A DNA stretch of 59,667 bases, taken from Lysobacterales bacterium (GTDB lineage Bacteria; Pseudomonadota; Gammaproteobacteria; Xanthomonadales; SZUA-36). The position numbers were made by a program, and so were the translations under genes. Below are positions 1 to 59,667 of the stretch, in pieces. The notes below the pieces were generated by a model. It did not search any database. It saw nothing but the letters and a program-made list of their open reading frames with translations, and had not been told where the DNA came from. Where the stretch lies: contig JAZFUZ010000221.1 in assembly GCA_036447475.1 (NCBI GenBank), positions 1-59,667 of the forward strand, read 5' to 3'. How positions within the stretch are numbered: position 1 is the stretch's first letter; every line of letters begins with the position of its first letter.

Positions 1-161
1 CCCTTCGGGCGGGCCGTGAAGCAATCGTCCGCTGTGTTGCGCTTCTTGGCAAGGACGCGCCATTACCGGCAAAGCACGCCTTGCGGTCAACTGCTTCACG
101 ACCCGCTGAACCCTACAATATACGTGTGACAGTACACTAGCTCCGTCAAGGTAATATTGCC

Positions 162-2342
162 ATGTTTCCCAAAGCCCTCATCAAGGGCTATGACAAAAAA
201 CGCTTAAGGAACCTGCTAGTGGTCATTTTCCTGGCCCTCGCCATTCCAACTGCGGTCCTCATCTGGCATGGATACAGCCAGCTCAAGTGGGAAGCCTTTC
301 ATCAACACCGTGGACTTGCCGAGGAACTGAACAGCCGCATCGACGCCCGCTTGATCAATCTGATCAATACCGCGGACGCCAGATCGTTCGCAGATTACAC
401 ATTCTTGGTTCTCACCGGTGACCCGAGCGTTAATTTCCTGCAGCGCTCACCACTGGCCGCGTTTCCCGTGATCGAAGAACTGCCCGGCGTGCTTGGCTAT
501 TTCCAGGTCGACACCCACGGCACATTCAGCAGCCCGCTGCTGCCGCCAGCAGGCAGCAACCCCGAAAAACTCGGTATCAGTGCCGACGAATACATCAGCC
601 GCCTGCAACTCACACAGGAGATCCAGGCTGTCCTGGCCGACAACCACCTGGTACGGTCTCGCCCTGAGTTTGGTCTCCGCCGCGGTCTGGTGGATGCCTC
701 GGAACTGGCGAGCCTTTCAACAGCCGCGGTCAAAAAAGGAACCATCGGCGGCTTTATGGATGAATCGCAAAACGACAAAGATGTTATCGATAATCTCGAC
801 GCGATGCCGTTGGAGCTGGCCGCTGCCAGCAACGAAACATACAGCCAGCAGGTCTTCGATCAGCTGAATCTACCGAGGGTGGACATGCAATTAAGTTCAG
901 GCAACGCTGGCACACTCGACTCCGATGACGCTGTTGGCGAGCGAGCGAAAATGCAACAGCGCCTCAATGTGATCGGTAAAGTGGCCGACCTGAAGCTCGA
1001 TGCCTCGTTGCAGAAGAAAAGCGAAGAACTCGAACGCAAAGCGGTCGGATTGCGACGAAGTTACGACGATCGCAACAATGCCCCGGCCCGTGGCAAGCGC
1101 AAGGAAACGAGCGTCCTGCCAGCCACGATTTCGCCGGCCGGCAGAGAGTCGACTGCAAATGTCGCACAGCCGGCCGATCTGCACATCAGCACTTTTGAAA
1201 GCGAGATCGATCCCCTGGAGTTCAGTTTGCTCGACAGCGGCCACTTCGTCCTTTACCGGAAAGTTTGGCGCGATGGCGAACGCTTCATCCAGGGTTTGTT
1301 GATCGATCAGCAAGCCTTCATCGACCAGGTGATCGATACACCATTCATGGAAACAACGCTTTCCGCCATGTCCGATCTGATCATCGCCCACCAGGATGAT
1401 GTCATTCAAACCATCAGCGGGCGTGGCGCCTACAAATATGCCAATGGCAGCCAGGCGCTGGACGGCGCTTTGCTCTACCGCAACCGTTTGTCCGCACCAT
1501 TGGAAAGCCTGGAACTCATCTTCAGCATCAAGCGCTTACCCCCGGGGCCGGGCGCCAGCGTGCTTGGCTGGACGACCATCATTATCGCAATCGTGTTCCT
1601 GGGTTGCTTCATTTTCCTGTATCGATTGGGCGTGAGCCAGATCAACGTGGCCAGACAACAGCAGGACTTTGTCGCGGCAGTGAGTCATGAACTCAAGACC
1701 CCGCTCACCTCCATCCGCATGTATGGCGAGATGCTCAAAGAGGGCTGGGCCGACGACGAAAAACAACAGACCTATTACGAATATATTCACCTTGAGTCGG
1801 AGCGGCTGACCCGGCTGATCTCCAACGTTTTGCAGCTCGCCAAAATTACGCGCAACGAACCGTCGGTCGATTTGCGGCCAACCAAGGTCGGTGAGCTCAT
1901 CAACAACATCGAGTCAAAAATTGCTAACCAGGTAGCAGGTGCTGGCTTCGAGCTGAAATTCAACCGCAACGACGAGACAGATCGAACCTTGATCAGAATT
2001 GACCAAGACTGCTTTGCCCAGATCATCATCAACCTGGTCGACAATGCCATCAAGTTCTCAGAAAATGCAGACCACAAGGCGATCGAGATCACCAGCAAGT
2101 TCACCGGTGACAAGAAGGTCTTGTTCGCGGTAAGAGACTTCGGTCCGGGCGTGGCCAAAGACCAGATGAAAAAAATCTTTCAGCTTTTCTATCGTTCCGA
2201 ATCAGAACTCACCCGGGAAACCGTGGGCACAGGCATTGGCCTGGCCATTGTCCACCAGTTGACGGTGGCGATGAATGGCAAGGTGGACATCATCAACCGG
2301 GAGCCGGGTGCAGAGTTCAGGCTAACGTTTTCAATAGAGTAA
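162..2342 (+). CDS. Sensor histidine kinase (large extracytoplasmic sensing region, HisKA + HATPase_c)
   Basis: 726-aa ORF. N-terminal TM 'LLVVIFLALAIPTAVLIW' and second TM 'WTTIIIAIVFLGCFIFLY'. H-box 'AAVSHELKTPLTSIRMY', N-box 'IINLVDNAIKFS', G-boxes 'VRDFGPGV' and 'GTGIGLAIVHQL'. No response-regulator gene follows it in the window. Confidence 0.85.
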   Translation: MFPKALIKGYDKKRLRNLLVVIFLALAIPTAVLIWHGYSQLKWEAFHQHRGLAEELNSRIDARLINLINTADARSFADYTFLVLTGDPSVNFLQRSPLAAFPVIEELPGVLGYFQVDTHGTFSSPLLPPAGSNPEKLGISADEYISRLQLTQEIQAVLADNHLVRSRPEFGLRRGLVDASELASLSTAAVKKGTIGGFMDESQNDKDVIDNLDAMPLELAAASNETYSQQVFDQLNLPRVDMQLSSGNAGTLDSDDAVGERAKMQQRLNVIGKVADLKLDASLQKKSEELERKAVGLRRSYDDRNNAPARGKRKETSVLPATISPAGRESTANVAQPADLHISTFESEIDPLEFSLLDSGHFVLYRKVWRDGERFIQGLLIDQQAFIDQVIDTPFMETTLSAMSDLIIAHQDDVIQTISGRGAYKYANGSQALDGALLYRNRLSAPLESLELIFSIKRLPPGPGASVLGWTTIIIAIVFLGCFIFLYRLGVSQINVARQQQDFVAAVSHELKTPLTSIRMYGEMLKEGWADDEKQQTYYEYIHLESERLTRLISNVLQLAKITRNEPSVDLRPTKVGELINNIESKIANQVAGAGFELKFNRNDETDRTLIRIDQDCFAQIIINLVDNAIKFSENADHKAIEITSKFTGDKKVLFAVRDFGPGVAKDQMKKIFQLFYRSESELTRETVGTGIGLAIVHQLTVAMNGKVDIINREPGAEFRLTFSIE

Positions 2343-2404
2343 GCTTGTACATATACCATACAAGCCAGTACTGTCTGTTCACCTTGGCAAAGCCAAAAAA
2401 ACAT

Positions 2405-2452
2405 ATTGACTAGTCACTAGTTTGTTCTTAAAATGACTAAATACTAGTCAAT
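2405..2452. promoter_or_regulatory. Putative antitoxin operator: 10-bp perfect inverted repeat plus three ACTAGT palindromes overlapping the promoter
   Basis: ATTGACTAGT (2405-2414) is the exact reverse complement of ACTAGTCAAT (2443-2452). ACTAGT occurs at 2409, 2416 and 2443. The repeats overlap the -35 box and bracket the -10 box. Confidence 0.4.
2406..2434 (+). promoter_or_regulatory. Sigma70-type promoter for the antitoxin/toxin operon (TTGACT-17 nt-TAAAAT)
   Basis: TTGACT at 2406-2411, exactly 17 nt of spacer, TAAAAT at 2429-2434. It lies about 35 nt upstream of the GTG start at 2470, which has a GGGAG RBS at 2458-2462. Confidence 0.5.
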
Positions 2453-2469
2453 TCATAGGGAGTTTTATC

Positions 2470-2712
2470 GTGACAAGTGTAGCTCTCACATATGCCAAAG
2501 CCCATTTCTCCGAGTTGGCAGCCAGGGCTGCCCAGGGAGAGGAGATTATAGTGACACGACATGATTTGCCGCTGGTAAAACTGGTGTCGGCAAGTCGCCC
2601 TTCGCAAGCTGAACTGCGTGAGTTACTGGTTGAAATGGACAGTATTAGAAAAGGCACTCGTTTGGGTAATGACTTGTCCATAGCAGATTTGCGCGCAAAA
2701 GGGCGCCGTTAG
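2470..2712 (+). CDS. Type II antitoxin, Phd/YefM-like (partner of the PIN toxin)
   Basis: 80-aa ORF with a GTG start. The N-terminus 'LTYAKAHFSELAARAAQGEEIIVTRH' is typical of Phd/YefM-type antitoxins. Its stop overlaps the start of the next gene by 1 nt (TAGTG). Confidence 0.8.
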   Translation: MTSVALTYAKAHFSELAARAAQGEEIIVTRHDLPLVKLVSASRPSQAELRELLVEMDSIRKGTRLGNDLSIADLRAKGRR

Positions 2713-3128
2713 TGAATCGCTTTGTGCTGGATTGCTCAGTGACAATCGCGTGGTTTTTTGAGGATGAGTTTAGCGATTATAGTGAGATTGTTCGCCAGCA
2801 GCTGTTAAAAAAAGGAACCGTTGCGGTAACACCGGGTATTTGGCCTGCAGAAGTCGCAAATGTTTTGTTTCAGGCCGAGCGCAGAAAACGCATAACAGCG
2901 GAAAAGACCAATCAAGCGTTAAGAGTATTGGCGCAACTGCCCGTAGATACGGACTATTTGCCTCTGGGCAGCATGGGTCACGTGCTGCGCCTGTGCAGAA
3001 CGTATAGGCTGACATCCTACGACGCACTTTATTTGGAGCTGGCTTTGCGTGAGAATATGCCCTTGGCCACAGAAGATAAAAAGCTTAAGGTATCGGCCGT
3101 GGCTGCGGGAGTAGAATTGTTTGCTTGA
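2712..3128 (+). CDS. vapC: PIN-domain ribonuclease toxin (VapC family)
   Basis: 138-aa ORF. It has the 'FVLDCSV' N-terminal acidic motif and 'LTSYDALYLELA' with the conserved Asp, as expected for a PIN domain. It is translationally coupled to the antitoxin. The local sequence is visibly more AT-rich than its flanks. Confidence 0.8.
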   Translation: MNRFVLDCSVTIAWFFEDEFSDYSEIVRQQLLKKGTVAVTPGIWPAEVANVLFQAERRKRITAEKTNQALRVLAQLPVDTDYLPLGSMGHVLRLCRTYRLTSYDALYLELALRENMPLATEDKKLKVSAVAAGVELFA

Positions 3129-3413
3129 CCAGGGCCTTGGCCCTGGTAACAGTCCCCGGTCGTTTCAGTGGTATCCAGACCAGTGCCCACTGTTTTCAGT
3201 TTTTTGTATTGCTTGTTATCAGAGCATAGGTGCTGGCAATTCAGGGGTTCTGTCGCATTGCCGATATACTACCTGTTTGATAGTATCCGACACCAAGAAC
3301 TTCTAACGGTCAGTCATTTCTGCATAGCCTGGAAACCAGAGCGAGTGCTAACCAGCCCTGGCCTGCATATTACGCCCGCTGGCCCTGGCTTTTTTATCCA
3401 AGGACTAAACTGA

Positions 3414-5147
3414 ATGAAACCCTATTTTGAGAACATGGAGCGTTTCGGAAAGACGCTCAAACAAGGGCGCATCAAGCGTGCGGCCGCAAGCTCTGAACAA
3501 CTCAAACAAACCGAAAAAAACATAGGGCAACTAAAGAAAAATGTCGAGGCAGCCGGCTTCTCAACGGAAAAGATAAACCAGCGTGGTGTTATGACCGTGT
3601 GGCAGCGGATCGACTACCTGGTTGACCCCGGCACCTGGCATCCCTTGCACAGCATGTATAACCCTCTCGATAACGTTGAGGGCACCACCAATGTGGTGGA
3701 TGGTTTGGCCAAAATCGAGGGTCGCTGGGCTGTACTTATTGGCTTTGATAACAAAGTGATGGCCGGCGCCTGGCTACCCGGACAATCGGAAAATATCTTG
3801 CGGGTTACCGATTTGGCAAAACGTCTGAACATCCCTCTGGTGTGGCTGGTTAACTGCAGTGGCGCCAAGTTACCGGAGCAAGAAAAATTTTACGCCAATC
3901 GGCGTGGCGCAGGCACACCTTTCTATCGCCATGCAGAACTGCAGCAGGCAGGCATTCCAATACTCGCAGGCATTTATGGCACCAACCCCGCCGGCGGCGG
4001 TTACCAGAGCATCAGTCCAACCATACTGATCGCCCACAAAGATGCCAATATTGCCGTCGGTGGGGTGGGGATCGTTTCCGGCATGGCCCCAAGAGGCGGC
4101 TTTGACGTAGAGATGTTGGAGGAACTCATCGAAAAAACCCGTGAATTCAGCGCCAGCCCACCGGGAACCGTAGCTACACATTTTGACGTCACCGGGTTTT
4201 TCACTCGAGTTTACGAGGAAGAAACCGGTGTTTTGGATGGGCTCAAGGAATACATGAAGGCTATTCCCGCCTATAAACCGGAATTTTTCCGGGTAGCCAC
4301 TCCTAAGGCGCCGGAGTTTCCGATTGAAGACCTTTATTCATTACTGCCGGCCAATCAGAAAGAAGTCTATAGCTTTGATGAAGTGTTGGCTCGTCTGGTC
4401 GATGGCAGCGAACATATGGAATACCGCCCCGATTATGGCCCCGAAATGTATACCGGCCTGTGTAAGATTGACGGCATGCTGGTTGCTTGCATTGGTAATC
4501 GCCAGGGTTTTCTGGGTAAGGGCTATCCTGAATATGCCGACTACCCGGGTATCGGCGGTAAACTCTATCGCCAGGGCCTGATTAAATTGAATGAGTTCGT
4601 GACCCTGTGCGGCAGGGATCGAATACCAATTATCTGGTTTCAGGATACCTCCGGCATCGATGTGGGTGAACTTGCGGAAAAAGCAGAATTACTCGGGCTG
4701 GGACAGGCGCTGATCTATTCAATCCAGCAGACCGATGTACCCATGATGCTGGTGGTGTTACGCAAAGGCAGTGCGGCGGCGCATTATATTCTCGGTGGTC
4801 CAACCGCGAATCGACACAACGCCTTCACCCTGGGCACGCCGGCCACTGAAATTGCGGTAATGCACGGCGAAACCGCGGCTGTTGCAACCTATTCGCGGCG
4901 TGCGCTAAAAGAAAAAGATGCCGGGCGACCGCTGCAACCCATTGTGGATAAAATGAATGCGCTTGCACAGCACTACCATGAACACTCACAGCCGGATTAT
5001 TGTGCGCAATATGGCCTGGTGGACGAAATAGTAAAACTGCAAGACCTGCGCAGCTATCTGCAGGCATTTGCAGGGGCTGCCTACCAGAACCCAACATCCG
5101 TATGTCCCCGTCACCAACTGCTCTTACCCCGCAGCATCAAGGGATAA
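3414..5147 (+). CDS. gcdA: Glutaconyl-CoA decarboxylase alpha subunit (carboxyltransferase)
   Basis: 577 aa. It aligns collinearly with remembered Acidaminococcus GcdA: 'GIYGTNPAGGGYQSISPT', 'GIGGKLYRQGLIKLNEFVTLCGRDRIPIIWFQDTSGIDVG', 'EKAELLGLGQALIYSIQ', 'ATEIAVMHGETAA', and a C-terminal 'AYQNPTSVCPRHQLLLPR'. AAGGA RBS lies 10 nt upstream. Confidence 0.85.
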   Translation: MKPYFENMERFGKTLKQGRIKRAAASSEQLKQTEKNIGQLKKNVEAAGFSTEKINQRGVMTVWQRIDYLVDPGTWHPLHSMYNPLDNVEGTTNVVDGLAKIEGRWAVLIGFDNKVMAGAWLPGQSENILRVTDLAKRLNIPLVWLVNCSGAKLPEQEKFYANRRGAGTPFYRHAELQQAGIPILAGIYGTNPAGGGYQSISPTILIAHKDANIAVGGVGIVSGMAPRGGFDVEMLEELIEKTREFSASPPGTVATHFDVTGFFTRVYEEETGVLDGLKEYMKAIPAYKPEFFRVATPKAPEFPIEDLYSLLPANQKEVYSFDEVLARLVDGSEHMEYRPDYGPEMYTGLCKIDGMLVACIGNRQGFLGKGYPEYADYPGIGGKLYRQGLIKLNEFVTLCGRDRIPIIWFQDTSGIDVGELAEKAELLGLGQALIYSIQQTDVPMMLVVLRKGSAAAHYILGGPTANRHNAFTLGTPATEIAVMHGETAAVATYSRRALKEKDAGRPLQPIVDKMNALAQHYHEHSQPDYCAQYGLVDEIVKLQDLRSYLQAFAGAAYQNPTSVCPRHQLLLPRSIKG

Positions 5148-5167
5148 GTAAGCTCACGAGGCACCAC

Positions 5168-5293
5168 ATGCAGGCAGCGTTTGAAATATTTATTAATGGC
5201 ATCTCCGGCGTTTTTATCGGCCTGACGGTGCTGTATGTCGCCATTAAAATCAATACATTACTGGCCGGCCGGGAACCGGACAAAAAGGAATGA
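5168..5293 (+). CDS. Small single-TM subunit, OadG/GcdD-like (decarboxylase anchor subunit)
   Basis: 41-aa ORF below the ORF-track cutoff: 'MQAAFEIFINGISGVFIGLTVLYVAIKINTLLAGREPDKKE'. It has one hydrophobic helix and a GAGG RBS about 7 nt upstream. It sits between the alpha and beta genes, where OadG/GcdD-type genes occur. Confidence 0.5.
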   Translation: MQAAFEIFINGISGVFIGLTVLYVAIKINTLLAGREPDKKE

Positions 5294-5296
5294 AGC

Positions 5297-6400
5297 ATGG
5301 TATTTTTTGACAGCATGGGTTTGCTGGCGCTCACCCCGGGCATGGTGTTCATGTGGATCATCGGCTTTGCACTGATCTACCTGGCGATTACCCGGCAATA
5401 CGAGCCTCTGCTGCTGTTGCCCATAGGCTTTGGCATCATTATTACCAACCTGCCGCTCACTTACCTGATGGAACCGGGCGAAGGTCTCATCTGGAAGTTT
5501 TATCATTATGGCATTGAGTGGGAAATTATCCCTCCGCTGATTTTTCTGGGACTGGGTGCGCTGACGGATTTTAGTGCCTTATTGGCACAACCCAGGTTGA
5601 TTTTCCTGGGGGCGGCAGCGCAGGTGGGTGTCTACGTGACTTTTTTCATCGCTTATGCCATGGGTTTCAGCCTGGAAGAGGCTGCAACCATTGGCATTAT
5701 CGGTGGCGCAGACGGACCGACAACCATTTATCTTGCAAGCAAGCTTGCACCACACCTGCTGGGTGCCTGCGCGGTGGCGGCCTATTCTTATATGGCGCTC
5801 GTGCCAATAATCATGCCCCCCATCATGAAGCTGCTGACCACTGATGCAGAACGCAAAATAAGGATGAAAAAAGGCCGCAAGGTTACCGCCAGGGAGAAAG
5901 TGTTATTCCCGCTGATCGCCGCCATGGTGATCATCCTGTTGGTGCCGGCTTCGGCACCACTGATCGCCATGTTCATGCTGGGCAACCTGTTCCGCGAATC
6001 CAAAGTCGTGGAACGCTTGAATGAAACCGCGCAAAACTCATTGATGAATATCGTCACCATTTTTCTCGGCATTAGTATCGGGGCAACCATGAATGCAGAT
6101 GTCTTCCTGCGCAAGGAAGTAATTTTCATCTTCTTTTTGGGCTTGTTTGCATTCATGATCAGTACCGCAAGCGGTATACTACTGGCCAAGTTCATGAATT
6201 TATTCACCAGCAATAAAATCAATCCCCTGATCGGCGCAGCGGGCGTATCCGCCGTGCCCATGGCAGCGCGCGTGGTACAGAAAGTAGGGGCTGCTGCGGA
6301 CAAAAGAAATTATCTGCTGATGTTTGCTATGGGGCCCAACATCGCCGGCGTTATCGGCACCGTGATTGCGGCCGGCATATTCATATCAATCTTGAAATAG
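5297..6400 (+). CDS. gcdB: Na+-translocating decarboxylase beta subunit (OadB/GcdB/MmdB family)
   Basis: 367-aa polytopic membrane protein with the family motifs 'IGIIGGADGPTTIY' and 'GAAGVSAVPMAARV'. It starts 4 nt after the small-subunit gene. Confidence 0.85.
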   Translation: MVFFDSMGLLALTPGMVFMWIIGFALIYLAITRQYEPLLLLPIGFGIIITNLPLTYLMEPGEGLIWKFYHYGIEWEIIPPLIFLGLGALTDFSALLAQPRLIFLGAAAQVGVYVTFFIAYAMGFSLEEAATIGIIGGADGPTTIYLASKLAPHLLGACAVAAYSYMALVPIIMPPIMKLLTTDAERKIRMKKGRKVTAREKVLFPLIAAMVIILLVPASAPLIAMFMLGNLFRESKVVERLNETAQNSLMNIVTIFLGISIGATMNADVFLRKEVIFIFFLGLFAFMISTASGILLAKFMNLFTSNKINPLIGAAGVSAVPMAARVVQKVGAAADKRNYLLMFAMGPNIAGVIGTVIAAGIFISILK

Positions 6401-6410
6401 GATTAATACT

Positions 6411-6632
6411 ATGGCTACAGAAGTTCTGGTTCCATTGGCGGGAAACATTTGGGTTGTACTGGTCAATGTGGGTGACGAGGTCGAAGAAGATGACGAATTA
6501 CTGGTGATTGAAGCACTTAAAATGGAAAACCCGGTCTACGCGCCTTGCGACGGTACCGTGTCGGAAATAAGAGTTAAAAAAGGTGATGTAGTCGAGGACG
6601 ATGATGTGCTTATGATCATCGAGGAATCCTGA
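6411..6632 (+). CDS. gcdC: Biotin carboxyl-carrier subunit (minimal biotinyl domain only)
   Basis: 73 aa. The biotinylation motif 'IEALKMENPVYAP' resembles 'EAMKMETEI' of the 1.3S transcarboxylase subunit. There is no Ala/Pro linker. Confidence 0.8.
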   Translation: MATEVLVPLAGNIWVVLVNVGDEVEEDDELLVIEALKMENPVYAPCDGTVSEIRVKKGDVVEDDDVLMIIEES

Positions 6633-6667
6633 GAGATTGCCTGAAAAATAATAATTGAGGAACTTCC

Positions 6668-7825
6668 ATGAATTTTGAGTTAACAGAACAACAACAGCTG
6701 GTGCAGGATACGGCCAGGCGTTTTGCACTCGAGGAAATTGCGCCCACGCTGGATGAAGAGGAAAAGAACCACGAATTCCGCCAGGAACGGGTAGCGCTGA
6801 TGGGGGAACTGGGCTTTCTTTCATGCGTGTTGCCGGAAGACCTGGGTGGCAACGGCATGGGTTTTTTGGAATCCGTTTTAATGGCCGAACAAATCGCCTT
6901 GGTTTCTGCGTCCTGGCGCCTGCCGTTTAATATGCAAAACCTGGGACCACCATTATCCGTGGCCAGGTGGGGCACAGACGAACAAAAAGAAAAATACATT
7001 CCCGGTTGGATTGACGGCACCAAAATGGGCTTTTTTGCGATGACCGAGCCCAATGCCGGATCGGATGTGGCGAGCATGAAAACCTACGCAATCGATCAGG
7101 GTGACCACTGGGAACTGCATGGCAGCAAGCTCTGGATTACCAATGCGCAGGTGGGTGATGCCGGCCTGCTTTACGCTTACACGGATCGGGGAAAAGGTAA
7201 TAAGGGCATCTCCTGCTTCATCCTGGAGCCCAAAAATCTCGATGGGTGTACTGCCACGGCTATAGAGACCAAGCTTGGCCTGCATTGCTCACCCACCGGC
7301 GAGTTTGTATTTGAAGGCGCCAGGATTCCAAAAGATGCGCTGCTCGGCGAAATCAATAGCGGCTTCAAAATGTGTATGTGGCAATTGGGAAATACCCGCA
7401 TAGGTTGTGCTGCCGGCGCACTGGGTGTAGCGGGTGGAGCACTGGAACTGGCGATTAATTATGCCAATGAACGCACCCAGTTTGGCAAACCCATCTCAAA
7501 ACATCAGATGATACAGGCCCAGATTGCCGAAATGGTGGTGGAACACCAAGCGGCACAGATGCTGGTGTACCGTGCGGCCTGGCTGAAGGACCAGGACAAA
7601 CCCAATCAGTGTGAAACATCGGTGGGGAAACTTGCTGCATCAGAAGCAGCGGTCCATGCTGCCAATGAGTGCATGAAAATCTTCGGTTCCTATGGTTTCT
7701 CAACCGAGTACCCAGCCGAGCGATTTTACCGAGATGCCAAATCACTGCAGATCGTCGAAGGTGCGTCCAACATTCAGAAGATGATCATTGCAGGTATTGC
7801 CTGTGGGTTTACTAAAAACCGTTAA
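6668..7825 (+). CDS. Acyl-CoA dehydrogenase (candidate glutaryl-CoA dehydrogenase by context)
   Basis: 385 aa with 'GFFAMTEPNAGSDVASM' and 'IFGSYGFSTEYPAERFYRDAKSLQIVEGASNIQ', both ACAD hallmarks. It lies 36 nt downstream of gcdC. Confidence 0.85.
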   Translation: MNFELTEQQQLVQDTARRFALEEIAPTLDEEEKNHEFRQERVALMGELGFLSCVLPEDLGGNGMGFLESVLMAEQIALVSASWRLPFNMQNLGPPLSVARWGTDEQKEKYIPGWIDGTKMGFFAMTEPNAGSDVASMKTYAIDQGDHWELHGSKLWITNAQVGDAGLLYAYTDRGKGNKGISCFILEPKNLDGCTATAIETKLGLHCSPTGEFVFEGARIPKDALLGEINSGFKMCMWQLGNTRIGCAAGALGVAGGALELAINYANERTQFGKPISKHQMIQAQIAEMVVEHQAAQMLVYRAAWLKDQDKPNQCETSVGKLAASEAAVHAANECMKIFGSYGFSTEYPAERFYRDAKSLQIVEGASNIQKMIIAGIACGFTKNR

Positions 7826-7830
7826 AGGGA

Positions 7831-7905
7831 GGGTCCGGTTCAATTAATCAACCGGAAAATTTATTGTACCTGATTGCGCATTCGTTGATTAATTGAACCG
7901 GACCC
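7831..7905. terminator. Large perfect hairpin (22-bp arms, 31-nt loop) after the acyl-CoA dehydrogenase gene; REP-like or terminator
   Basis: GGGTCCGGTTCAATTAATCAAC (7831-7852) is the exact reverse complement of GTTGATTAATTGAACCGGACCC (7884-7905). It is followed by CTTTT. The terminus GGGTCCGGTTC resembles the GGGGTCAGGTTC hairpins elsewhere in the window. Confidence 0.55.
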
Positions 7906-7916
7906 CTTTTCGCAAA

Positions 7917-8564
7917 ATGCGTGCAAACTTCTGGATCAAGGCCTGGGGTGAAGGCAATATCGGCTTTCACCAGGCCTACAGCCACCCGGCATTGAAGAAA
8001 TACTGGCCCGAGCTGGCAGCCGGCACCTCCGTACTGGTGCCCTTATGCGGCAAATCCCAGGACCTTTTGTGGCTGGAAGAACGCGGTCTCAACGTGACCG
8101 GTATCGAATTCGTGGAGTCGGCCGTACTCGATTTCTTCCGCGAGAACAAGCTGGCCTGGGAGGAAACCGTGCAGTACGGGCACCAATGCTACCGTGCCTG
8201 TGGGCGGAACATTCGTATATTTGTTGCTGATTTCATCTGCTTCGCCGATGACTACAGCGGCCAGCCACTGGACACTCTGTATGATCGGGCAGCACTGGTG
8301 GCCTTGCCTGAAGACATGCGTGCTGACTACGTCGCGGCCTGCGAAAAGCTGTTGACCACCTCGCCTCGGGGTTTGCTGGTGACGCTGGAGTATGACCCCA
8401 TAGTGATGGAAGGACCCCCGTTCAGCGTAACGGTGGCGGAAGTCGGCCGCTTGTGGAAAGGGCGTCTGACCTTGGTTGAACAGGTAGATATGCTGTCCTC
8501 GATGCCGCGCGCCATCGCGTCGGGGGTGCAAAGCCTGGATGAGTATCTCTGGGTTTTCCGCTAG
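7917..8564 (+). CDS. tpm: Thiopurine S-methyltransferase family (SAM-dependent thiol/selenide/tellurite methylation)
   Basis: 'FWIKAWGEGNIGFHQ', 'VLVPLCGKSQDLLWLEERG' and 'YDRAALVALP' match the TPMT family. I chose ATG 7917, because the TTG 7893 extension lies inside the hairpin arm. Confidence 0.8.
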   Translation: MRANFWIKAWGEGNIGFHQAYSHPALKKYWPELAAGTSVLVPLCGKSQDLLWLEERGLNVTGIEFVESAVLDFFRENKLAWEETVQYGHQCYRACGRNIRIFVADFICFADDYSGQPLDTLYDRAALVALPEDMRADYVAACEKLLTTSPRGLLVTLEYDPIVMEGPPFSVTVAEVGRLWKGRLTLVEQVDMLSSMPRAIASGVQSLDEYLWVFR

Positions 8565-8653
8565 ACAAGCCGTCCGGCGCCATCATCCATGATACTGGTG
8601 CAATATACGGGTTAGTCCAGGTTCAAGCTCACCTCATGCGGCCCGCTCGACAT

Positions 8654-10066
8654 TCATCCTTTAATACCGCCTTTGGTCAGCTCCATAGGATCCAGCAGGC
8701 GGTCCAGTTCCTCTACCGACAGCTCAGTCATATCCCGCGCCACATCCTTGATTGGCCTGCCCTCTTTATAAGCCTGCTTGGCGATTGCCGCACCCCGTTC
8801 GTAACCGATGACGGGGTTGAGCGCCGTCACCAGAATCGGGTTCCGTTCCAGCGCCTTGCGAAGGTTATCTGCACAGACGATAAATCCGCTGATGGCAGTG
8901 TCTGCCAGTAAGGTGCAAACGTTCGATAAAATCTCCAGGCTCTGCAAAAGGTTCAGCGCAACCACCGGCAGCATCACGTTGAGCTGGAACAGGCCGGACT
9001 GGCCGGCTACCGTGATCGTTGTGTCGTTACCAATCACCTGGGCGCAGACCATACACACTGCTTCGGGGATCACCGGATTGACCTTACCGGGCATGATGGA
9101 AGAACCGGGCTGCAGAGCCGGTAATGTGATTTCACCGATGCCAGCCAACGGCCCGGAATTCATCAGTCTCAGGTCATTGGCAATCTTCATCAGGCTGCAG
9201 GCCAGGGTCTTGAGCTGACCCGACAGTTCGACCGAGGCATCCTGTGAACTGATGCCTTCAAAATAATTGTCGGAAACTTTGAATTTGACACCGGTTGCCT
9301 GTTGCAGAGCCGCTGCCATACGGGGGCCAAATTCAGGATGTGCATTAATACCGGTACCTACCGCTGTTCCACCCTGTGGCAGGCGGCGCATGCGTTTCAG
9401 TGCGCTTTTGATGCGTTTGATATTGGAACGGATTTGCTGTGACCAGCATCCCAACTCCTGGCCAAAAGTGATCGGCATTGCGTCCATCAGGTGCGTGCGC
9501 CCTGTCTTCGCAACAGTGTGAAGTTCTTCGGCCTTGATATCCAGCGTTTCCGCCAGGTGCAACAACGAAGGTATTAATTTCCCGGAAGCCACCAGCGCGG
9601 CGCTGACCTGGATCGCAGTGGGAATAACGTCATTCGAGCTTTGTCCCATATTAACGTGATCGTTGGGATGGATCGCCAGTTCATTGCCCTGGTTGGCCAG
9701 GTGTGCAATGACCTCGTTGGCATTCATATTGGATGAAGTACCCGAACCGGTCTGAAACACGTCGATGGGGAAATGCTCATCGGCCTCCCCCGTTTCAACT
9801 TTGCCTGCAGCGGCCCTGATAGCCGCCGCTTTTTCTTCATCCAGGAAACCCATGTCCTGGTTTACCTGTGCTGCCGCCGCCTTGATCAGGCCCAGGGCGC
9901 GAATGAATTCTCGCGGCATCGGCATCCCGCTGATGGGAAAATTCTGGACAGCACGCTGGGTCTGGGCGCCCCAAAGCGCGTCCGCGGGAACCTGCAACTG
10001 GCCCATGCTGTCGTGTTCTGTTCTGTATTCGCTCATCACCAAATGCTCCGCAAGGTCAGGATTCAA
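8654..10066 (-). CDS. fumC: Class II fumarate hydratase
   Basis: 470 aa with the fumarate-lyase signature 'GSSIMPGKVNP', plus 'SSNDVIPTA' and 'TGRTHLMDAMP'. Confidence 0.95.
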   Translation of the reverse strand: MNPDLAEHLVMSEYRTEHDSMGQLQVPADALWGAQTQRAVQNFPISGMPMPREFIRALGLIKAAAAQVNQDMGFLDEEKAAAIRAAAGKVETGEADEHFPIDVFQTGSGTSSNMNANEVIAHLANQGNELAIHPNDHVNMGQSSNDVIPTAIQVSAALVASGKLIPSLLHLAETLDIKAEELHTVAKTGRTHLMDAMPITFGQELGCWSQQIRSNIKRIKSALKRMRRLPQGGTAVGTGINAHPEFGPRMAAALQQATGVKFKVSDNYFEGISSQDASVELSGQLKTLACSLMKIANDLRLMNSGPLAGIGEITLPALQPGSSIMPGKVNPVIPEAVCMVCAQVIGNDTTITVAGQSGLFQLNVMLPVVALNLLQSLEILSNVCTLLADTAISGFIVCADNLRKALERNPILVTALNPVIGYERGAAIAKQAYKEGRPIKDVARDMTELSVEELDRLLDPMELTKGGIKG

Positions 10067-10104
10067 ATCTGCCTGGGATTATAAAGGAATCCTTAAATCT
10101 GAAC

Positions 10105-11591
<1,487 letters not shown>

Positions 11592-11599
11592 CCGAAGAT

Positions 11600-11625
11600 G
11601 GGGTCAGGTTCTGGAACCTGACCCC
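11600..11625. terminator. Perfect GC-rich hairpin between convergent genes (bidirectional terminator or short REP)
   Basis: GGGGTCAGGTTC-TG-GAACCTGACCCC forms 12-bp complementary arms. It lies 8 nt after the purB stop and 37 nt from the stop of the convergent gene. Confidence 0.6.
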
Positions 11626-11662
11626 GTCGACGACCCCGGCCAACTTCTATAAAAGCGTGAGA

Positions 11663-11983
11663 TCAGCCCTCACCTTCGCCCTGATCTTCACCACCGTTGG
11701 CTTCTTCTTCACCATTACCCTCACCACTATCGGCTTCTTCACCACTACCCTCACCACCGCTGGCTTCTTCACCACTACCCTCACCACCGCTGGCTTCTTC
11801 ACCACTGTCCTCGTCGCTCTTGCCTTCTTCGCCCTTGTCACCACTCGCCATTAAATAGCTCTTTTCCAAATCAATTGATTCAAAGGGGCCGTCATCGGCG
11901 ATAGCAATGCTGGAAGTCGCCAGTAATAAACCAAATGCAGCACCCGTCACAACGGCTATGGAACTCATCGTCTTGTTAAGCAT
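11663..11983 (-). CDS. Small secreted acidic Gly/Glu/Ser-repeat protein (unknown function)
   Basis: 106 aa. Signal peptide 'MSSIAVVTGAAFGLLLATSSIAIA|DD', then a low-complexity tail with repeated 'SGGEGSGEEA' units. Of the three overlapping frames, this is the only one with a signal peptide. Confidence 0.55.
   Translation of the reverse strand: MLNKTMSSIAVVTGAAFGLLLATSSIAIADDGPFESIDLEKSYLMASGDKGEEGKSDEDSGEEASGGEGSGEEASGGEGSGEEADSGEGNGEEEANGGEDQGEGEG
11699..11806. repeat. Tandem 30-bp repeat (about 3.5 copies) inside the acidic-protein gene
   Basis: GGCTTCTTCACCACTACCCTCACCACCGCT is identical at 11732-11761 and 11762-11791. A 33-bp degenerate copy sits at 11699-11731 and a partial copy starts at 11792. 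Confidence 0.85.
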
Positions 11984-12347
11984 ATTAAGGAATCTCCACT
12001 ATCTCGAATCGGTTGGGCCGAATTGCCCTGCCAACTTGGCGCCAATATACTCGCCAGATAGTTCTTATTACAATCCAACCGTCGAAGTTTCACTTATTCG
12101 CTTCCCCATTGATCTAAGTCAACTAAACTCCAATCTATGGCAATTTTTTGCCAGAAACACCGTTGTACTTCGGGTCCATGCTGTAATGCAAATTATGCGC
12201 TGACCATGAATCCGTTACTGACGGAAAGACAATGTTGGATCATCCATTTCTAGGGCACCGCCTGGTGCAGGCACTGCTGCTGGCAGTCTTGTTGGTTTTC
12301 AGCAATTCCAGCACGGCGGACATGCAACCGATCCAGATCTGTTTAAA

Positions 12348-12980
12348 ATGAAAAAACGTCACTCAGATCATGAAGGCGCTCAGACCACTGCAGCGGGAGC
12401 AGGGGCCACAGGATTCCTGAGCCGCCGCGCTTTTGTGCTGCAGGGCAGTGCGGCAGTTGCAGCAAGCACCGCACTTTCTGGCTGGCCGCTGGTGCTGGGC
12501 GAAGAGTTAAGCCATGAATCAGAATTTACCGCTTTTTCCGAAAAACAGAAAAAAATACTGGCGGCCGTACAGGAACACTTGTTTCCAAAAGGTCTCGATT
12601 CTCCCGGTGCGCAGGACATTAACGCCCTGCCCTTTCTCCAGTTTGTCATCGCCCAGGTCAGCTTTGATACAGATTCACGCAACTTCATCGTCAACGGCAT
12701 TCAATCGCTGGAAGAAGCGAGCATGGAACACTTTGATGTCAGATTCGAAGAGCTGGATTTTGCCCGCAAAGAACACCTGCTGCGCTACCTGGCTGACCGC
12801 ACACGCTGGGGAAAGAACTGGCTCTCATTAACCCTGTATTACATTTTCGAGGCATTGCTGGCTGACCCGGTATACGGCTGTAACACGAATGGAATCGGCT
12901 GGCAGTGGCTGGAGCACCAACCGGGCTTTCCCCGACCCCCTCCTGACAAGATTTACACCCGTATTGCCTCAAGGCGATAA
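12348..12980 (+). CDS. Tat-signal small subunit of a GMC-type dehydrogenase (gluconate 2-dehydrogenase subunit-3-like)
   Basis: 210 aa with the twin-arginine motif 'SRRAFVLQGSAAVAAS'. Its stop lies 2 nt before the flavoprotein gene. The family assignment comes from size, Tat signal and context. Confidence 0.7.
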   Translation: MKKRHSDHEGAQTTAAGAGATGFLSRRAFVLQGSAAVAASTALSGWPLVLGEELSHESEFTAFSEKQKKILAAVQEHLFPKGLDSPGAQDINALPFLQFVIAQVSFDTDSRNFIVNGIQSLEEASMEHFDVRFEELDFARKEHLLRYLADRTRWGKNWLSLTLYYIFEALLADPVYGCNTNGIGWQWLEHQPGFPRPPPDKIYTRIASRR

Positions 12981-12982
12981 AC

Positions 12983-14683
12983 ATGGATTTTGACGTTTGC
13001 GTGGTAGGCAGTGGCGCCGGGGGTGGACCGGTAGCGCTTGGTCTGACCCGGGCAGGCTATTCCGTCGTCGTTCTCGAAAAGGGGCCCTGGTACACAGAGG
13101 CGGACTTTTTCAAGGATGAATTAGCCTGCTGCCGGCGCAGTGTCTACAGCCCGAACCTGCGGGATGAATTCCACGTCGTCGAGCATAAAAAAGACAATGG
13201 AGTATGGGTTGCGAATCCAAGTCATGGCTCGGGTCAGGATTTTTGGAATGGTGTGTGTGTGGGTGGCTCATCGAATTTCATGAGTGGTTTCTTCCATCGT
13301 CTCAAACCCAAGGATTTCCACTTGCTGTCCGAGTTCGGGCCGATTGAAGGCGCCAATATTGTCGACTGGCCCATCAGTTACACTGATTTGGAACCGTATT
13401 ATGCGCAAGTAGAGCGGGAGGTAGGCGTTTCGGGCCGGGTGGTTGAACATCCGAACCAGGAGCCACGCTCGACCGCAGATTTTCCATTTCCTCCGACCGC
13501 AGAGCATCCGGTTGCACAGTGGTTCGACCAGGAATGTAAGCAACAGGGCCTGCACTCCATTCCCGTGCCGCGCGCCATATTATCGCGCCCGGCAATGAAC
13601 CGGCAGGGCTGTGAGTATTCCGGCTACTGCGGCAGTTTCGGTTGTTCCACCGGCGCCAAGGGCAGCTCGCGAGCAGCTCTTCTGAACCGGGCCGTGGCCA
13701 CGGGTCGTTGCGAAATTCGCGCCCATGCCCAGGTTTACCGCCTGGAAACCGATGCGCATGGCCGGGTTGTGGCGGCCTGTTACTATGACCATCAAAACAA
13801 TGCACAATCGGTTGATGCCAAAATCTTTGTTATTGCCTGCCAGGCCATTGAAACTTCGAGGTTGCTGCTGCTCTCCCCCGGTCAGCGCCATCCTCACGGA
13901 CTGGCCAACAATAATGGACAGGTCGGCAGGAACCTGTTGTTTTCAGCAGGCGGCTCCGGCACCGGAAAATTCCTGTACAGCGATCTCGATCAAGCCCGGG
14001 TCGTGGCGCTCAAAGTTGTCGGACCGTTTATGAACCGCGCCTTGCAGGATTGGTATTTTATAGATGATGAAGATTTGGGGAGGATCAAGGGCGGTACGAT
14101 TGAATTCCTGTTTCGCCACCCCAACCCCATCAGCCAGGCCAACCGGCAAAAGCATTCGACCGGCGGTTTGTTATGGGGTAACCCGTTGAAGAAAAAACTC
14201 AAATCCTACTTTACCCAGGCCCGTTACCTCCGTTTTGAAACGTTCTGCGATTGGCTCCCCAATGATAACTGCCATGTCTCACTGGACCAGGAATCAAAAG
14301 ACCGCTGGGGATCTCCGGTTGCCCACGTAAAAGTCGGCTACCACGAACATGATTTGAAAGTAGGCCGGTTCCTGACCTACAAGGGCCGCCAGATGCTGCA
14401 ATCCATGGGTGCGGACAAAGTGACCTGGGGCCTCAGTGGCACCCCGCCTACGAACCTGATCGCCGGTGGTTGCCGTTTCGGCAGCGACCCGAAACACTCG
14501 GTGCTCAATGCCGATTGCCGGGCGCACGACGTCGAAAATTTATACGTCACCGACGGCAGCTTCATGCCCACCGGCGGAAGTGTCCCTTACACCTGGACGA
14601 TCTACGCCAATGCCTTCCGAGTCGCCGACAAACTCATCAACGAACTGGGCGGAAAACACGCAAAGCCGGGGTCAGGTTCTTGA
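12983..14683 (+). CDS. GMC-family FAD oxidoreductase (large subunit)
   Basis: 566 aa with the FAD fold 'DVCVVGSGAGGGPVALGL' and a GMC C-terminal region 'NLYVTDGSFMPTGGSVPYTWTIYA'. Confidence 0.85.
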   Translation: MDFDVCVVGSGAGGGPVALGLTRAGYSVVVLEKGPWYTEADFFKDELACCRRSVYSPNLRDEFHVVEHKKDNGVWVANPSHGSGQDFWNGVCVGGSSNFMSGFFHRLKPKDFHLLSEFGPIEGANIVDWPISYTDLEPYYAQVEREVGVSGRVVEHPNQEPRSTADFPFPPTAEHPVAQWFDQECKQQGLHSIPVPRAILSRPAMNRQGCEYSGYCGSFGCSTGAKGSSRAALLNRAVATGRCEIRAHAQVYRLETDAHGRVVAACYYDHQNNAQSVDAKIFVIACQAIETSRLLLLSPGQRHPHGLANNNGQVGRNLLFSAGGSGTGKFLYSDLDQARVVALKVVGPFMNRALQDWYFIDDEDLGRIKGGTIEFLFRHPNPISQANRQKHSTGGLLWGNPLKKKLKSYFTQARYLRFETFCDWLPNDNCHVSLDQESKDRWGSPVAHVKVGYHEHDLKVGRFLTYKGRQMLQSMGADKVTWGLSGTPPTNLIAGGCRFGSDPKHSVLNADCRAHDVENLYVTDGSFMPTGGSVPYTWTIYANAFRVADKLINELGGKHAKPGSGS

Positions 14684-14693
14684 ACCTGAGCCC
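14668..14693. repeat. Short REP-like hairpin overlapping the 3' end of the GMC gene
   Basis: GGGGTCAGGTTC-TT-GAACCTGAGCCC is nearly identical to the 11600 hairpin. The GMC stop codon TGA (14681-14683) spans the loop/right-arm junction. It is followed by the direct repeat GACCCCTTTC x2. Confidence 0.55.
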
Positions 14694-14814
14694 TTTCGGC
14701 TGACCCCTTTCGACCCCTTTCGAACGGGCGGAGCGAGCAAAGTTTCGGAAACGCCGAAAAGAATGAACGTTAAACTAAACTGAAACCACTCCGGCCTCCC
14801 GAAAGGATACTGAA

Positions 14815-14980
14815 ATGGCAGAAAAATTTGATGTAGTCGTAATTGGCGGCGTTCCATGCGGGTTCCTTCCCCTTCGCCGCCAACGACCACGCCCTCGCCG
14901 GCGGCCACGGCACCCTGTCCGAAGCCATTCATGAAGCAGCCCTGCACGTTGACAAGAGGGTGATACACCGGGTTAGTTGA
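14815..14980 (+). pseudogene. Collapsed remnant of a dihydrolipoyl dehydrogenase (E3, lpd) gene
   Basis: An AAAGGA RBS and ATG are followed by 'MAEKFDVVVIGGVPCGF' (compare Lpd 'KFDVVVIGGGPGGY'). After a frame change comes 'AANDHALAGGHGTLSEAIHEAALHVDKRVIHRVS*' (compare the Lpd C-terminus 'AEDIA..HAHPTLSEA..EAALAVD.RAIH'). About 400 internal codons are missing. Confidence 0.55.
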
Positions 14981-15046
14981 CTCTGACTCTGATGATTTGG
15001 ATGCTGTGCGCGAAAGATAACAGGACAAATCAGGTTCTTTTTTGTT

Positions 15047-15601
15047 GTGAACAAAGCAATTCCTAATATTCTTGCCGCTTTACTTGCTCTGGTTTCCGCA
15101 AGCCCGGGGATGGCTTTGGACAAGGAGCCCCCATTCGAAAATATCAGCGTTGAATTTGAACTGCTTGACCGGGCCGGCAAGGTAGTTACTGAACTTGATC
15201 TGCGTGGGAGATATGTGTTGCTGGCGTTCGGATTTACCCGTTGCGCCCACATCTGTCCGATAATGGTGGCTAATATGGCCCTGACGCTGAACGTGACGGA
15301 CAAAAAAGCAATGGGTGTGTTCATCAGCGTCGACACGGAACGTGACACACCAGCCATCACACATGCCTATGCATCGGGTTTTCACGAGTCCATGGTGGGG
15401 CTGAGCGGAAGTCATGAGCAGCTGCGCTCAGCAGCCAACAATTTTGGCATCAGTTTTGTCGTGTCCAAGAGCCAGAAAGCCTATACAGTTGAACATACAT
15501 CCGATATTTTCCTGATCAGCCCTGAAGGAAAACTGATTGACGTGTTTGCACTCAATGCCTCACCACTGGAAATCGCCCAGGCCATGAAACACCAGCCATG
15601 A
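15047..15601 (+). CDS. SCO1/SenC-family copper chaperone or thiol-disulfide protein
   Basis: 184 aa with a GTG start. Signal peptide 'ILAALLALVSASPGMA', the CxxxC motif 'FGFTRCAHICP', and a downstream conserved His in 'YTVEHTSDIFLI'. Confidence 0.85.
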   Translation: MNKAIPNILAALLALVSASPGMALDKEPPFENISVEFELLDRAGKVVTELDLRGRYVLLAFGFTRCAHICPIMVANMALTLNVTDKKAMGVFISVDTERDTPAITHAYASGFHESMVGLSGSHEQLRSAANNFGISFVVSKSQKAYTVEHTSDIFLISPEGKLIDVFALNASPLEIAQAMKHQP

Positions 15602-15630
15602 ACCAAACGCCATCGCCATAAGCTGTTGCA

Positions 15631-16992
15631 ATGACCGCAATCGCCAGAATCAATTACACAAAACTCAGCATTGTCGCACTGATCAGCCTGATGATCGCAT
15701 CAGCCTGGCTGATTTTTCCTTACTTGATCCAGGGCAAAGAACTGATGCGAGGCGTCGGCAGCAAAGCAAGACTTATCAAGGGCGGCAATGTCTCTTTATA
15801 CCAAACGCGTTATCTGGTCGAACATGTCGATCTCGAGCTGATGGCAACCTTTGCCACTGCCGAATTCTTCCAGTACGTGGACCGGGCGGCGGTAGTTGGC
15901 AACTTGCGACCGGACCGGAACTTCATTTTCTTCGTCAGCGAAAACATCCACGAGGGCCAGCTGTCCTTCGAGTTGCCGGAAGTTTCATTGCACATGGGAG
16001 ACCGGGTCTATACGCCCGATATTTCCAGCGGCCCAAATCTCGCCGAGCATCACCGCATTACCCTGTACAGTTTTTCGAAAAGGGATGCGGCTGGTGAATT
16101 CATCGACATCAATAATTATGACAACATCAGGCTGCACGTCTCCAACCGCTACCTGGGCAGCACCCAGAAACTCACCTTTGTCGGCGTGTGGGAGGCGCCC
16201 TACGAATTACCCGAAGAACTTGCTTCACGTGCCGACATCACACCCGTTGCGATGATGGCTCTTGGTGCTGGGCTCTTGTCGTCTGTCATTACACCGTGCC
16301 TTTTACAATTAGTCGTGATATTCGGATCTATTATCGGAGCCTTTGCCACGGTTCCTGGTTCAACCAGCGCCGAGACGGCCCAGCTCCGTCCAATCATCCG
16401 CAGAAAGATCATGCTGATTGCACTGGCCTTCGTGGCAGGATTTACAATTTTGTACACGCTGGCAGGCGCCATTATTGGTGCTGTCGGTCATGGCGCTCAA
16501 CTGATATTTGCAGAATACAGCCGCGTTGTAGCCATTGTATCGGGCGTACTGGTTATTCTGATGGGCATCTGGGTCGGGATACGTGGCAGCAGGAATGATG
16601 TTTGTAAAATCCCGGATCGCCAGGCTATGAAATTTCAGAGCGCCCGCGACATGGTGGGTTCGATCCTCGTATCGTCGGGCTATGCCCTGGGATGTACGGC
16701 CTGTTTCGGCGGCGCCATCGTGGCGACCCTGATCATTTACGTCGGCGCCATCGGCAGCGCCACCATTGGTGCGGGGATCATGCTGACATTTTCAATCGGG
16801 GTGGCTATACCGTTCCTGATCTCCGCCTGGTACCTTTCAAGAATGAACAGTGTCTTGTTATTCCTTACTGAAAAAGCCAAAATCATAAGCATCCTGAGCA
16901 TGCTGCTGATTATCATCTTCGGGCTGATCCTGGTCACCGACAACTTCCATGTTGTCAGTGACATGATCTACCCGTTCCTGCGACTCCGTTAA
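15631..16992 (+). CDS. Membrane protein: unknown about 190-aa extracytoplasmic N-domain fused to a DsbD/CcdA-like thiol-disulfide transporter core
   Basis: 453 aa. An N-terminal TM is followed by a soluble region with no motif I recognise, then about 6 TM helices. Membrane-embedded cysteines occur in 'ITPCLLQLVVIF' and 'GCTACFGGAIV', resembling the CcdA/DsbD_2 pattern. Confidence 0.65.
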   Translation: MTAIARINYTKLSIVALISLMIASAWLIFPYLIQGKELMRGVGSKARLIKGGNVSLYQTRYLVEHVDLELMATFATAEFFQYVDRAAVVGNLRPDRNFIFFVSENIHEGQLSFELPEVSLHMGDRVYTPDISSGPNLAEHHRITLYSFSKRDAAGEFIDINNYDNIRLHVSNRYLGSTQKLTFVGVWEAPYELPEELASRADITPVAMMALGAGLLSSVITPCLLQLVVIFGSIIGAFATVPGSTSAETAQLRPIIRRKIMLIALAFVAGFTILYTLAGAIIGAVGHGAQLIFAEYSRVVAIVSGVLVILMGIWVGIRGSRNDVCKIPDRQAMKFQSARDMVGSILVSSGYALGCTACFGGAIVATLIIYVGAIGSATIGAGIMLTFSIGVAIPFLISAWYLSRMNSVLLFLTEKAKIISILSMLLIIIFGLILVTDNFHVVSDMIYPFLRLR

Positions 16993-17004
16993 GCCATACG
17001 CTGC

Positions 17005-18123
17005 ATGAAGAAACCCCTGTTATTGTGGCTGCTGCTCGCCGGCCAGGCTCTCGCCGGTGATGTGTTGGGTGTTGATATCAGCAACCCGCTGAAACTGCTG
17101 GTAGTCGGGGATCGCAGCGACAATATCATCGACGTGATCGATCTTGACAAAGGGAAAGTGGCGTACCGGTTTGAAACGACATTCTTCCCGGACAGGCTGA
17201 TCATTGCACCCTATGCACCCATCCTGATGTATACCAACACCGAGCACAGGCTGGCAGTTTTCTACGACCTTGAGACACGCCGGGAGATCAAAAGAGTTGA
17301 CTTACCGGTTACGCCTCGACACGTCGTGCTGGACACCACCGGGGGTCTGGTCGGGATAAGTGACAGTTTAAGTGGTGGCTTTGTACTGTTGTCAATGTAT
17401 GCGCAACGCGTCGTATTCTCGCTGCCGGATTTTCCACCGACAACGGATGTTCTTTTCGATCCGAATGAAGTCGATATCTATTACAGCAATAGTGCGACGG
17501 GGTCGATCGGCCTGCTCAATACCAATGTTCAAAAGTGGATTGAAATGCCTTTGGCAGAACAGCAGGGGCAGAATCTGTCCTCGCCCAGCCGCAGTCTGGA
17601 TGCGCGTCATATCTACGTCGCCAATGACACAACCGGCGAGGTGTACGGCCTCAACGCTTTTTCGAAAGTCATCTATAAAACTTTCAGGATCGGCTCAAAG
17701 CCGGCACGACCGTATACCACGCCTCAAGGATCCTTCCTCTACCTGATCGACCAGGAATCAGGCCGCGTAGTGTCAATGGAGCAGGGATCGTTCCGGGAAT
17801 ACGCAGACATCCAATTTGCCAAAGGAGTCAATTTGGTAACGGTTGGCCGGTTTGACCGTTTCAATCTGTTTCTCAGCACGGGACACAGCGAGTATTACGT
17901 TTACGACAATTTGAAAAAGCTCGTAGTGACCGAAGGAGTCTTCAGGGGCAAGCCCATTGCAGCACTTGGAGCGGCAGATGGTAAAACAGCGTACATTGCG
18001 TTTACAGATATTCCACAGCTGGCCATGTTCAATCTTGAGAAGCAGGCGATACGCTATTTTGATGCAACGGATAATGGCGCCGGATCATTTGCCATGGGCC
18101 TTTCAAACAATGTCTGTCATTGA
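17005..18123 (+). CDS. Secreted beta-propeller protein (YVTN/YncE-like repeats)
   Basis: 372 aa with signal peptide 'LLLWLLLAGQALAG'. It has recurring strand motifs such as 'RHIYVANDTTGEVYGLN' and 'GSFLYLIDQESGRVVSM'. No catalytic motif was recognised. Confidence 0.6.
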   Translation: MKKPLLLWLLLAGQALAGDVLGVDISNPLKLLVVGDRSDNIIDVIDLDKGKVAYRFETTFFPDRLIIAPYAPILMYTNTEHRLAVFYDLETRREIKRVDLPVTPRHVVLDTTGGLVGISDSLSGGFVLLSMYAQRVVFSLPDFPPTTDVLFDPNEVDIYYSNSATGSIGLLNTNVQKWIEMPLAEQQGQNLSSPSRSLDARHIYVANDTTGEVYGLNAFSKVIYKTFRIGSKPARPYTTPQGSFLYLIDQESGRVVSMEQGSFREYADIQFAKGVNLVTVGRFDRFNLFLSTGHSEYYVYDNLKKLVVTEGVFRGKPIAALGAADGKTAYIAFTDIPQLAMFNLEKQAIRYFDATDNGAGSFAMGLSNNVCH

Positions 18124-18215
18124 TCAGGGCTGGCACACGCCGCTGACTTGGAATGTGAGGCCCCGTTGTCCCGAGCAGGAATTTGATGCAATGCAATGAG
18201 TGAGTCTGGGAAATA

Positions 18216-19094
18216 ATGAGAATTGGATTCGTAGGTTTGGGCGAGATGGCGCATGGGATTATCCCGCGCCTTATGCAAGCTGGACACGCCGTCACAGCTT
18301 GGAACCGCACACCCGGCAAAGGACAGTCGCTGGTCGATGCCGGCATGGCGATGGGCAACAGCCCGGCTGAAGTGGCGTTGAAATCGGATGCTGTATTTTC
18401 CTGTGTGACCAACTCGGCTGCGGTTGAAGCAGTGGCTCTGGGTGCGCAGGGAATCCTGAATGGTCTTGCCAAAGGCAGTATTTATATGGATCTGAGCACC
18501 ATTTCACCCATCGTTTCACGTAAGGTTTCTGCGGCATTCGCGAAGCGAGACCGGATCATGCTGGATACCCCGATTTCAGGCAGCCCCGTCAGCCTGGCCC
18601 AGGGCAAAGCCTCTGTCATGGTCGGTGGTGACAAGGAGGCTTTCGATGAGGTCAGAGACCTGTTGGGCGCGATCGGGCCCAAGGTGAGCTACATCGGTGA
18701 AAGCGGCCTGGCAGTCCAAACCAAGATTGGCATCAACCTGACCCTGATCGTAGAAATGGTCGCATTTTGCGAGGGAGTCGCCCTGGCTGAAAAGGGTGGC
18801 GTTGCACGCAAGATAGCCGTCGATGCGATGCTGAAAAGTGTAGTGGCATCTCCCGTAATGGGATATCGGGGTCCGTTTATCCTGGATATGCCGGACAAGC
18901 CATTGGCCAACGTTACTTTGCAGCAAAAAGACGCCATACTGGCCCTGGAACTGGCGCGCGAGTTGGGCATGCCAACACCCTTACTCGCAGCGGCGAACGA
19001 ATTGCTCAATGCCTGCCGGGGCATGGGCATAGACCACCGCGACTTCGTGACTGTCTACGATGTCTACTGCAGCCTGGGGGGGATAGAACATTGA
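18216..19094 (+). CDS. NAD(P)-dependent beta-hydroxyacid dehydrogenase (3-hydroxyisobutyrate dehydrogenase family)
   Basis: 292 aa with the Rossmann motif 'MRIGFVGLGEMAHGIIPRLMQAGHAVTAWNRT' and 'DTPISGSPVSLAQGKASVMVGG'. Confidence 0.85.
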   Translation: MRIGFVGLGEMAHGIIPRLMQAGHAVTAWNRTPGKGQSLVDAGMAMGNSPAEVALKSDAVFSCVTNSAAVEAVALGAQGILNGLAKGSIYMDLSTISPIVSRKVSAAFAKRDRIMLDTPISGSPVSLAQGKASVMVGGDKEAFDEVRDLLGAIGPKVSYIGESGLAVQTKIGINLTLIVEMVAFCEGVALAEKGGVARKIAVDAMLKSVVASPVMGYRGPFILDMPDKPLANVTLQQKDAILALELARELGMPTPLLAAANELLNACRGMGIDHRDFVTVYDVYCSLGGIEH

Positions 19095-19513
19095 AAACTG
19101 AAGCAAAACCCTATCGCATCAACATCAAGGATGTACCTTATGTGGGCGGCTTGAAAAAAGAAGACGGCTGGGTCGATATGAAGGTGCAGTTTCTAATCGA
19201 CAAAAAAACCACCAACTCCGAACGCATGCTGGTTGGCTGGACTGTTTTGGCTCCGGGCGCAGCACACCAGCAACACAAACATCATCATGCCGATGAGTTC
19301 TGGATCGTCATTAAAGGTAATGGCGTGATGTACACAGAAAACGGTGAAGAGCCGTCTGGCGAGGGAGATGTGGTGTTTACGCCAGCGGGGCATTGGCACG
19401 GCTTCAGGAACACCTCCGATGAAGACGTGGTGCTGGTCTGGGGCTGGGCCGGTGCCGCGTCTCTTGAAGATTCAGGCTATGCCGTTCCCGACGATCAAGA
19501 GCTTGGTTCGTAA
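19091..19513 (+). CDS. Cupin-domain protein
   Basis: 140 aa with a TTG start overlapping the upstream stop (ATTGA). The two cupin motifs are 'HQQHKHHHADEFWIVIKGNG' and 'GDVVFTPAGHWHGFRN'. Confidence 0.7.
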   Translation: MKTEAKPYRINIKDVPYVGGLKKEDGWVDMKVQFLIDKKTTNSERMLVGWTVLAPGAAHQQHKHHHADEFWIVIKGNGVMYTENGEEPSGEGDVVFTPAGHWHGFRNTSDEDVVLVWGWAGAASLEDSGYAVPDDQELGS

Positions 19514-19549
19514 TACGGTGTCCTGTTCGCTCAAGATTCCAGGGTGTTG

Positions 19550-20254
19550 ATGGCTGATTTTCAGCAAATCGACCAGCAAATTTTGCGCGGCATGACCACG
19601 CAACTAAAGCTGCGCGCCGCCCGTTTGAAAAACGGTGATTCGTCCTTGGGGTGGAAAATTGGCTTTGGTGCACCGGCAGTCATGGAAAGGCTGGGCATTC
19701 GAGCCCCGCTGCTGGGCTTTTTGAGCAAAAGTGCCTTGATCCCGTCCGGCCAAACGGTTGCGCTGCAAGATTTTAAACAAGCAGTGGCAGAGCCCGAAAT
19801 TGCGGTCCACATGGGTACCGACCTGGAGTCGGATGCTGACGAGGCTGCGGTACGAGCTTCGATCGCGGGCCTGAGTTCTGCGATCGAACTGGCCGATTTG
19901 AGTTTTCCGCCCAACGATGTCGAGCGCATCCTGGCCGGTAATGTCTATCAGCATAGCGTTATTCTTGGGCCAATGGACGCGGGCAGAGCTGGGGCCAGAC
20001 TGAATGGTCTATCGGCACGACTGGTAAAAGACGATGCCGAGATAGGAAAAACCACGGATATGGAAGCCAATACCGGGGTGATAATCGACCTCGTCCGCCT
20101 GGTCGCCGACTGCCTGGCCGGGTTTGGTCTGACGCTGCGTGCTGGTGAAGTCATAATCACAGGCTCTGTCATACCACCGGTCATGGTAGAGCAACCCTGT
20201 ACCATCGTTTTCAATCTGGAACCTTTTGCATCCATTGGGGTAAGCTTCAAGTGA
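19550..20254 (+). CDS. Fumarylacetoacetate-hydrolase-superfamily hydratase/decarboxylase (2-keto-4-pentenoate hydratase-like)
   Basis: 'LGWKIGFGAPAVM', 'AEPEIAVHMG' and 'SAIELADLSF' parallel the MhpD/HpcG motifs. ATG 19550 was preferred over the GTG/TTG codons at 19544 and 19547. Confidence 0.7.
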   Translation: MADFQQIDQQILRGMTTQLKLRAARLKNGDSSLGWKIGFGAPAVMERLGIRAPLLGFLSKSALIPSGQTVALQDFKQAVAEPEIAVHMGTDLESDADEAAVRASIAGLSSAIELADLSFPPNDVERILAGNVYQHSVILGPMDAGRAGARLNGLSARLVKDDAEIGKTTDMEANTGVIIDLVRLVADCLAGFGLTLRAGEVIITGSVIPPVMVEQPCTIVFNLEPFASIGVSFK

Positions 20255-20294
20255 AATTTCAGAGCAGGACAGGACGTTCGCGAGAGAAACAAGC

Positions 20295-21332
20295 ATGATT
20301 TGTCCCTTTGCACAGCCGATCGCGCCTGGGTGTCGAACCCGGTCATTGCCGGTTTTTCTAATGCTCCTCGCGACATTGATATCGACTGGATGTGAACGAG
20401 AAGCAAGAGATAGAGAAATCATCCTGATCAAGTTTCCGCATGTGACAGCGCCTATCACACCAAAGGGACAGGCTGCGGAATATTTCAGACAGGCCGTAGA
20501 AAAGCGCCTGTCAGGACGGGTCAAGGTTGAAGTTTTCCCATCCAGCCAGTTGATGAATGATGATGACTCTTTGGAGGCGCTGGCATTCGGAGAGGTTGAA
20601 ATGATCGCCATATCCCTTTCCAAGCTCAATCGGCTGACACATAGATTCCAGGTGTTTGATTTACCTTTTCTGTTTCCCGGACTTGAGGCGGTGGAAGCGT
20701 TTCAGGACAGTGATGCCGGTAAGTCACTACTCGATGAATTAGCTGATCGTGGCATCCAGGGCCTGGCGTTCTGGCACAACGGCATGAAACATATGCTCGG
20801 TCCGGTTGCCATGCGAAAGCCTGAAGATGCTGTCGGCCTGAGGTTCAGGATCCAGGACTCGGATGTGATTCAGGAAGAGATTCTGCAAATCGGTGGCATT
20901 CCGCAAAAGATGGCCTTTAGTGAGATTTACATGGCACTGCAGACCGGTGCAATCGACGCCCAGGAAAACACCTGGTCAAATTCCTATGCTCAAAAATTCT
21001 ATGAAGTCCAGCCCTACATGACGCAAACCAACCATGGCTATGCCGGCTACATGGTTGCGGTGAATTCTGATTTCTGGATTGCTCTGCCTGCGGATATCCG
21101 CACTGAACTTGATTTGATTGTGGCGGAGACCGCCGTTTGGGCCAAACAGCGATCAAATGCCATCAACCAGGAAAGCCTGGAGAAGATCCTTGCAAGCGGT
21201 CAATCGGAATTGGTTGAATTAAGCAGCGAAGAACTCGCCGTGTGGCAAACAGCCATGCAACCGGTATGGGAAAAGTTCGAACAGGATATTGGAGCGGATC
21301 TCATCCAGGCCGCGCTCAGCGCATCGCAGTAA
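20295..21332 (+). CDS. TRAP-transporter substrate-binding protein (DctP family), orphan copy, lipoprotein-type signal
   Basis: 345 aa with lipobox 'LISTGC'. It is closely similar to the DctP at 34515 (e.g. 'RVKVEVFPSSQLMNDDDSLEALAFGE', 'RFQVFDLPFLF', 'GAIDAQENTWSN'). No adjacent DctQ or DctM gene is present. Confidence 0.8.
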   Translation: MICPFAQPIAPGCRTRSLPVFLMLLATLISTGCEREARDREIILIKFPHVTAPITPKGQAAEYFRQAVEKRLSGRVKVEVFPSSQLMNDDDSLEALAFGEVEMIAISLSKLNRLTHRFQVFDLPFLFPGLEAVEAFQDSDAGKSLLDELADRGIQGLAFWHNGMKHMLGPVAMRKPEDAVGLRFRIQDSDVIQEEILQIGGIPQKMAFSEIYMALQTGAIDAQENTWSNSYAQKFYEVQPYMTQTNHGYAGYMVAVNSDFWIALPADIRTELDLIVAETAVWAKQRSNAINQESLEKILASGQSELVELSSEELAVWQTAMQPVWEKFEQDIGADLIQAALSASQ

Positions 21333-21367
21333 CAATATGGTTCAGTGGATAAACTTCCCACCCTGCC

Positions 21368-21976
21368 TTATTCAAACCCCAAATCCTGGTCCGTTGGCCA
21401 GGCGTGGCAGGTTACGCATGCAGCTGGAACTTCACGCGCCTGGTGACAGCTGATGCAACTTGCCATTGCTCTTACTGCCTTGATTTCCGCCATTTGGTCC
21501 AACTGACTCACATCACCGTGGCAGGTCTCACACTGCGTGCCTGCGTCCAGGTGTGCTTTGTGGCTCCAACTGACTCCGGGTGTGATTGTATAAACACGCA
21601 CCCACGGGATTGGCTGGCCTGACTCGGAAAATTCCTGCAAGTTTTTAATTGCTGGCCTGTCCTTTGCGATGGTGCGGTGGCATGACATGCATGTTTCAGT
21701 GACTGGAAACGTCATCCGGGTACCAGGGTCGGGATTGACATGACAAATTTGGCATGCCATCCCTGAAGCCAGATGAGTTTTGTGGCTGAATGGCAGCGGC
21801 TGAACCGGTGCCGGATGTGGTGCGATATTATCCGGCACCGCTGGCACAGTGTCGGCTGGGATTTGTTGCGCGGCGGCGGGCATGTTTGCAATGAGTGCGA
21901 ACAGCAGCACACACAGCGCGATTTTCAGGCAGATGGCCGAGTTCACCCTTGTATTTGAATAATTTGATCTTTTCAT
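21368..21976 (-). CDS. Pentaheme c-type cytochrome (class III / ActA-like), N-terminal anchor or signal
   Basis: 202 aa with five CXXCH sites: CQICH, CMSCH, CETCH, CISCH, CVTCH. 'FSHKTH' and 'WSHKAH' distal-His motifs are present. Its start lies 2 nt after the upstream flavoprotein stop. Confidence 0.8.
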   Translation of the reverse strand: MKRSNYSNTRVNSAICLKIALCVLLFALIANMPAAAQQIPADTVPAVPDNIAPHPAPVQPLPFSHKTHLASGMACQICHVNPDPGTRMTFPVTETCMSCHRTIAKDRPAIKNLQEFSESGQPIPWVRVYTITPGVSWSHKAHLDAGTQCETCHGDVSQLDQMAEIKAVRAMASCISCHQAREVPAACVTCHAWPTDQDLGFE

Positions 21977-21978
21977 GG

Positions 21979-23619
21979 TTACACGTTCGCCCCGCTAGCC
22001 CTGCCCACGACTTCCTCGATGCTGCTGCCATGGTCCTTAAGGATCACGCTGGCTGCATTGCGCCCGGGTTGGCCTCTTACAGATCCACCGGGAGCGGTGC
22101 AAGCACCTGTCTGGTAAAGCCCCGGAATGGGCATCCGGTAATCAGCCCAACCCGGCACCGGGCGCATATCTCCGGACTGGGCAGCGCCATATGCCGCAGC
22201 ATGCACGCTACCGCGCCACATGGCGGGGTTCATACGTTCAATATCAAGCGGGCTCTGGATGAACTTAGCCAGGATTTTGTCCTCGGTCAGATTAGGGCAG
22301 AACGTTCTGAAATAATCGAACACATCTGCGGCGACTTTATGCTTGATGCTATCCCAGTGCTGCGGGCCTTCTTTGAGTGCGTAGGGCAAATTACCCTCGA
22401 GCTTCAGTGTGTGGTGTCCGGCTGGAGCCCGGGTTGGATCTGCAATACTTGGGCAGACAACTTGCAGCGGCAGACCCTCCAGGTTGATTTCGCCTGTCGC
22501 GTGTTGATAATCGGAGCGCAAAATTCGTTCCGGATCAGCCATCAGTGCCGCTTCAGTGGGTGAGATGGTGCTGCCGTCAGCGAGCTCATATTTAGGCGGC
22601 TCCGAAATGGCGTAGTGAAAAGCGAACATAGCGTGTTCCGGCTGCAGCAACCGTACATTCTCCAGAAAACCGTCACCCCAGAGTCGTTTTGGTGCCATCT
22701 CCACGAGGTGCTTGATATGGATCGTTGAAACAACGCTCTTGCGAGCACGATACCGGGTACCATCCAGGCATTCGACGCCACGGCACCTGCCATTCTCGAT
22801 GATGAGTTGCGCCACGGGCATATTCGTCTGGATCACACCGCCATTGGCCTCGATCACCCTGCCCAGGGCAAGCGGCAGCATGCCGGAGCCACCCTTGGGC
22901 ATGGGGCGGCCATTTAATTGATGCCTGATTGCCGTAAATAACTGCCTGCCCGTGTTGGGATGTCCTGCCGGAATGCTGCTAAATCGGCCTACGGCTAGGT
23001 GGAAAGTGCGAATGTAGTGGTTTTCGAATGTTTTGTTGACAAGATCGTAACCGGACATGCCAAATCTGCGGCGCCAAACGCCACTATCCGGGATCTCAGA
23101 ACCAGCCTTTTTGGCAGTGTTGTAGGCCTGTATTTCAGCCACCAGCCGCTTGAACGTGTCCGCATCCTTACGCGAGTGTTTTGCGTACTCTGTGTAGGTC
23201 CGCTCGATGTCTTTCCACACCGTGATCGAAGCCTTGTCCGGGAACGAGATGTGCATGATTGGATCCGGATGGATGTATTCCAGACCGTACTCGTACAGAT
23301 TGAGTTCATTATCGCGCAGTACCGGGCTGGATTGAATGAAGCCGTGCACCGAAGAGCAGAGGTCTTCCTTGAACCCCGGCAGGCATACCTCAGCCGTCTT
23401 GCAGCCACCACCAATGGTGGACCGTCCCTCGAGCACCAACACACTGAACCCTGCTTTGGCAAGATAGGCTGCGGTGATCAGGCTGTTGTGTCCGGCACCT
23501 GCCACCACAAAATCAAATACGGAGTCATCCCGAAATATTTTCTGGAAAGCCGTTGCATGAAAAGATATGGAGCTTAGCGCCGCCCCTTTGATAAAATCCC
23601 TTCGGGATACCGCCTTCAT
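21979..23619 (-). CDS. Tat-exported FAD-dependent oxidoreductase (phytoene-desaturase / amine-oxidase, COG1233-like family)
   Basis: The twin-arginine signal 'MKAVSRRDFIKGAALSS' is preceded by a GGAGG RBS 5 nt upstream. The dinucleotide fold is 'FDFVVAGAGHNSLITAAYLAKAGFSVLVLEGRSTIGGG'. ATG 23619 was preferred over GTG 23634. Confidence 0.8.
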   Translation of the reverse strand: MKAVSRRDFIKGAALSSISFHATAFQKIFRDDSVFDFVVAGAGHNSLITAAYLAKAGFSVLVLEGRSTIGGGCKTAEVCLPGFKEDLCSSVHGFIQSSPVLRDNELNLYEYGLEYIHPDPIMHISFPDKASITVWKDIERTYTEYAKHSRKDADTFKRLVAEIQAYNTAKKAGSEIPDSGVWRRRFGMSGYDLVNKTFENHYIRTFHLAVGRFSSIPAGHPNTGRQLFTAIRHQLNGRPMPKGGSGMLPLALGRVIEANGGVIQTNMPVAQLIIENGRCRGVECLDGTRYRARKSVVSTIHIKHLVEMAPKRLWGDGFLENVRLLQPEHAMFAFHYAISEPPKYELADGSTISPTEAALMADPERILRSDYQHATGEINLEGLPLQVVCPSIADPTRAPAGHHTLKLEGNLPYALKEGPQHWDSIKHKVAADVFDYFRTFCPNLTEDKILAKFIQSPLDIERMNPAMWRGSVHAAAYGAAQSGDMRPVPGWADYRMPIPGLYQTGACTAPGGSVRGQPGRNAASVILKDHGSSIEEVVGRASGANV

Positions 23620-23777
23620 CCAAGCCTCCCACACGATGCTGCAATCAGTCTATAATGCACGAAAATACAAACGATTGCATTAATCGTTTCAATTAGTTGG
23701 ACAATGCTCGGAGGAATTTGTAGTATCGCCGTTTATTCCGAAAGACCTGAACACGACTGAATGGTAACAAGACTCAT

Positions 23778-24779
23778 ATGAACGAAAAAATACAGGATAT
23801 CAAGCAAGATACCCGGCTCAAACTCTACCGCTCAATGCTTGAATGCAGACAGATGGAACAACGCGCCTATGACCTGTTCATGGAGAATCTGGTCAAGGGA
23901 ACCAGCCATCTTGGGCTCGGTCAGGAAGCAATTGCCGCCGGTTTCGGGCTAGCCATGCGCCCCGATGACTACACGTTTTGTACCTACCGCGGGCATAACC
24001 ACACATTGGTGCGTGGCGCTTCCATGACCGGTATTCTGGGCGAACTGATGGGTCGCGATTGTGGCTTGATGCGTGGTAAAGGCGGCTCCATGCACCTGAC
24101 CAGTGTGGAACATGGCGTAATGGGGTCGTATGCGATCATCGGAGCTCATCTGCCAATTGCAGCCGGCGCAGCCTGGTCAGCCCAATACCGGGGCACCAAA
24201 CAGGTATCAGTGTGCTTTTTTGGTGATGGCACAACCAATATAGGTGCCTTCCACGAAGCTTTGAATCTTGCAGCTGTATGGTCACTACCGGTGGTATTCG
24301 TGTGCGAGAACAACCTGTATATGGAATACACCGCTATTGCTGATGTCACAGCAGTGGCGAACCCTGCCGCCGACCGGGCAGCGGCCTATGGCCTGGAGTC
24401 CATTTTGATTGATGGTAATGATGTGGATATCGTGTACGCTACGGCAAGTAAGGCTTTGCAACGGGCGCGCAAAGGCGAAGGACCCAGCTTGATCGAAGCA
24501 CTAACCTATCGCCACCATGGCCACTCCCGAGCTGATCCCGGAAAGTATCGGCCCGATGATGAGGTTGCTATGTGGAAAGAGCAGCGTGATCCAGTCATAA
24601 ATTATCGGGTCCGCTTACTCGAACTGGGCATCGCTGAAGCGGATCTTGTTGCCATTGAAACTGAAACCGATGAATTGGTGGACAGAGCAACCAAGGAGGC
24701 CCGCAACAGCCCACCCCCACCGCTGGAGATAGCGATGACGGATGTCTGGTCGGATGGGAGTTCATCATGGCGCAACTGA
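23778..24779 (+). CDS. 2-oxoacid (pyruvate/acetoin-type) dehydrogenase E1 alpha subunit, TPP-binding
   Basis: 333 aa with the TPP motif 'GDGTTNIGAFHEALNLAAVWSLPVVFVCENN', plus 'YRGHNH' and 'YRHHGHS'. Confidence 0.85.
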   Translation: MNEKIQDIKQDTRLKLYRSMLECRQMEQRAYDLFMENLVKGTSHLGLGQEAIAAGFGLAMRPDDYTFCTYRGHNHTLVRGASMTGILGELMGRDCGLMRGKGGSMHLTSVEHGVMGSYAIIGAHLPIAAGAAWSAQYRGTKQVSVCFFGDGTTNIGAFHEALNLAAVWSLPVVFVCENNLYMEYTAIADVTAVANPAADRAAAYGLESILIDGNDVDIVYATASKALQRARKGEGPSLIEALTYRHHGHSRADPGKYRPDDEVAMWKEQRDPVINYRVRLLELGIAEADLVAIETETDELVDRATKEARNSPPPPLEIAMTDVWSDGSSSWRN

Positions 24780-25744
24780 GCTACAGGCAAGCGGTCGCTG
24801 CCGGAATCGCCCAGGAATTGAGGCGTGATTCGAATGTCGTATTCCTGGGTGAGGATGTTGCGTCCGCCGGAGGCGTATTCAAAGCCACCGGGGGCTTACT
24901 GGACGAGTTCGGGCCAATACGGGTCAGAGACTGCCCAATTTCCGAGCAGGCCATCATCGGTGCCACCATGGGCGCGGCCATGACCGGGCTTCGCCCGATC
25001 GCGGAAATCATGTTTTCCGACTTCCTTGCAGTCTGCTGGGATCTCATTGCAACTCAGATTGCCAAGACTCGCTACATGACCAACGGTCAGTGTTCTTTAC
25101 CCCTGGTGATCAGGATGGCCAACGGAGCGGGTTCGCGCTTTGGTGCCCAGCATTCGCAAAGTGTGGAGAACTGGGCCATGGCCATTCCGGGTCTCAAGGT
25201 GGTTGCGCCATCCAGTCCTGCCGATGTCAAAGGTCTGCTGGCCGCAGCTGTGCGTGATCCGGATCCGGTACTGTTTTTTGAACAGAAATCCTTGTACGGC
25301 ATCAAGGGTGAGGTACCGGAAGGTGACCATGTTGTACCACTTGGCAAAGCCAAAATTCTACGACAGGGCGATGATGTAACCATTGCTGCACTGGCTGCGA
25401 TGGTGCCAAGAGCGGTCAAAGCGGCAGAAACCCTGTACAGCGAATACGGCATATCGGCAACCGTCATTGATGTGCGTTCGCTGGTGCCACTGGATACGAC
25501 CACTATTTTTGAATCCGTATCTGCGACCGGCCGACTGGTCACAGTGGAGGAAAACCCGCGCCTGTGCGGCTGGGGTGCTGAATTGGCTTCTCTGGTGGCC
25601 GAAGAGTTGTTTTGGGATCTGGAAGGGCCGATTGTGCGGGTGACAACACCACATATACCCCTGCCCTCTGCCGACAACTTGGAGGATGCGGTATTGCCCA
25701 GCGTCGAACGCATTGTAGATAGCGTTCGCCGGTTGGCGGACTGA
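24767..25744 (+). CDS. 2-oxoacid dehydrogenase E1 beta subunit
   Basis: 325 aa with 'VFLGEDV' and 'RVRDCPISEQAIIGATMGAAMTGLRP'. It overlaps the alpha gene by 13 nt. Confidence 0.85.
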   Translation: MAQLSYRQAVAAGIAQELRRDSNVVFLGEDVASAGGVFKATGGLLDEFGPIRVRDCPISEQAIIGATMGAAMTGLRPIAEIMFSDFLAVCWDLIATQIAKTRYMTNGQCSLPLVIRMANGAGSRFGAQHSQSVENWAMAIPGLKVVAPSSPADVKGLLAAAVRDPDPVLFFEQKSLYGIKGEVPEGDHVVPLGKAKILRQGDDVTIAALAAMVPRAVKAAETLYSEYGISATVIDVRSLVPLDTTTIFESVSATGRLVTVEENPRLCGWGAELASLVAEELFWDLEGPIVRVTTPHIPLPSADNLEDAVLPSVERIVDSVRRLAD

Positions 25745-25757
25745 GGAATAGACAAAC

Positions 25758-26975
25758 ATGAAGGTACTGATGCCCCAATTGGGTGAAACGGTAAATGAAG
25801 GCACCGTTGTTACCTGGCACAAAAAGCCAGGTGATGAAGTTACCAAAAACGAGATTCTTCTCGATGTGGAAACCGAAAAGGTCGCGGTCGAGATTCCTGC
25901 ACCGATAGCGGGCATACTGATCCGCATCCTGGTGGATGCAGGCGAGACCGTAAATGTCGGTACGGTGTTGGCAGAAATCAGCGGCCCGGATGATTCGCCT
26001 GACGATGAAAGCAATCTGCAATCACCGCAAGCTGCCGGCGAAGTCACTCAAACAGAATCGGTAAACACACAAGCGGCGCCGGCGCCGGCTGGTAAGGACG
26101 GCGAGCGATTGTCTCCAGCAGTGCGACGACTCATTGCAGAGAAGGGCCTGGATGGATCACTGATACAAGGCACCGGCCGGGATGGTCGACTGACCCGGCG
26201 CGATGTTTTATCTTATCTGGCAAGCCAACAGTCCGGGACGCCCGCCGAGCAACCTGCACTTGCCGCAACGGATGAACGACTGCCTTTCGATCGTATCCGG
26301 CGTGCAACCGCGGCACACATGCTGCGCTCCAAGTCAACCAGCCCGCATGTATTGCAAACCATAGAAGCGGATTTCAGTGCGGTTGACCGGCTGCGCTTAC
26401 AAAAACGCGACAGCTGGAGGGAGGATCATGGTTTTTCTTTGAGCTACCTGCCTTTCGTCGCCCGCGCAGTTTGCCTGGCAATCGGCGAATTTCCTCACAT
26501 CAACGCCAGTGTTGATGGAGACACTCTGGTCGTGCACAGCGCAATCAATCTGGCCTTCGCGGTGGACCTGAACTTTGCAGGGCTGGTTGCGCCTGTCATC
26601 CGGGATGCCGCAGAGCTGAAAGTTTCTGCATTGGCGCACCGGATCAATAATGTGGTCAAGCGGGCACGAAATAATAAACTGAGTGCGGACGACCTGAGCG
26701 GAGGAACCTATACGCTTTCAAACCCAGGGCCATACGGAACCCTTTTCACCGCACCGATCATCAACCAGCCACAAGTCGCAATCCTGTCGATTGACGGCAT
26801 CGCCAAGCGACCGGTAGTGATTGAAGGTCCTGAGGGTGATTCCTTGGGAATCCGCCCCGTGGGCGTGCTTGCGCAATCATTCGACCACCGTGCGTTTGAT
26901 GGCGCCTACTCGGCTGCTTTCCTGAACCGGCTAAAGTCCCTGCTTGAGCAACAAGACTGGGCACTGGAGTTTTGA
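25758..26975 (+). CDS. Dihydrolipoamide acyltransferase E2 (one lipoyl domain, E3-binding domain, catalytic domain)
   Basis: 405 aa with lipoyl motif 'LDVETEKVAVEIPAP', subunit-binding domain 'SPAVRRLIAEKGLDGSLIQGTGRDGRLTRRDV', and catalytic 'SFDHRAFDGA'. Confidence 0.85.
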   Translation: MKVLMPQLGETVNEGTVVTWHKKPGDEVTKNEILLDVETEKVAVEIPAPIAGILIRILVDAGETVNVGTVLAEISGPDDSPDDESNLQSPQAAGEVTQTESVNTQAAPAPAGKDGERLSPAVRRLIAEKGLDGSLIQGTGRDGRLTRRDVLSYLASQQSGTPAEQPALAATDERLPFDRIRRATAAHMLRSKSTSPHVLQTIEADFSAVDRLRLQKRDSWREDHGFSLSYLPFVARAVCLAIGEFPHINASVDGDTLVVHSAINLAFAVDLNFAGLVAPVIRDAAELKVSALAHRINNVVKRARNNKLSADDLSGGTYTLSNPGPYGTLFTAPIINQPQVAILSIDGIAKRPVVIEGPEGDSLGIRPVGVLAQSFDHRAFDGAYSAAFLNRLKSLLEQQDWALEF

Positions 26976-26977
26976 TC

Positions 26978-28744
26978 ATGACAACAAAATTTATCGTCGC
27001 GTCTGTACTTCCAGCAGTTATTGCCGGGGCCATCGCCACTGCAGCTGCTGCCGGCGATCCAATGGATACAGCTACTATCGATGAACTCGTGCAGCGTGGC
27101 GAGGAGCTGTACATGCGGCCCATCTCCTGTTGGGTCTGTCATGGTGAAAACGGCGAAGGGCGGGTTGGCCCATCCCTGCTCAATGGTCAGACGGCAGCGG
27201 ACATCTATGACCAAATCCAGAGCAACCCGCAAATGGGCATGCTTGAGCGAGAACTGAAGCCGACGGATGAAGACCTGGTCGCGATTGCACTGTACCTGCG
27301 CAAGCTCGCGAACCTACCGATGAATGAGGAGTTGCCCAATGAACTCCACAAGTCCCTGGCCCAAATGAAGGCCCGACAGTCCGCAACGGTAGTTTATCCG
27401 AAATCGGAGCGGGATCTGGCCGTTGAAAAGATCGAGTCCTTTGCAACGGTATTGTCCGGCTGGCAACGTAAGGCCAAACTGGGGAGCCTCGCCAAATCCT
27501 ATAAAGTGCGGGTAGTGCAGACTTTTGCACCGGGTGAGCCGATTTTTAAGCCGGAGAAGGGCAAAACTTATTTTTATGAAAACGTTGGCTATTCCAGCAA
27601 CCCATCACTGAAGCCCGAGGGCTTCGTCAATGCAGCGTCAAGTCAGTTCGTGATCGGTGATGCCCAGAGTATGGAGGTGATTGTCAGCAACGAACTGCCA
27701 GCGTACCTCCGTTCAGCCGTGCATAGCACCATGGTTTCACCGGATGGCAAATGGGTTTATATCGTCAGTTCGAAGGAAGGCGGCATTGATGGCAAGGCGA
27801 CCCTGCGGACCCCGGCCACCGTCATCAAGGCGGATGCGCTCACACTGCAACCGGTAAAGCAGTTCACCATCGGTGGTCGTTTTCACCATGGACAGGTGTT
27901 CCGCGACAAGTACCTTCTGATCGATACCTTTGCACGCGATCCGGATGGCCTGGACGTCATGTTGTTCGACCCTGAGACCGATACGATCCTCGGTGGTGTG
28001 CGCGACGAAGATCTTGGGGGAGCCACCTATACAGCCTGGACCGATGACGAGTTTATTTACGTCCTCATGGAACCTACCGGCTATGCACCTGGTAGCGGCA
28101 CCGGGATGACTGCGATCCGGGACTTTTACCGGGGGAGGCTCACCACGATGCGACCTTTCTGGATCGCCCGCATCGACCCGGAGACCTGGGAAGTGGTGCA
28201 GGAGTATCCCTTCCCGGGTTTCCGCGGCAACTGGATCACCATTGATTCCAAAAAGGAATTCATGTATGTCACAGGAGCCGGCACGTCGAATATCAGCAAG
28301 ATCAACATAAGCACCGGAGAAATTGCCTGGGCCGCAGGTACCGGTATCGGGCCCTATGGCTGCGGTCTCAATGCTGATGAATCTGAGATCTGGATTGCCG
28401 ATAAGGGGGAGGGAACCGGTCATCTCGGACGAACCATTACCGTGCTGGAAACGGCCACCGGGCAGATTCTTGACACCCTGTTTTCCGGTTACAAGGTAGA
28501 TCATGTGCTGCTGTCGCCAAATGGCAAGGAAATGTGGGCGACCAGTAATGGCGAGGGCCGTATCTACGTGTTTGATGCGGTAAGCCGCGAGCAGATCAAG
28601 GTCATCGATATGCCCCAGTTCGGCGATCCACACGGCCTCGTGTGGGTGCATTACGACGAGGATGGCAATGCGCGCGTGATTCGCGATCAGGGTGGTTTCC
28701 ACAATGGCATAAACCCCCACAAGGGCAGGCCGCTGGACTATTAA
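26978..28744 (+). CDS. Secreted mono-heme cytochrome c fused to a beta-propeller domain (cd1-nitrite-reductase-like architecture, function unknown)
   Basis: Signal peptide 'KFIVASVLPAVIAGAIATAAAA', heme site 'CWVCH', and C-terminal propeller-type repeats ('EFMYVTGAGTSNISKINISTGE', 'EMWATSNGEGRIYVFDAVS'). The ATG lies 2 nt after the E2 stop. Confidence 0.7.
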   Translation: MTTKFIVASVLPAVIAGAIATAAAAGDPMDTATIDELVQRGEELYMRPISCWVCHGENGEGRVGPSLLNGQTAADIYDQIQSNPQMGMLERELKPTDEDLVAIALYLRKLANLPMNEELPNELHKSLAQMKARQSATVVYPKSERDLAVEKIESFATVLSGWQRKAKLGSLAKSYKVRVVQTFAPGEPIFKPEKGKTYFYENVGYSSNPSLKPEGFVNAASSQFVIGDAQSMEVIVSNELPAYLRSAVHSTMVSPDGKWVYIVSSKEGGIDGKATLRTPATVIKADALTLQPVKQFTIGGRFHHGQVFRDKYLLIDTFARDPDGLDVMLFDPETDTILGGVRDEDLGGATYTAWTDDEFIYVLMEPTGYAPGSGTGMTAIRDFYRGRLTTMRPFWIARIDPETWEVVQEYPFPGFRGNWITIDSKKEFMYVTGAGTSNISKINISTGEIAWAAGTGIGPYGCGLNADESEIWIADKGEGTGHLGRTITVLETATGQILDTLFSGYKVDHVLLSPNGKEMWATSNGEGRIYVFDAVSREQIKVIDMPQFGDPHGLVWVHYDEDGNARVIRDQGGFHNGINPHKGRPLDY

Positions 28745-28782
28745 GTAGGACCAGCCCACATAGGACCCAAGAGGACTGCAAG

Positions 28783-29028
28783 TCCGACGATGCGCACGAG
28801 GCCTGGAACCCGGAAGGGCTCGCACAGAGAACCATTCGGGCGCTCAAGCAACATGTTCCAGATTTGGGGATCATCACCGATGTGGTGCTCAGGGAGGTCG
28901 CTCTTGATCTGCAGGAAGGCGCTGACATGGTTATGGAATCCCTGACCTGCATCAAGCGTGCTGGAGCTGACGCCATACTCAGTTATTACGCCCTCCAGGC
29001 AGCCGCATGGATCAAGGCTCGGGCTTGA
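28783..29028 (+). pseudogene. Collapsed remnant of porphobilinogen synthase (hemB): three conserved blocks joined in frame
   Basis: 'DDAHEAWNPEGLAQRTIRALKQHVPDLGIITDVVL' + 'REVALDLQEGADMVM' + 'ESLTCIKRAGADAILSYYALQAAAWIKARA*'. These match three separated blocks of remembered Pseudomonas HemB: '[32 protein letters not shown]', 'HEVAADLAEGADMVM' and '[24 protein letters not shown]'. About 250 residues are missing, including active-site regions. Confidence 0.6.
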
Positions 29029-29091
29029 GTTTCGCTGGTGACCGCAGGCGCTAATCTGCAAACGATTGCAGCATTGCAGGGAACAGGGATC

Positions 29092-30780
29092 ATGTTTAAT
29101 TCACGAATTAAAATCACAGCCCGTTTGGTACTTGGAATATGCCTGTTCGCAGCAAGCCTGCTGCCGTCAATCGCCATCGCAGACGAAATTGCATCCCAGC
29201 CTGAATACGATGTGATCTTCGAAAAAAATGTCGCCATCCCGGTTCGGGATGGGACCGTATTGAGGGCGGATGTCTATCGCCCGGATGTTGGCGACAGCGA
29301 GACAAAATTTCCGGTACTGATCAGTCTGAGCCCCTATCAAAAACACATGGACAGAATCCTGCCGCATATCCGGCCTTTTTCCCACGTGGAAAGGCCGGAG
29401 CCTGACTGGTGGACGCCCCGGGGTTACGTGCAGGTGTTTATTGATACGCGCGGTACCGGAGCCTCTCCGGGGAAAGTGGATATCTGGTCCATGCAAGAGA
29501 CCCGTGACTTCTATGACGCCATTGAATGGGCCGCCGTGCAGGAATGGAGCAACGGTAAAATCGGTCTGGTCGGTGTATCTTATTATGCAATCACCCAGTG
29601 GCATGTAGCCGGCCTGCAGCCACCCTCATTGGTCACCATGATCCCATGGGAAGGCTGGTCCGACACCTACCGCGATTCAGTATTTCACGGTGGCATTCTT
29701 AACCAGGCTTTCTATGGTCGTTGGTGGACTGATGTAGTAGGCAAGCAACTGCTGGAAAATACAAGGGCCGACAATTCTGCGGCATTCGATGAAAACCTGA
29801 TGTGGAATTTCATGACCCACCACACCGACAGCGACTGGTGGGATGAAGTCAAAGCCCGCGCCCAATTTGATCAGATCAAAGTGCCGTTTTACAGTTCAGG
29901 AAACTGGGGTGGCTGGAATCACCATCTGCGCGGTAACATCGAAGCCTATGTTCGATCAGCCTCCGAGCACAAGAAACTGCAAGTGCATATTGGCGGACAT
30001 ACGGATGCCTTTTACTCAGATGAAGGCAAAGCGGAAATGTTGCGTTGGTATGACTACTGGCTGAAGGGTAAAGACACCGGCATCATGGATGAACCGCCGG
30101 TCAAACTGTGTGTTCGTGAAAGTGTCGATAAGTGTACCTGGCGGTTTGAAAACGAATGGCCACTGGCAAGAACGCAATACAAGAAATATTACCTGACAAC
30201 CAAAAAAGCCGATGCAGTCGACGATGCGATGCACGACCTGACTTTGTCTGCAGCACCCCCCGGCAAAGCAGAAAAAATTGTCTATCCTGCAGGCCCGGTA
30301 GCCTACGCCCGGGGCGTCAACAAGCAACCTACGGTAACTTTTGTCACGGAGCCCATGGCACAAGACGTTGAAATCACCGGTCATATCAACCTCGTCCTGT
30401 GGGTATCTTCTGAAACCGATGACATGGACATATTTGCTTACTTGCGCAATATGGCACCCGATGGCAGTGTCGAAACGGCTAGCCGTGGGATTCTGAAAGT
30501 TTCACACCGCAAGTTGAACCCAGATCTTTCCAGGCCCGACCGCCCCTGGCATTCGCATGATGAAGAGCAAAAGCTTGAAGCTGGACAAATTGTGCCGATC
30601 GAAGTTGAAATCTGGGCCACCAGCATGATCTTTAAGAAAGGCCATCGCATCCGCCTTGACATTCAACCGAGTGATGGCGGTCATTATTTTGCTGCTTATA
30701 ATCTTGACAACAACACCATCTACACCGGTGGCGATCACGCTTCCTACGTTCTGTTGCCTTTCATTCCGGCTGCGGAGTGA
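29092..30780 (+). CDS. Secreted CocE/NonD-family (S15 X-Pro dipeptidyl-peptidase-like) hydrolase
   Basis: Signal peptide 'ARLVLGICLFAASLLPSIAIA', plus 'VRDGTVLRADVYRP', 'DTRGTGASPG' and the nucleophile elbow 'GLVGVSYYAITQW'. ATG 29092 was preferred over GTG 29038. Confidence 0.8.
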   Translation: MFNSRIKITARLVLGICLFAASLLPSIAIADEIASQPEYDVIFEKNVAIPVRDGTVLRADVYRPDVGDSETKFPVLISLSPYQKHMDRILPHIRPFSHVERPEPDWWTPRGYVQVFIDTRGTGASPGKVDIWSMQETRDFYDAIEWAAVQEWSNGKIGLVGVSYYAITQWHVAGLQPPSLVTMIPWEGWSDTYRDSVFHGGILNQAFYGRWWTDVVGKQLLENTRADNSAAFDENLMWNFMTHHTDSDWWDEVKARAQFDQIKVPFYSSGNWGGWNHHLRGNIEAYVRSASEHKKLQVHIGGHTDAFYSDEGKAEMLRWYDYWLKGKDTGIMDEPPVKLCVRESVDKCTWRFENEWPLARTQYKKYYLTTKKADAVDDAMHDLTLSAAPPGKAEKIVYPAGPVAYARGVNKQPTVTFVTEPMAQDVEITGHINLVLWVSSETDDMDIFAYLRNMAPDGSVETASRGILKVSHRKLNPDLSRPDRPWHSHDEEQKLEAGQIVPIEVEIWATSMIFKKGHRIRLDIQPSDGGHYFAAYNLDNNTIYTGGDHASYVLLPFIPAAE

Positions 30781-30832
30781 TTTGCGAACAGGACGGAACC
30801 CTATGCAATAATAAAATTCCAGGAAATATGAA

Positions 30833-31993
30833 ATGAGTGACAAAACAGTTTCGCGTAGAAATCGGCGGGAATTCCTCAAAAACTCTCTTGCGGGGGGTGC
30901 CGGCATTGCCTTCGTGGGCTGCTCTGTCACGAATGCACTGGCTGACGCGGCGCTGGTAGCGAAAGATCCAAATACCCGGCAGGCCGATTTTCCCCGCCCG
31001 GTAGTGGTTAACGGCAAACGCATGCTGACCATTGACGTCCATGCGCACACCGAGGTGGCAGATGTGTGGCCACTGATCGAAGGCCACGAAGCGCTGGGGG
31101 GAGAAAACCCATACGGTCCAAACCCTCTCAGCAGGGCAACTGACGTATCAGTCCGGATAGCTGATATGGATGCCACTGGTATTGACATTCAAGCGCTGAG
31201 CATCAGTGTAGGTCAGTATTTTCACTGGGCTGACCGTGAGCTCGCGGCAAAAATTATCCGGTTGCAGAACGAAAGACTTGCCGAGGTCTGTGCCTTACAT
31301 CCCGACCGTTTTGTGCCGATTGGTGCAGTTTCTTTACAGCACCCCGATCTGGCAGCATCTCAACTTGTATATGCGGTGACGAAACTGGGCCACCGGGGTG
31401 TAATGATTACCGGAAGCATCGATGGCTTGGAAATAGCCGACCCCCAATTCAACCCATTCTGGGCTAAAGCTGAGGAACTGGATGTCATCGTATTCCTGCA
31501 TCCCCGAGGTTTTCAGGAGGGAGGAAAGCGGTTCCAGGGCAATGGCCGTCTGGGTAATATCATTGGCAATCCACTCGAAACCACGGTTGCGCTCTCGCAC
31601 CTTATCTTCGAAGGCACGCTGGATCGCTACCCGGGATTGAAACTTGTCGCGGCACATGGCGGAGGCTTCCTACCGGCCTATATCGGGCGATCCGACCATT
31701 GTCATTCCAGCAATGACCGGGGTTGCCGGGGCGAAGAGCAGAAGAAACCCAGTGACTATCTGAAGCAGATCTATTTTGACTCACTGGTCTACAACACACA
31801 GAACCTGAAACATCTGATCGATGAAGCAGGCGTCAGCCAGCTGGTGCTGGGTACAGATTACCCCTATGGGATGGAGAACCGTAATTCGGTCGCGCATGTT
31901 TTGAGCGTCCCAGGTCTTAATAACGAGGAAAGAGAAGCCATTCTGGGAGCTACGCTGTCCAGACTCTTGAAATTGGATCACAGTCGCACTTAG
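30833..31993 (+). CDS. Amidohydrolase-2 (ACMSD-like metal-dependent hydrolase/decarboxylase) with twin-arginine signal
   Basis: Tat motif 'SRRNRREFLKNSLAGGAGIAFVG'. Metal ligand motifs are 'IDVHAHTE', 'VAAHGGGFLP' and 'LGTDYPY'. Confidence 0.75.
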   Translation: MSDKTVSRRNRREFLKNSLAGGAGIAFVGCSVTNALADAALVAKDPNTRQADFPRPVVVNGKRMLTIDVHAHTEVADVWPLIEGHEALGGENPYGPNPLSRATDVSVRIADMDATGIDIQALSISVGQYFHWADRELAAKIIRLQNERLAEVCALHPDRFVPIGAVSLQHPDLAASQLVYAVTKLGHRGVMITGSIDGLEIADPQFNPFWAKAEELDVIVFLHPRGFQEGGKRFQGNGRLGNIIGNPLETTVALSHLIFEGTLDRYPGLKLVAAHGGGFLPAYIGRSDHCHSSNDRGCRGEEQKKPSDYLKQIYFDSLVYNTQNLKHLIDEAGVSQLVLGTDYPYGMENRNSVAHVLSVPGLNNEEREAILGATLSRLLKLDHSRT

Positions 31994-32055
31994 GTCTGTA
32001 TGGTTCTTCATCCAACCGCTGTAAGTCGCCAGTGGCGTTACAATTTTCGGCAGTT

Positions 32056-32826
32056 TCAGTTTACATCGACAGCGTAAACGAGGTCCTGTGTATTGCAGCG
32101 GCTGACACGCCATTCAACCAACCGGCCGTCCAGCGCAACGGCGATGCGGTCAATTTGTAACAACGGGGCCCCGGCGTTCAGACCCAGTGCCTTTGCATCG
32201 CTTTTGTTGGCAGATATCGCGCGCAACTCTTCCTTTGCAATCGCGATGCTGACCTTGTATTCACTCTGATACAAAGAGTACAGCGTGTTGGGAAGTGTTT
32301 TCTGGCGATCAATGTCAGGGAACATTTTGAGTGGCAAAATAATCTTCTCGACTATCCGGGGGTTACCGTCAACCTGACGCGTACGCCGGATCTCTACAAT
32401 CTGATCGTCTTTTCCCAGCTGAAGTTTTGACCGTTCCGTGCGGTTGGCCGGCCGGCGTTTGGCACTTTCACGGCCCAGTTGGGGAATAATCCGGTCGCAT
32501 TTCGGAGCAGGCTTTGCCAGGCGAAAAAATCGGAATAATGTATGTTCCTGCGTGTGCTCAGCAACATAACTGCCCTTCCCCTGTCGCCTCAGTATCAGAT
32601 TTTCCGTTGCCAGCGCATCCATTGCTTTGCGCACCGTGCCCTGACTCACACCTAATTCCTGAGCCAGGGACTGTTCGCTTGGCAACGCCTGTGCCGGACG
32701 CCAGATACCCTCTGCGATACGTTGCACCAGAACGGTGTAAACCTGCTTGTAGAGCGGTTGGAAATCAGGGATTGAGGACAAAATTTTTTCTGCTTCCTTG
32801 CGCCGGAACATCGCGCTGCCAAGCAT
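32056..32826 (-). CDS. GntR-family transcriptional regulator (HutC/UTRA subfamily)
   Basis: 256 aa with the winged HTH 'LPSEQSLAQELGVSQGTVRKAMDALATENLILRRQGKGSYV', followed by a UTRA-like C-terminal domain. Confidence 0.85.
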   Translation of the reverse strand: MLGSAMFRRKEAEKILSSIPDFQPLYKQVYTVLVQRIAEGIWRPAQALPSEQSLAQELGVSQGTVRKAMDALATENLILRRQGKGSYVAEHTQEHTLFRFFRLAKPAPKCDRIIPQLGRESAKRRPANRTERSKLQLGKDDQIVEIRRTRQVDGNPRIVEKIILPLKMFPDIDRQKTLPNTLYSLYQSEYKVSIAIAKEELRAISANKSDAKALGLNAGAPLLQIDRIAVALDGRLVEWRVSRCNTQDLVYAVDVN

Positions 32827-32850
32827 TGCTCAAATAATCAATATATCGTA

Positions 32851-32862
32851 TCTTATATAAGA
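32851..32862. promoter_or_regulatory. Candidate GntR operator (TCTTATATAAGA palindrome) in the divergent promoter region
   Basis: A perfect 12-bp palindrome, extendable to the imperfect 18-mer GTATCTTATATAAGACAT. It lies between the gntR start (32826) and the SAF-domain gene start (32938). Confidence 0.3.
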
Positions 32863-32937
32863 CATAAAAACTATCGCGAAGTTTCGGTGTTGCACCGACG
32901 CCGGAGGCTTCGCGTAATTATGATGAGGATCTGATAG

Positions 32938-33225
32938 ATGGCCATTCCACAACTTTTGGTGCACAACAAAACCGACAACGTCGGCGTTGTCGTGGTTGAA
33001 AATCTCAAAGCAGGTGATGAAATGCTCTGCATCGTCACGGAAGACAATTCTGACTTCACGCTGGCGGTCGGGCAGGATGTGCCCATCGGCCATAAAGTCG
33101 CACTGGCTGACCTCAAAGAGGGTGACACGATCATCAAGTATGGAGAAGATATTGGCCGCGTTATCGCAGCAATCTCCGCCGGTGATCATGTTCATGTCCA
33201 CAACATAAAAACCAAGCGCTGGTAA
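32938..33225 (+). CDS. UxaA-family lyase small subunit (SAF domain; SuyA-like)
   Basis: 95 aa. '[21 protein letters not shown]' and '[24 protein letters not shown]...[11 protein letters not shown]' are typical of the SAF N-terminal domain of altronate/galactarate dehydratases and sulfolactate sulfo-lyase alpha. Confidence 0.75.
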
Positions 33226-33239
33226 GGGAGTATTTGACC

Positions 33240-34412
33240 ATGTCTACACAAGATACTTTCATGGGTTATCGGCGCGAAAACGGTCGCGTCGGCATACGCA
33301 ACTTTGTCGTAATCCTGCCACTGGATGACATATCGAACGCAGCCTGCGAGGCAGTCGCTAACAACATCCAGGGCACCATTGCCCTACCCCATGCCTACGG
33401 CCGCCTGCAATTCGGCGAGGATCTGGATCTGCATTTCCGTACCATGATCGGAACCGGATCCAATCCCAATGTCGCAGCTTGTGTCGTTATCGGCATCGAA
33501 CCGATCTGGACCCAAAAAGTGGTGGATGGAATCGCCGCAACAGGTAAACCGGTGTTTGGTTTTGCCATTGAAAAAAATGGTGACATCAACACCATCGCTA
33601 AAGCTTCACGCAAAGCAAAGGATCTGGTGCACTGGGCTACTGAGCTTCAACGCGAACCATGCGACATCGCTGACCTCTGGGTTTCTACCAAATGCGGTGA
33701 GTCTGATACCACCTCAGGTATCGGTTCCAACCCTACCGTCGGAAATATGTATGACAAGCTGATTCCAAAAGGTATTTGTGGCGTATTCGGTGAGACTTCG
33801 GAAATCACTGGCGCAGAACATCTGTGCGTAAAACGGGCTGCAACACCGGAAATCGGTGAAAAATTCATGAGCACCTTCCAGGCCTACCAAGATGATGTGA
33901 TCGAAGCCCACAAGACCACTGATCTATCCGATAGCCAGCCGACCAAAGGAAACATTGAGGGAGGACTTTCCACGATTGAAGAGAAAGCTTTCGGTAATCT
34001 GGAAAAAATCGGCCACCACGTTTCATACATTGATGTACTCGGTCCGGCTGAAGAACCTACCAAAGGACCGGGGCTCTATTTTATGGATTCATCATCTGCG
34101 GCAGCCGAATGTGTCACTCTGATGGCAGCTGCAGGCTTCGTCGTTCATGCATTTCCAACCGGTCAGGGAAACATCATTGGTAACCCCATCCTGCCTGTTA
34201 TCAAGCTGACTGCGAACCCACGTACCATGCGCACCATGTCTGAACATATAGATGTTGATGTAACGGGAATCCTCACCCGTGAACTCACCATAAGCCAGGC
34301 AGGTGACAAACTGATTGAAATGGTGGTTAAGACGTCTAACGGTCGAATGACTGCTGCTGAAGCGCTGGGTCACAAAGAATTCGTCATGACCAAGCTTTAT
34401 CGCAGCGCATAA
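33240..34412 (+). CDS. UxaA-family lyase large subunit (SuyB-like / altronate dehydratase C-terminal domain)
   Basis: 390 aa with '[20 protein letters not shown]', '[12 protein letters not shown]' and '[18 protein letters not shown]', matching the UxaA C-terminal family. Confidence 0.8.
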
Positions 34413-34514
34413 TTGTGGTGATTAACATGGAGAAGGATCAAGTATGGACAAATAGAATCCGGCTGATAAAGTAGCGGTGCCTAAAATAAATACTTGGGAG
34501 TAGTGTTTCAGACC

Positions 34515-35543
34515 ATGAAAAATAGAGACTTCAAACATTTTCAGCCAAGGCCTGGCTTGCTCATTCCGTTGGCGCTGATTTTTCAACTCGTGCTGACAGC
34601 CTGCGCTCCGGATGATCAGGAGAAAACCTTCGTGATCAAATTTCCGCATGTCACTGCCCCTGCTACGCCCAAAGGCCAGGGTGCTGAGCGGTTGCGCCAA
34701 TTGGTGGACGAACGCCTGGGCGGGCGTGTGAAGGTGGAAGTCTATCCATCCAGTCAATTGATGAATGACGATGACTCTCTGGAAGCGCTGGCATTTGGTG
34801 AAATACAAATGATCGCAGTGTCGCTGTCGAAGTTTGACCGTCTGACCTCGCGCTTCCAGGTTTTTGATTTACCGTTCCTGTTTACCGATTTGCAAGCGGT
34901 GGAAAATTTTCAGCGTAGCGAAACCGGTCGGAAATTACTTCACACGATTGAAGACAAGGGTTTTCTTGGCCTGGGATTCTGGCACAACGGCATGAAGCAA
35001 TTTGGTGGTCCGGTTCCTTTGAACAATCCGGCGGATGCAGCAGGCTTGAAATTCCGCATCATGGTTTCCGACGTCCTGCAGGCGCAAATTCTGGCGATGG
35101 ACGCGGTACCGCAAAAAATGGCCTTTAGCGAAGTTTATCAGGCCCTGCAATCCGGTGCCATCGATGCGCAGGAAAACACCTGGTCAAATATCTGGTCGCA
35201 GAAATTCTTTGAGGTTCAACCCTATATCACCGAGAGCAACCATGGCTACCTCGGTTATTTTGTAGCGGTTAACACGCAGTTCTGGAAAAGTCTGCCGGAT
35301 GATATCCGTGCTGAACTGGAGGCCATCGTGGCTGAAGTGACCGCTGAAGTGAATGCCCGTGCTCACGCAATTAACCTGGAACACCGCGACATGGTACTGG
35401 CAACGGGCAAGTCGACTCTGGTCGAATTGAATCAGGATGACCTTGAAAACTGGCGGGCGGTGATGCGTCCGGTGTGGGACCAGTTCGCTGATGAAATCGG
35501 TGATGACGTGATGCAGGCAACTGCAGCCAGCAAAGCTCATTGA
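34515..35543 (+). CDS. TRAP-transporter substrate-binding protein (DctP family)
   Basis: Lipobox 'LVLTAC', plus DctP-family motifs 'RFQVFDLPFLF' and 'GAIDAQENTWSN'. It is followed by the DctQ and DctM genes. Confidence 0.85.
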   Translation: MKNRDFKHFQPRPGLLIPLALIFQLVLTACAPDDQEKTFVIKFPHVTAPATPKGQGAERLRQLVDERLGGRVKVEVYPSSQLMNDDDSLEALAFGEIQMIAVSLSKFDRLTSRFQVFDLPFLFTDLQAVENFQRSETGRKLLHTIEDKGFLGLGFWHNGMKQFGGPVPLNNPADAAGLKFRIMVSDVLQAQILAMDAVPQKMAFSEVYQALQSGAIDAQENTWSNIWSQKFFEVQPYITESNHGYLGYFVAVNTQFWKSLPDDIRAELEAIVAEVTAEVNARAHAINLEHRDMVLATGKSTLVELNQDDLENWRAVMRPVWDQFADEIGDDVMQATAASKAH

Positions 35544-35547
35544 ATAA

Positions 35548-36162
35548 ATGCATCCAAAACCCGTTGCATCGGGTAGATCAGCATTGAAGCGTATTCAAAA
35601 TATCGTTAATCGGCTGGAAGAGGTCCTGATGGCCACTTTCTTGGCGGTCATGACCATACTAACCTCTTTGCAGGTGTTATTGCGCTATGGCTTTAATACC
35701 GGTTTGATCTGGTCGCTGGAGGCAACGACTTACTGTTTTGCCTGGTTGGTTTTGATCGGGATGTCGTATTGCGTACGGACACGCGCACACATTGCTCTGG
35801 ACCTGCTGGTCAAACGTTTCAATGATCGCATACGCCGGCTGATTGGCCTGCTGGCGATCATGGTGTGCCTGAGCTATTCGCTGATGATGTTTTATGGCTC
35901 CAGCGTGCTTGTGCAGCGCTTGTACACGCTGGGTAACGAAGCCCGAGACCTGCCTTTTACACGCTGGATATTGAGCATCATTCTCCCCATTGGTTTCGGC
36001 TTGCTGACCCTGCGCTTCCTACAGCTGGGCCTGGGTATCTGGCGCGGCGAGATGAAAGGGCTTGGCCTGATCGAAAACGACCCTGCCAAATTCGAGATGG
36101 ATTTAACGTTGCCGGCGGGTATTGCCCAGGCGGATAAAAAATCCAGGGATACAGAGGAATGA
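35548..36162 (+). CDS. TRAP-transporter small permease (DctQ family)
   Basis: 204 aa with about 4 TM helices. It sits between the DctP and DctM genes and overlaps dctM by 4 nt (ATGA). Confidence 0.8.
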   Translation: MHPKPVASGRSALKRIQNIVNRLEEVLMATFLAVMTILTSLQVLLRYGFNTGLIWSLEATTYCFAWLVLIGMSYCVRTRAHIALDLLVKRFNDRIRRLIGLLAIMVCLSYSLMMFYGSSVLVQRLYTLGNEARDLPFTRWILSIILPIGFGLLTLRFLQLGLGIWRGEMKGLGLIENDPAKFEMDLTLPAGIAQADKKSRDTEE

Positions 36163-37436
36163 ACGCTCTGTTCCTTGTTACGCTGTTATTTGCCTGCCTG
36201 CTGATTGGTGTGCCGATCGCCGTTGCACTGGGTTTCGCCAGTATTTTGACTCTGCTTATCTTTGCAGACCAAAGTACGCTTTCACTGGCGCAGAAGTTTT
36301 TCCATACCATGCAGGTGTACCCCTTATTGGCGCTGCCGTTTTTCGTGCTGGCAGGAACTTTTATGACCAGCGGCGGCGTGGCCCGCCGCATGATCGAATT
36401 TGCCAATGCCGCGGTTGGGCATTTCCATGGTGGATTGGCAATGGCTTCGGTGCTTGCCTGTATGTTGTTCGCCGCAGTATCTGGTTCTTCGCCTGCCACG
36501 GTGATAGCGATTGGCTCAATCGTGATCGCTGGAATGGTGAGCTCGGGTTACAGTCGAAACTTTGCAGCGGGTGTCATATGTAATGCCGGCACGCTGGGTA
36601 TTCTGATTCCGCCCTCCATCGTCATGGTGGTCTACGGCGCGGCTACCGAAACATCCATCGGCAAACTGTTCATCGCCGGCATCATTCCGGGCCTCTTATT
36701 GACCGGTACGATGATGATTGCGGTTTATTTTATTGCCCGCCATCGGAAAATTCCGCGCCAGCCCTGGGTTGGCTGGTGGCAGATTTTGCGGACCGGTCGC
36801 AGGGCGCTGTGGGGTTTGCTCCTCATTGTGATCATTCTGGGAGGTATTTACGGTGGCGTATTCACGCCAACGGAGGCGGCGGCGGTTTCTGCGATGTATG
36901 CATTTGTCGTGGCGGTCTATATTCACGGAGATATCAAACTAAAAGATGTCCCCGAAGTGTTGGTCAGCAGTTCCAAGATCACGGCAATGCTGTTGTTCAT
37001 TATTGCCAATGCCTTCCTGTTTGCGTTTGTGCTCACCACGATGCAAATACCGCAACAGGCTTCCGAAGCTATTATGTCCATGGGTTTATCCCCGTGGGCT
37101 TTCCTGTTGGCTGTGAATGTGCTGCTGCTGATTGCTGGCAATTTCATGGAGCCCACCTCGGTCATCTTGATTCTGGCCCCGATCCTGTTCCCCATCGCAA
37201 TGGATTTGGGCATTGATCCGGTGCACCTGGGTATCATTATGGTGGTCAATCTTGAAATCGGCATGGTCACGCCACCCGTGGGGCTCAACCTGTTTGTTAC
37301 CGCAGGTGTGGCCGGAATGTCTCTTGAACAAGTCATTATGGCAGCACTACCCTGGTTGCTCATTTTGCTCAGCGTGCTGATCATCGTGACCTATGTGCCC
37401 CTGCTATCCCTGTACCTGCCCTCGCTGATGCTTTAA
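36159..37436 (+). CDS. TRAP-transporter large permease (DctM family)
   Basis: A 425-aa polytopic protein with the typical DctM length and motifs ('MTSGGVARRMIEFA', 'AVSGSSPATV'). Confidence 0.9.
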   Translation: MNALFLVTLLFACLLIGVPIAVALGFASILTLLIFADQSTLSLAQKFFHTMQVYPLLALPFFVLAGTFMTSGGVARRMIEFANAAVGHFHGGLAMASVLACMLFAAVSGSSPATVIAIGSIVIAGMVSSGYSRNFAAGVICNAGTLGILIPPSIVMVVYGAATETSIGKLFIAGIIPGLLLTGTMMIAVYFIARHRKIPRQPWVGWWQILRTGRRALWGLLLIVIILGGIYGGVFTPTEAAAVSAMYAFVVAVYIHGDIKLKDVPEVLVSSSKITAMLLFIIANAFLFAFVLTTMQIPQQASEAIMSMGLSPWAFLLAVNVLLLIAGNFMEPTSVILILAPILFPIAMDLGIDPVHLGIIMVVNLEIGMVTPPVGLNLFVTAGVAGMSLEQVIMAALPWLLILLSVLIIVTYVPLLSLYLPSLML

Positions 37437-37734
37437 CCCGAACATTTCACCAAGGCGGACGACAAAATGATAAACTTCTTGTTTAAACAAGAAAATTAGG
37501 CTGTTTTGGCTTATTTTTGACGGTTACAGTTTGTCCTATCCGGTTTTGCACAGCATCTGGCTTCACATTTCGGCCGATCCTTCTCAAACCAGAGCCACCG
37601 CTATGTTTTTTCAAACGATCAATCAAACTGTTTCGCCAGATACGGCGCAAATACCGGATCCTTGATGAAATATTCGGCTTGGTGTTCAAACATAGACGGG
37701 AAAGTCTTGCTGCCCCAGTCTGCCTGAATTATGA

Positions 37735-37754
37735 TAATGCAAACGTTTGCATTA
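37735..37754. promoter_or_regulatory. LacI-family operator, 20-bp perfect palindrome TAATGCAAACGTTTGCATTA
   Basis: A perfect palindrome 32 nt upstream of the M24 gene start. The core TGCAAACGTTTGCA recurs at 41180-41193. The CG-centred AAACGTTT core is the classical LacI/PurR-type operator architecture. Confidence 0.55.
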
Positions 37755-37785
37755 ATTGCACGCTGATTGAAATCAAATTCGGATT

Positions 37786-39096
37786 ATGCCCATGGAAGAA
37801 TCGAAACTGCATGACCCTCGCATCATTACCCTGGATGACATAGATCCCCGGCACGACTGGACCCGGGCACTTCGTGCACCAGGGACCATGAATGTGGATT
37901 TTGAAGAGCGGGTGAATTTTCCGCGCCTGCACCGCTATCGTCTGGGCCGCACAAAACAAGCGCTCAGGAATTCAGATCTCGGCTCGCTGCTGACGTTTGA
38001 CAATAATAATATTCGTTACATTACCAGTACTTCCATTGGCGAGTGGGCGCGCGACAAGATGTGTCGATTCGCATTGGTGCCCGGTGACGGTGATCCGCAT
38101 TTGTGGGATTTTGGCTCTGCTGCCGCCCACCACCGAATTTATGCACCATGGCTCAAACCCTCTTGCTGCCATGCCGGCATGGTCGGTCTTCGCGGCACCG
38201 TGTCACCCGAATCGGGGCTGATGCAACGCGCAGCCCTGGAAATCAAGGCAGTTCTGGAAGAGAACGGCGTGGCGCACATGCCCGTTGGCGTGGATCTGGT
38301 CGAACCTCCCATGTTGTTTGAACTGCAGAAAGTTGGCCTGGATATCCGTGACGGACAGCAAACCATGCTGGATGCCCGTGAAATCAAGTGCATGGATGAA
38401 ATCATGTTGCTCAATACTGCAGCATCGATGGTGGATGGTACTTACGACATGATCTTTGAGATGTTGCGTCCCGGTGTCCGGGAATCAGACATCGTGGCCG
38501 CGGCCAACAAAATGTTATACGAAATGGGCTCAGATGACGTAGAAGCCATTAATGCAGTCGCGGGTGAACGTTGCAGCCCGCACCCGCATAATTTTACCGA
38601 CCGTTTGATCCGCCCGGGAGACCAGGCCTTTTTTGACATAATTCAGGCGTACATGGGCTATCGAACCTGTTATTACCGAACCTTTAACGTAGGCCGTGCC
38701 ACAGATTCTCAGCGTGATGCATACAAGCAGGCACGTGAGTGGATTGACAACGCCATTGCCCTCGTGCGGCCGGGCATCGGCACCGATGATATCGCCAAGG
38801 TTTTTCCCAAGGCTGAGGAATTCGGGTTTGCAGACGAGATGGAAGCATTTGCGCTCCAGTTCTGCCACGGCTTAGGAGTCGCTTTGCATGAGCGCCCCAT
38901 CGTAAGCCGTCTTGTATCGCTTGAGAACCCACAGAAAATCAAGGAAGGTATGGTATTTGCATTGGAAACTTACTGTCCCGCGTCGGATGGTTACTCAGCC
39001 GCACGTATTGAGGAAGAAGTGGTGGTCACTGCCAATGGTTGTAAGGTTATCACCCTGTTTCCGGCCGATGAGCTTCCGATCGCCAACCCGTACTGA
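37786..39096 (+). CDS. M24-family (creatinase / prolidase / DddP-like fold) hydrolase
   Basis: 436 aa. The creatinase_N-like region is 'LGSLLTFDNNNIRYITS' (compare DddP 'LLMFDPLNIRYATD'). The pita-bread domain shows 'CHGLGVALHERP', 'GMVFALETY' and 'ARIEEEVVVT'. Confidence 0.75.
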   Translation: MPMEESKLHDPRIITLDDIDPRHDWTRALRAPGTMNVDFEERVNFPRLHRYRLGRTKQALRNSDLGSLLTFDNNNIRYITSTSIGEWARDKMCRFALVPGDGDPHLWDFGSAAAHHRIYAPWLKPSCCHAGMVGLRGTVSPESGLMQRAALEIKAVLEENGVAHMPVGVDLVEPPMLFELQKVGLDIRDGQQTMLDAREIKCMDEIMLLNTAASMVDGTYDMIFEMLRPGVRESDIVAAANKMLYEMGSDDVEAINAVAGERCSPHPHNFTDRLIRPGDQAFFDIIQAYMGYRTCYYRTFNVGRATDSQRDAYKQAREWIDNAIALVRPGIGTDDIAKVFPKAEEFGFADEMEAFALQFCHGLGVALHERPIVSRLVSLENPQKIKEGMVFALETYCPASDGYSAARIEEEVVVTANGCKVITLFPADELPIANPY

Positions 39097-39178
39097 CGCC
39101 CACCACGAACCTGGGTTAATAACCCTGGCTATCTAAACCAGAGGAAATCATGCACTCAGGATTCTCGGCAGAGAATAA

Positions 39179-40210
39179 CTATTTCTGAATTGCGGGAGGA
39201 GCCGTTGAAGCGCGGACAATCAATTCCGGCAGCAGGTTCACGGTTCTTACCGGAGATTCCGGGTTGCTGATTCTTTCCATCAGCAGTTTCCCGGATTGAA
39301 CACCGATCTCGTCGAGCGGGATATGCAGCGTTGTCAGTGGGGGTGTCAGCCGGTCCATGAACGGCATGTCGCTGAATCCGGTCACCGAAATATCTCCTGG
39401 GCAATCAAGACCGAACTCCAGCAGTGCATCATAGCAACCCAAAGCGAGCAGGTCGTTGGCAGCCACCACGGCAGAGAACTTTCGGCCTTTTCTGAGAATC
39501 GTCAAGAAGCCTCTGTAGCCTTCGGCTTCCGTAAACGCCTTGCAGTTCAGAATCAAGTCGGTATGAGACTTGAATTGGCCGTTGCGCAAAAGTTTCTTGA
39601 ATGCCAGGTACCGATCATGTCCGGTAGTGGTATCCTGCGGCCCGCCGATATAGGCGATTGACTGGTGCCCCAGCCCCACCAGATGTGAAACCACCAGATC
39701 GATGCCATGCTCATCATCATTGATCACAGCGGTTACTGAACGTGAATCAATGGTTCGGTTGACCAGCACCAGCGCCATGTGCTCTTCGACACCGATGTTG
39801 GCAATTGAATCGAGTCTGTGTGCGGTGGCCAGAATCAAACCATCCACATGGCGGGATTTTAACATCTCTACAATAGCCTTCTCATTTTTCCGATTGTTAT
39901 CGGAATCCGTCAGTATGGCTATATATCCATGTTCTGCCAGCGAGCGCTGGATTCCGCGGATAATTGGAGGAAACATGGGATTGGTCAGATCAGGTATGAG
40001 TACGCCAACCGTATGAGTTCGCCCGGTCCGGAGTCCGTAGGCCAAGGCGCTGCGTGTATACCCCATTTCGTCAGCAGTTTGGGCAACACGAGCCGCAACC
40101 ACGGTCGAAACCATCGACCGGGTATCTGGGTTAAGTACCCGGGAAACCGTGGATGGGTGGACGTTTGCCCTGGCAGCGACGTCCTTTATGTTGACTTTGC
40201 GTTTTGCCAT
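39179..40210 (-). CDS. LacI-family transcriptional regulator
   Basis: 343 aa with the HTH 'VNIKDVAARANVHPSTVSRVLN' and a periplasmic-binding-protein-like effector domain. Confidence 0.9.
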   Translation of the reverse strand: MAKRKVNIKDVAARANVHPSTVSRVLNPDTRSMVSTVVAARVAQTADEMGYTRSALAYGLRTGRTHTVGVLIPDLTNPMFPPIIRGIQRSLAEHGYIAILTDSDNNRKNEKAIVEMLKSRHVDGLILATAHRLDSIANIGVEEHMALVLVNRTIDSRSVTAVINDDEHGIDLVVSHLVGLGHQSIAYIGGPQDTTTGHDRYLAFKKLLRNGQFKSHTDLILNCKAFTEAEGYRGFLTILRKGRKFSAVVAANDLLALGCYDALLEFGLDCPGDISVTGFSDMPFMDRLTPPLTTLHIPLDEIGVQSGKLLMERISNPESPVRTVNLLPELIVRASTAPPAIQK

Positions 40211-40303
40211 TACATGTTATTCAGCGTCATGTCGTACGGATGATGTGAATCTACACGCCACGTGAAGCAACTTCAATGTACAAGCTCAAAAAAAAAGCAT
40301 TGA

Positions 40304-41053
40304 TTACAGGATATCGATCACCAGCTTGAGTTCCATCGCCACGAAAAGCGTCAGAAGAATGCGATGAAAGGTTTTTTCACTGATGTTGCGCCCCAAACGG
40401 ATGCCCAGGTGAGTAAGCAGGAGTGTAGGAACCACCACGATCAGACCGATGGTTAGTCGGTTGGTGGTCAGCAAGTTCATTTTGATCATAGAGGCGATTT
40501 GAGCACCGGAAAACAGCAGGAAGGTAAATGCAGCAGCAAAGGCGTACGCCTCCTTCACCAGGCCATTGGCATGGAAATAGGGTGCTACAATCGGTGCAGA
40601 AATCCCGCTGGCTCCCTGAATGGTTCCAGCCGCCAGTCCCAGCAGTGGCCTCAGCCCACTGCGGCCGCTTAAGTACCGATCAAATGATCGCCCAGAGAAA
40701 TACTGGATCAGATAAACGCCCAGCCAGACTGCCAGAATCAGTTTCAACCAGCGATCATCCAGAATGGACAACAGCCATGTGCCGAACACTCCACCCGCCA
40801 GACCGAGTAGCAGGAAGCCTCCATGCTTGCGTAATACTGCCCATTGTCTGTGTGTCATAACCAGCCAGCCATTCGCTGCAATGCCGGGAAGCACCATCAG
40901 AACCACCGCTTCCTCAACGCTGGTAAAGGACGCCAGCACGGGCACGGCCAAAATCGGTAACCCGACACCGGTAATGCCCTTGACCAAAGCACCAATGCCG
41001 ATGGCAAGCAGGGCAGCAACCAGCAACCCGGAGCTGGTCAGACTCAGGTCCAC
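40304..41053 (-). CDS. TauE/SafE-family (DUF81) anion exporter (sulfite / organosulfonate exporter family)
   Basis: 249 aa with 7-8 TM helices and Gly-rich helices ('GALVKGITGVGLPILAVPVL', 'LAAGTIQGASGISAPIVAP'). It lies upstream of and co-oriented with the lacI-family gene. Confidence 0.8.
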   Translation of the reverse strand: MDLSLTSSGLLVAALLAIGIGALVKGITGVGLPILAVPVLASFTSVEEAVVLMVLPGIAANGWLVMTHRQWAVLRKHGGFLLLGLAGGVFGTWLLSILDDRWLKLILAVWLGVYLIQYFSGRSFDRYLSGRSGLRPLLGLAAGTIQGASGISAPIVAPYFHANGLVKEAYAFAAAFTFLLFSGAQIASMIKMNLLTTNRLTIGLIVVVPTLLLTHLGIRLGRNISEKTFHRILLTLFVAMELKLVIDIL

Positions 41054-41179
41054 TCAGCGGACCGTTAACATACAGTTACCAGCACTTGAATCCAGAGACT
41101 TTTGGGTACTATATTTCCAGTTCGTTGGATTTGTGTCCATCCTGACTTGCTTAAGTTACCTGAAGAATTATAATGAGAG

Positions 41180-41193
41180 TGCAAACGTTTGCA
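41180..41193. promoter_or_regulatory. Second LacI-family operator (TGCAAACGTTTGCA) in the divergent tauE / dehydrogenase promoter region
   Basis: A perfect 14-bp palindrome identical to the core of the 37735 site. It lies 38 nt upstream of the ATG at 41232 and 127 nt from the tauE start. Confidence 0.55.
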
Positions 41194-41231
41194 TTCACGC
41201 CATAATACATTGAATACAAGGCAGTCACCAA

Positions 41232-42170
41232 ATGGATAATGAGCAAAATCTGAATTCCTGCAAGCTTGGCTGGATTGGGACCGGGCGCATGGGCTTTGCC
41301 ATGGCGAAGCGCCTGCTGGAAGCCGGCTGTGACGTGACTGTCTACAACCGTACACGCTCCAAGGCAGAACCGCTGGAAAAGTATGGGGCCCGTATTGTTA
41401 ATACCCCTGCTGAGCTTGCCGACCGGGACATCGTCTTCACCATGGTTTCCGGGCCGGATGATCTGATCAGCGTCGTTTGCGGAGATCACGGCGTGCTGGG
41501 CGGATCAACGACTCCTAAGCTGCTGATCGACTGCTCAAGTGTTTCCGAGGAAGGCTCGCAGCAGGTGAGGGATAATCTGCAGGGTCGTGATTGCGACATG
41601 CTGTCGGCGCCCGTGAGCGGAAACGCAAAGGTTATCAAAGCCGGCCGACTCACAATTGTGGTATCTGGTCCTGAACCTGCTTTTACGCTGGCCAAACCCT
41701 ACCTGAACACGATCGGTAAAGCTGTGACTTATGTGGGTGATGGCGAGCTGGCGCGCATGGTCAAAATTTGCCATAACATGTTATTGGGTGTGGTAACGCA
41801 GAGTCTGGCGGAAATCACAGTGCTGGCTGAAAAACGGGGTGTACCCCGTCATGCTTTGCTGGATTTCATCAATAACAGTGTCATGGGATCGATGTTCACA
41901 CGCTATAAATCACCAGCGTTTGTGAATCTTGACTGGACACCTACTTTTACAGCACCTTTGTTGCGTAAGGACATGGACCTTGGATTGTCCGCGGGAGAAA
42001 AGCTTGGGGTGCCCTTGCCGGTAACTGCTGCCACGCGTGAACTGGTGCAGCAGGCGATTGACGCCGGTCATATGGACTGTGACTTCGGCATCCTTCTGGA
42101 ATTGCAGGCGGAAGCTGCAGGCATGCAATTGAACCCGGAAAACGTCGAGGTTGATGACGGACTAAGCTAG
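41232..42170 (+). CDS. NAD(P)-dependent beta-hydroxyacid dehydrogenase (HIBADH / tartronate-semialdehyde / sulfolactaldehyde reductase family)
   Basis: 312 aa with 'LGWIGTGRMGFAMAKRLLEAGCDVTVYNRT' and 'SAPVSGNAKVIKAGRLTIVVSG'. Confidence 0.85.
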   Translation: MDNEQNLNSCKLGWIGTGRMGFAMAKRLLEAGCDVTVYNRTRSKAEPLEKYGARIVNTPAELADRDIVFTMVSGPDDLISVVCGDHGVLGGSTTPKLLIDCSSVSEEGSQQVRDNLQGRDCDMLSAPVSGNAKVIKAGRLTIVVSGPEPAFTLAKPYLNTIGKAVTYVGDGELARMVKICHNMLLGVVTQSLAEITVLAEKRGVPRHALLDFINNSVMGSMFTRYKSPAFVNLDWTPTFTAPLLRKDMDLGLSAGEKLGVPLPVTAATRELVQQAIDAGHMDCDFGILLELQAEAAGMQLNPENVEVDDGLS

Positions 42171-42207
42171 TGCCCCTCTTTGGCTTTGCGGCAGGTGATT
42201 TGAGCCC

Positions 42208-42672
42208 ATGATTGAATTCACTCTGAATGGTCAGCCCGTCAGCCTGGACATCGAGCCTGAGACGCCCCTGCTTGAAGCACTGCGCAATGATCTCGAACTC
42301 AATGGACCCAAATTTGGCTGTGGCCTGGCGCAATGTGGCGCGTGTGCAGTGCTTGTTGAGGGCCGTTCTACACGCTCATGTGTGACACCCGTGTCAGCCA
42401 TTGCCGGACGCAAAGTCACGACTCTGGAGGGCCTTGGTTCTGCCGCCAACCCCCACCCGCTGCAATCCGCTTTCATTGCGGAGCAGGCCATGCAGTGTGG
42501 TTATTGTACCAACGGCATGATCATCACCGCTGCTGCATTACTTACCACCAGCAGACATCCGACCAAGACTGAAATCCAGCAAGCCCTGGCCGGTAACCTG
42601 TGTCGTTGCGGGGCCCATCCGCGCATCGTGCGGGCGGTGCAGCGGGCTGCAGACAAGCTTGCAGGAGATTGA
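42208..42672 (+). CDS. [2Fe-2S] small subunit of a molybdenum hydroxylase (IorA / aldehyde-oxidase gamma-like)
   Basis: 154 aa with the two cluster motifs 'GCGLAQCGACAV' and 'QCGYCTNGM', plus 'LAGNLCRCGAH'. Confidence 0.9.
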   Translation: MIEFTLNGQPVSLDIEPETPLLEALRNDLELNGPKFGCGLAQCGACAVLVEGRSTRSCVTPVSAIAGRKVTTLEGLGSAANPHPLQSAFIAEQAMQCGYCTNGMIITAAALLTTSRHPTKTEIQQALAGNLCRCGAHPRIVRAVQRAADKLAGD

Positions 42673-42674
42673 GC

Positions 42675-44888
42675 GTGAAAACGACGCGACGTCAATTTCT
42701 TTACAGTTCAGGTTCGCTGCTCGTTTATTTCGCAATACCCACCTCAGGCGTGATGACGGGAGAGACCGCAGCGGCTCAACTTAGTAGATTGGACGGGAAT
42801 GATGCGCTGGATACCTGGATACGGGTCGAGGCAGGCGGCAAAGTCAGAATTTCGGTCGGCAAAGTCGAACTCGGACAGGGTATCGGTACTGCATTAGCTC
42901 AGATAGCCGCAGAAGAATTGGATGTCGAAATGGCGCGCATACAGATGGCCACGGTAGACACCACACATTCACCGAATGAGTCATACACTTACAGCAGCAT
43001 TTCCATCATGCACAGCGGCAGCGCCATCCGGACTGCCGCAGCCGAGGCAAAACGTATTCTGCTTGACCTGGCTGCTGAAAGCCTGAACCTTTCCAGTCAA
43101 GTACTTACTGTTGAGGATGGTCAAATTCTCAACGCGAGCAAGGCAACTGGGCTTGATTACTGGAAACTTCTGGAGGGACGGAACTTCAATGCGGCAGTGC
43201 CTGATGAGGGTCAGACCAAATCGCGAGAGCACTACCGTATCGTTGGACAATCTGTGCAGAGACTTGATATCCCGGGAAAGGTTTTTGCTGAGGCAGCCTT
43301 CCTGGTGGACCTCAGACTCCCTGGCATGGTGCATGCGCGGGTCGTGCGCCCACCGGCACATCGGGCGCGCCTCTTGAGCGTTGACGCTAAAATTGTGAAC
43401 AGCATGCAGGGAGTTCTCAAGGTGGTGCGCGATGGCTCATTTCTTGCCGTGGTCGCCGAGCGCGAACGCCACGCTGACCTGGCTGCTGATCAGTTGCGTA
43501 AATCAGCCCGTTGGCAGCTACCGGAAGATCTCCCCGACATGGATCAACTGCGCCTGTGGCTGAAATCCGCCAAATCAGAGTTGTATCCGGTGTTTGATCG
43601 CCGTGGTGAACTTGATGGAAAAGTTGTCCGGACCGTGACTGCCAGCTTCAACCGGGCTTTTCAGGCTCATGCCTCGATTTCACCATCGGTCGCCGTCGCG
43701 CTGAACGCAGGAGACGACCTGACCATATGGAGTCACGGCCAGGGCATGTATCCATTGAGGGGCGCGATCGCACGCGTGGTGGGGTTGGACGAGAGCCAGG
43801 TCCGCTGCATCTACATGGAGGCAGCGGGGTGTTATGGCCACAATGGCGCTGACGATGCCGCCTGTGACGCCGCTGCAATCGCGATGCAGTTTCCTGGCCG
43901 CCCAATCAGGCTGCAATGGTCCCGAGCCGACGAATTCTGCTGGGAGCCGTATGGATCGGCGATGGCGATCGATATTAAAGCGGGACTGAATTCTGCCGGG
44001 CTCATAGTTGACTGGCAATATGATCTGTGGAGTTGTCCCCACTCGACCCGACCGGCAGGGGCAAAGAGAGCCGGGAACCTGATTCAAGCTCAGCACCGGG
44101 AAAACCCGATATCACCACCACCGGTACGTTCCATTCCGCAGCCGGCGGGTGGCGGTGACCGCAACTCCGTGCCGCTGTATGATTTTGCAAATATCAAAGT
44201 GAACAAACATCTGGTCACCGAGATGCCTCTGAGAGTATCGGCTTTGCGGGGCCTGGGTGCCTATGCCAATATTTTTAGCATAGAGTCATTTATGGATGAA
44301 CTGGCTGTCTACAGCTCATTTGATCCTTTTGAATATCGTATTGCCCAGTTGAGCGACCCCCGGGCGATTGCCGTTTTGAACAAGCTCCGCGATATTTCCG
44401 CATGGTCGCAACGCCCACCGGGCGGCGACGGGAATGGCTGGGGCATCGGATTTGCACGGTTCAAAAATCTGACGGCCTATGTTGGGGTATTGATGCAACT
44501 GCAGATTGAACCGACAAAAGGCACCATCGGTTTGCAACAAGCATTTGCAGTGATCGACGCTGGACTGATCGTCAATCCAGATGGCACACGGGCCCAGATT
44601 GAAGGCGGAATCATTCAATCAGCCAGCTGGACTCTGAAAGAGCAGTTGCGGTTTACCCACTCAGAAATTCAAACTCGCAGCTGGGCGTCTTACCCCATAC
44701 TCAGATTCGAAGAAGTTCCTGACGTCCACGTCGAAATAATCAATCGCCCGGACCAGCCGCCACTGGGCCTGGGGGAGGCCGCCCAAGGACCTACTGCCGC
44801 TGCAATTGCGAATGCTGTGTTCCATGCCACCGGTCATCGATTGAGAAATTTACCCCTACAACAGGAAAAGCTGACATTGAGCAGATAA
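42675..44888 (+). CDS. Molybdopterin-binding large subunit (IorB / isoquinoline 1-oxidoreductase beta-like), Tat-type N-terminus
   Basis: The GTG start lies 2 nt after the iorA-like stop. 'KTTRRQFLYSSGSLL' is Tat-like. 'VELGQGIGTALAQIAAEEL' and 'PLGLGEAAQGPTAAAIANAV' are typical of the aldehyde oxidase/xanthine dehydrogenase family. Confidence 0.85.
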   Translation: MKTTRRQFLYSSGSLLVYFAIPTSGVMTGETAAAQLSRLDGNDALDTWIRVEAGGKVRISVGKVELGQGIGTALAQIAAEELDVEMARIQMATVDTTHSPNESYTYSSISIMHSGSAIRTAAAEAKRILLDLAAESLNLSSQVLTVEDGQILNASKATGLDYWKLLEGRNFNAAVPDEGQTKSREHYRIVGQSVQRLDIPGKVFAEAAFLVDLRLPGMVHARVVRPPAHRARLLSVDAKIVNSMQGVLKVVRDGSFLAVVAERERHADLAADQLRKSARWQLPEDLPDMDQLRLWLKSAKSELYPVFDRRGELDGKVVRTVTASFNRAFQAHASISPSVAVALNAGDDLTIWSHGQGMYPLRGAIARVVGLDESQVRCIYMEAAGCYGHNGADDAACDAAAIAMQFPGRPIRLQWSRADEFCWEPYGSAMAIDIKAGLNSAGLIVDWQYDLWSCPHSTRPAGAKRAGNLIQAQHRENPISPPPVRSIPQPAGGGDRNSVPLYDFANIKVNKHLVTEMPLRVSALRGLGAYANIFSIESFMDELAVYSSFDPFEYRIAQLSDPRAIAVLNKLRDISAWSQRPPGGDGNGWGIGFARFKNLTAYVGVLMQLQIEPTKGTIGLQQAFAVIDAGLIVNPDGTRAQIEGGIIQSASWTLKEQLRFTHSEIQTRSWASYPILRFEEVPDVHVEIINRPDQPPLGLGEAAQGPTAAAIANAVFHATGHRLRNLPLQQEKLTLSR

Positions 44889-44933
44889 AACTGCAATGAC
44901 TCGCAATTGTCGCCAACCACAGAGGTATCCAAC

Positions 44934-45575
44934 ATGAGCAGCCAGCGAATTTCATATATTCGAACCGAAGACATGGACCAGGACATGCAAAAAGAGATGC
45001 ACCGCTGCCAGATCGAAGGTACGCCACGCCCCGAAAGTTCAGCGATCCGCGCCCATGTGCCAGCTGCATTCTGGTTCTTTGCCAATTCCTGGAACGACAT
45101 TTACAGAAACGGGGTGCTTGACCACGCGATCAAGGAACTTTGCCGGCTCTACGTGTCGCGATCTGTGAAATGTGAATACTGCGGTAATCAGCGTTCTGTG
45201 AAGGCGGCAGCGACCGGTGCTTTGCAGGAAGATCACGTCACTGAGATTATGAATTTCGAAAAATCAGACAAATACAGCGAACGCCAAAAGGCCGCACTGA
45301 CCTATGCCGAAGCAATTGTTTTTCGGCTGGATACCGACGACGCTTTCTGGGCGCGTTTGCAGCGCAATTTCAATGAGCCGGAACTGGTGGAACTCGGCTG
45401 CATGATCGGACTGACCCTGGGACAGCAGAGCTGGCTGCGCATGCTGAATATTGAACATCACGAGGTACTCGCCGGATCCACAGCCTCAATGGCGCCGGGT
45501 TACGAGGATACCGACTCGCTCAAGAAGACAAAATTAGAGGATGACTACTGGGCCAACTCATCATCGACAGGCTGA
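44934..45575 (+). CDS. Carboxymuconolactone-decarboxylase (AhpD-like) family protein
   Basis: 213 aa with the CMD-type CxxC 'VKCEYCGNQ' and an AGAGG RBS upstream. ATG 44934 was preferred over TTG 44907. Confidence 0.65.
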   Translation: MSSQRISYIRTEDMDQDMQKEMHRCQIEGTPRPESSAIRAHVPAAFWFFANSWNDIYRNGVLDHAIKELCRLYVSRSVKCEYCGNQRSVKAAATGALQEDHVTEIMNFEKSDKYSERQKAALTYAEAIVFRLDTDDAFWARLQRNFNEPELVELGCMIGLTLGQQSWLRMLNIEHHEVLAGSTASMAPGYEDTDSLKKTKLEDDYWANSSSTG

Positions 45576-45625
45576 GACCCAAAACAGTCTTGAATTTGCT
45601 GCAATGTTGATAGAATTGGACTGCC

Positions 45626-46357
45626 ATGGCAGAGCGAGCGCAAACCGACAATATCCAGATCCGATTGAGAAATTTGGGCCGCAGCTATACGGAAGGCAAG
45701 CAGCAGCATAAAGTCTTGAGCAATGTGAGTGCGGATTTTTTGCAGGGTGAATCAGTGGCCATCCGCGGCCGCAGCGGTTCCGGAAAATCGACGCTGCTTA
45801 ACCTGATCAGTGGTATTGACGCCCCCGACTCCGGGCAAGTCGAAATTGCGGGGCTCAACATCACCGCGATGACTGAGCGCGACCGGACGCTGTTCCGTCG
45901 CAAACACATCGGCTTTGTCTACCAGGCATTCAACCTGGTGCCAACGCTCACCGTAGCTGACAACCTGCGCCTGGTACTAGAACTGAACAACGTGCCGCAT
46001 GTCGAGACAGCGGATCGCATCGACGAGTCATTGCACGCGGTGGAACTGGCGGAGCGCGCCGGCAGTTATCCGGATGTGCTGTCGGGAGGCGAACAACAGC
46101 GCGTCGCCATCGCCAGAGCATTGTGCCACCGGCCATTGATCCTGCTGGCGGACGAACCCACTGGCAATCTGGACGATAAAACCGCAGCTATGGTTCTGCA
46201 ATTGCTCGATACACTGGTCAGAAAAACCGGCGGCACGATGATTGTAGCTACACACAGTGCAAGCGTAGCCTCGTTTTGCGATCGCGTCATGAATCTACAC
46301 GACGGGGCACTGCGCGACGGCACGCTCGTTCACCATCAGGACCAGCGGGAAAATTAA
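45626..46357 (+). CDS. ABC-transporter ATP-binding protein (LolD/MacB/AttE-like)
   Basis: Walker A 'GRSGSGKST', signature 'LSGGEQQRVAIARAL', Walker B 'ILLADEPTGNLD'. Confidence 0.9.
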   Translation: MAERAQTDNIQIRLRNLGRSYTEGKQQHKVLSNVSADFLQGESVAIRGRSGSGKSTLLNLISGIDAPDSGQVEIAGLNITAMTERDRTLFRRKHIGFVYQAFNLVPTLTVADNLRLVLELNNVPHVETADRIDESLHAVELAERAGSYPDVLSGGEQQRVAIARALCHRPLILLADEPTGNLDDKTAAMVLQLLDTLVRKTGGTMIVATHSASVASFCDRVMNLHDGALRDGTLVHHQDQREN

Positions 46358-46359
46358 TA

Positions 46360-48888
46360 ATGCCCGTGCTGTACCGCGCAAGCCTTGGTTATTTGCTGCG
46401 CCACCCCTGGCAACTGGCGCTGGCGCTGCTGGGGATTTGTATCGGAGTGGCCGTCATCGTCGCTGTGGATCTGGCCAACGAAAGCTCAAGGAAAGCTTTC
46501 GCGCTGTCGATGGATACCATTACCGGCGAAGCGACGCATCAGATCATTGGCGGGCCAAATGGTGTCGAAGAAAAATTGTATGCCAGGCTGCGCGTGGAAG
46601 CCGGAATTCGCAGCATCGCACCTGTCCTTGAGGGTTATGTAGAAGTTAACAATGCAACCATCCGGCTTCTCGGCGTCGATCTGTTTGCCGAGCGACAGAT
46701 GCGCACATTTACCTTCGATGTGAAATCGGCCCCGGCCGAGACTGGCCTCTCAGCCGAAGCGCTGTTCAGCAGCATTCTTACTGACCCCGGTGCGGTTCTG
46801 ATGTCTCAACAAACAGCGGATTCATTGGGCTTGCAGGCCGGCGACACTTTTATGGTTTCGGCTGGCGGAAAAACATTTCCGGCGTCTTTGCCTGGCCTGC
46901 TGGGCAACGGGAAATCCTCCGCTCTCAACAAACTCATGGTGGTTGACATCGCGGTAGCCCAGACATGGCTGAATCAATTCGGCTGGCTGTCGCGAATTGA
47001 CGTACGAATTCCTACCGGCGACAGCACCTTGCAAGGTAAACTGAAAGACCTGCTGCCCCCCGGCACACAGCTACTCAACGCGGCGGGACGCACCCGGTCT
47101 CTGACCGAAATGAGCACTGCGTTCATGACCAACCTCACGGCCATGAGTCTGTTGGCCTTGCTGGTAGGCATATTCCTGATTTATAACAGTGTCAGCTTTG
47201 CGGTCTTGCAGCGGCGCGAATTGATCGGTGTATTACGGGCACTGGGGGTGACCCGACAGCAAGTCTTTGCGCTGATTCTGACCGAAGGCGCTGTGCTTGG
47301 TTTGGTTGGCGCTGCGATGGGCGTAATGCTGGGCATTTGGCTTGGAGAGCATCTGCTGGTGCTGGTCTCGCGTTCCATCAACGATTTTTACTTCCGCGTG
47401 AGCGTTAGCGAAGTCACGGTCAACCCTTATTCCATAGGCAAGGGATTGATTGCAGGGCTTGGCGCAACGCTGGTTGCCGCGGTTGTGCCGGCCGCCGAAG
47501 CCGCTTCGTATCAGCCCCGGCTCGCACTGGCACGTTCGGTGCTTGAACATCGAATTGGTAGACTCCTGCCCGTAATCGCCATCGCCGGGATCAGCATGGG
47601 CCTGCTGGCCGTCCTGCTTTTGTATGTGTCCGGCAGCAATCTTGTTGCGGGACTTGCCGCCGTGTTCATGCTTATTCTGGGGTTTGCCTTGTGCGTGCCC
47701 CTGGCGGTCAGAGCGATTACATCAGTCCTCGAGCCGTTGGCGGCGAAATTGGGCGGGACGCCGGCGCGACTGGCCGTCTCCGGTATCGGGGCAAACTTGA
47801 GCCGCACTGGCGTCGCCATTGTTGCGCTGGCAGTGGCCGTATCGGCGACCATCGGCGTCAGTGTCATGGTCAACAGTTTTCGTGGTTCCGTCAGTGCATG
47901 GCTGGACAAAACGTTACAGTCCGACATCTATCTCAACGCGCCGCACGGCACGCTGGACCACGATCTGATTGAAGATCTGGTCCGGGCTCCCGGCGTTGAA
48001 GCCTACAGCAGCACCCGCAGGGTCTGGTTGGAGAATGAAACGGGCCGTACCCGCATCATCGCTGTGCAACTGGCGCCTGGCGGTTCTGCCGGCTTGGATA
48101 TATTGGACGCCGATCCGGAACTCGCCTGGCGGGCAGTTGAGGGGGCGGGTGCTGTTCTCGTCTCCGAGCCATATGCGTATCACAACGCCGTTGCTGCCGG
48201 TGACACAATCAAACTGCTCACCCGGTTTGGTGAACAGGACTTTCTCGTTGCTGCGACCTGGCAGAGCTACGACGTCAATGCCGGTGCAGTACTCATGAGC
48301 CGCCGCACTTACGACAGATTCTGGAATGATTCCAGAATTGACTCGATTGGCCTTTATATGAGTCCTGGTACGAACATTGATGATCTCTTACAGCAATTGA
48401 CCGACATCAGCGCAGGCCGGCAGCAGATTTTCCTGCGCTCGAACCGCGAGATCCGGGATCTGACACTGCAGATATTTGACCGCACATTTATAATTACTGA
48501 CGTTCTTTACTGGCTGGCGACCGGCGTCGCGCTGATCGGCATTCTTGGCTCCATGCTGGCGCTGCAACTGGAGCGGGGCCGTGAACTGGCCATTCTGCGA
48601 GCACTTGGTATGACGCCGGCGCAACTGGGCAGCATGGTGACGATGCAATCCGCTGCGATCGGCCTGCTGAGCGGCCTGGCCGCGGTGCCGTTGGGGCTGG
48701 TGATGGCCTGGGTACTCATAGAAGTCATCAACCGCCGTGCGTTTGGCTGGCAGATGGACATCCAGGTGTCGCCGCAGGTATTGCTGACGACGGTGCTGCT
48801 CTCCGTCGGCGCAGCCTTGCTGGCAGGCTTATACCCGGCGTATCGCGCGGCTAGCAGCTCGCCCGCCCATGCCATGCGCGAGGAATAA
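46360..48888 (+). CDS. ABC-transporter permease with duplicated FtsX domains (AttF/AttG-like fusion)
   Basis: 842 aa. Two four-TM FtsX-type modules are each preceded by a large extracytoplasmic loop. The ATG lies 2 nt after the ATPase stop. Confidence 0.85.
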   Translation: MPVLYRASLGYLLRHPWQLALALLGICIGVAVIVAVDLANESSRKAFALSMDTITGEATHQIIGGPNGVEEKLYARLRVEAGIRSIAPVLEGYVEVNNATIRLLGVDLFAERQMRTFTFDVKSAPAETGLSAEALFSSILTDPGAVLMSQQTADSLGLQAGDTFMVSAGGKTFPASLPGLLGNGKSSALNKLMVVDIAVAQTWLNQFGWLSRIDVRIPTGDSTLQGKLKDLLPPGTQLLNAAGRTRSLTEMSTAFMTNLTAMSLLALLVGIFLIYNSVSFAVLQRRELIGVLRALGVTRQQVFALILTEGAVLGLVGAAMGVMLGIWLGEHLLVLVSRSINDFYFRVSVSEVTVNPYSIGKGLIAGLGATLVAAVVPAAEAASYQPRLALARSVLEHRIGRLLPVIAIAGISMGLLAVLLLYVSGSNLVAGLAAVFMLILGFALCVPLAVRAITSVLEPLAAKLGGTPARLAVSGIGANLSRTGVAIVALAVAVSATIGVSVMVNSFRGSVSAWLDKTLQSDIYLNAPHGTLDHDLIEDLVRAPGVEAYSSTRRVWLENETGRTRIIAVQLAPGGSAGLDILDADPELAWRAVEGAGAVLVSEPYAYHNAVAAGDTIKLLTRFGEQDFLVAATWQSYDVNAGAVLMSRRTYDRFWNDSRIDSIGLYMSPGTNIDDLLQQLTDISAGRQQIFLRSNREIRDLTLQIFDRTFIITDVLYWLATGVALIGILGSMLALQLERGRELAILRALGMTPAQLGSMVTMQSAAIGLLSGLAAVPLGLVMAWVLIEVINRRAFGWQMDIQVSPQVLLTTVLLSVGAALLAGLYPAYRAASSSPAHAMREE

Positions 48889-48892
48889 GATA

Positions 48893-50092
48893 ATGCTTTA
48901 TATGAAGAAGAAACCATTACTTATTGTTTTAATATCGATTATTATCTTCTTTATAGCCCGGTTTATTGGTTTTTCCTCGGCTCCACCGGTTGCGCCGGAG
49001 GTGCAAGGAAATGCTTCCCGTCTGTCCGAACTCCTGTCCGGCGACGGTGTCGAGGGCTACTCAAAGACCAGCAAAAAAAGGACATTCCTGTTCCCGGAAG
49101 ATCACGGCCCACACCCCGGCTTTCGCAACGAATGGTGGTACCTGACCGGTAACCTCGACAGTGAACGAGGGCAGCGTTTCGGTTTCGAACTCACCTTCTT
49201 TCGTTTTGCGCTGAGACCTGAACCACACTCAGATGCTACCCGGCCCTCAGGTTCGAAATGGCAGACCCATCAGGTCTACATAGCCCATTTTGCCGTCACC
49301 GACAAAAAAAATGAACAATTTCATGTTGCACAACGATTTTCGCGAGATGCGCTGGGACTGGCGGGTGCACAAACCACGCCCTTTAAAGTCTGGATCGAAG
49401 ACTGGTCTATCAAGGAAAAACAAAATACGGGCGCCGCAGCGGCTTTTGCTGAAAACTGGGAGCTTACGGCGTCGGATGACAACTTCTCCCTCCATCTGAA
49501 CCTGATTGCTGACAAGCTACCTGTCCTCAACGGCACAGACGGCCTGTTGCAAAAATCAGCGGCGGAAGGCAACGCCTCTTATTACTACTCCATATCAAGA
49601 CTGCGCAGCGAAGGTATTTTACGCATAGCAGGAGAGACCCACGCGGTATCCGGGATGTCCTGGCTGGACCGTGAATGGAGCAACAGCGCATTGGCCCGTG
49701 ATCAGCAGGGCTGGGACTGGTTCGCGCTGCAACTGTCCGATGGCAGCGACCTGATGTTCTACAACATCCGGAAAATCGATGGCAGCCAGGATGAGTACAG
49801 TGCCGGCACCTGGATCGCCAAAGACGGAGAGCCCCGGCATCTCAGCCGGGACGATCTGACGATTACGGTCACCGATGAATGGGAAAGCCCCGAAGGCGGC
49901 ACCTATCCTTCGCGCTGGGATATTCGACTGCCGGAGCTGGATCTCCTGCTTACGGTCACTCCGATACTCGACAACCAGGAATTATTCACCACAGTCCGTT
50001 ACTGGGAAGGCGCTGTCGATGTGACAGGCCAACGCAACCAACAGCCTATCGAAGGTCGCGGCTACGTTGAACTCACCGGCTATGCGAAGTAG
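48893..50092 (+). CDS. AttH-like / CrtC (hydroxyneurosporene-synthase) lipocalin-domain protein, N-terminal anchor
   Basis: 399 aa with TM 'LLIVLISIIIFFIARFIGF', plus 'HPGFRNEWWYLTGNL' and 'SWLDREWS', which I recall from the AttH/CrtC-like family. It starts 4 nt after the permease stop. Confidence 0.65.
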   Translation: MLYMKKKPLLIVLISIIIFFIARFIGFSSAPPVAPEVQGNASRLSELLSGDGVEGYSKTSKKRTFLFPEDHGPHPGFRNEWWYLTGNLDSERGQRFGFELTFFRFALRPEPHSDATRPSGSKWQTHQVYIAHFAVTDKKNEQFHVAQRFSRDALGLAGAQTTPFKVWIEDWSIKEKQNTGAAAAFAENWELTASDDNFSLHLNLIADKLPVLNGTDGLLQKSAAEGNASYYYSISRLRSEGILRIAGETHAVSGMSWLDREWSNSALARDQQGWDWFALQLSDGSDLMFYNIRKIDGSQDEYSAGTWIAKDGEPRHLSRDDLTITVTDEWESPEGGTYPSRWDIRLPELDLLLTVTPILDNQELFTTVRYWEGAVDVTGQRNQQPIEGRGYVELTGYAK

Positions 50093-50109
50093 CCGGCCCC
50101 GGCCCAAGG

Positions 50110-51534
50110 TCAGGCTTTGCTGATCTTGATCGTCTGAATGTCGGTATTCTCCGCCAGACCCCAGTGGCCAAACTCACAGCCGATACCGGACTGCTTCATA
50201 CCCCCCATGGGAGCGTTGGGCTGAATATCGGCGTGCGTATTGACCCAAACCGAACCGCACTCCAGCCGCCCTGCGAGTTCGGCTGCCTGGTCGAGGTCCT
50301 TAGACCAAATGGAACCACCCAGACCGGCTGAACTGTTGTTGGCGCGTCGGATGGCGTCTTCTATATCGGAATACTTGATGACCGGAACAATGGGGCCGAA
50401 TTGCTCTTCATCTACCAGCCGGGTCCCATCGCTGATATGGGTAACAATCGTGGGCGGAAAGAAATAACCAGGGCCGCCTGTTGCTTCGCCGCCGGTTAAA
50501 AAGGTTGCGCCCGCCGCCCTGGCGTCATCCGCCAGATCCCGCACGATGTTGAGCTGTTTCTCGTTTTGCAAGGGTCCCAGATCGGTATCTTCATCCAGGC
50601 CGTTGCCATTTTTGATGTTGTTGGCGATGGCAGCCATTTCCGCACACACTTCATCGTAAATGTCCTCATGCACATAGAGACGCTTGAGCGCCTGGCAGGT
50701 CTGGCCATTGTTGTGAAAACAGACCTTGAACAGTTTCGGTGCGACTTCCTTTGGATCCACGTCGGGCAATACGATGCCGGCATCGTTGCCGCCAAGTTCG
50801 AGGGTGAGACGCTTGAGATTGCCCGAAGCTGCCTTCATGACTGATTTGCCCGTACTGCTCGACCCGGTAAACACAATCTTATTGATGCCCGGGTGGCTGG
50901 CGATTGCTGCCCCTACTTCAGCGTCGCCGACCACTACATTGAGCACTCCGGGTGGCAGAATCTCATTGGCGATTGCGGCGAAACGCAGCGTCGTAACAGG
51001 CGTGAATTCAGAGGGCTTGCCCACCACGGTATTGCCTGCCAGCAACGCGGGCGCATAATGCCACACCGCAATCATAAGCGGCCAGTTCCACGGCGTGATC
51101 GAACCAACCACACCAATGGGCCTGTGGTGCACTTCAACCCGCGCGACCTCGTCATCCTGGATGACTTCAATCGGCAGTTCGGTTTCTGCGGTGACCTGCA
51201 TCCATGCCATTGAACCACCGACTTCCATACCTGATCCGATGCCCGAGTAACCCTTCATCGGCTTGCCGGTTTCCTGGGTCAGCAGCTTCATGAGTTCAGG
51301 CATATTGGCCTCCAGCGCAGCGGCCAGTTCGTGCAACTTCGCCTTGCGCTCGTCATGGTCCAGGGCCGACCAGGCAGGAAAAGCTGCCCGTGCCGCCACA
51401 ACGGCGTCATTTACGTGCTGCGGGGTACCGATGGAAACCTGTGCAAAATGCTCGCCGGTCGCCGGATTGATCACACCGGTCGTTGCCTGTGTCATGACTT
51501 TTTGGCCATTGATGATCATGGGAAAACTTGCCAT
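50110..51534 (-). CDS. NAD(P)+-dependent aldehyde dehydrogenase
   Basis: 474 aa with 'FTGSSSTGKSV', 'LELGGNDAGIV' (catalytic Glu) and 'FHNNGQTCQALKR' (catalytic Cys). Confidence 0.9.
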   Translation of the reverse strand: MASFPMIINGQKVMTQATTGVINPATGEHFAQVSIGTPQHVNDAVVAARAAFPAWSALDHDERKAKLHELAAALEANMPELMKLLTQETGKPMKGYSGIGSGMEVGGSMAWMQVTAETELPIEVIQDDEVARVEVHHRPIGVVGSITPWNWPLMIAVWHYAPALLAGNTVVGKPSEFTPVTTLRFAAIANEILPPGVLNVVVGDAEVGAAIASHPGINKIVFTGSSSTGKSVMKAASGNLKRLTLELGGNDAGIVLPDVDPKEVAPKLFKVCFHNNGQTCQALKRLYVHEDIYDEVCAEMAAIANNIKNGNGLDEDTDLGPLQNEKQLNIVRDLADDARAAGATFLTGGEATGGPGYFFPPTIVTHISDGTRLVDEEQFGPIVPVIKYSDIEDAIRRANNSSAGLGGSIWSKDLDQAAELAGRLECGSVWVNTHADIQPNAPMGGMKQSGIGCEFGHWGLAENTDIQTIKISKA

Positions 51535-51629
51535 TTCTTGCTCCTTTATGTAATGCCATGAACGTTAATCATTGTTAAGCATTGAGTCAATTATAAAGCC
51601 TAAGATAGCGTGGGGTCAGGCAGCGTGAA

Positions 51630-51700
51630 GTCAGAGAACCATTTCCTTGGAAAAGTGATTCCGGTTTTACCTGTGATAAGCCGGGAAATGGCTCTCTGAC
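51630..51700. repeat. REP/MITE-like element, copy B (71 bp)
   Basis: GTCAGAGAACCATTTCC (51630-51646) pairs with GGAAATGGCTCTCTGAC (51684-51700). An extra GGGGTCAGG lies at 51612-51620. It sits in the divergent aldehyde-DH / acuI intergenic region. Confidence 0.6.
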
Positions 51701-51748
51701 CACTTTTCGCGGATAATCGGGGTTTCATTGACCTCAGGAAAACAGGAC

Positions 51749-52762
51749 ATGAGCAATATTCCCGCCACCTTCCGGGCTTTTCGAATTCACCACGATGCAC
51801 AAGGCCACCGTTCCGGCATCGAGAATATTTCGATTGATGACCTGGCCGAAGGGGACGTGACGATCCGGGTCGAATGGTCGAGCGTTAATTATAAGGATGC
51901 CCTGGCGGCAACGGGTAAAGGAAAAATTCTCAAGCGCTACCCCATGGCCGGGGGGATCGATGTAGCCGGAAAGGTGGTGGAATCAAGCAGTGATCGTTTT
52001 CAACCGGGCGATGAGGTGCTTGCCAATGGCTCCGGTCTCGGTGAAGACCGCGATGGCGGTTTTGCGGAATATCTCCGTTTACAGAGCGACTGGGTGATGC
52101 CATTGCCGCCCGGTCTGACAACCCGCGAAGCAATGGGCCTCGGTACGGCAGGATTCACCGCAGCGATGTGCCTGTACCGCATGGAAGCCAACGGGCAGAA
52201 ACCTGAGAATGGCCCGATCGTGGTGACCGGCGCCAGTGGCGGCGTAGGAACCATCGCCATCAATCTGCTGACCCATGCCGGTTACGAAGTGCATGCCATT
52301 ACCGGAAAAGTGGAGGAATTTGATTGGTTGGAACATCTCGGCGCCAACCAGTGTATCTCCCGTCATGATCTGCACTGGGGCCAGAGACCGCTGGAGAAAA
52401 CGACCTGGGCCGGCTGCATCGACAATGTCGGTGGTGACATGCTTGCCGGCATCAGCCGGGTTATTAATCTGTGGGGCAATATCGCCTGCTGTGGCATGAC
52501 AGGCGGCCATGGACTGAATACCACGGTTTTCCCCTTGATTCTACGCGGCGTCAGCTTCCTGGGCATCAGTTCAAATAACTGCCCTATCGACATCCGTAAA
52601 ATGCTATGGGACCGCCTGGCCAATGAATGGAAACCCCCCCACCTGGACGAAATCATCAAGCGGGAAGTCCCGTTGGATGGTATGGAACCAGTTTTCAAAC
52701 ACATGATGGATGGAAAATCACTGGGGAGAACCGTCGTTAATATACACAATGAAACAGGATAA
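51749..52762 (+). CDS. acuI: YhdH/AcuI-family acrylyl-CoA reductase (MDR quinone-oxidoreductase-like)
   Basis: It aligns collinearly with remembered E. coli YhdH: 'GDVTIRVEWSSVNYKDALAATGKGKI', 'GTAGFTAAMC', 'IVVTGASGGVG', 'GGCVAACG'-type 'GNIACCGMTGG', and a C-terminal 'GRTVV'. Confidence 0.85.
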   Translation: MSNIPATFRAFRIHHDAQGHRSGIENISIDDLAEGDVTIRVEWSSVNYKDALAATGKGKILKRYPMAGGIDVAGKVVESSSDRFQPGDEVLANGSGLGEDRDGGFAEYLRLQSDWVMPLPPGLTTREAMGLGTAGFTAAMCLYRMEANGQKPENGPIVVTGASGGVGTIAINLLTHAGYEVHAITGKVEEFDWLEHLGANQCISRHDLHWGQRPLEKTTWAGCIDNVGGDMLAGISRVINLWGNIACCGMTGGHGLNTTVFPLILRGVSFLGISSNNCPIDIRKMLWDRLANEWKPPHLDEIIKREVPLDGMEPVFKHMMDGKSLGRTVVNIHNETG

Positions 52763-52798
52763 TCTTAAAAATTTCATTGATTTACGCCAGAATCAATA

Positions 52799-52870
52799 TC
52801 AGAGAGCCATTTCCTTGAAAATCGATTCCATTGGCGCATGCAATTGGCAACGAAATGGTTCTCTGACCCC
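52799..52870. repeat. REP/MITE-like element, copy C (72 bp)
   Basis: TCAGAGAGCCATTTCC (52799-52814) pairs with GAAATGGTTCTCTGACCCC (52852-52870). The internal sequence CCTTGAAAATCGATTCC parallels copy B (CCTTGGAAAAGTGATTCC), in the same orientation as copy B. Confidence 0.6.
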
Positions 52871-52942
52871 ATGCCAATGCGGTACCATTATCTTCCAGAA
52901 CTTCAAACAATTTTTTTCTAAGCTGCCTCATGGAGTAATTGC

Positions 52943-53422
52943 ATGACCATACAGATTGGTGACCGTATCCCCGACGCTACTTTGACGACTATGACCGATG
53001 GTAAACCCGTGCCACTGACGACCGCTGAATTGTTTGGGGGTAAAAAGGTGGTGTTATTTTCCGTTCCTGGTGCTTTCACACCGACCTGTTCGGTCAAGCA
53101 TCTTCCCAGTTTTGTAGATCATGTGGAAGAAATCCTGGGCAAAGGCGTGGACACCATCGCCTGTATGGCAGTAAACGATGTATTTGTCATGAATGCATGG
53201 GGCAAAAGCGCCAATGCGGACAAGATCGCCATGCTGGCTGATGGCAACGGCGAATTCGCCAAGTCGCTGGGCCTCGAAATGGATGCTTCCGGCTTTGGAA
53301 TGGGTGAACGTTCCCAGCGTTTTGCCCTGATCGCCGATGATGGCGTGGTAAGTCACCTGTTCATTGAAGCGCCGGGTGAGTATCGGGTCAGCGCAGCGGA
53401 GCACGTTTTGCTGTCACTCTGA
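52943..53422 (+). CDS. Peroxiredoxin, Prx5 / PrxD type
   Basis: 159 aa with '[15 protein letters not shown]' (peroxidatic Cys), typical of Prx5-type AhpC/TSA proteins. Confidence 0.9.
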
Positions 53423-55954
53423 CGACTCATCCTCGGACTCAATCCGGGCCAGTCCGACGAGCTTTTCGTCCTTGCGGAGACGGATCAGTGTAACGCCCTG
53501 GGTGTTGCGCCCCAGCGTAGAGATTTCACCCGCATTGGTGCGGACCAGCGTTCCCCCGTCTGAAATGAGCATGATGTCATCATCACTGGTCACCTGAATG
53601 GCGGAAATCAGAGCACCATTGCGAGCAGAAGTCTGGATGCCGATCATGCCCTGCCCACCGCGCCCCTGGCGTGAATAGTCATCCACAAGGGTCCGTTTTC
53701 CATAGCCATTGGCAGTCACAGTCAGGATGTCGCCTTTGTCGATTACCAGCATGGAAACCACCCGCTGTTTATCCTTCAGGCGAATACCGATTACACCACG
53801 TGCAACGCGGCCCATCGAGCGGACATCGCTTTCGGCGAAACGGATACACTTGCCGGAGCTGGAAAACAACATGATGTCCTGTTCGCCATCGGTCAGGTAA
53901 GCGTTGACCAGTTCGTCATCCTCATGCAGATCAATCGCCCATATGCCATTTGCCCTCGGACGCGAATATTCGGCAAGAGGTGTCTTTTTCACGATTCCCT
54001 TGCGTGTGGCGAAGAATACATAAAGATTATTCGGGAATTCGCGCACCGGCAGAACTGCGTTGACCCTTTCGTTTTTTTCCAGCGGCAACAGATTGACGAT
54101 GGGTCTGCCCCGGCTGATGTGGCTGGCCTGCGGTAGCTGGTAGACCTTCAGCCAGTGAATTTTTCCACGGCTGGTAAAACACAGCAGCGTATCGTGCGTA
54201 TTGGCGATAAACAGCTGGTCTATGAAATCTTTTTCCTTAACCTTGGTGGCAGATTTGCCTGTCCCGCCACGACGCTGGGCCTGGTAGCGGTCCAGCGACT
54301 GTGACTTGGCATAACCTTCATGGGATAACGTGACGACCACGTCTTCCTCGGTGATCAAGTCCTCCAGGCTCAGATCAAGACGGTCCTGCAGAATCTCGGT
54401 GCGTCGCTCATCACCGTACTGTTCCCGGATCGCATTCAGTTCCTCGTGGATCACTTCCATCAGCCGGCTGGGATTGGACAGGATCAATAACAGTTTCTTG
54501 ATCCGCTCCAGGATTTCTTCGTATTCCCTGGTCAGCTTTTCTTGCTCCAGCCCGGTCAGGCGGTGCAGTCGCATATTCAGTATTTCCTGGGCCTGCACAG
54601 TTGAAAGCTGATAAGTATTGTCCTGCAAGCCGAATTTGGCATCCAGCTCTTCCGGACGCGATATCTCCGCCCCACCCTGTCCCAACATCGCCTTGACCAG
54701 GCCCGGCTCCCAGCACCGCGCCTGCAGACGTTTCCTGGCTTCAGCCGGTGTTGATGAAGTCTTGATCAATTCGATCACTTGATCCAGGTTGGCCAGCGCA
54801 ACAGTCAGGCCTTCCAGCACATGGGCACGATCCCGCGCCTTGCGCAGATCAAACAAGGTACGGCGAGTGACCACTTCGCGGCGGTGGCCAACAAATGCAC
54901 TCAGTATTTGCAGCACGTTCAGTAACTTCGGCTGACCGTCGACCAACGCCACCATGTTGATGCCAAACACACTCTGCATTGCAGTCTGCTTGAATAGGTT
55001 GTTCAGCACTACTTCGGGAACTTCACCGCGGCGTAACTCAAAAACAACCCGCATTCCATCCTTGTCGGATTCATCACGCAGTTCGGTAATGCCCTCGAGT
55101 TTCTTTTCCCTGACCAGTTCGGCTACTTTTTCCAGCAAGCGGGCCTTATTCACCTGGTAGGGCAACTCGGTGACGATAATGGACTGTTTGCCGTTTGCCT
55201 CGTTGGTCTCGATGTGGGAGCGGGCCCGCACGTAAATCCGCCCGCGACCGGTGTTATAAGCCTCCCGGATACCCAGGGCACCGTTGATTACCCCCGCTGT
55301 GGGGAAATCCGGCCCCGGCAGATACTCCATGATGTCGTCCACATCCAGCGAGGGATCGTCAATCAGCGCAATGGTTGCGTCAATCACCTCGCAGAGGTTG
55401 TGCGGCGGAATATTGGTCGCCATACCCACGGCAATGCCGGACGAGCCATTGACCAGCAGGTTGGGAACGCGGGTCGGCATGACCTTCGGCTCCCATTCCG
55501 ACTCGTCATAGTTCGGATTGAAATCAACCGTTTCTTTTTCGAGGTCGGACAATAGTTCATGGGCAAGCCGTGACATGCGAACCTCTGTGTACCGCATGGC
55601 GGCAGCTGAATCACCGTCAACCGAACCAAAATTACCCTGGCCGTCCACCAGCATGTAACGCATTGAGAATGGTTGTGCCATGCGCACGATGGTGTCATAA
55701 ACCGCTGTATCACCGTGCGGATGATATTTACCGATCACGTCACCGACCACGCGAGCAGATTTCTTGTAAGGTTTGTTCCAGTCATTACCCAGTACCTTCA
55801 TCGCATAAAGCACGCGGCGATGCACCGGTTTCAGGCCATCTCGGACGTCCGGCAGCGCACGTCCAACGATGACACTCATGGCATAGTCCAGGTAGGACTT
55901 GCGCATCTCGTCTTCGAGGTTTACCTGCAGCACTTCCTTGGCGAGTTCAGCCAT
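53414..55954 (-). CDS. gyrA: DNA gyrase subunit A
   Basis: 846 aa with '[27 protein letters not shown]', '[17 protein letters not shown]' (QRDR) and '[10 protein letters not shown]' (active-site Tyr). It has C-terminal beta-pinwheel repeats and an acidic tail. Confidence 0.97.
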
Positions 55955-56063
55955 ATTAGAAATATTCTCCAGAATATCAGGAAAGCTATTGTTTTTTCAA
56001 TCTATTATTGTGTTTTATTTTCGATGAAAATCAAGCTAAATTGGGTGTCTTGGCAAGCGCCAA

Positions 56064-56072
56064 ATTATACCA
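56064..56072 (-). promoter_or_regulatory. Possible extended -10 promoter element (TGGTATAAT) for gyrA
   Basis: The minus strand reads TGGTATAAT about 110 nt upstream of the gyrA ATG. There is no good -35, which is tolerated with extended -10 elements. Confidence 0.3.
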
Positions 56073-56220
56073 TAAAACCACCTGAAAGGAGCCCGACGCG
56101 GCCTGATTTTAAGGGGCCTTTGGCGCAGCAACACGCGGGTTTTCAGGACAAAGCTAGCCCAAACAACAAAGCACAAGTATCATTTCAGGCTTAAGACCCT
56201 AATCAAAGGAAGAATTGACC

Positions 56221-56805
56221 ATGAAGAAGTATTTACAGTTACTGGTATTTGCCCTGTTGGCAATGTCCCTGTTGGTACAGAACCTGTCCGCTGCGGACCA
56301 TCCCACAGCCCTCATTCACACCAGCATGGGGGACATCAAGCTGGAGCTATATGCTGCAAAAGCGCCGGTCTCGGTAGAGAATTTCATCAACTATGCAAAC
56401 AGCGGCTTTTACGATGGAACCATCTTTCACCGGGTCATCAGCCACTTCATGATCCAGGGGGGTGGATTTACACCGGACATGGAGAAGAAATCCACCGGTG
56501 AACCCATCGTCAACGAGGCCGGTAATGGCTTATCCAATTTACGGGGTACGGTCGCGATGGCCCGCACCAACGACCCCCATTCGGCAACCGCCCAGTTCTT
56601 TATCAACACCCAGGATAACGTTAATCTGGACTACACTGGCGGGACCCATTCGCGTACCTGGGGCTACGCTGTCTTTGCCAGGGTCACTGAAGGCATGAAC
56701 GTCGTGGAAGATATCCGTTTTGTGGAAACCACCTCCACACCACCGTTCAGTGATGTACCCAAGGTACCGGTCGTGATAGAAAGCATAGAGATCATCAACG
56801 AGTAA
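56221..56805 (+). CDS. ppiA: Periplasmic peptidyl-prolyl cis-trans isomerase (cyclophilin type)
   Basis: Signal peptide 'LLVFALLAMSLLVQNLSA' and the cyclophilin core 'FHRVISHFMIQGGGF' and 'GTVAMARTNDPHSATAQFFIN'. Confidence 0.85.
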   Translation: MKKYLQLLVFALLAMSLLVQNLSAADHPTALIHTSMGDIKLELYAAKAPVSVENFINYANSGFYDGTIFHRVISHFMIQGGGFTPDMEKKSTGEPIVNEAGNGLSNLRGTVAMARTNDPHSATAQFFINTQDNVNLDYTGGTHSRTWGYAVFARVTEGMNVVEDIRFVETTSTPPFSDVPKVPVVIESIEIINE

Positions 56806-56806
56806 G

Positions 56807-57532
56807 ATGGCGACGCTGTTTATTTCTGACCTTCACCTTGAGGATTGCCATACCGCGGCTACCGGGTGGCTGTTGGATTTCCTGTCCGGTCCGGCCCGGA
56901 CAGCGGATGCAGTGTACATACTGGGGGACCTGTTCGAGTACTGGATCGGAGATGACGTACTTTCCGTCACGGCAGGCCAGGTGGCACAGGCCACCTCCGC
57001 CCTGAATGCAGCAGGCGTGCCCTGCTATTTCATGCACGGAAACCGCGATTTTCTGCTGGGCGAAGCCTACGCCACCCAGGCGGGTCTGGAGCTGTTACCG
57101 GATGCGCTGCTGGTTGACCTGTACGGCACCCCCACCCTGCTGCTGCATGGGGACACCCTGTGTACCGATGACACGGAATATCAGCTCTTTCGGCAGCAAT
57201 CGCGAAACCCGCAATGGCAGGCTCGCATGCTGGCACGGTCAGCGGAAGATAGGCTGCGCCTGGCCCGCAACGCACGCGACGCCAGCATCGCACATACCGG
57301 TTCGATATCGATGGACATCATGGATGTCAACGAAACAGCCGTCCTCGATGCCTTCCATGAATACCAAGCAGAACGAATGATTCATGGCCACACACACCGT
57401 CCTGCCGTCCACAAACACGCTCTGGAAAATGGCAGTGAAGCGGAAAGAATTGTGCTTTCCGATTGGTGTACGGCAGGCATTTATCTTCGTGTCGACGCAG
57501 ATAAGGTGGAATCCATCAGGATTCCGGGCTAA
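56807..57532 (+). CDS. lpxH: UDP-2,3-diacylglucosamine diphosphatase
   Basis: 241 aa with the calcineurin-like motifs 'LFISDLHL', 'YILGDLFEYWIGDD', 'GNRDFL' and 'HGHTHRP'. It lies next to the PPIase gene, as in enterobacteria. Confidence 0.9.
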   Translation: MATLFISDLHLEDCHTAATGWLLDFLSGPARTADAVYILGDLFEYWIGDDVLSVTAGQVAQATSALNAAGVPCYFMHGNRDFLLGEAYATQAGLELLPDALLVDLYGTPTLLLHGDTLCTDDTEYQLFRQQSRNPQWQARMLARSAEDRLRLARNARDASIAHTGSISMDIMDVNETAVLDAFHEYQAERMIHGHTHRPAVHKHALENGSEAERIVLSDWCTAGIYLRVDADKVESIRIPG

Positions 57533-57619
57533 TTTCTTACCCAGTCCCGCAATTTCCGAACCTACGACGACTGCCGGATTCATTGCACCTAAAAAGAGAG
57601 CTTCGTTCGATTTAACGGA

Positions 57620-58207
57620 TCAGCTGGAAGGCCCTTCGGAGTCAGGAACTACAAATTCTCCGAGCGATCCCGGATTATATTTCTTCTGATAGGACGACGC
57701 AGGATTCCGCTGAATTCTGATTCCAAGAACACCCGCCTTCTGTGCCTCAGACATGTCGGAATCTGAATCACCAAAAAATGCAAGGTAACCGCCGCTTCCC
57801 AGAATCTTGGCCTTTTCCTTGGTAAAGTGGTATTCGCTGAAGGAATCACCCCAGTGCGACTCAAAGGGTCCTGTGGAAATACCTTCACGTGCAGTGATCA
57901 AGACCACCTTTATTCCAAGCAGTTTGGAAATGTTAATCAAGGTCCAGGTAAGCGGTTTTCGAATGTCACGTCCCGGGTCAGAATTTACCTCGGCCCAGAA
58001 AAGCGCATTGTCCGGATGCTTTGAACCGATGGCTTTCATGGTGTATTTTTCGCTGGCTGCCATAAAAGACGGAGTTGAGAAACAGACGGTGTCGTCGTAA
58101 TCAAAACCTACTTTGCTGCCCCTTAGAGTATTTGCCACAAATACAATGAGCCAAAGAGAAAGCAGCGCGGCCACGCAGATACCCAGTACTTTCTTGATTT
58201 TCCGCAT
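57620..58207 (-). CDS. HAD-superfamily class B acid phosphatase-like protein (AphA-like), secreted or anchored
   Basis: 195 aa with an N-terminal hydrophobic segment and the HAD motifs 'GFDYDDTV' (DxDxT) and 'FFGDSDSDM'. Confidence 0.7.
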   Translation of the reverse strand: MRKIKKVLGICVAALLSLWLIVFVANTLRGSKVGFDYDDTVCFSTPSFMAASEKYTMKAIGSKHPDNALFWAEVNSDPGRDIRKPLTWTLINISKLLGIKVVLITAREGISTGPFESHWGDSFSEYHFTKEKAKILGSGGYLAFFGDSDSDMSEAQKAGVLGIRIQRNPASSYQKKYNPGSLGEFVVPDSEGPSS

Positions 58208-58249
58208 AGCCGGTCAATTTAGAGGGTTGGCTTGGAATTGACAATAGAG

Positions 58250-59092
58250 TCAGTTCAGACAGGCTGCTAAGGCATCCATCTCAGCCTTGGTAAAGCCGGC
58301 TTCCATACGCGCGGCCAGATTAAATGGGCCCCGTATCGAGCCTGAAAAATGGCTGCGAAGCAGTTCCATGAAAGTCTCAGCAGGCGGCTTATTTTCCTGC
58401 TTGCAGCAGTAATTGAACCAATGAGTGCCGATCGCCACGTGCCGGATTTCTTCGGCGAGGATCACTTCCAGGGCCGCAATGGTTTCAGTGTCGCCCACCG
58501 CCCGCAGTCGCTCGATCATTCCCGGCGTCACATCCAACCCGCGAGCTTCCAGTACACGAGGCACCAGCGCCATCCTGACCAAGCAGCTGTCTGCGGTTTT
58601 TTCAGCCATCTCCCACAAACCATTATGAGCCGGGTAGTCACCGTACTGCCGGTTTAGTTGGCCCAACCGTTTGTGCAACAACTGAAAATGACGCGCCTCG
58701 TCTTCGGCTACAGATATCCAGTCCAGATAATACTGTCGGGGCATGTTCCGAAAACGGCAGACTGCATCAAGCGCCAGGTTGATCGCATTGAATTCGATGT
58801 GGGCGATGGCATGCACCAGCGCAGCCCGGCCTTCATCGCTGCCCAGGCGACGGCGAGGCACGGCCGTAGGAGCCACCAGTTCCGGCCGCGCTGGCCGGCC
58901 GGGTCCGGTGATTGATTGATGCGGATGGTCCAGATCCCACTGAAATGAGCCTTCTTTCACTTTGCCGGCCAGGGCAGACACGGCGGCACACTTTTCCTGT
59001 GGATCCGCAAGGGATAGGCAGTGTGCACTAACCTCAAACAGGCCCGGCTTCATCTCACGCTTCAAAGCCGGGTTTATTGCCTGTCTCGGCAC
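58250..59092 (-). CDS. Ferritin-like DUF455-family protein
   Basis: 280 aa. 'LVHAIAHIEFNAINLALDA' and 'EDEARHFQLL' are di-iron ExxH-type motifs characteristic of DUF455. Confidence 0.7.
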   Translation of the reverse strand: MPRQAINPALKREMKPGLFEVSAHCLSLADPQEKCAAVSALAGKVKEGSFQWDLDHPHQSITGPGRPARPELVAPTAVPRRRLGSDEGRAALVHAIAHIEFNAINLALDAVCRFRNMPRQYYLDWISVAEDEARHFQLLHKRLGQLNRQYGDYPAHNGLWEMAEKTADSCLVRMALVPRVLEARGLDVTPGMIERLRAVGDTETIAALEVILAEEIRHVAIGTHWFNYCCKQENKPPAETFMELLRSHFSGSIRGPFNLAARMEAGFTKAEMDALAACLN

Positions 59093-59105
59093 GTGCCACC
59101 CCTGT

Positions 59106-59667
59106 TCAGAGGCGCCCGATCAATGCATCGGCAAAACCGGAAGTTGAAACTTCGGTGGCGCCTTCCATCTGACGGGCGAAATCATAAGTGACAATTCCCG
59201 CGCCGATTGTTTTCTTGAATGCGGCGGTAATCTGCGTGGATACTTCACCCCAACCGATGTAATCAAACATCATCGCACCCGAAAACATTAATGAACTTGG
59301 GTTCACTTTGTCCTGGTTGGCATACTTCGGAGCGGTGCCGTGGGTGGCTTCAAAAACGGCTATGTGGTCCGCCATATTGGCGCCCGGGGCGATACCCATG
59401 CCACCCACTTGTGCCGCCAGGGCATCTGAAAGGTAGTCGCCATTAAGGTTCATCGTCGCCAGAACATCGAACTCCGCAGGACGCAACTGCATCAACTGGA
59501 AAGTGATGTCCGCGATGCGGTCCTTAATCAGGACCTTGCCTTCAGGCATCTGACCCTCATACTTTGACCAAAGGTCATCTTCCGTGATCATCACATCCCC
59601 GAATTCTTCGCGGGCCAATTCGTAACCCCAGTTGCGGAATGCGCCTTCGGTGAACTTCATGATGTTG
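59106..59667 (-). CDS. icd: NADP-dependent isocitrate dehydrogenase, C-terminal part (5' end outside the window)
   Basis: '[23 protein letters not shown]', '[25 protein letters not shown]' and '[19 protein letters not shown]' match E. coli Icd almost residue for residue. The ORF runs off the window end. Confidence 0.9.

Follow-up and report, generated by a model that had tools for sequence, protein, structure and literature searches.

Acetoin dehydrogenases and heterotetrameric pyruvate dehydrogenases (PDH) are encoded by tight E1-E2 operons, and their E3 is often encoded away from these operons. The thiocyanate dehydrogenase TcDH from Thioalkalivibrio is a seven-bladed propeller with three copper ions in a tunnel (PMC9456337, PMC6504805), and its electron acceptor is a separate cytochrome c552, which is a class-I cytochrome c (PMC9456337). 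A published list gives Lys103, His135, His136, Gln156, His206, Glu288, Asp314, His381, His437, His482, His528, Asp529 and Arg544 as its active site (PMC6504805), and the methanethiol oxidase MtoX (SBP56) binds copper via His89, His90, His140 and His412 (PMC5739008). The mnxG operon of Pseudomonas putida GB-1 includes a YVTN propeller, two SCO1/SenC proteins and a cytochrome c fusion (PMC11409713, Table 4).

The window (the whole stretch of DNA that was analyzed, 59,667 nucleotides) contains a four-gene operon on the forward strand in which an E1alpha-E1beta-E2 set is followed by a gene for an exported cytochrome-propeller protein. The genes lie head to tail, with a 13-nt overlap between E1alpha and E1beta, then a 13-nt gap and finally a 2-nt gap (Table 1). 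The operon comes from a marine bacterium. The initial annotation had described the first three genes as a canonical thiamine-diphosphate E1 pair with a complete lipoyl E2, and Pfam domains and motifs bear this out. E1alpha matches E1_dh (PF00676) at 250.8 bits, its nearest solved chain is mitochondrial PDH E1alpha (208 bits), and it carries GDG...ENN, which we take to be the thiamine-diphosphate motif. E1beta scored 358.7 bits against NF006667, over the subfamily cut-off of 321. E2 contains Biotin_lipoyl (PF00364), E3_binding (PF02817) and 2-oxoacid_dh (PF00198) domains and retains ETEK and DHRAFDG, presumably the lipoyl-lysine motif and the catalytic motif (DHRxxDG), respectively. With E1alpha, E1beta, a full E2 and a genome-encoded E3, the system belongs to the 2-oxoacid dehydrogenases. 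E1alpha reached 335.1 bits against TIGR03182 (cut-off 393.85), and the best NCBIfam models for E2, which are SucB-type, gave 322 bits (cut-off 449); because both proteins fall under these curated equivalog cut-offs, they were not assigned to pyruvate dehydrogenase proper. An AceE-type PDH was found in three of the four related carriers searched, so the E1-E2 complex of the window is an extra one. The usual companions of the E1-E2 operon are an M24 hydrolase, a HIBADH-like dehydrogenase and a LacI regulator. Sugar-acid-type genes also lie nearby, namely a GMC oxidoreductase, a split galactarate-dehydratase-family pair and TRAP transporters.

Table 1. Coordinates of the operon, its signals, the helper genes and the gene remnants in the window.
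Feature	Position	Strand	Remarks
Collapsed lpd (E3) remnant	14815..14972	+	Outside the operon; pieces match both ends of the whole lpd in G065
SCO1/SenC-family copper chaperone, trio gene 1	15047..15601	+	PF02630, 120.1 bits
DsbD/CcdA-like membrane protein, 453 aa, trio gene 2	15631..16992	+	PF02683, 38.2 bits; PF13386, 36.7 bits
Exported propeller-like protein (P0271), 372 aa, trio gene 3	17005..18123	+	Invariant C-terminal NNVCH
Sigma-70-like promoter match, weak consensus	23698..23726	+	About 50 nt upstream of E1alpha; 9/12 positions match
E1 alpha subunit, 333 aa	23778..24779	+	Heterotetrameric thiamine-diphosphate 2-oxoacid or acetoin-type dehydrogenase
E1 beta subunit, 325 aa	24767..25744	+	Transket_pyr (PF02779) and Transketolase_C (PF02780)
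E2 dihydrolipoyl acyltransferase, 405 aa	25758..26975	+	Complete lipoyl, E3-binding and catalytic domain set
GGAG ribosome-binding site	26966..26969	+	Inside the E2 3′ end, 8 nt before the ATG of the fourth gene
Exported monohaem cytochrome c and propeller fusion (P0001), 588 aa	26978..28744	+	Propeller consistent with seven blades
Open frame running over the 3′ end of the cytochrome-propeller gene	28642..29028	+	hemB (ALAD) remnant beyond the stop at 28744

The lack of an E3 gene in the operon had been noted. A profile search indeed found no lpd match on the window's contig; this is no puzzle, since a full lpd lies on contig C27 (C27:6573-7943; TIGR01350, 494.2 bits, over the cut-off of 408.8). 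The absence of E3 from the operon is ordinary. The lpd-like sequence at 14815 is a dead remnant, as had been supposed: its counterpart is whole at the matching position in the same-genus genome G065, and in another genome (G129) an intact lpd lies upstream of the SCO1 gene at a distance of 2.7 kb. The hemB remnant downstream of the operon matches PF00490 at 59.3 bits, most strongly at the end of the profile (positions 287-317 of 317).

The E2 gene ends in TGA, and a scan of 23000-29300 found no promoter-like site between it and the fourth gene. The match ahead of E1alpha is the sole sigma-70-like match on the + strand of 23000-29300; the region holds three promoter-like sites compared to the 4.6 expected from shuffles, a count that is not significant alone. 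Four weak + strand terminator-like sites (24990, 25077, 25583 and 27864) all fall within coding sequence. The same gene order was found in 9 of 53 related genome loci and in the metagenome locus L078, which confirms at 10 further loci the conservation of the E2/cytochrome junction and agrees with the view of the four genes as a single tight unit. The distance from the E2 stop to the next ATG is -4 to +2 nt in nine of the ten loci compared and 58 nt in L013, and the proteins across these loci share only 58-89% identity. On the family tree, the 10 E2-linked copies fall in two well-supported clades (three and seven rows), and a single change can account for all of them. The sequences suggest that the E2-linked copies amount to a single group of orthologues, or come close to it, and that the fourth gene is probably translationally coupled to E2.

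The product of the fourth gene, P0001, has an N-terminal hydrophobic leader of about residues 1-26 (MTTKFIVASVLPAVIAGAIATAAAAG); a haem c domain implies Sec export. Its single CWVCH haem site occupies residues 51-55 (nt 27128-27142), and Met86 is the probable sixth haem ligand. Its Pfam matches are to cytochrome c families only (residues 40-109), with none to a propeller family, and residues ~165-588 form a beta-propeller in the AlphaFold2 model (mean pLDDT 86.8). The earlier description of a secreted one-haem protein with a C-terminal propeller, beginning 2 nt past the E2 stop, therefore stands. Among 64 family copies, H249, H303, H304, H509 and H552 are kept in 63-64, and the haem residues C51, C54, H55 and M86 in 54-57. 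The five histidines include an HH pair, and Lys, Glu, Asp and Arg residues are invariant as well; Y351 and Y460 are nearly invariant, and D508 adjoins H509 in the ring. In the secondary structure of the model, the five histidines appear to open the innermost strands of successive blades. The copies at L048 and L049 match only from about residue 143 on, keeping the propeller and seemingly lacking the cytochrome domain.

In terms of fold, a structural search (VIA) matched the propeller to the YVTN S-layer protein 1l0q (Z 30.6, rmsd 2.6, 293 residues), which the family profile also matches at E 7e-47, and YncE (3vgz) aligns with it at Z 25.8. P0001 is consistent with the YVTN / YncE-type class of seven-bladed propeller folds, with a structural match over most of the propeller. 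Of the cd1, YVTN and lactonase families suggested at the outset, neither PF02239 nor a lactonase Pfam family was matched. The fold searches are non-discriminating: lactonases, the YVTN S-layer protein, NosZ, SBP56 and TcDH fall in one range, Z 24-31. For the SBP56 structure 2ece the alignment spans 335 residues (Z 24.9), and there is no SBP56 domain (presumably PF05694) among the Pfam matches of P0001. Against clade III lactonase-type NosZ (NF052460), P0001 scored 21.6 bits over residues 398-449 only, where the cut-off is 700. TcDH (PDB 5F75) matches at Z 23.9 over 321 residues, and no other enzyme family gave a sequence-profile match to the histidine-bearing blades of the P0001 family; the match to TcDH homologues (E 8e-8 to 8e-5) covers two of these blades only. 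P0001 belongs to an unstudied family and is not a cd1, NirN or NirF protein.

A trio of helper genes lies upstream of the operon. Its SCO1/SenC protein carries CAHICP and, further on, VEHT with the later conserved His, which corresponds to the CxxxC motif plus conserved His that we take to define SCO1/SenC proteins. The DsbD/CcdA-like protein has an N-terminal periplasmic part, and its gene was found by tblastn in 18 of 53 loci. P0271 matches no Pfam family. A close homologue of P0271 is present in 26 of the 29 other family-bearing genomes tested and was found in none of 120 order-level genomes without the cytochrome-propeller family, while G004, with three family copies, has no homologue at E <= 1e-15. 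An SCO1 homologue stands directly after a family member, or is the final gene of a tandem array, at 13 of 53 loci; at only 18 of the 53 does the trio lie within 8 kb. In the window, as in G001, G005, G006 and G007, the trio precedes E1alpha on the same strand, and the gap from its third gene to E1alpha ranges from 5.6 to ~27 kb.

The explanation that we tentatively prefer, and consider close to an even call, is that P0001 is an oxidoreductase of the periplasm that depends on copper, is connected to the respiratory chain and was recruited into the variable 3′ slot of a catabolic operon. The first three genes would encode an accessory PDH/acetoin-type E1alpha-beta/E2 complex that borrows E3 from the lpd elsewhere in the genome. 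The fourth gene would be co-transcribed with them and its product, as predicted from its leader, Sec-exported. The class-I haem c domain would move electrons to or from the propeller, in which the ring of H249, H303-H304, D508-H509 and H552, with Y351 and Y460, may hold a copper centre, as the conservation and the model suggest. The trio of SCO1/SenC, DsbD-like and second propeller proteins could load this copper in the periplasm; alternatively, the first two of these proteins could work for the haem c domain or a cytochrome oxidase. Recruitment into the slot after E2 would have occurred in a Woeseiaceae-type lineage, and the gene may have entered this genome with the block that is missing in its same-genus relative. 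We infer that the exported protein acts on a small compound of the same route as E1/E2. A bolder version, which is quite improbable, would make the family a new copper-dependent periplasmic dehydrogenase with its own trio for maturation, one that replaces the cytoplasmic aldehyde dehydrogenase of the sister operon L093 and oxidizes an acetoin-type product outside the cytoplasm. If true, a small diffusible product of acetoin-type cleavage would be oxidized periplasmically with its electrons passing straight into the respiratory chain, and the trio would consist of the SCO1 chaperone, a DsbD-like reductant channel and a helper propeller with an invariant terminal Cys-His.

It is also conceivable, with a low but appreciable probability, that the adjacency is meaningless, in that a mobile cassette landed once after E2 and was then inherited while the two processes remained unrelated. 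The distribution of the gene lends weight to this. Of the 22 related E1-E2 loci that have 600 nt or more of downstream sequence, one carries the cytochrome-propeller gene and 21 do not, a rarity that supports the initial annotation in calling the pairing of a cytoplasmic dehydrogenase with an exported hemoprotein unusual, and that may mean that the functional tie to E1/E2 is loose. The adjacency recurs as described above, but the gene is absent from G065 and from the close E1 orthologues L075, L093 and L118, so that the refuting condition named at the outset, absence of the adjacency in relatives, holds in part. The slot after E2 is variable: it holds an aldehyde dehydrogenase in L093 and a metallo-beta-lactamase-fold gene in L118, and the closest relative, L075, has an ORF on the opposite strand there, with no match within the remaining 477 nt. 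The operon sits in a block missing from G065. Sampling of 120 genomes of the same order and 400 of the class did not turn up the family, whose patchy distribution includes many other contexts and tandem arrays. However, a junction kept at -4 to +2 nt despite divergence to ~58-60% identity is hard to explain without selection for co-expression, and the apparent orthology of the E2-linked copies also speaks against a meaningless adjacency.

It is unlikely that the propeller is free of cofactor and P0001 an electron-carrier cytochrome that docks other periplasmic dehydrogenases or ligands, with the MADH heavy chain and YncE as models. Both of these, which are metal-free, are among the close fold matches, P0001 has no propeller Pfam match, and paralogues adjoin many different dehydrogenases (a PQQ alcohol dehydrogenase, a Mo-hydroxylase with a 2Fe-2S subunit, an FAD-linked oxidase). 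Against docking, the ring of His, Asp, Lys, Glu and Arg is invariant in the 64-copy alignment, which points to chemistry instead; the copies that have seemingly lost the cytochrome domain keep the propeller; and the SCO1-containing trio co-occurs with the family.

A lactonase-type hydrolase, either metal-independent or Ca/Zn-dependent, with a sensing or structural haem domain, is very improbable. P0001 lacks a lactonase Pfam match, the retention of the haem site and Met86 argues for electron transfer, and the SCO1 link would be left unexplained, even if 6-phosphogluconolactonases and the periplasmic gluconolactonase PpgL come next after the S-layer protein in the VIA ranking (Z 28.6-29.2) and sugar-acid-type genes lie near the operon. 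The cd1-type reading, in which P0001 is a relative of NirS, NirN and NirF whose propeller binds haem d1 or a precursor, is largely refuted and retains only a minimal probability. The resemblance noted at the outset holds for the overall layout, with a cytochrome c domain at the N terminus and a propeller behind it: among full-length matches, Foldseek placed NirN (6rte, E 5e-15) and cd1 NirS highest, the nearest named Atlas clusters are cd1-type (0.93-0.94), the family profile matches NirF (E 2.7e-6), a few family members carry precomputed PF02239 matches, and the genome has a true NirS-like gene at C7 (495 bits). It does not extend to membership. P0001 has no PF02239 (Cytochrom_D1) match at E <= 0.001, the own-genome PF02239 scan matched C7 and C111 and not the fourth gene, and the TM-scores of the cd1-type Foldseek matches are low (0.40-0.43). 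Seven-bladed folds give the best alignment to the propeller of P0001, in contrast to the eight blades of cd1 propellers. NirJ, which belongs to haem d1 synthesis, was over its cut-off in only one of five genomes searched, and the complete chromosomes G002 and G003 contain family members without NirJ or a full cd1 domain.

The copper-dependent oxidoreductase that we prefer can be compared with the described systems part by part. TcDH is a periplasmic seven-bladed propeller whose tunnel is lined by residues that include two neighbouring histidines together with Lys, Glu and Asp (PMC6504805, Fig. 4 legend); the invariant HH pair, Lys, Glu and Asp of P0001 are their possible counterparts. P0001 has five invariant histidines compared to seven in the active-site list of that report (PMC6504805), and its cytochrome is fused to the propeller while that of TcDH is separate. 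TcDH is Tat-exported, in contrast to the P0001 leader without a twin arginine, and the copper genes beside it are Cop or Cus and not SCO1 (PMC6504805). MtoX is likewise an exported propeller enzyme with an adjoining SCO1/senC gene (PMC5739008). It differs in having no haem domain and in its SCO1/senC-mauG operon; no mauG was seen in the examined neighbourhoods of the cytochrome-propeller family. With the mnxG operon the likeness is one of component types, since there an exported YVTN-type propeller and SCO1/SenC proteins accompany a periplasmic or extracellular copper enzyme (PMC11409713, Table 4). The client of those helpers is a multicopper oxidase, whereas that of the trio would be the cytochrome-propeller, and the trio, unlike the mnxG set, includes a DsbD-like membrane protein. 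Finally, the operon matches those of acetoin dehydrogenase and heterotetrameric PDH in its subunit set, motifs and tight gene order, and differs from them in having an exported redox protein as its final gene.

Calling of open reading frames placed four genes head to tail on the plus strand of the window, the fourth encoding P0001, a protein with a cytochrome c domain and a propeller (see the table). E2 ends, stop codon included, at 26975, and the ATG of the P0001 gene stands at 26978, with a GGAG 8 nt before it. In a weak consensus scan, no promoter-like site was found between E2 and the P0001 gene, the sole plus-strand promoter-like site was located upstream of E1alpha, and the four weak plus-strand terminator-like sites (24990, 25077, 25583 and 27864) all fell within coding sequence. 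A search of sequencing runs listed no RNA and only four DNA runs, all from one study (shares 0.16-0.18). The four genes very probably form a real operon, with co-expression in this lineage. E1alpha was closest to mitochondrial-type PDH E1alpha (208 bits), with a score under the PDH equivalog cut-off. This E1-E2 family is usually accompanied by an M24 hydrolase, a HIBADH-like dehydrogenase, LacI regulators and TctC; DddP was rejected as the identity of the M24 gene that usually precedes the family (100-109 bits versus a cut-off of 600). The two genes divergent from E1alpha, for a CrtO-like FAD oxidoreductase and a QrcA/c7-type multihaem cytochrome, are both also present in G129, the genome of locus L001, and in metagenome locus L075 the oxidoreductase (80% identity) likewise lies upstream of E1alpha.

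Coordinates of the operon and of neighbouring features in the window
Feature	Position	Strand	Remarks
lpd remnant	14815-14972
Trio of helper genes	15047-18123	+	Upstream of E1alpha, same strand; SCO1 with CAHICP motif
Helper propeller (third gene of trio)	17005-18123	+
CrtO-like FAD oxidoreductase and QrcA/c7-type multihaem cytochrome	21368-23634	-	551 aa and 202 aa
E1alpha	23778-24779	+	Pfam; thiamine-diphosphate motif present
E1beta	24767-25744	+	Pfam
E2	25758-26975	+	Pfam: lipoyl, E3-binding and catalytic domains; lipoyl-lysine and DHRAFDG motifs present
P0001 gene	26978-28744	+	Pfam match limited to cytochrome c, residues 40-109
hemB (ALAD) remnant, frame	28642-29028		Overlaps last 100 nt of P0001 gene
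Split galactarate/altronate-dehydratase-family pair	32938-34412		95 aa and 392 aa
TRAP transporter	34494-37436		Next to split pair
TauE/SafE sulfite-exporter-family gene	40304-41053		About 3 kb past TRAP transporter

Scanning 185,579 species genomes for relatives of P0001 (the family) yielded 53 loci. E1alpha-E1beta-E2 was directly upstream in nine of these (L001, L005 and L007-L013) and not in the other 44. With the window counted there are ten E2-linked loci; the E2 stop and the ATG are -4 to +2 nt apart in nine of them and 58 nt apart in L013. The proteins of the E2-linked loci are 58-89% identical to P0001, and exported-type leaders were present in all ten E2-linked copies. A quick maximum-likelihood search over 64 copies placed these ten in two well-supported clades, one of 3 rows and the other of 7. 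One change on the tree can account for all ten copies, though a support of 61 is too low to resolve the joining branch. One of the two main rival explanations is that the adjacency of E2 and P0001 was inherited without functional meaning. Metagenomes were also scanned from the E1 side. Among the best 80 of 596 E1alpha relatives, which were kept (68-84% identity), E2 was adjacent in 27 (at most 1.5 kb after E1alpha, with E1beta between), and at least 600 nt lay beyond it in 22. In these 22, drawn from the best 80, a cytochrome-propeller gene followed E2 only in L078. Close relatives whose upstream genes match have an aldehyde dehydrogenase (L093) or a metallo-beta-lactamase-fold gene (L118) in the slot after E2, and the closest relative, L075 (E1alpha 84% identical), has an opposite-strand ORF, with no match in the 477 nt left. 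The E2-propeller adjacency pointed out in the initial annotation is kept in a minority of family loci and absent from 21 of the 22 E1-side loci and from the same-genus genome G065.

Sampling of 120 further genomes from the window's order (one of them from the same genus) and of 400 from its class turned up no relative of P0001, and an E1alpha orthologue was found in 1 of 399 genomes, at a contig end. The operon region is present in G129 (GyrA 94%) at 88% nucleotide identity, and G065 (GyrA 93% identical) is without it. This sparse occurrence, together with the difference between G129 and G065, places the operon in a block whose distribution is patchy and transfer-like.

The absence of an E3 gene from the operon needs no special explanation, as an lpd is encoded on contig C27 of the window's own MAG with 494 bits against a curated cut-off of 408.8, and two weaker paralogues are present besides (MAG of 2.16 Mb in 228 contigs, 76% complete, the window being its contig C221). 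An AceE-type PDH scored above the cut-off in three of the four other related carrier genomes searched, the fourth having a truncated fragment; the own MAG yielded no match. Since related carriers have a normal AceE-type PDH, E1alpha-beta/E2 is an extra complex. In G065, the site matching the lpd remnant carries sucA-sucB-lpd, followed directly by aldehyde and alcohol dehydrogenase genes whose window counterparts are located at 50-53 kb, and in G129 an intact lpd lies 2.7 kb upstream of SCO1. These whole lpd genes identify the remnant as a decayed neighbour and not a lost subunit gene of the operon. The incomplete own MAG yielded no SucA homologue, and with the remnant at the site of G065's sucA-sucB-lpd, 2-oxoglutarate dehydrogenase genes may have been lost at this site. 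The stretch compared with the remnant is L072 6196-11868. The hemB remnant follows the P0001 gene, and the two remnants bracket the block from SCO1 to the cytochrome-propeller gene.

P0001 consists of 588 aa with a hydrophobic leader and one CWVCH site, and its AlphaFold2 model (mean pLDDT 86.8) has a helical cytochrome domain followed by an all-beta propeller from about residue 165. Of 64 copies, 63-64 retain H249, H303, H304, H509 and H552, all 64 retain D331, K476, E478 and D508, and 54-57 retain the haem site and Met86. By their strand positions in the model, these histidines begin the innermost strand of successive blades, and they are predicted to line the propeller tunnel. The family comprises 764 metagenome clusters at E <= 0.001 among the candidates scored in one search, annotated merely as 'c-type cytochrome' or 'YncE family'; it is common in marine metagenomes and rare in reference genomes. 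Record titles name Woeseiaceae, Rariloculaceae, Arenicellaceae and Porticoccaceae, of which at least the Woeseiaceae, a group with a cultured type species, are abundant in marine sediments. No description of the protein family or of its helper genes was found in the literature covered, which excludes most subscription journals and is no proof of absence. Alphaproteobacterial tandem arrays were also observed (L048 7929-14195, four family copies; L049 7964-17195, six copies), adjoining an ABC peptide-type transporter and a YncE-like propeller; their copies seem to be without the cytochrome domain, since matches start only at about residue 143. DUF6152 genes recur near family members (neighbour-gene clusters c16, c25 and c28) in L003, L020, L023, L034, L036, L040, L045, L046 and others.

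The best full-length Foldseek matches of P0001 were NirN and cd1 NirS, and the nearest named Atlas clusters were cd1-type (0.93-0.94). The first impression of a cd1-like overall layout was therefore right, but membership of the cd1 family was rejected, as P0001 has no PF02239 match. NirJ scored above the cut-off in one of five genomes searched, and the complete chromosomes G002 and G003, which have family members, contained neither NirJ nor a full cd1 domain. True cd1 NirS-like genes are located in the own genome (C7:287-1468, 495 bits) and in G001 (C1:2058599-2059777, 486 bits to PF02239); no NirJ above the cut-off was found in either genome, the own MAG being incomplete. L-NosZ (background in PMC13477213) was rejected, its model scoring 21.6 bits versus a cut-off of 700. 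An all-against-all structural search (VIA) gave many seven-bladed propellers at Z 24-31, among them a YVTN S-layer protein (30.6), NosZ (25.1), SBP56 (24.9), TcDH (23.9) and lactonases. In this search and in Foldseek alike, dozens of unrelated seven-bladed propellers had similar scores, so that enzyme classes were not separated. The propeller fold by itself gives no function. The other main rival explanation is that P0001 is a docking cytochrome without a propeller cofactor. The family profile matched TcDH homologues (E 8e-8 to 8e-5) across two blades that bear histidines.

Neighbourhood clustering showed that a trio of genes recurs right after family members or closing tandem arrays, and it encodes SCO1/SenC, a DsbD-like membrane protein and an exported propeller-like protein without a Pfam family. 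By tblastn, the DsbD-like gene was present in 18 of 53 loci; fusion of the DsbD-like and helper-propeller genes was rejected, as tblastn shows separate genes and the 487-851 aa frames are ORF-calling artefacts. The trio lies upstream of E1alpha on the same strand in the window, G001, G005, G006 and G007, with a gap from helper propeller to E1alpha of 5.6 to about 27 kb. A close homologue of the helper propeller was found in 5 of 5 and in 21 of 24 further family-bearing genomes (two had a more distant one only and one had none), whereas none of 120 genomes of the order in which the family is missing yielded a homologue. Its very C-terminus reads Asn-Asn-Val-Cys-His (NNVCH), invariant in 10 of 10 aligned sequences, and could be a metal-binding tail. 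Complex prediction pairing residues 165-588 of P0001 (alignment A1, the propeller) and the helper propeller (alignment A2) scored 0.00 and 0.00, which is no verdict either way. In G129 (L155, its contig C221 reverse-complemented, 8748-10764), the helper propeller matches over its first 157 residues only and is followed by a second CrtO-like FAD oxidoreductase paralogue; the genes of window 18216-21332 are missing there.

Farther downstream, the split dehydratase-family pair resembles a two-subunit sulfolactate sulfo-lyase in layout, and with the TRAP and TauE/SafE genes it may form an organosulfonate route. A link of these SuyAB-like and TauE genes (32.9-41 kb) to the operon was set aside because they are not near the operon in other loci.

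Among published precedents, MtoX has a His89-His90 pair and an adjoining SCO1/senC (PMC5739008), TcDH has a His135-His136 pair, three coppers in the tunnel and a separate cytochrome c552 (PMC6504805, PMC9456337), and the mnxG operon has two SCO1/SenC genes together with a YVTN propeller (PMC11409713, Table 4). These precedents tie gene sets of this kind to copper, and P0001 is a tentative candidate for a copper oxidoreductase. If the metal idea is false, the finding is reduced to a lineage-specific gene-order curiosity. Knowing the redox substrate of the family and the tie of one branch to E1/E2 could expose a periplasmic step that has gone unrecognised in the turnover of marine carbon or sulfur, and could also show a new client class of SCO1-type copper chaperones. 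To our knowledge, few propeller enzymes carry metal centres in the tunnel, namely NosZ, TcDH and MtoX, each of which opened part of the nitrogen or sulfur cycle.
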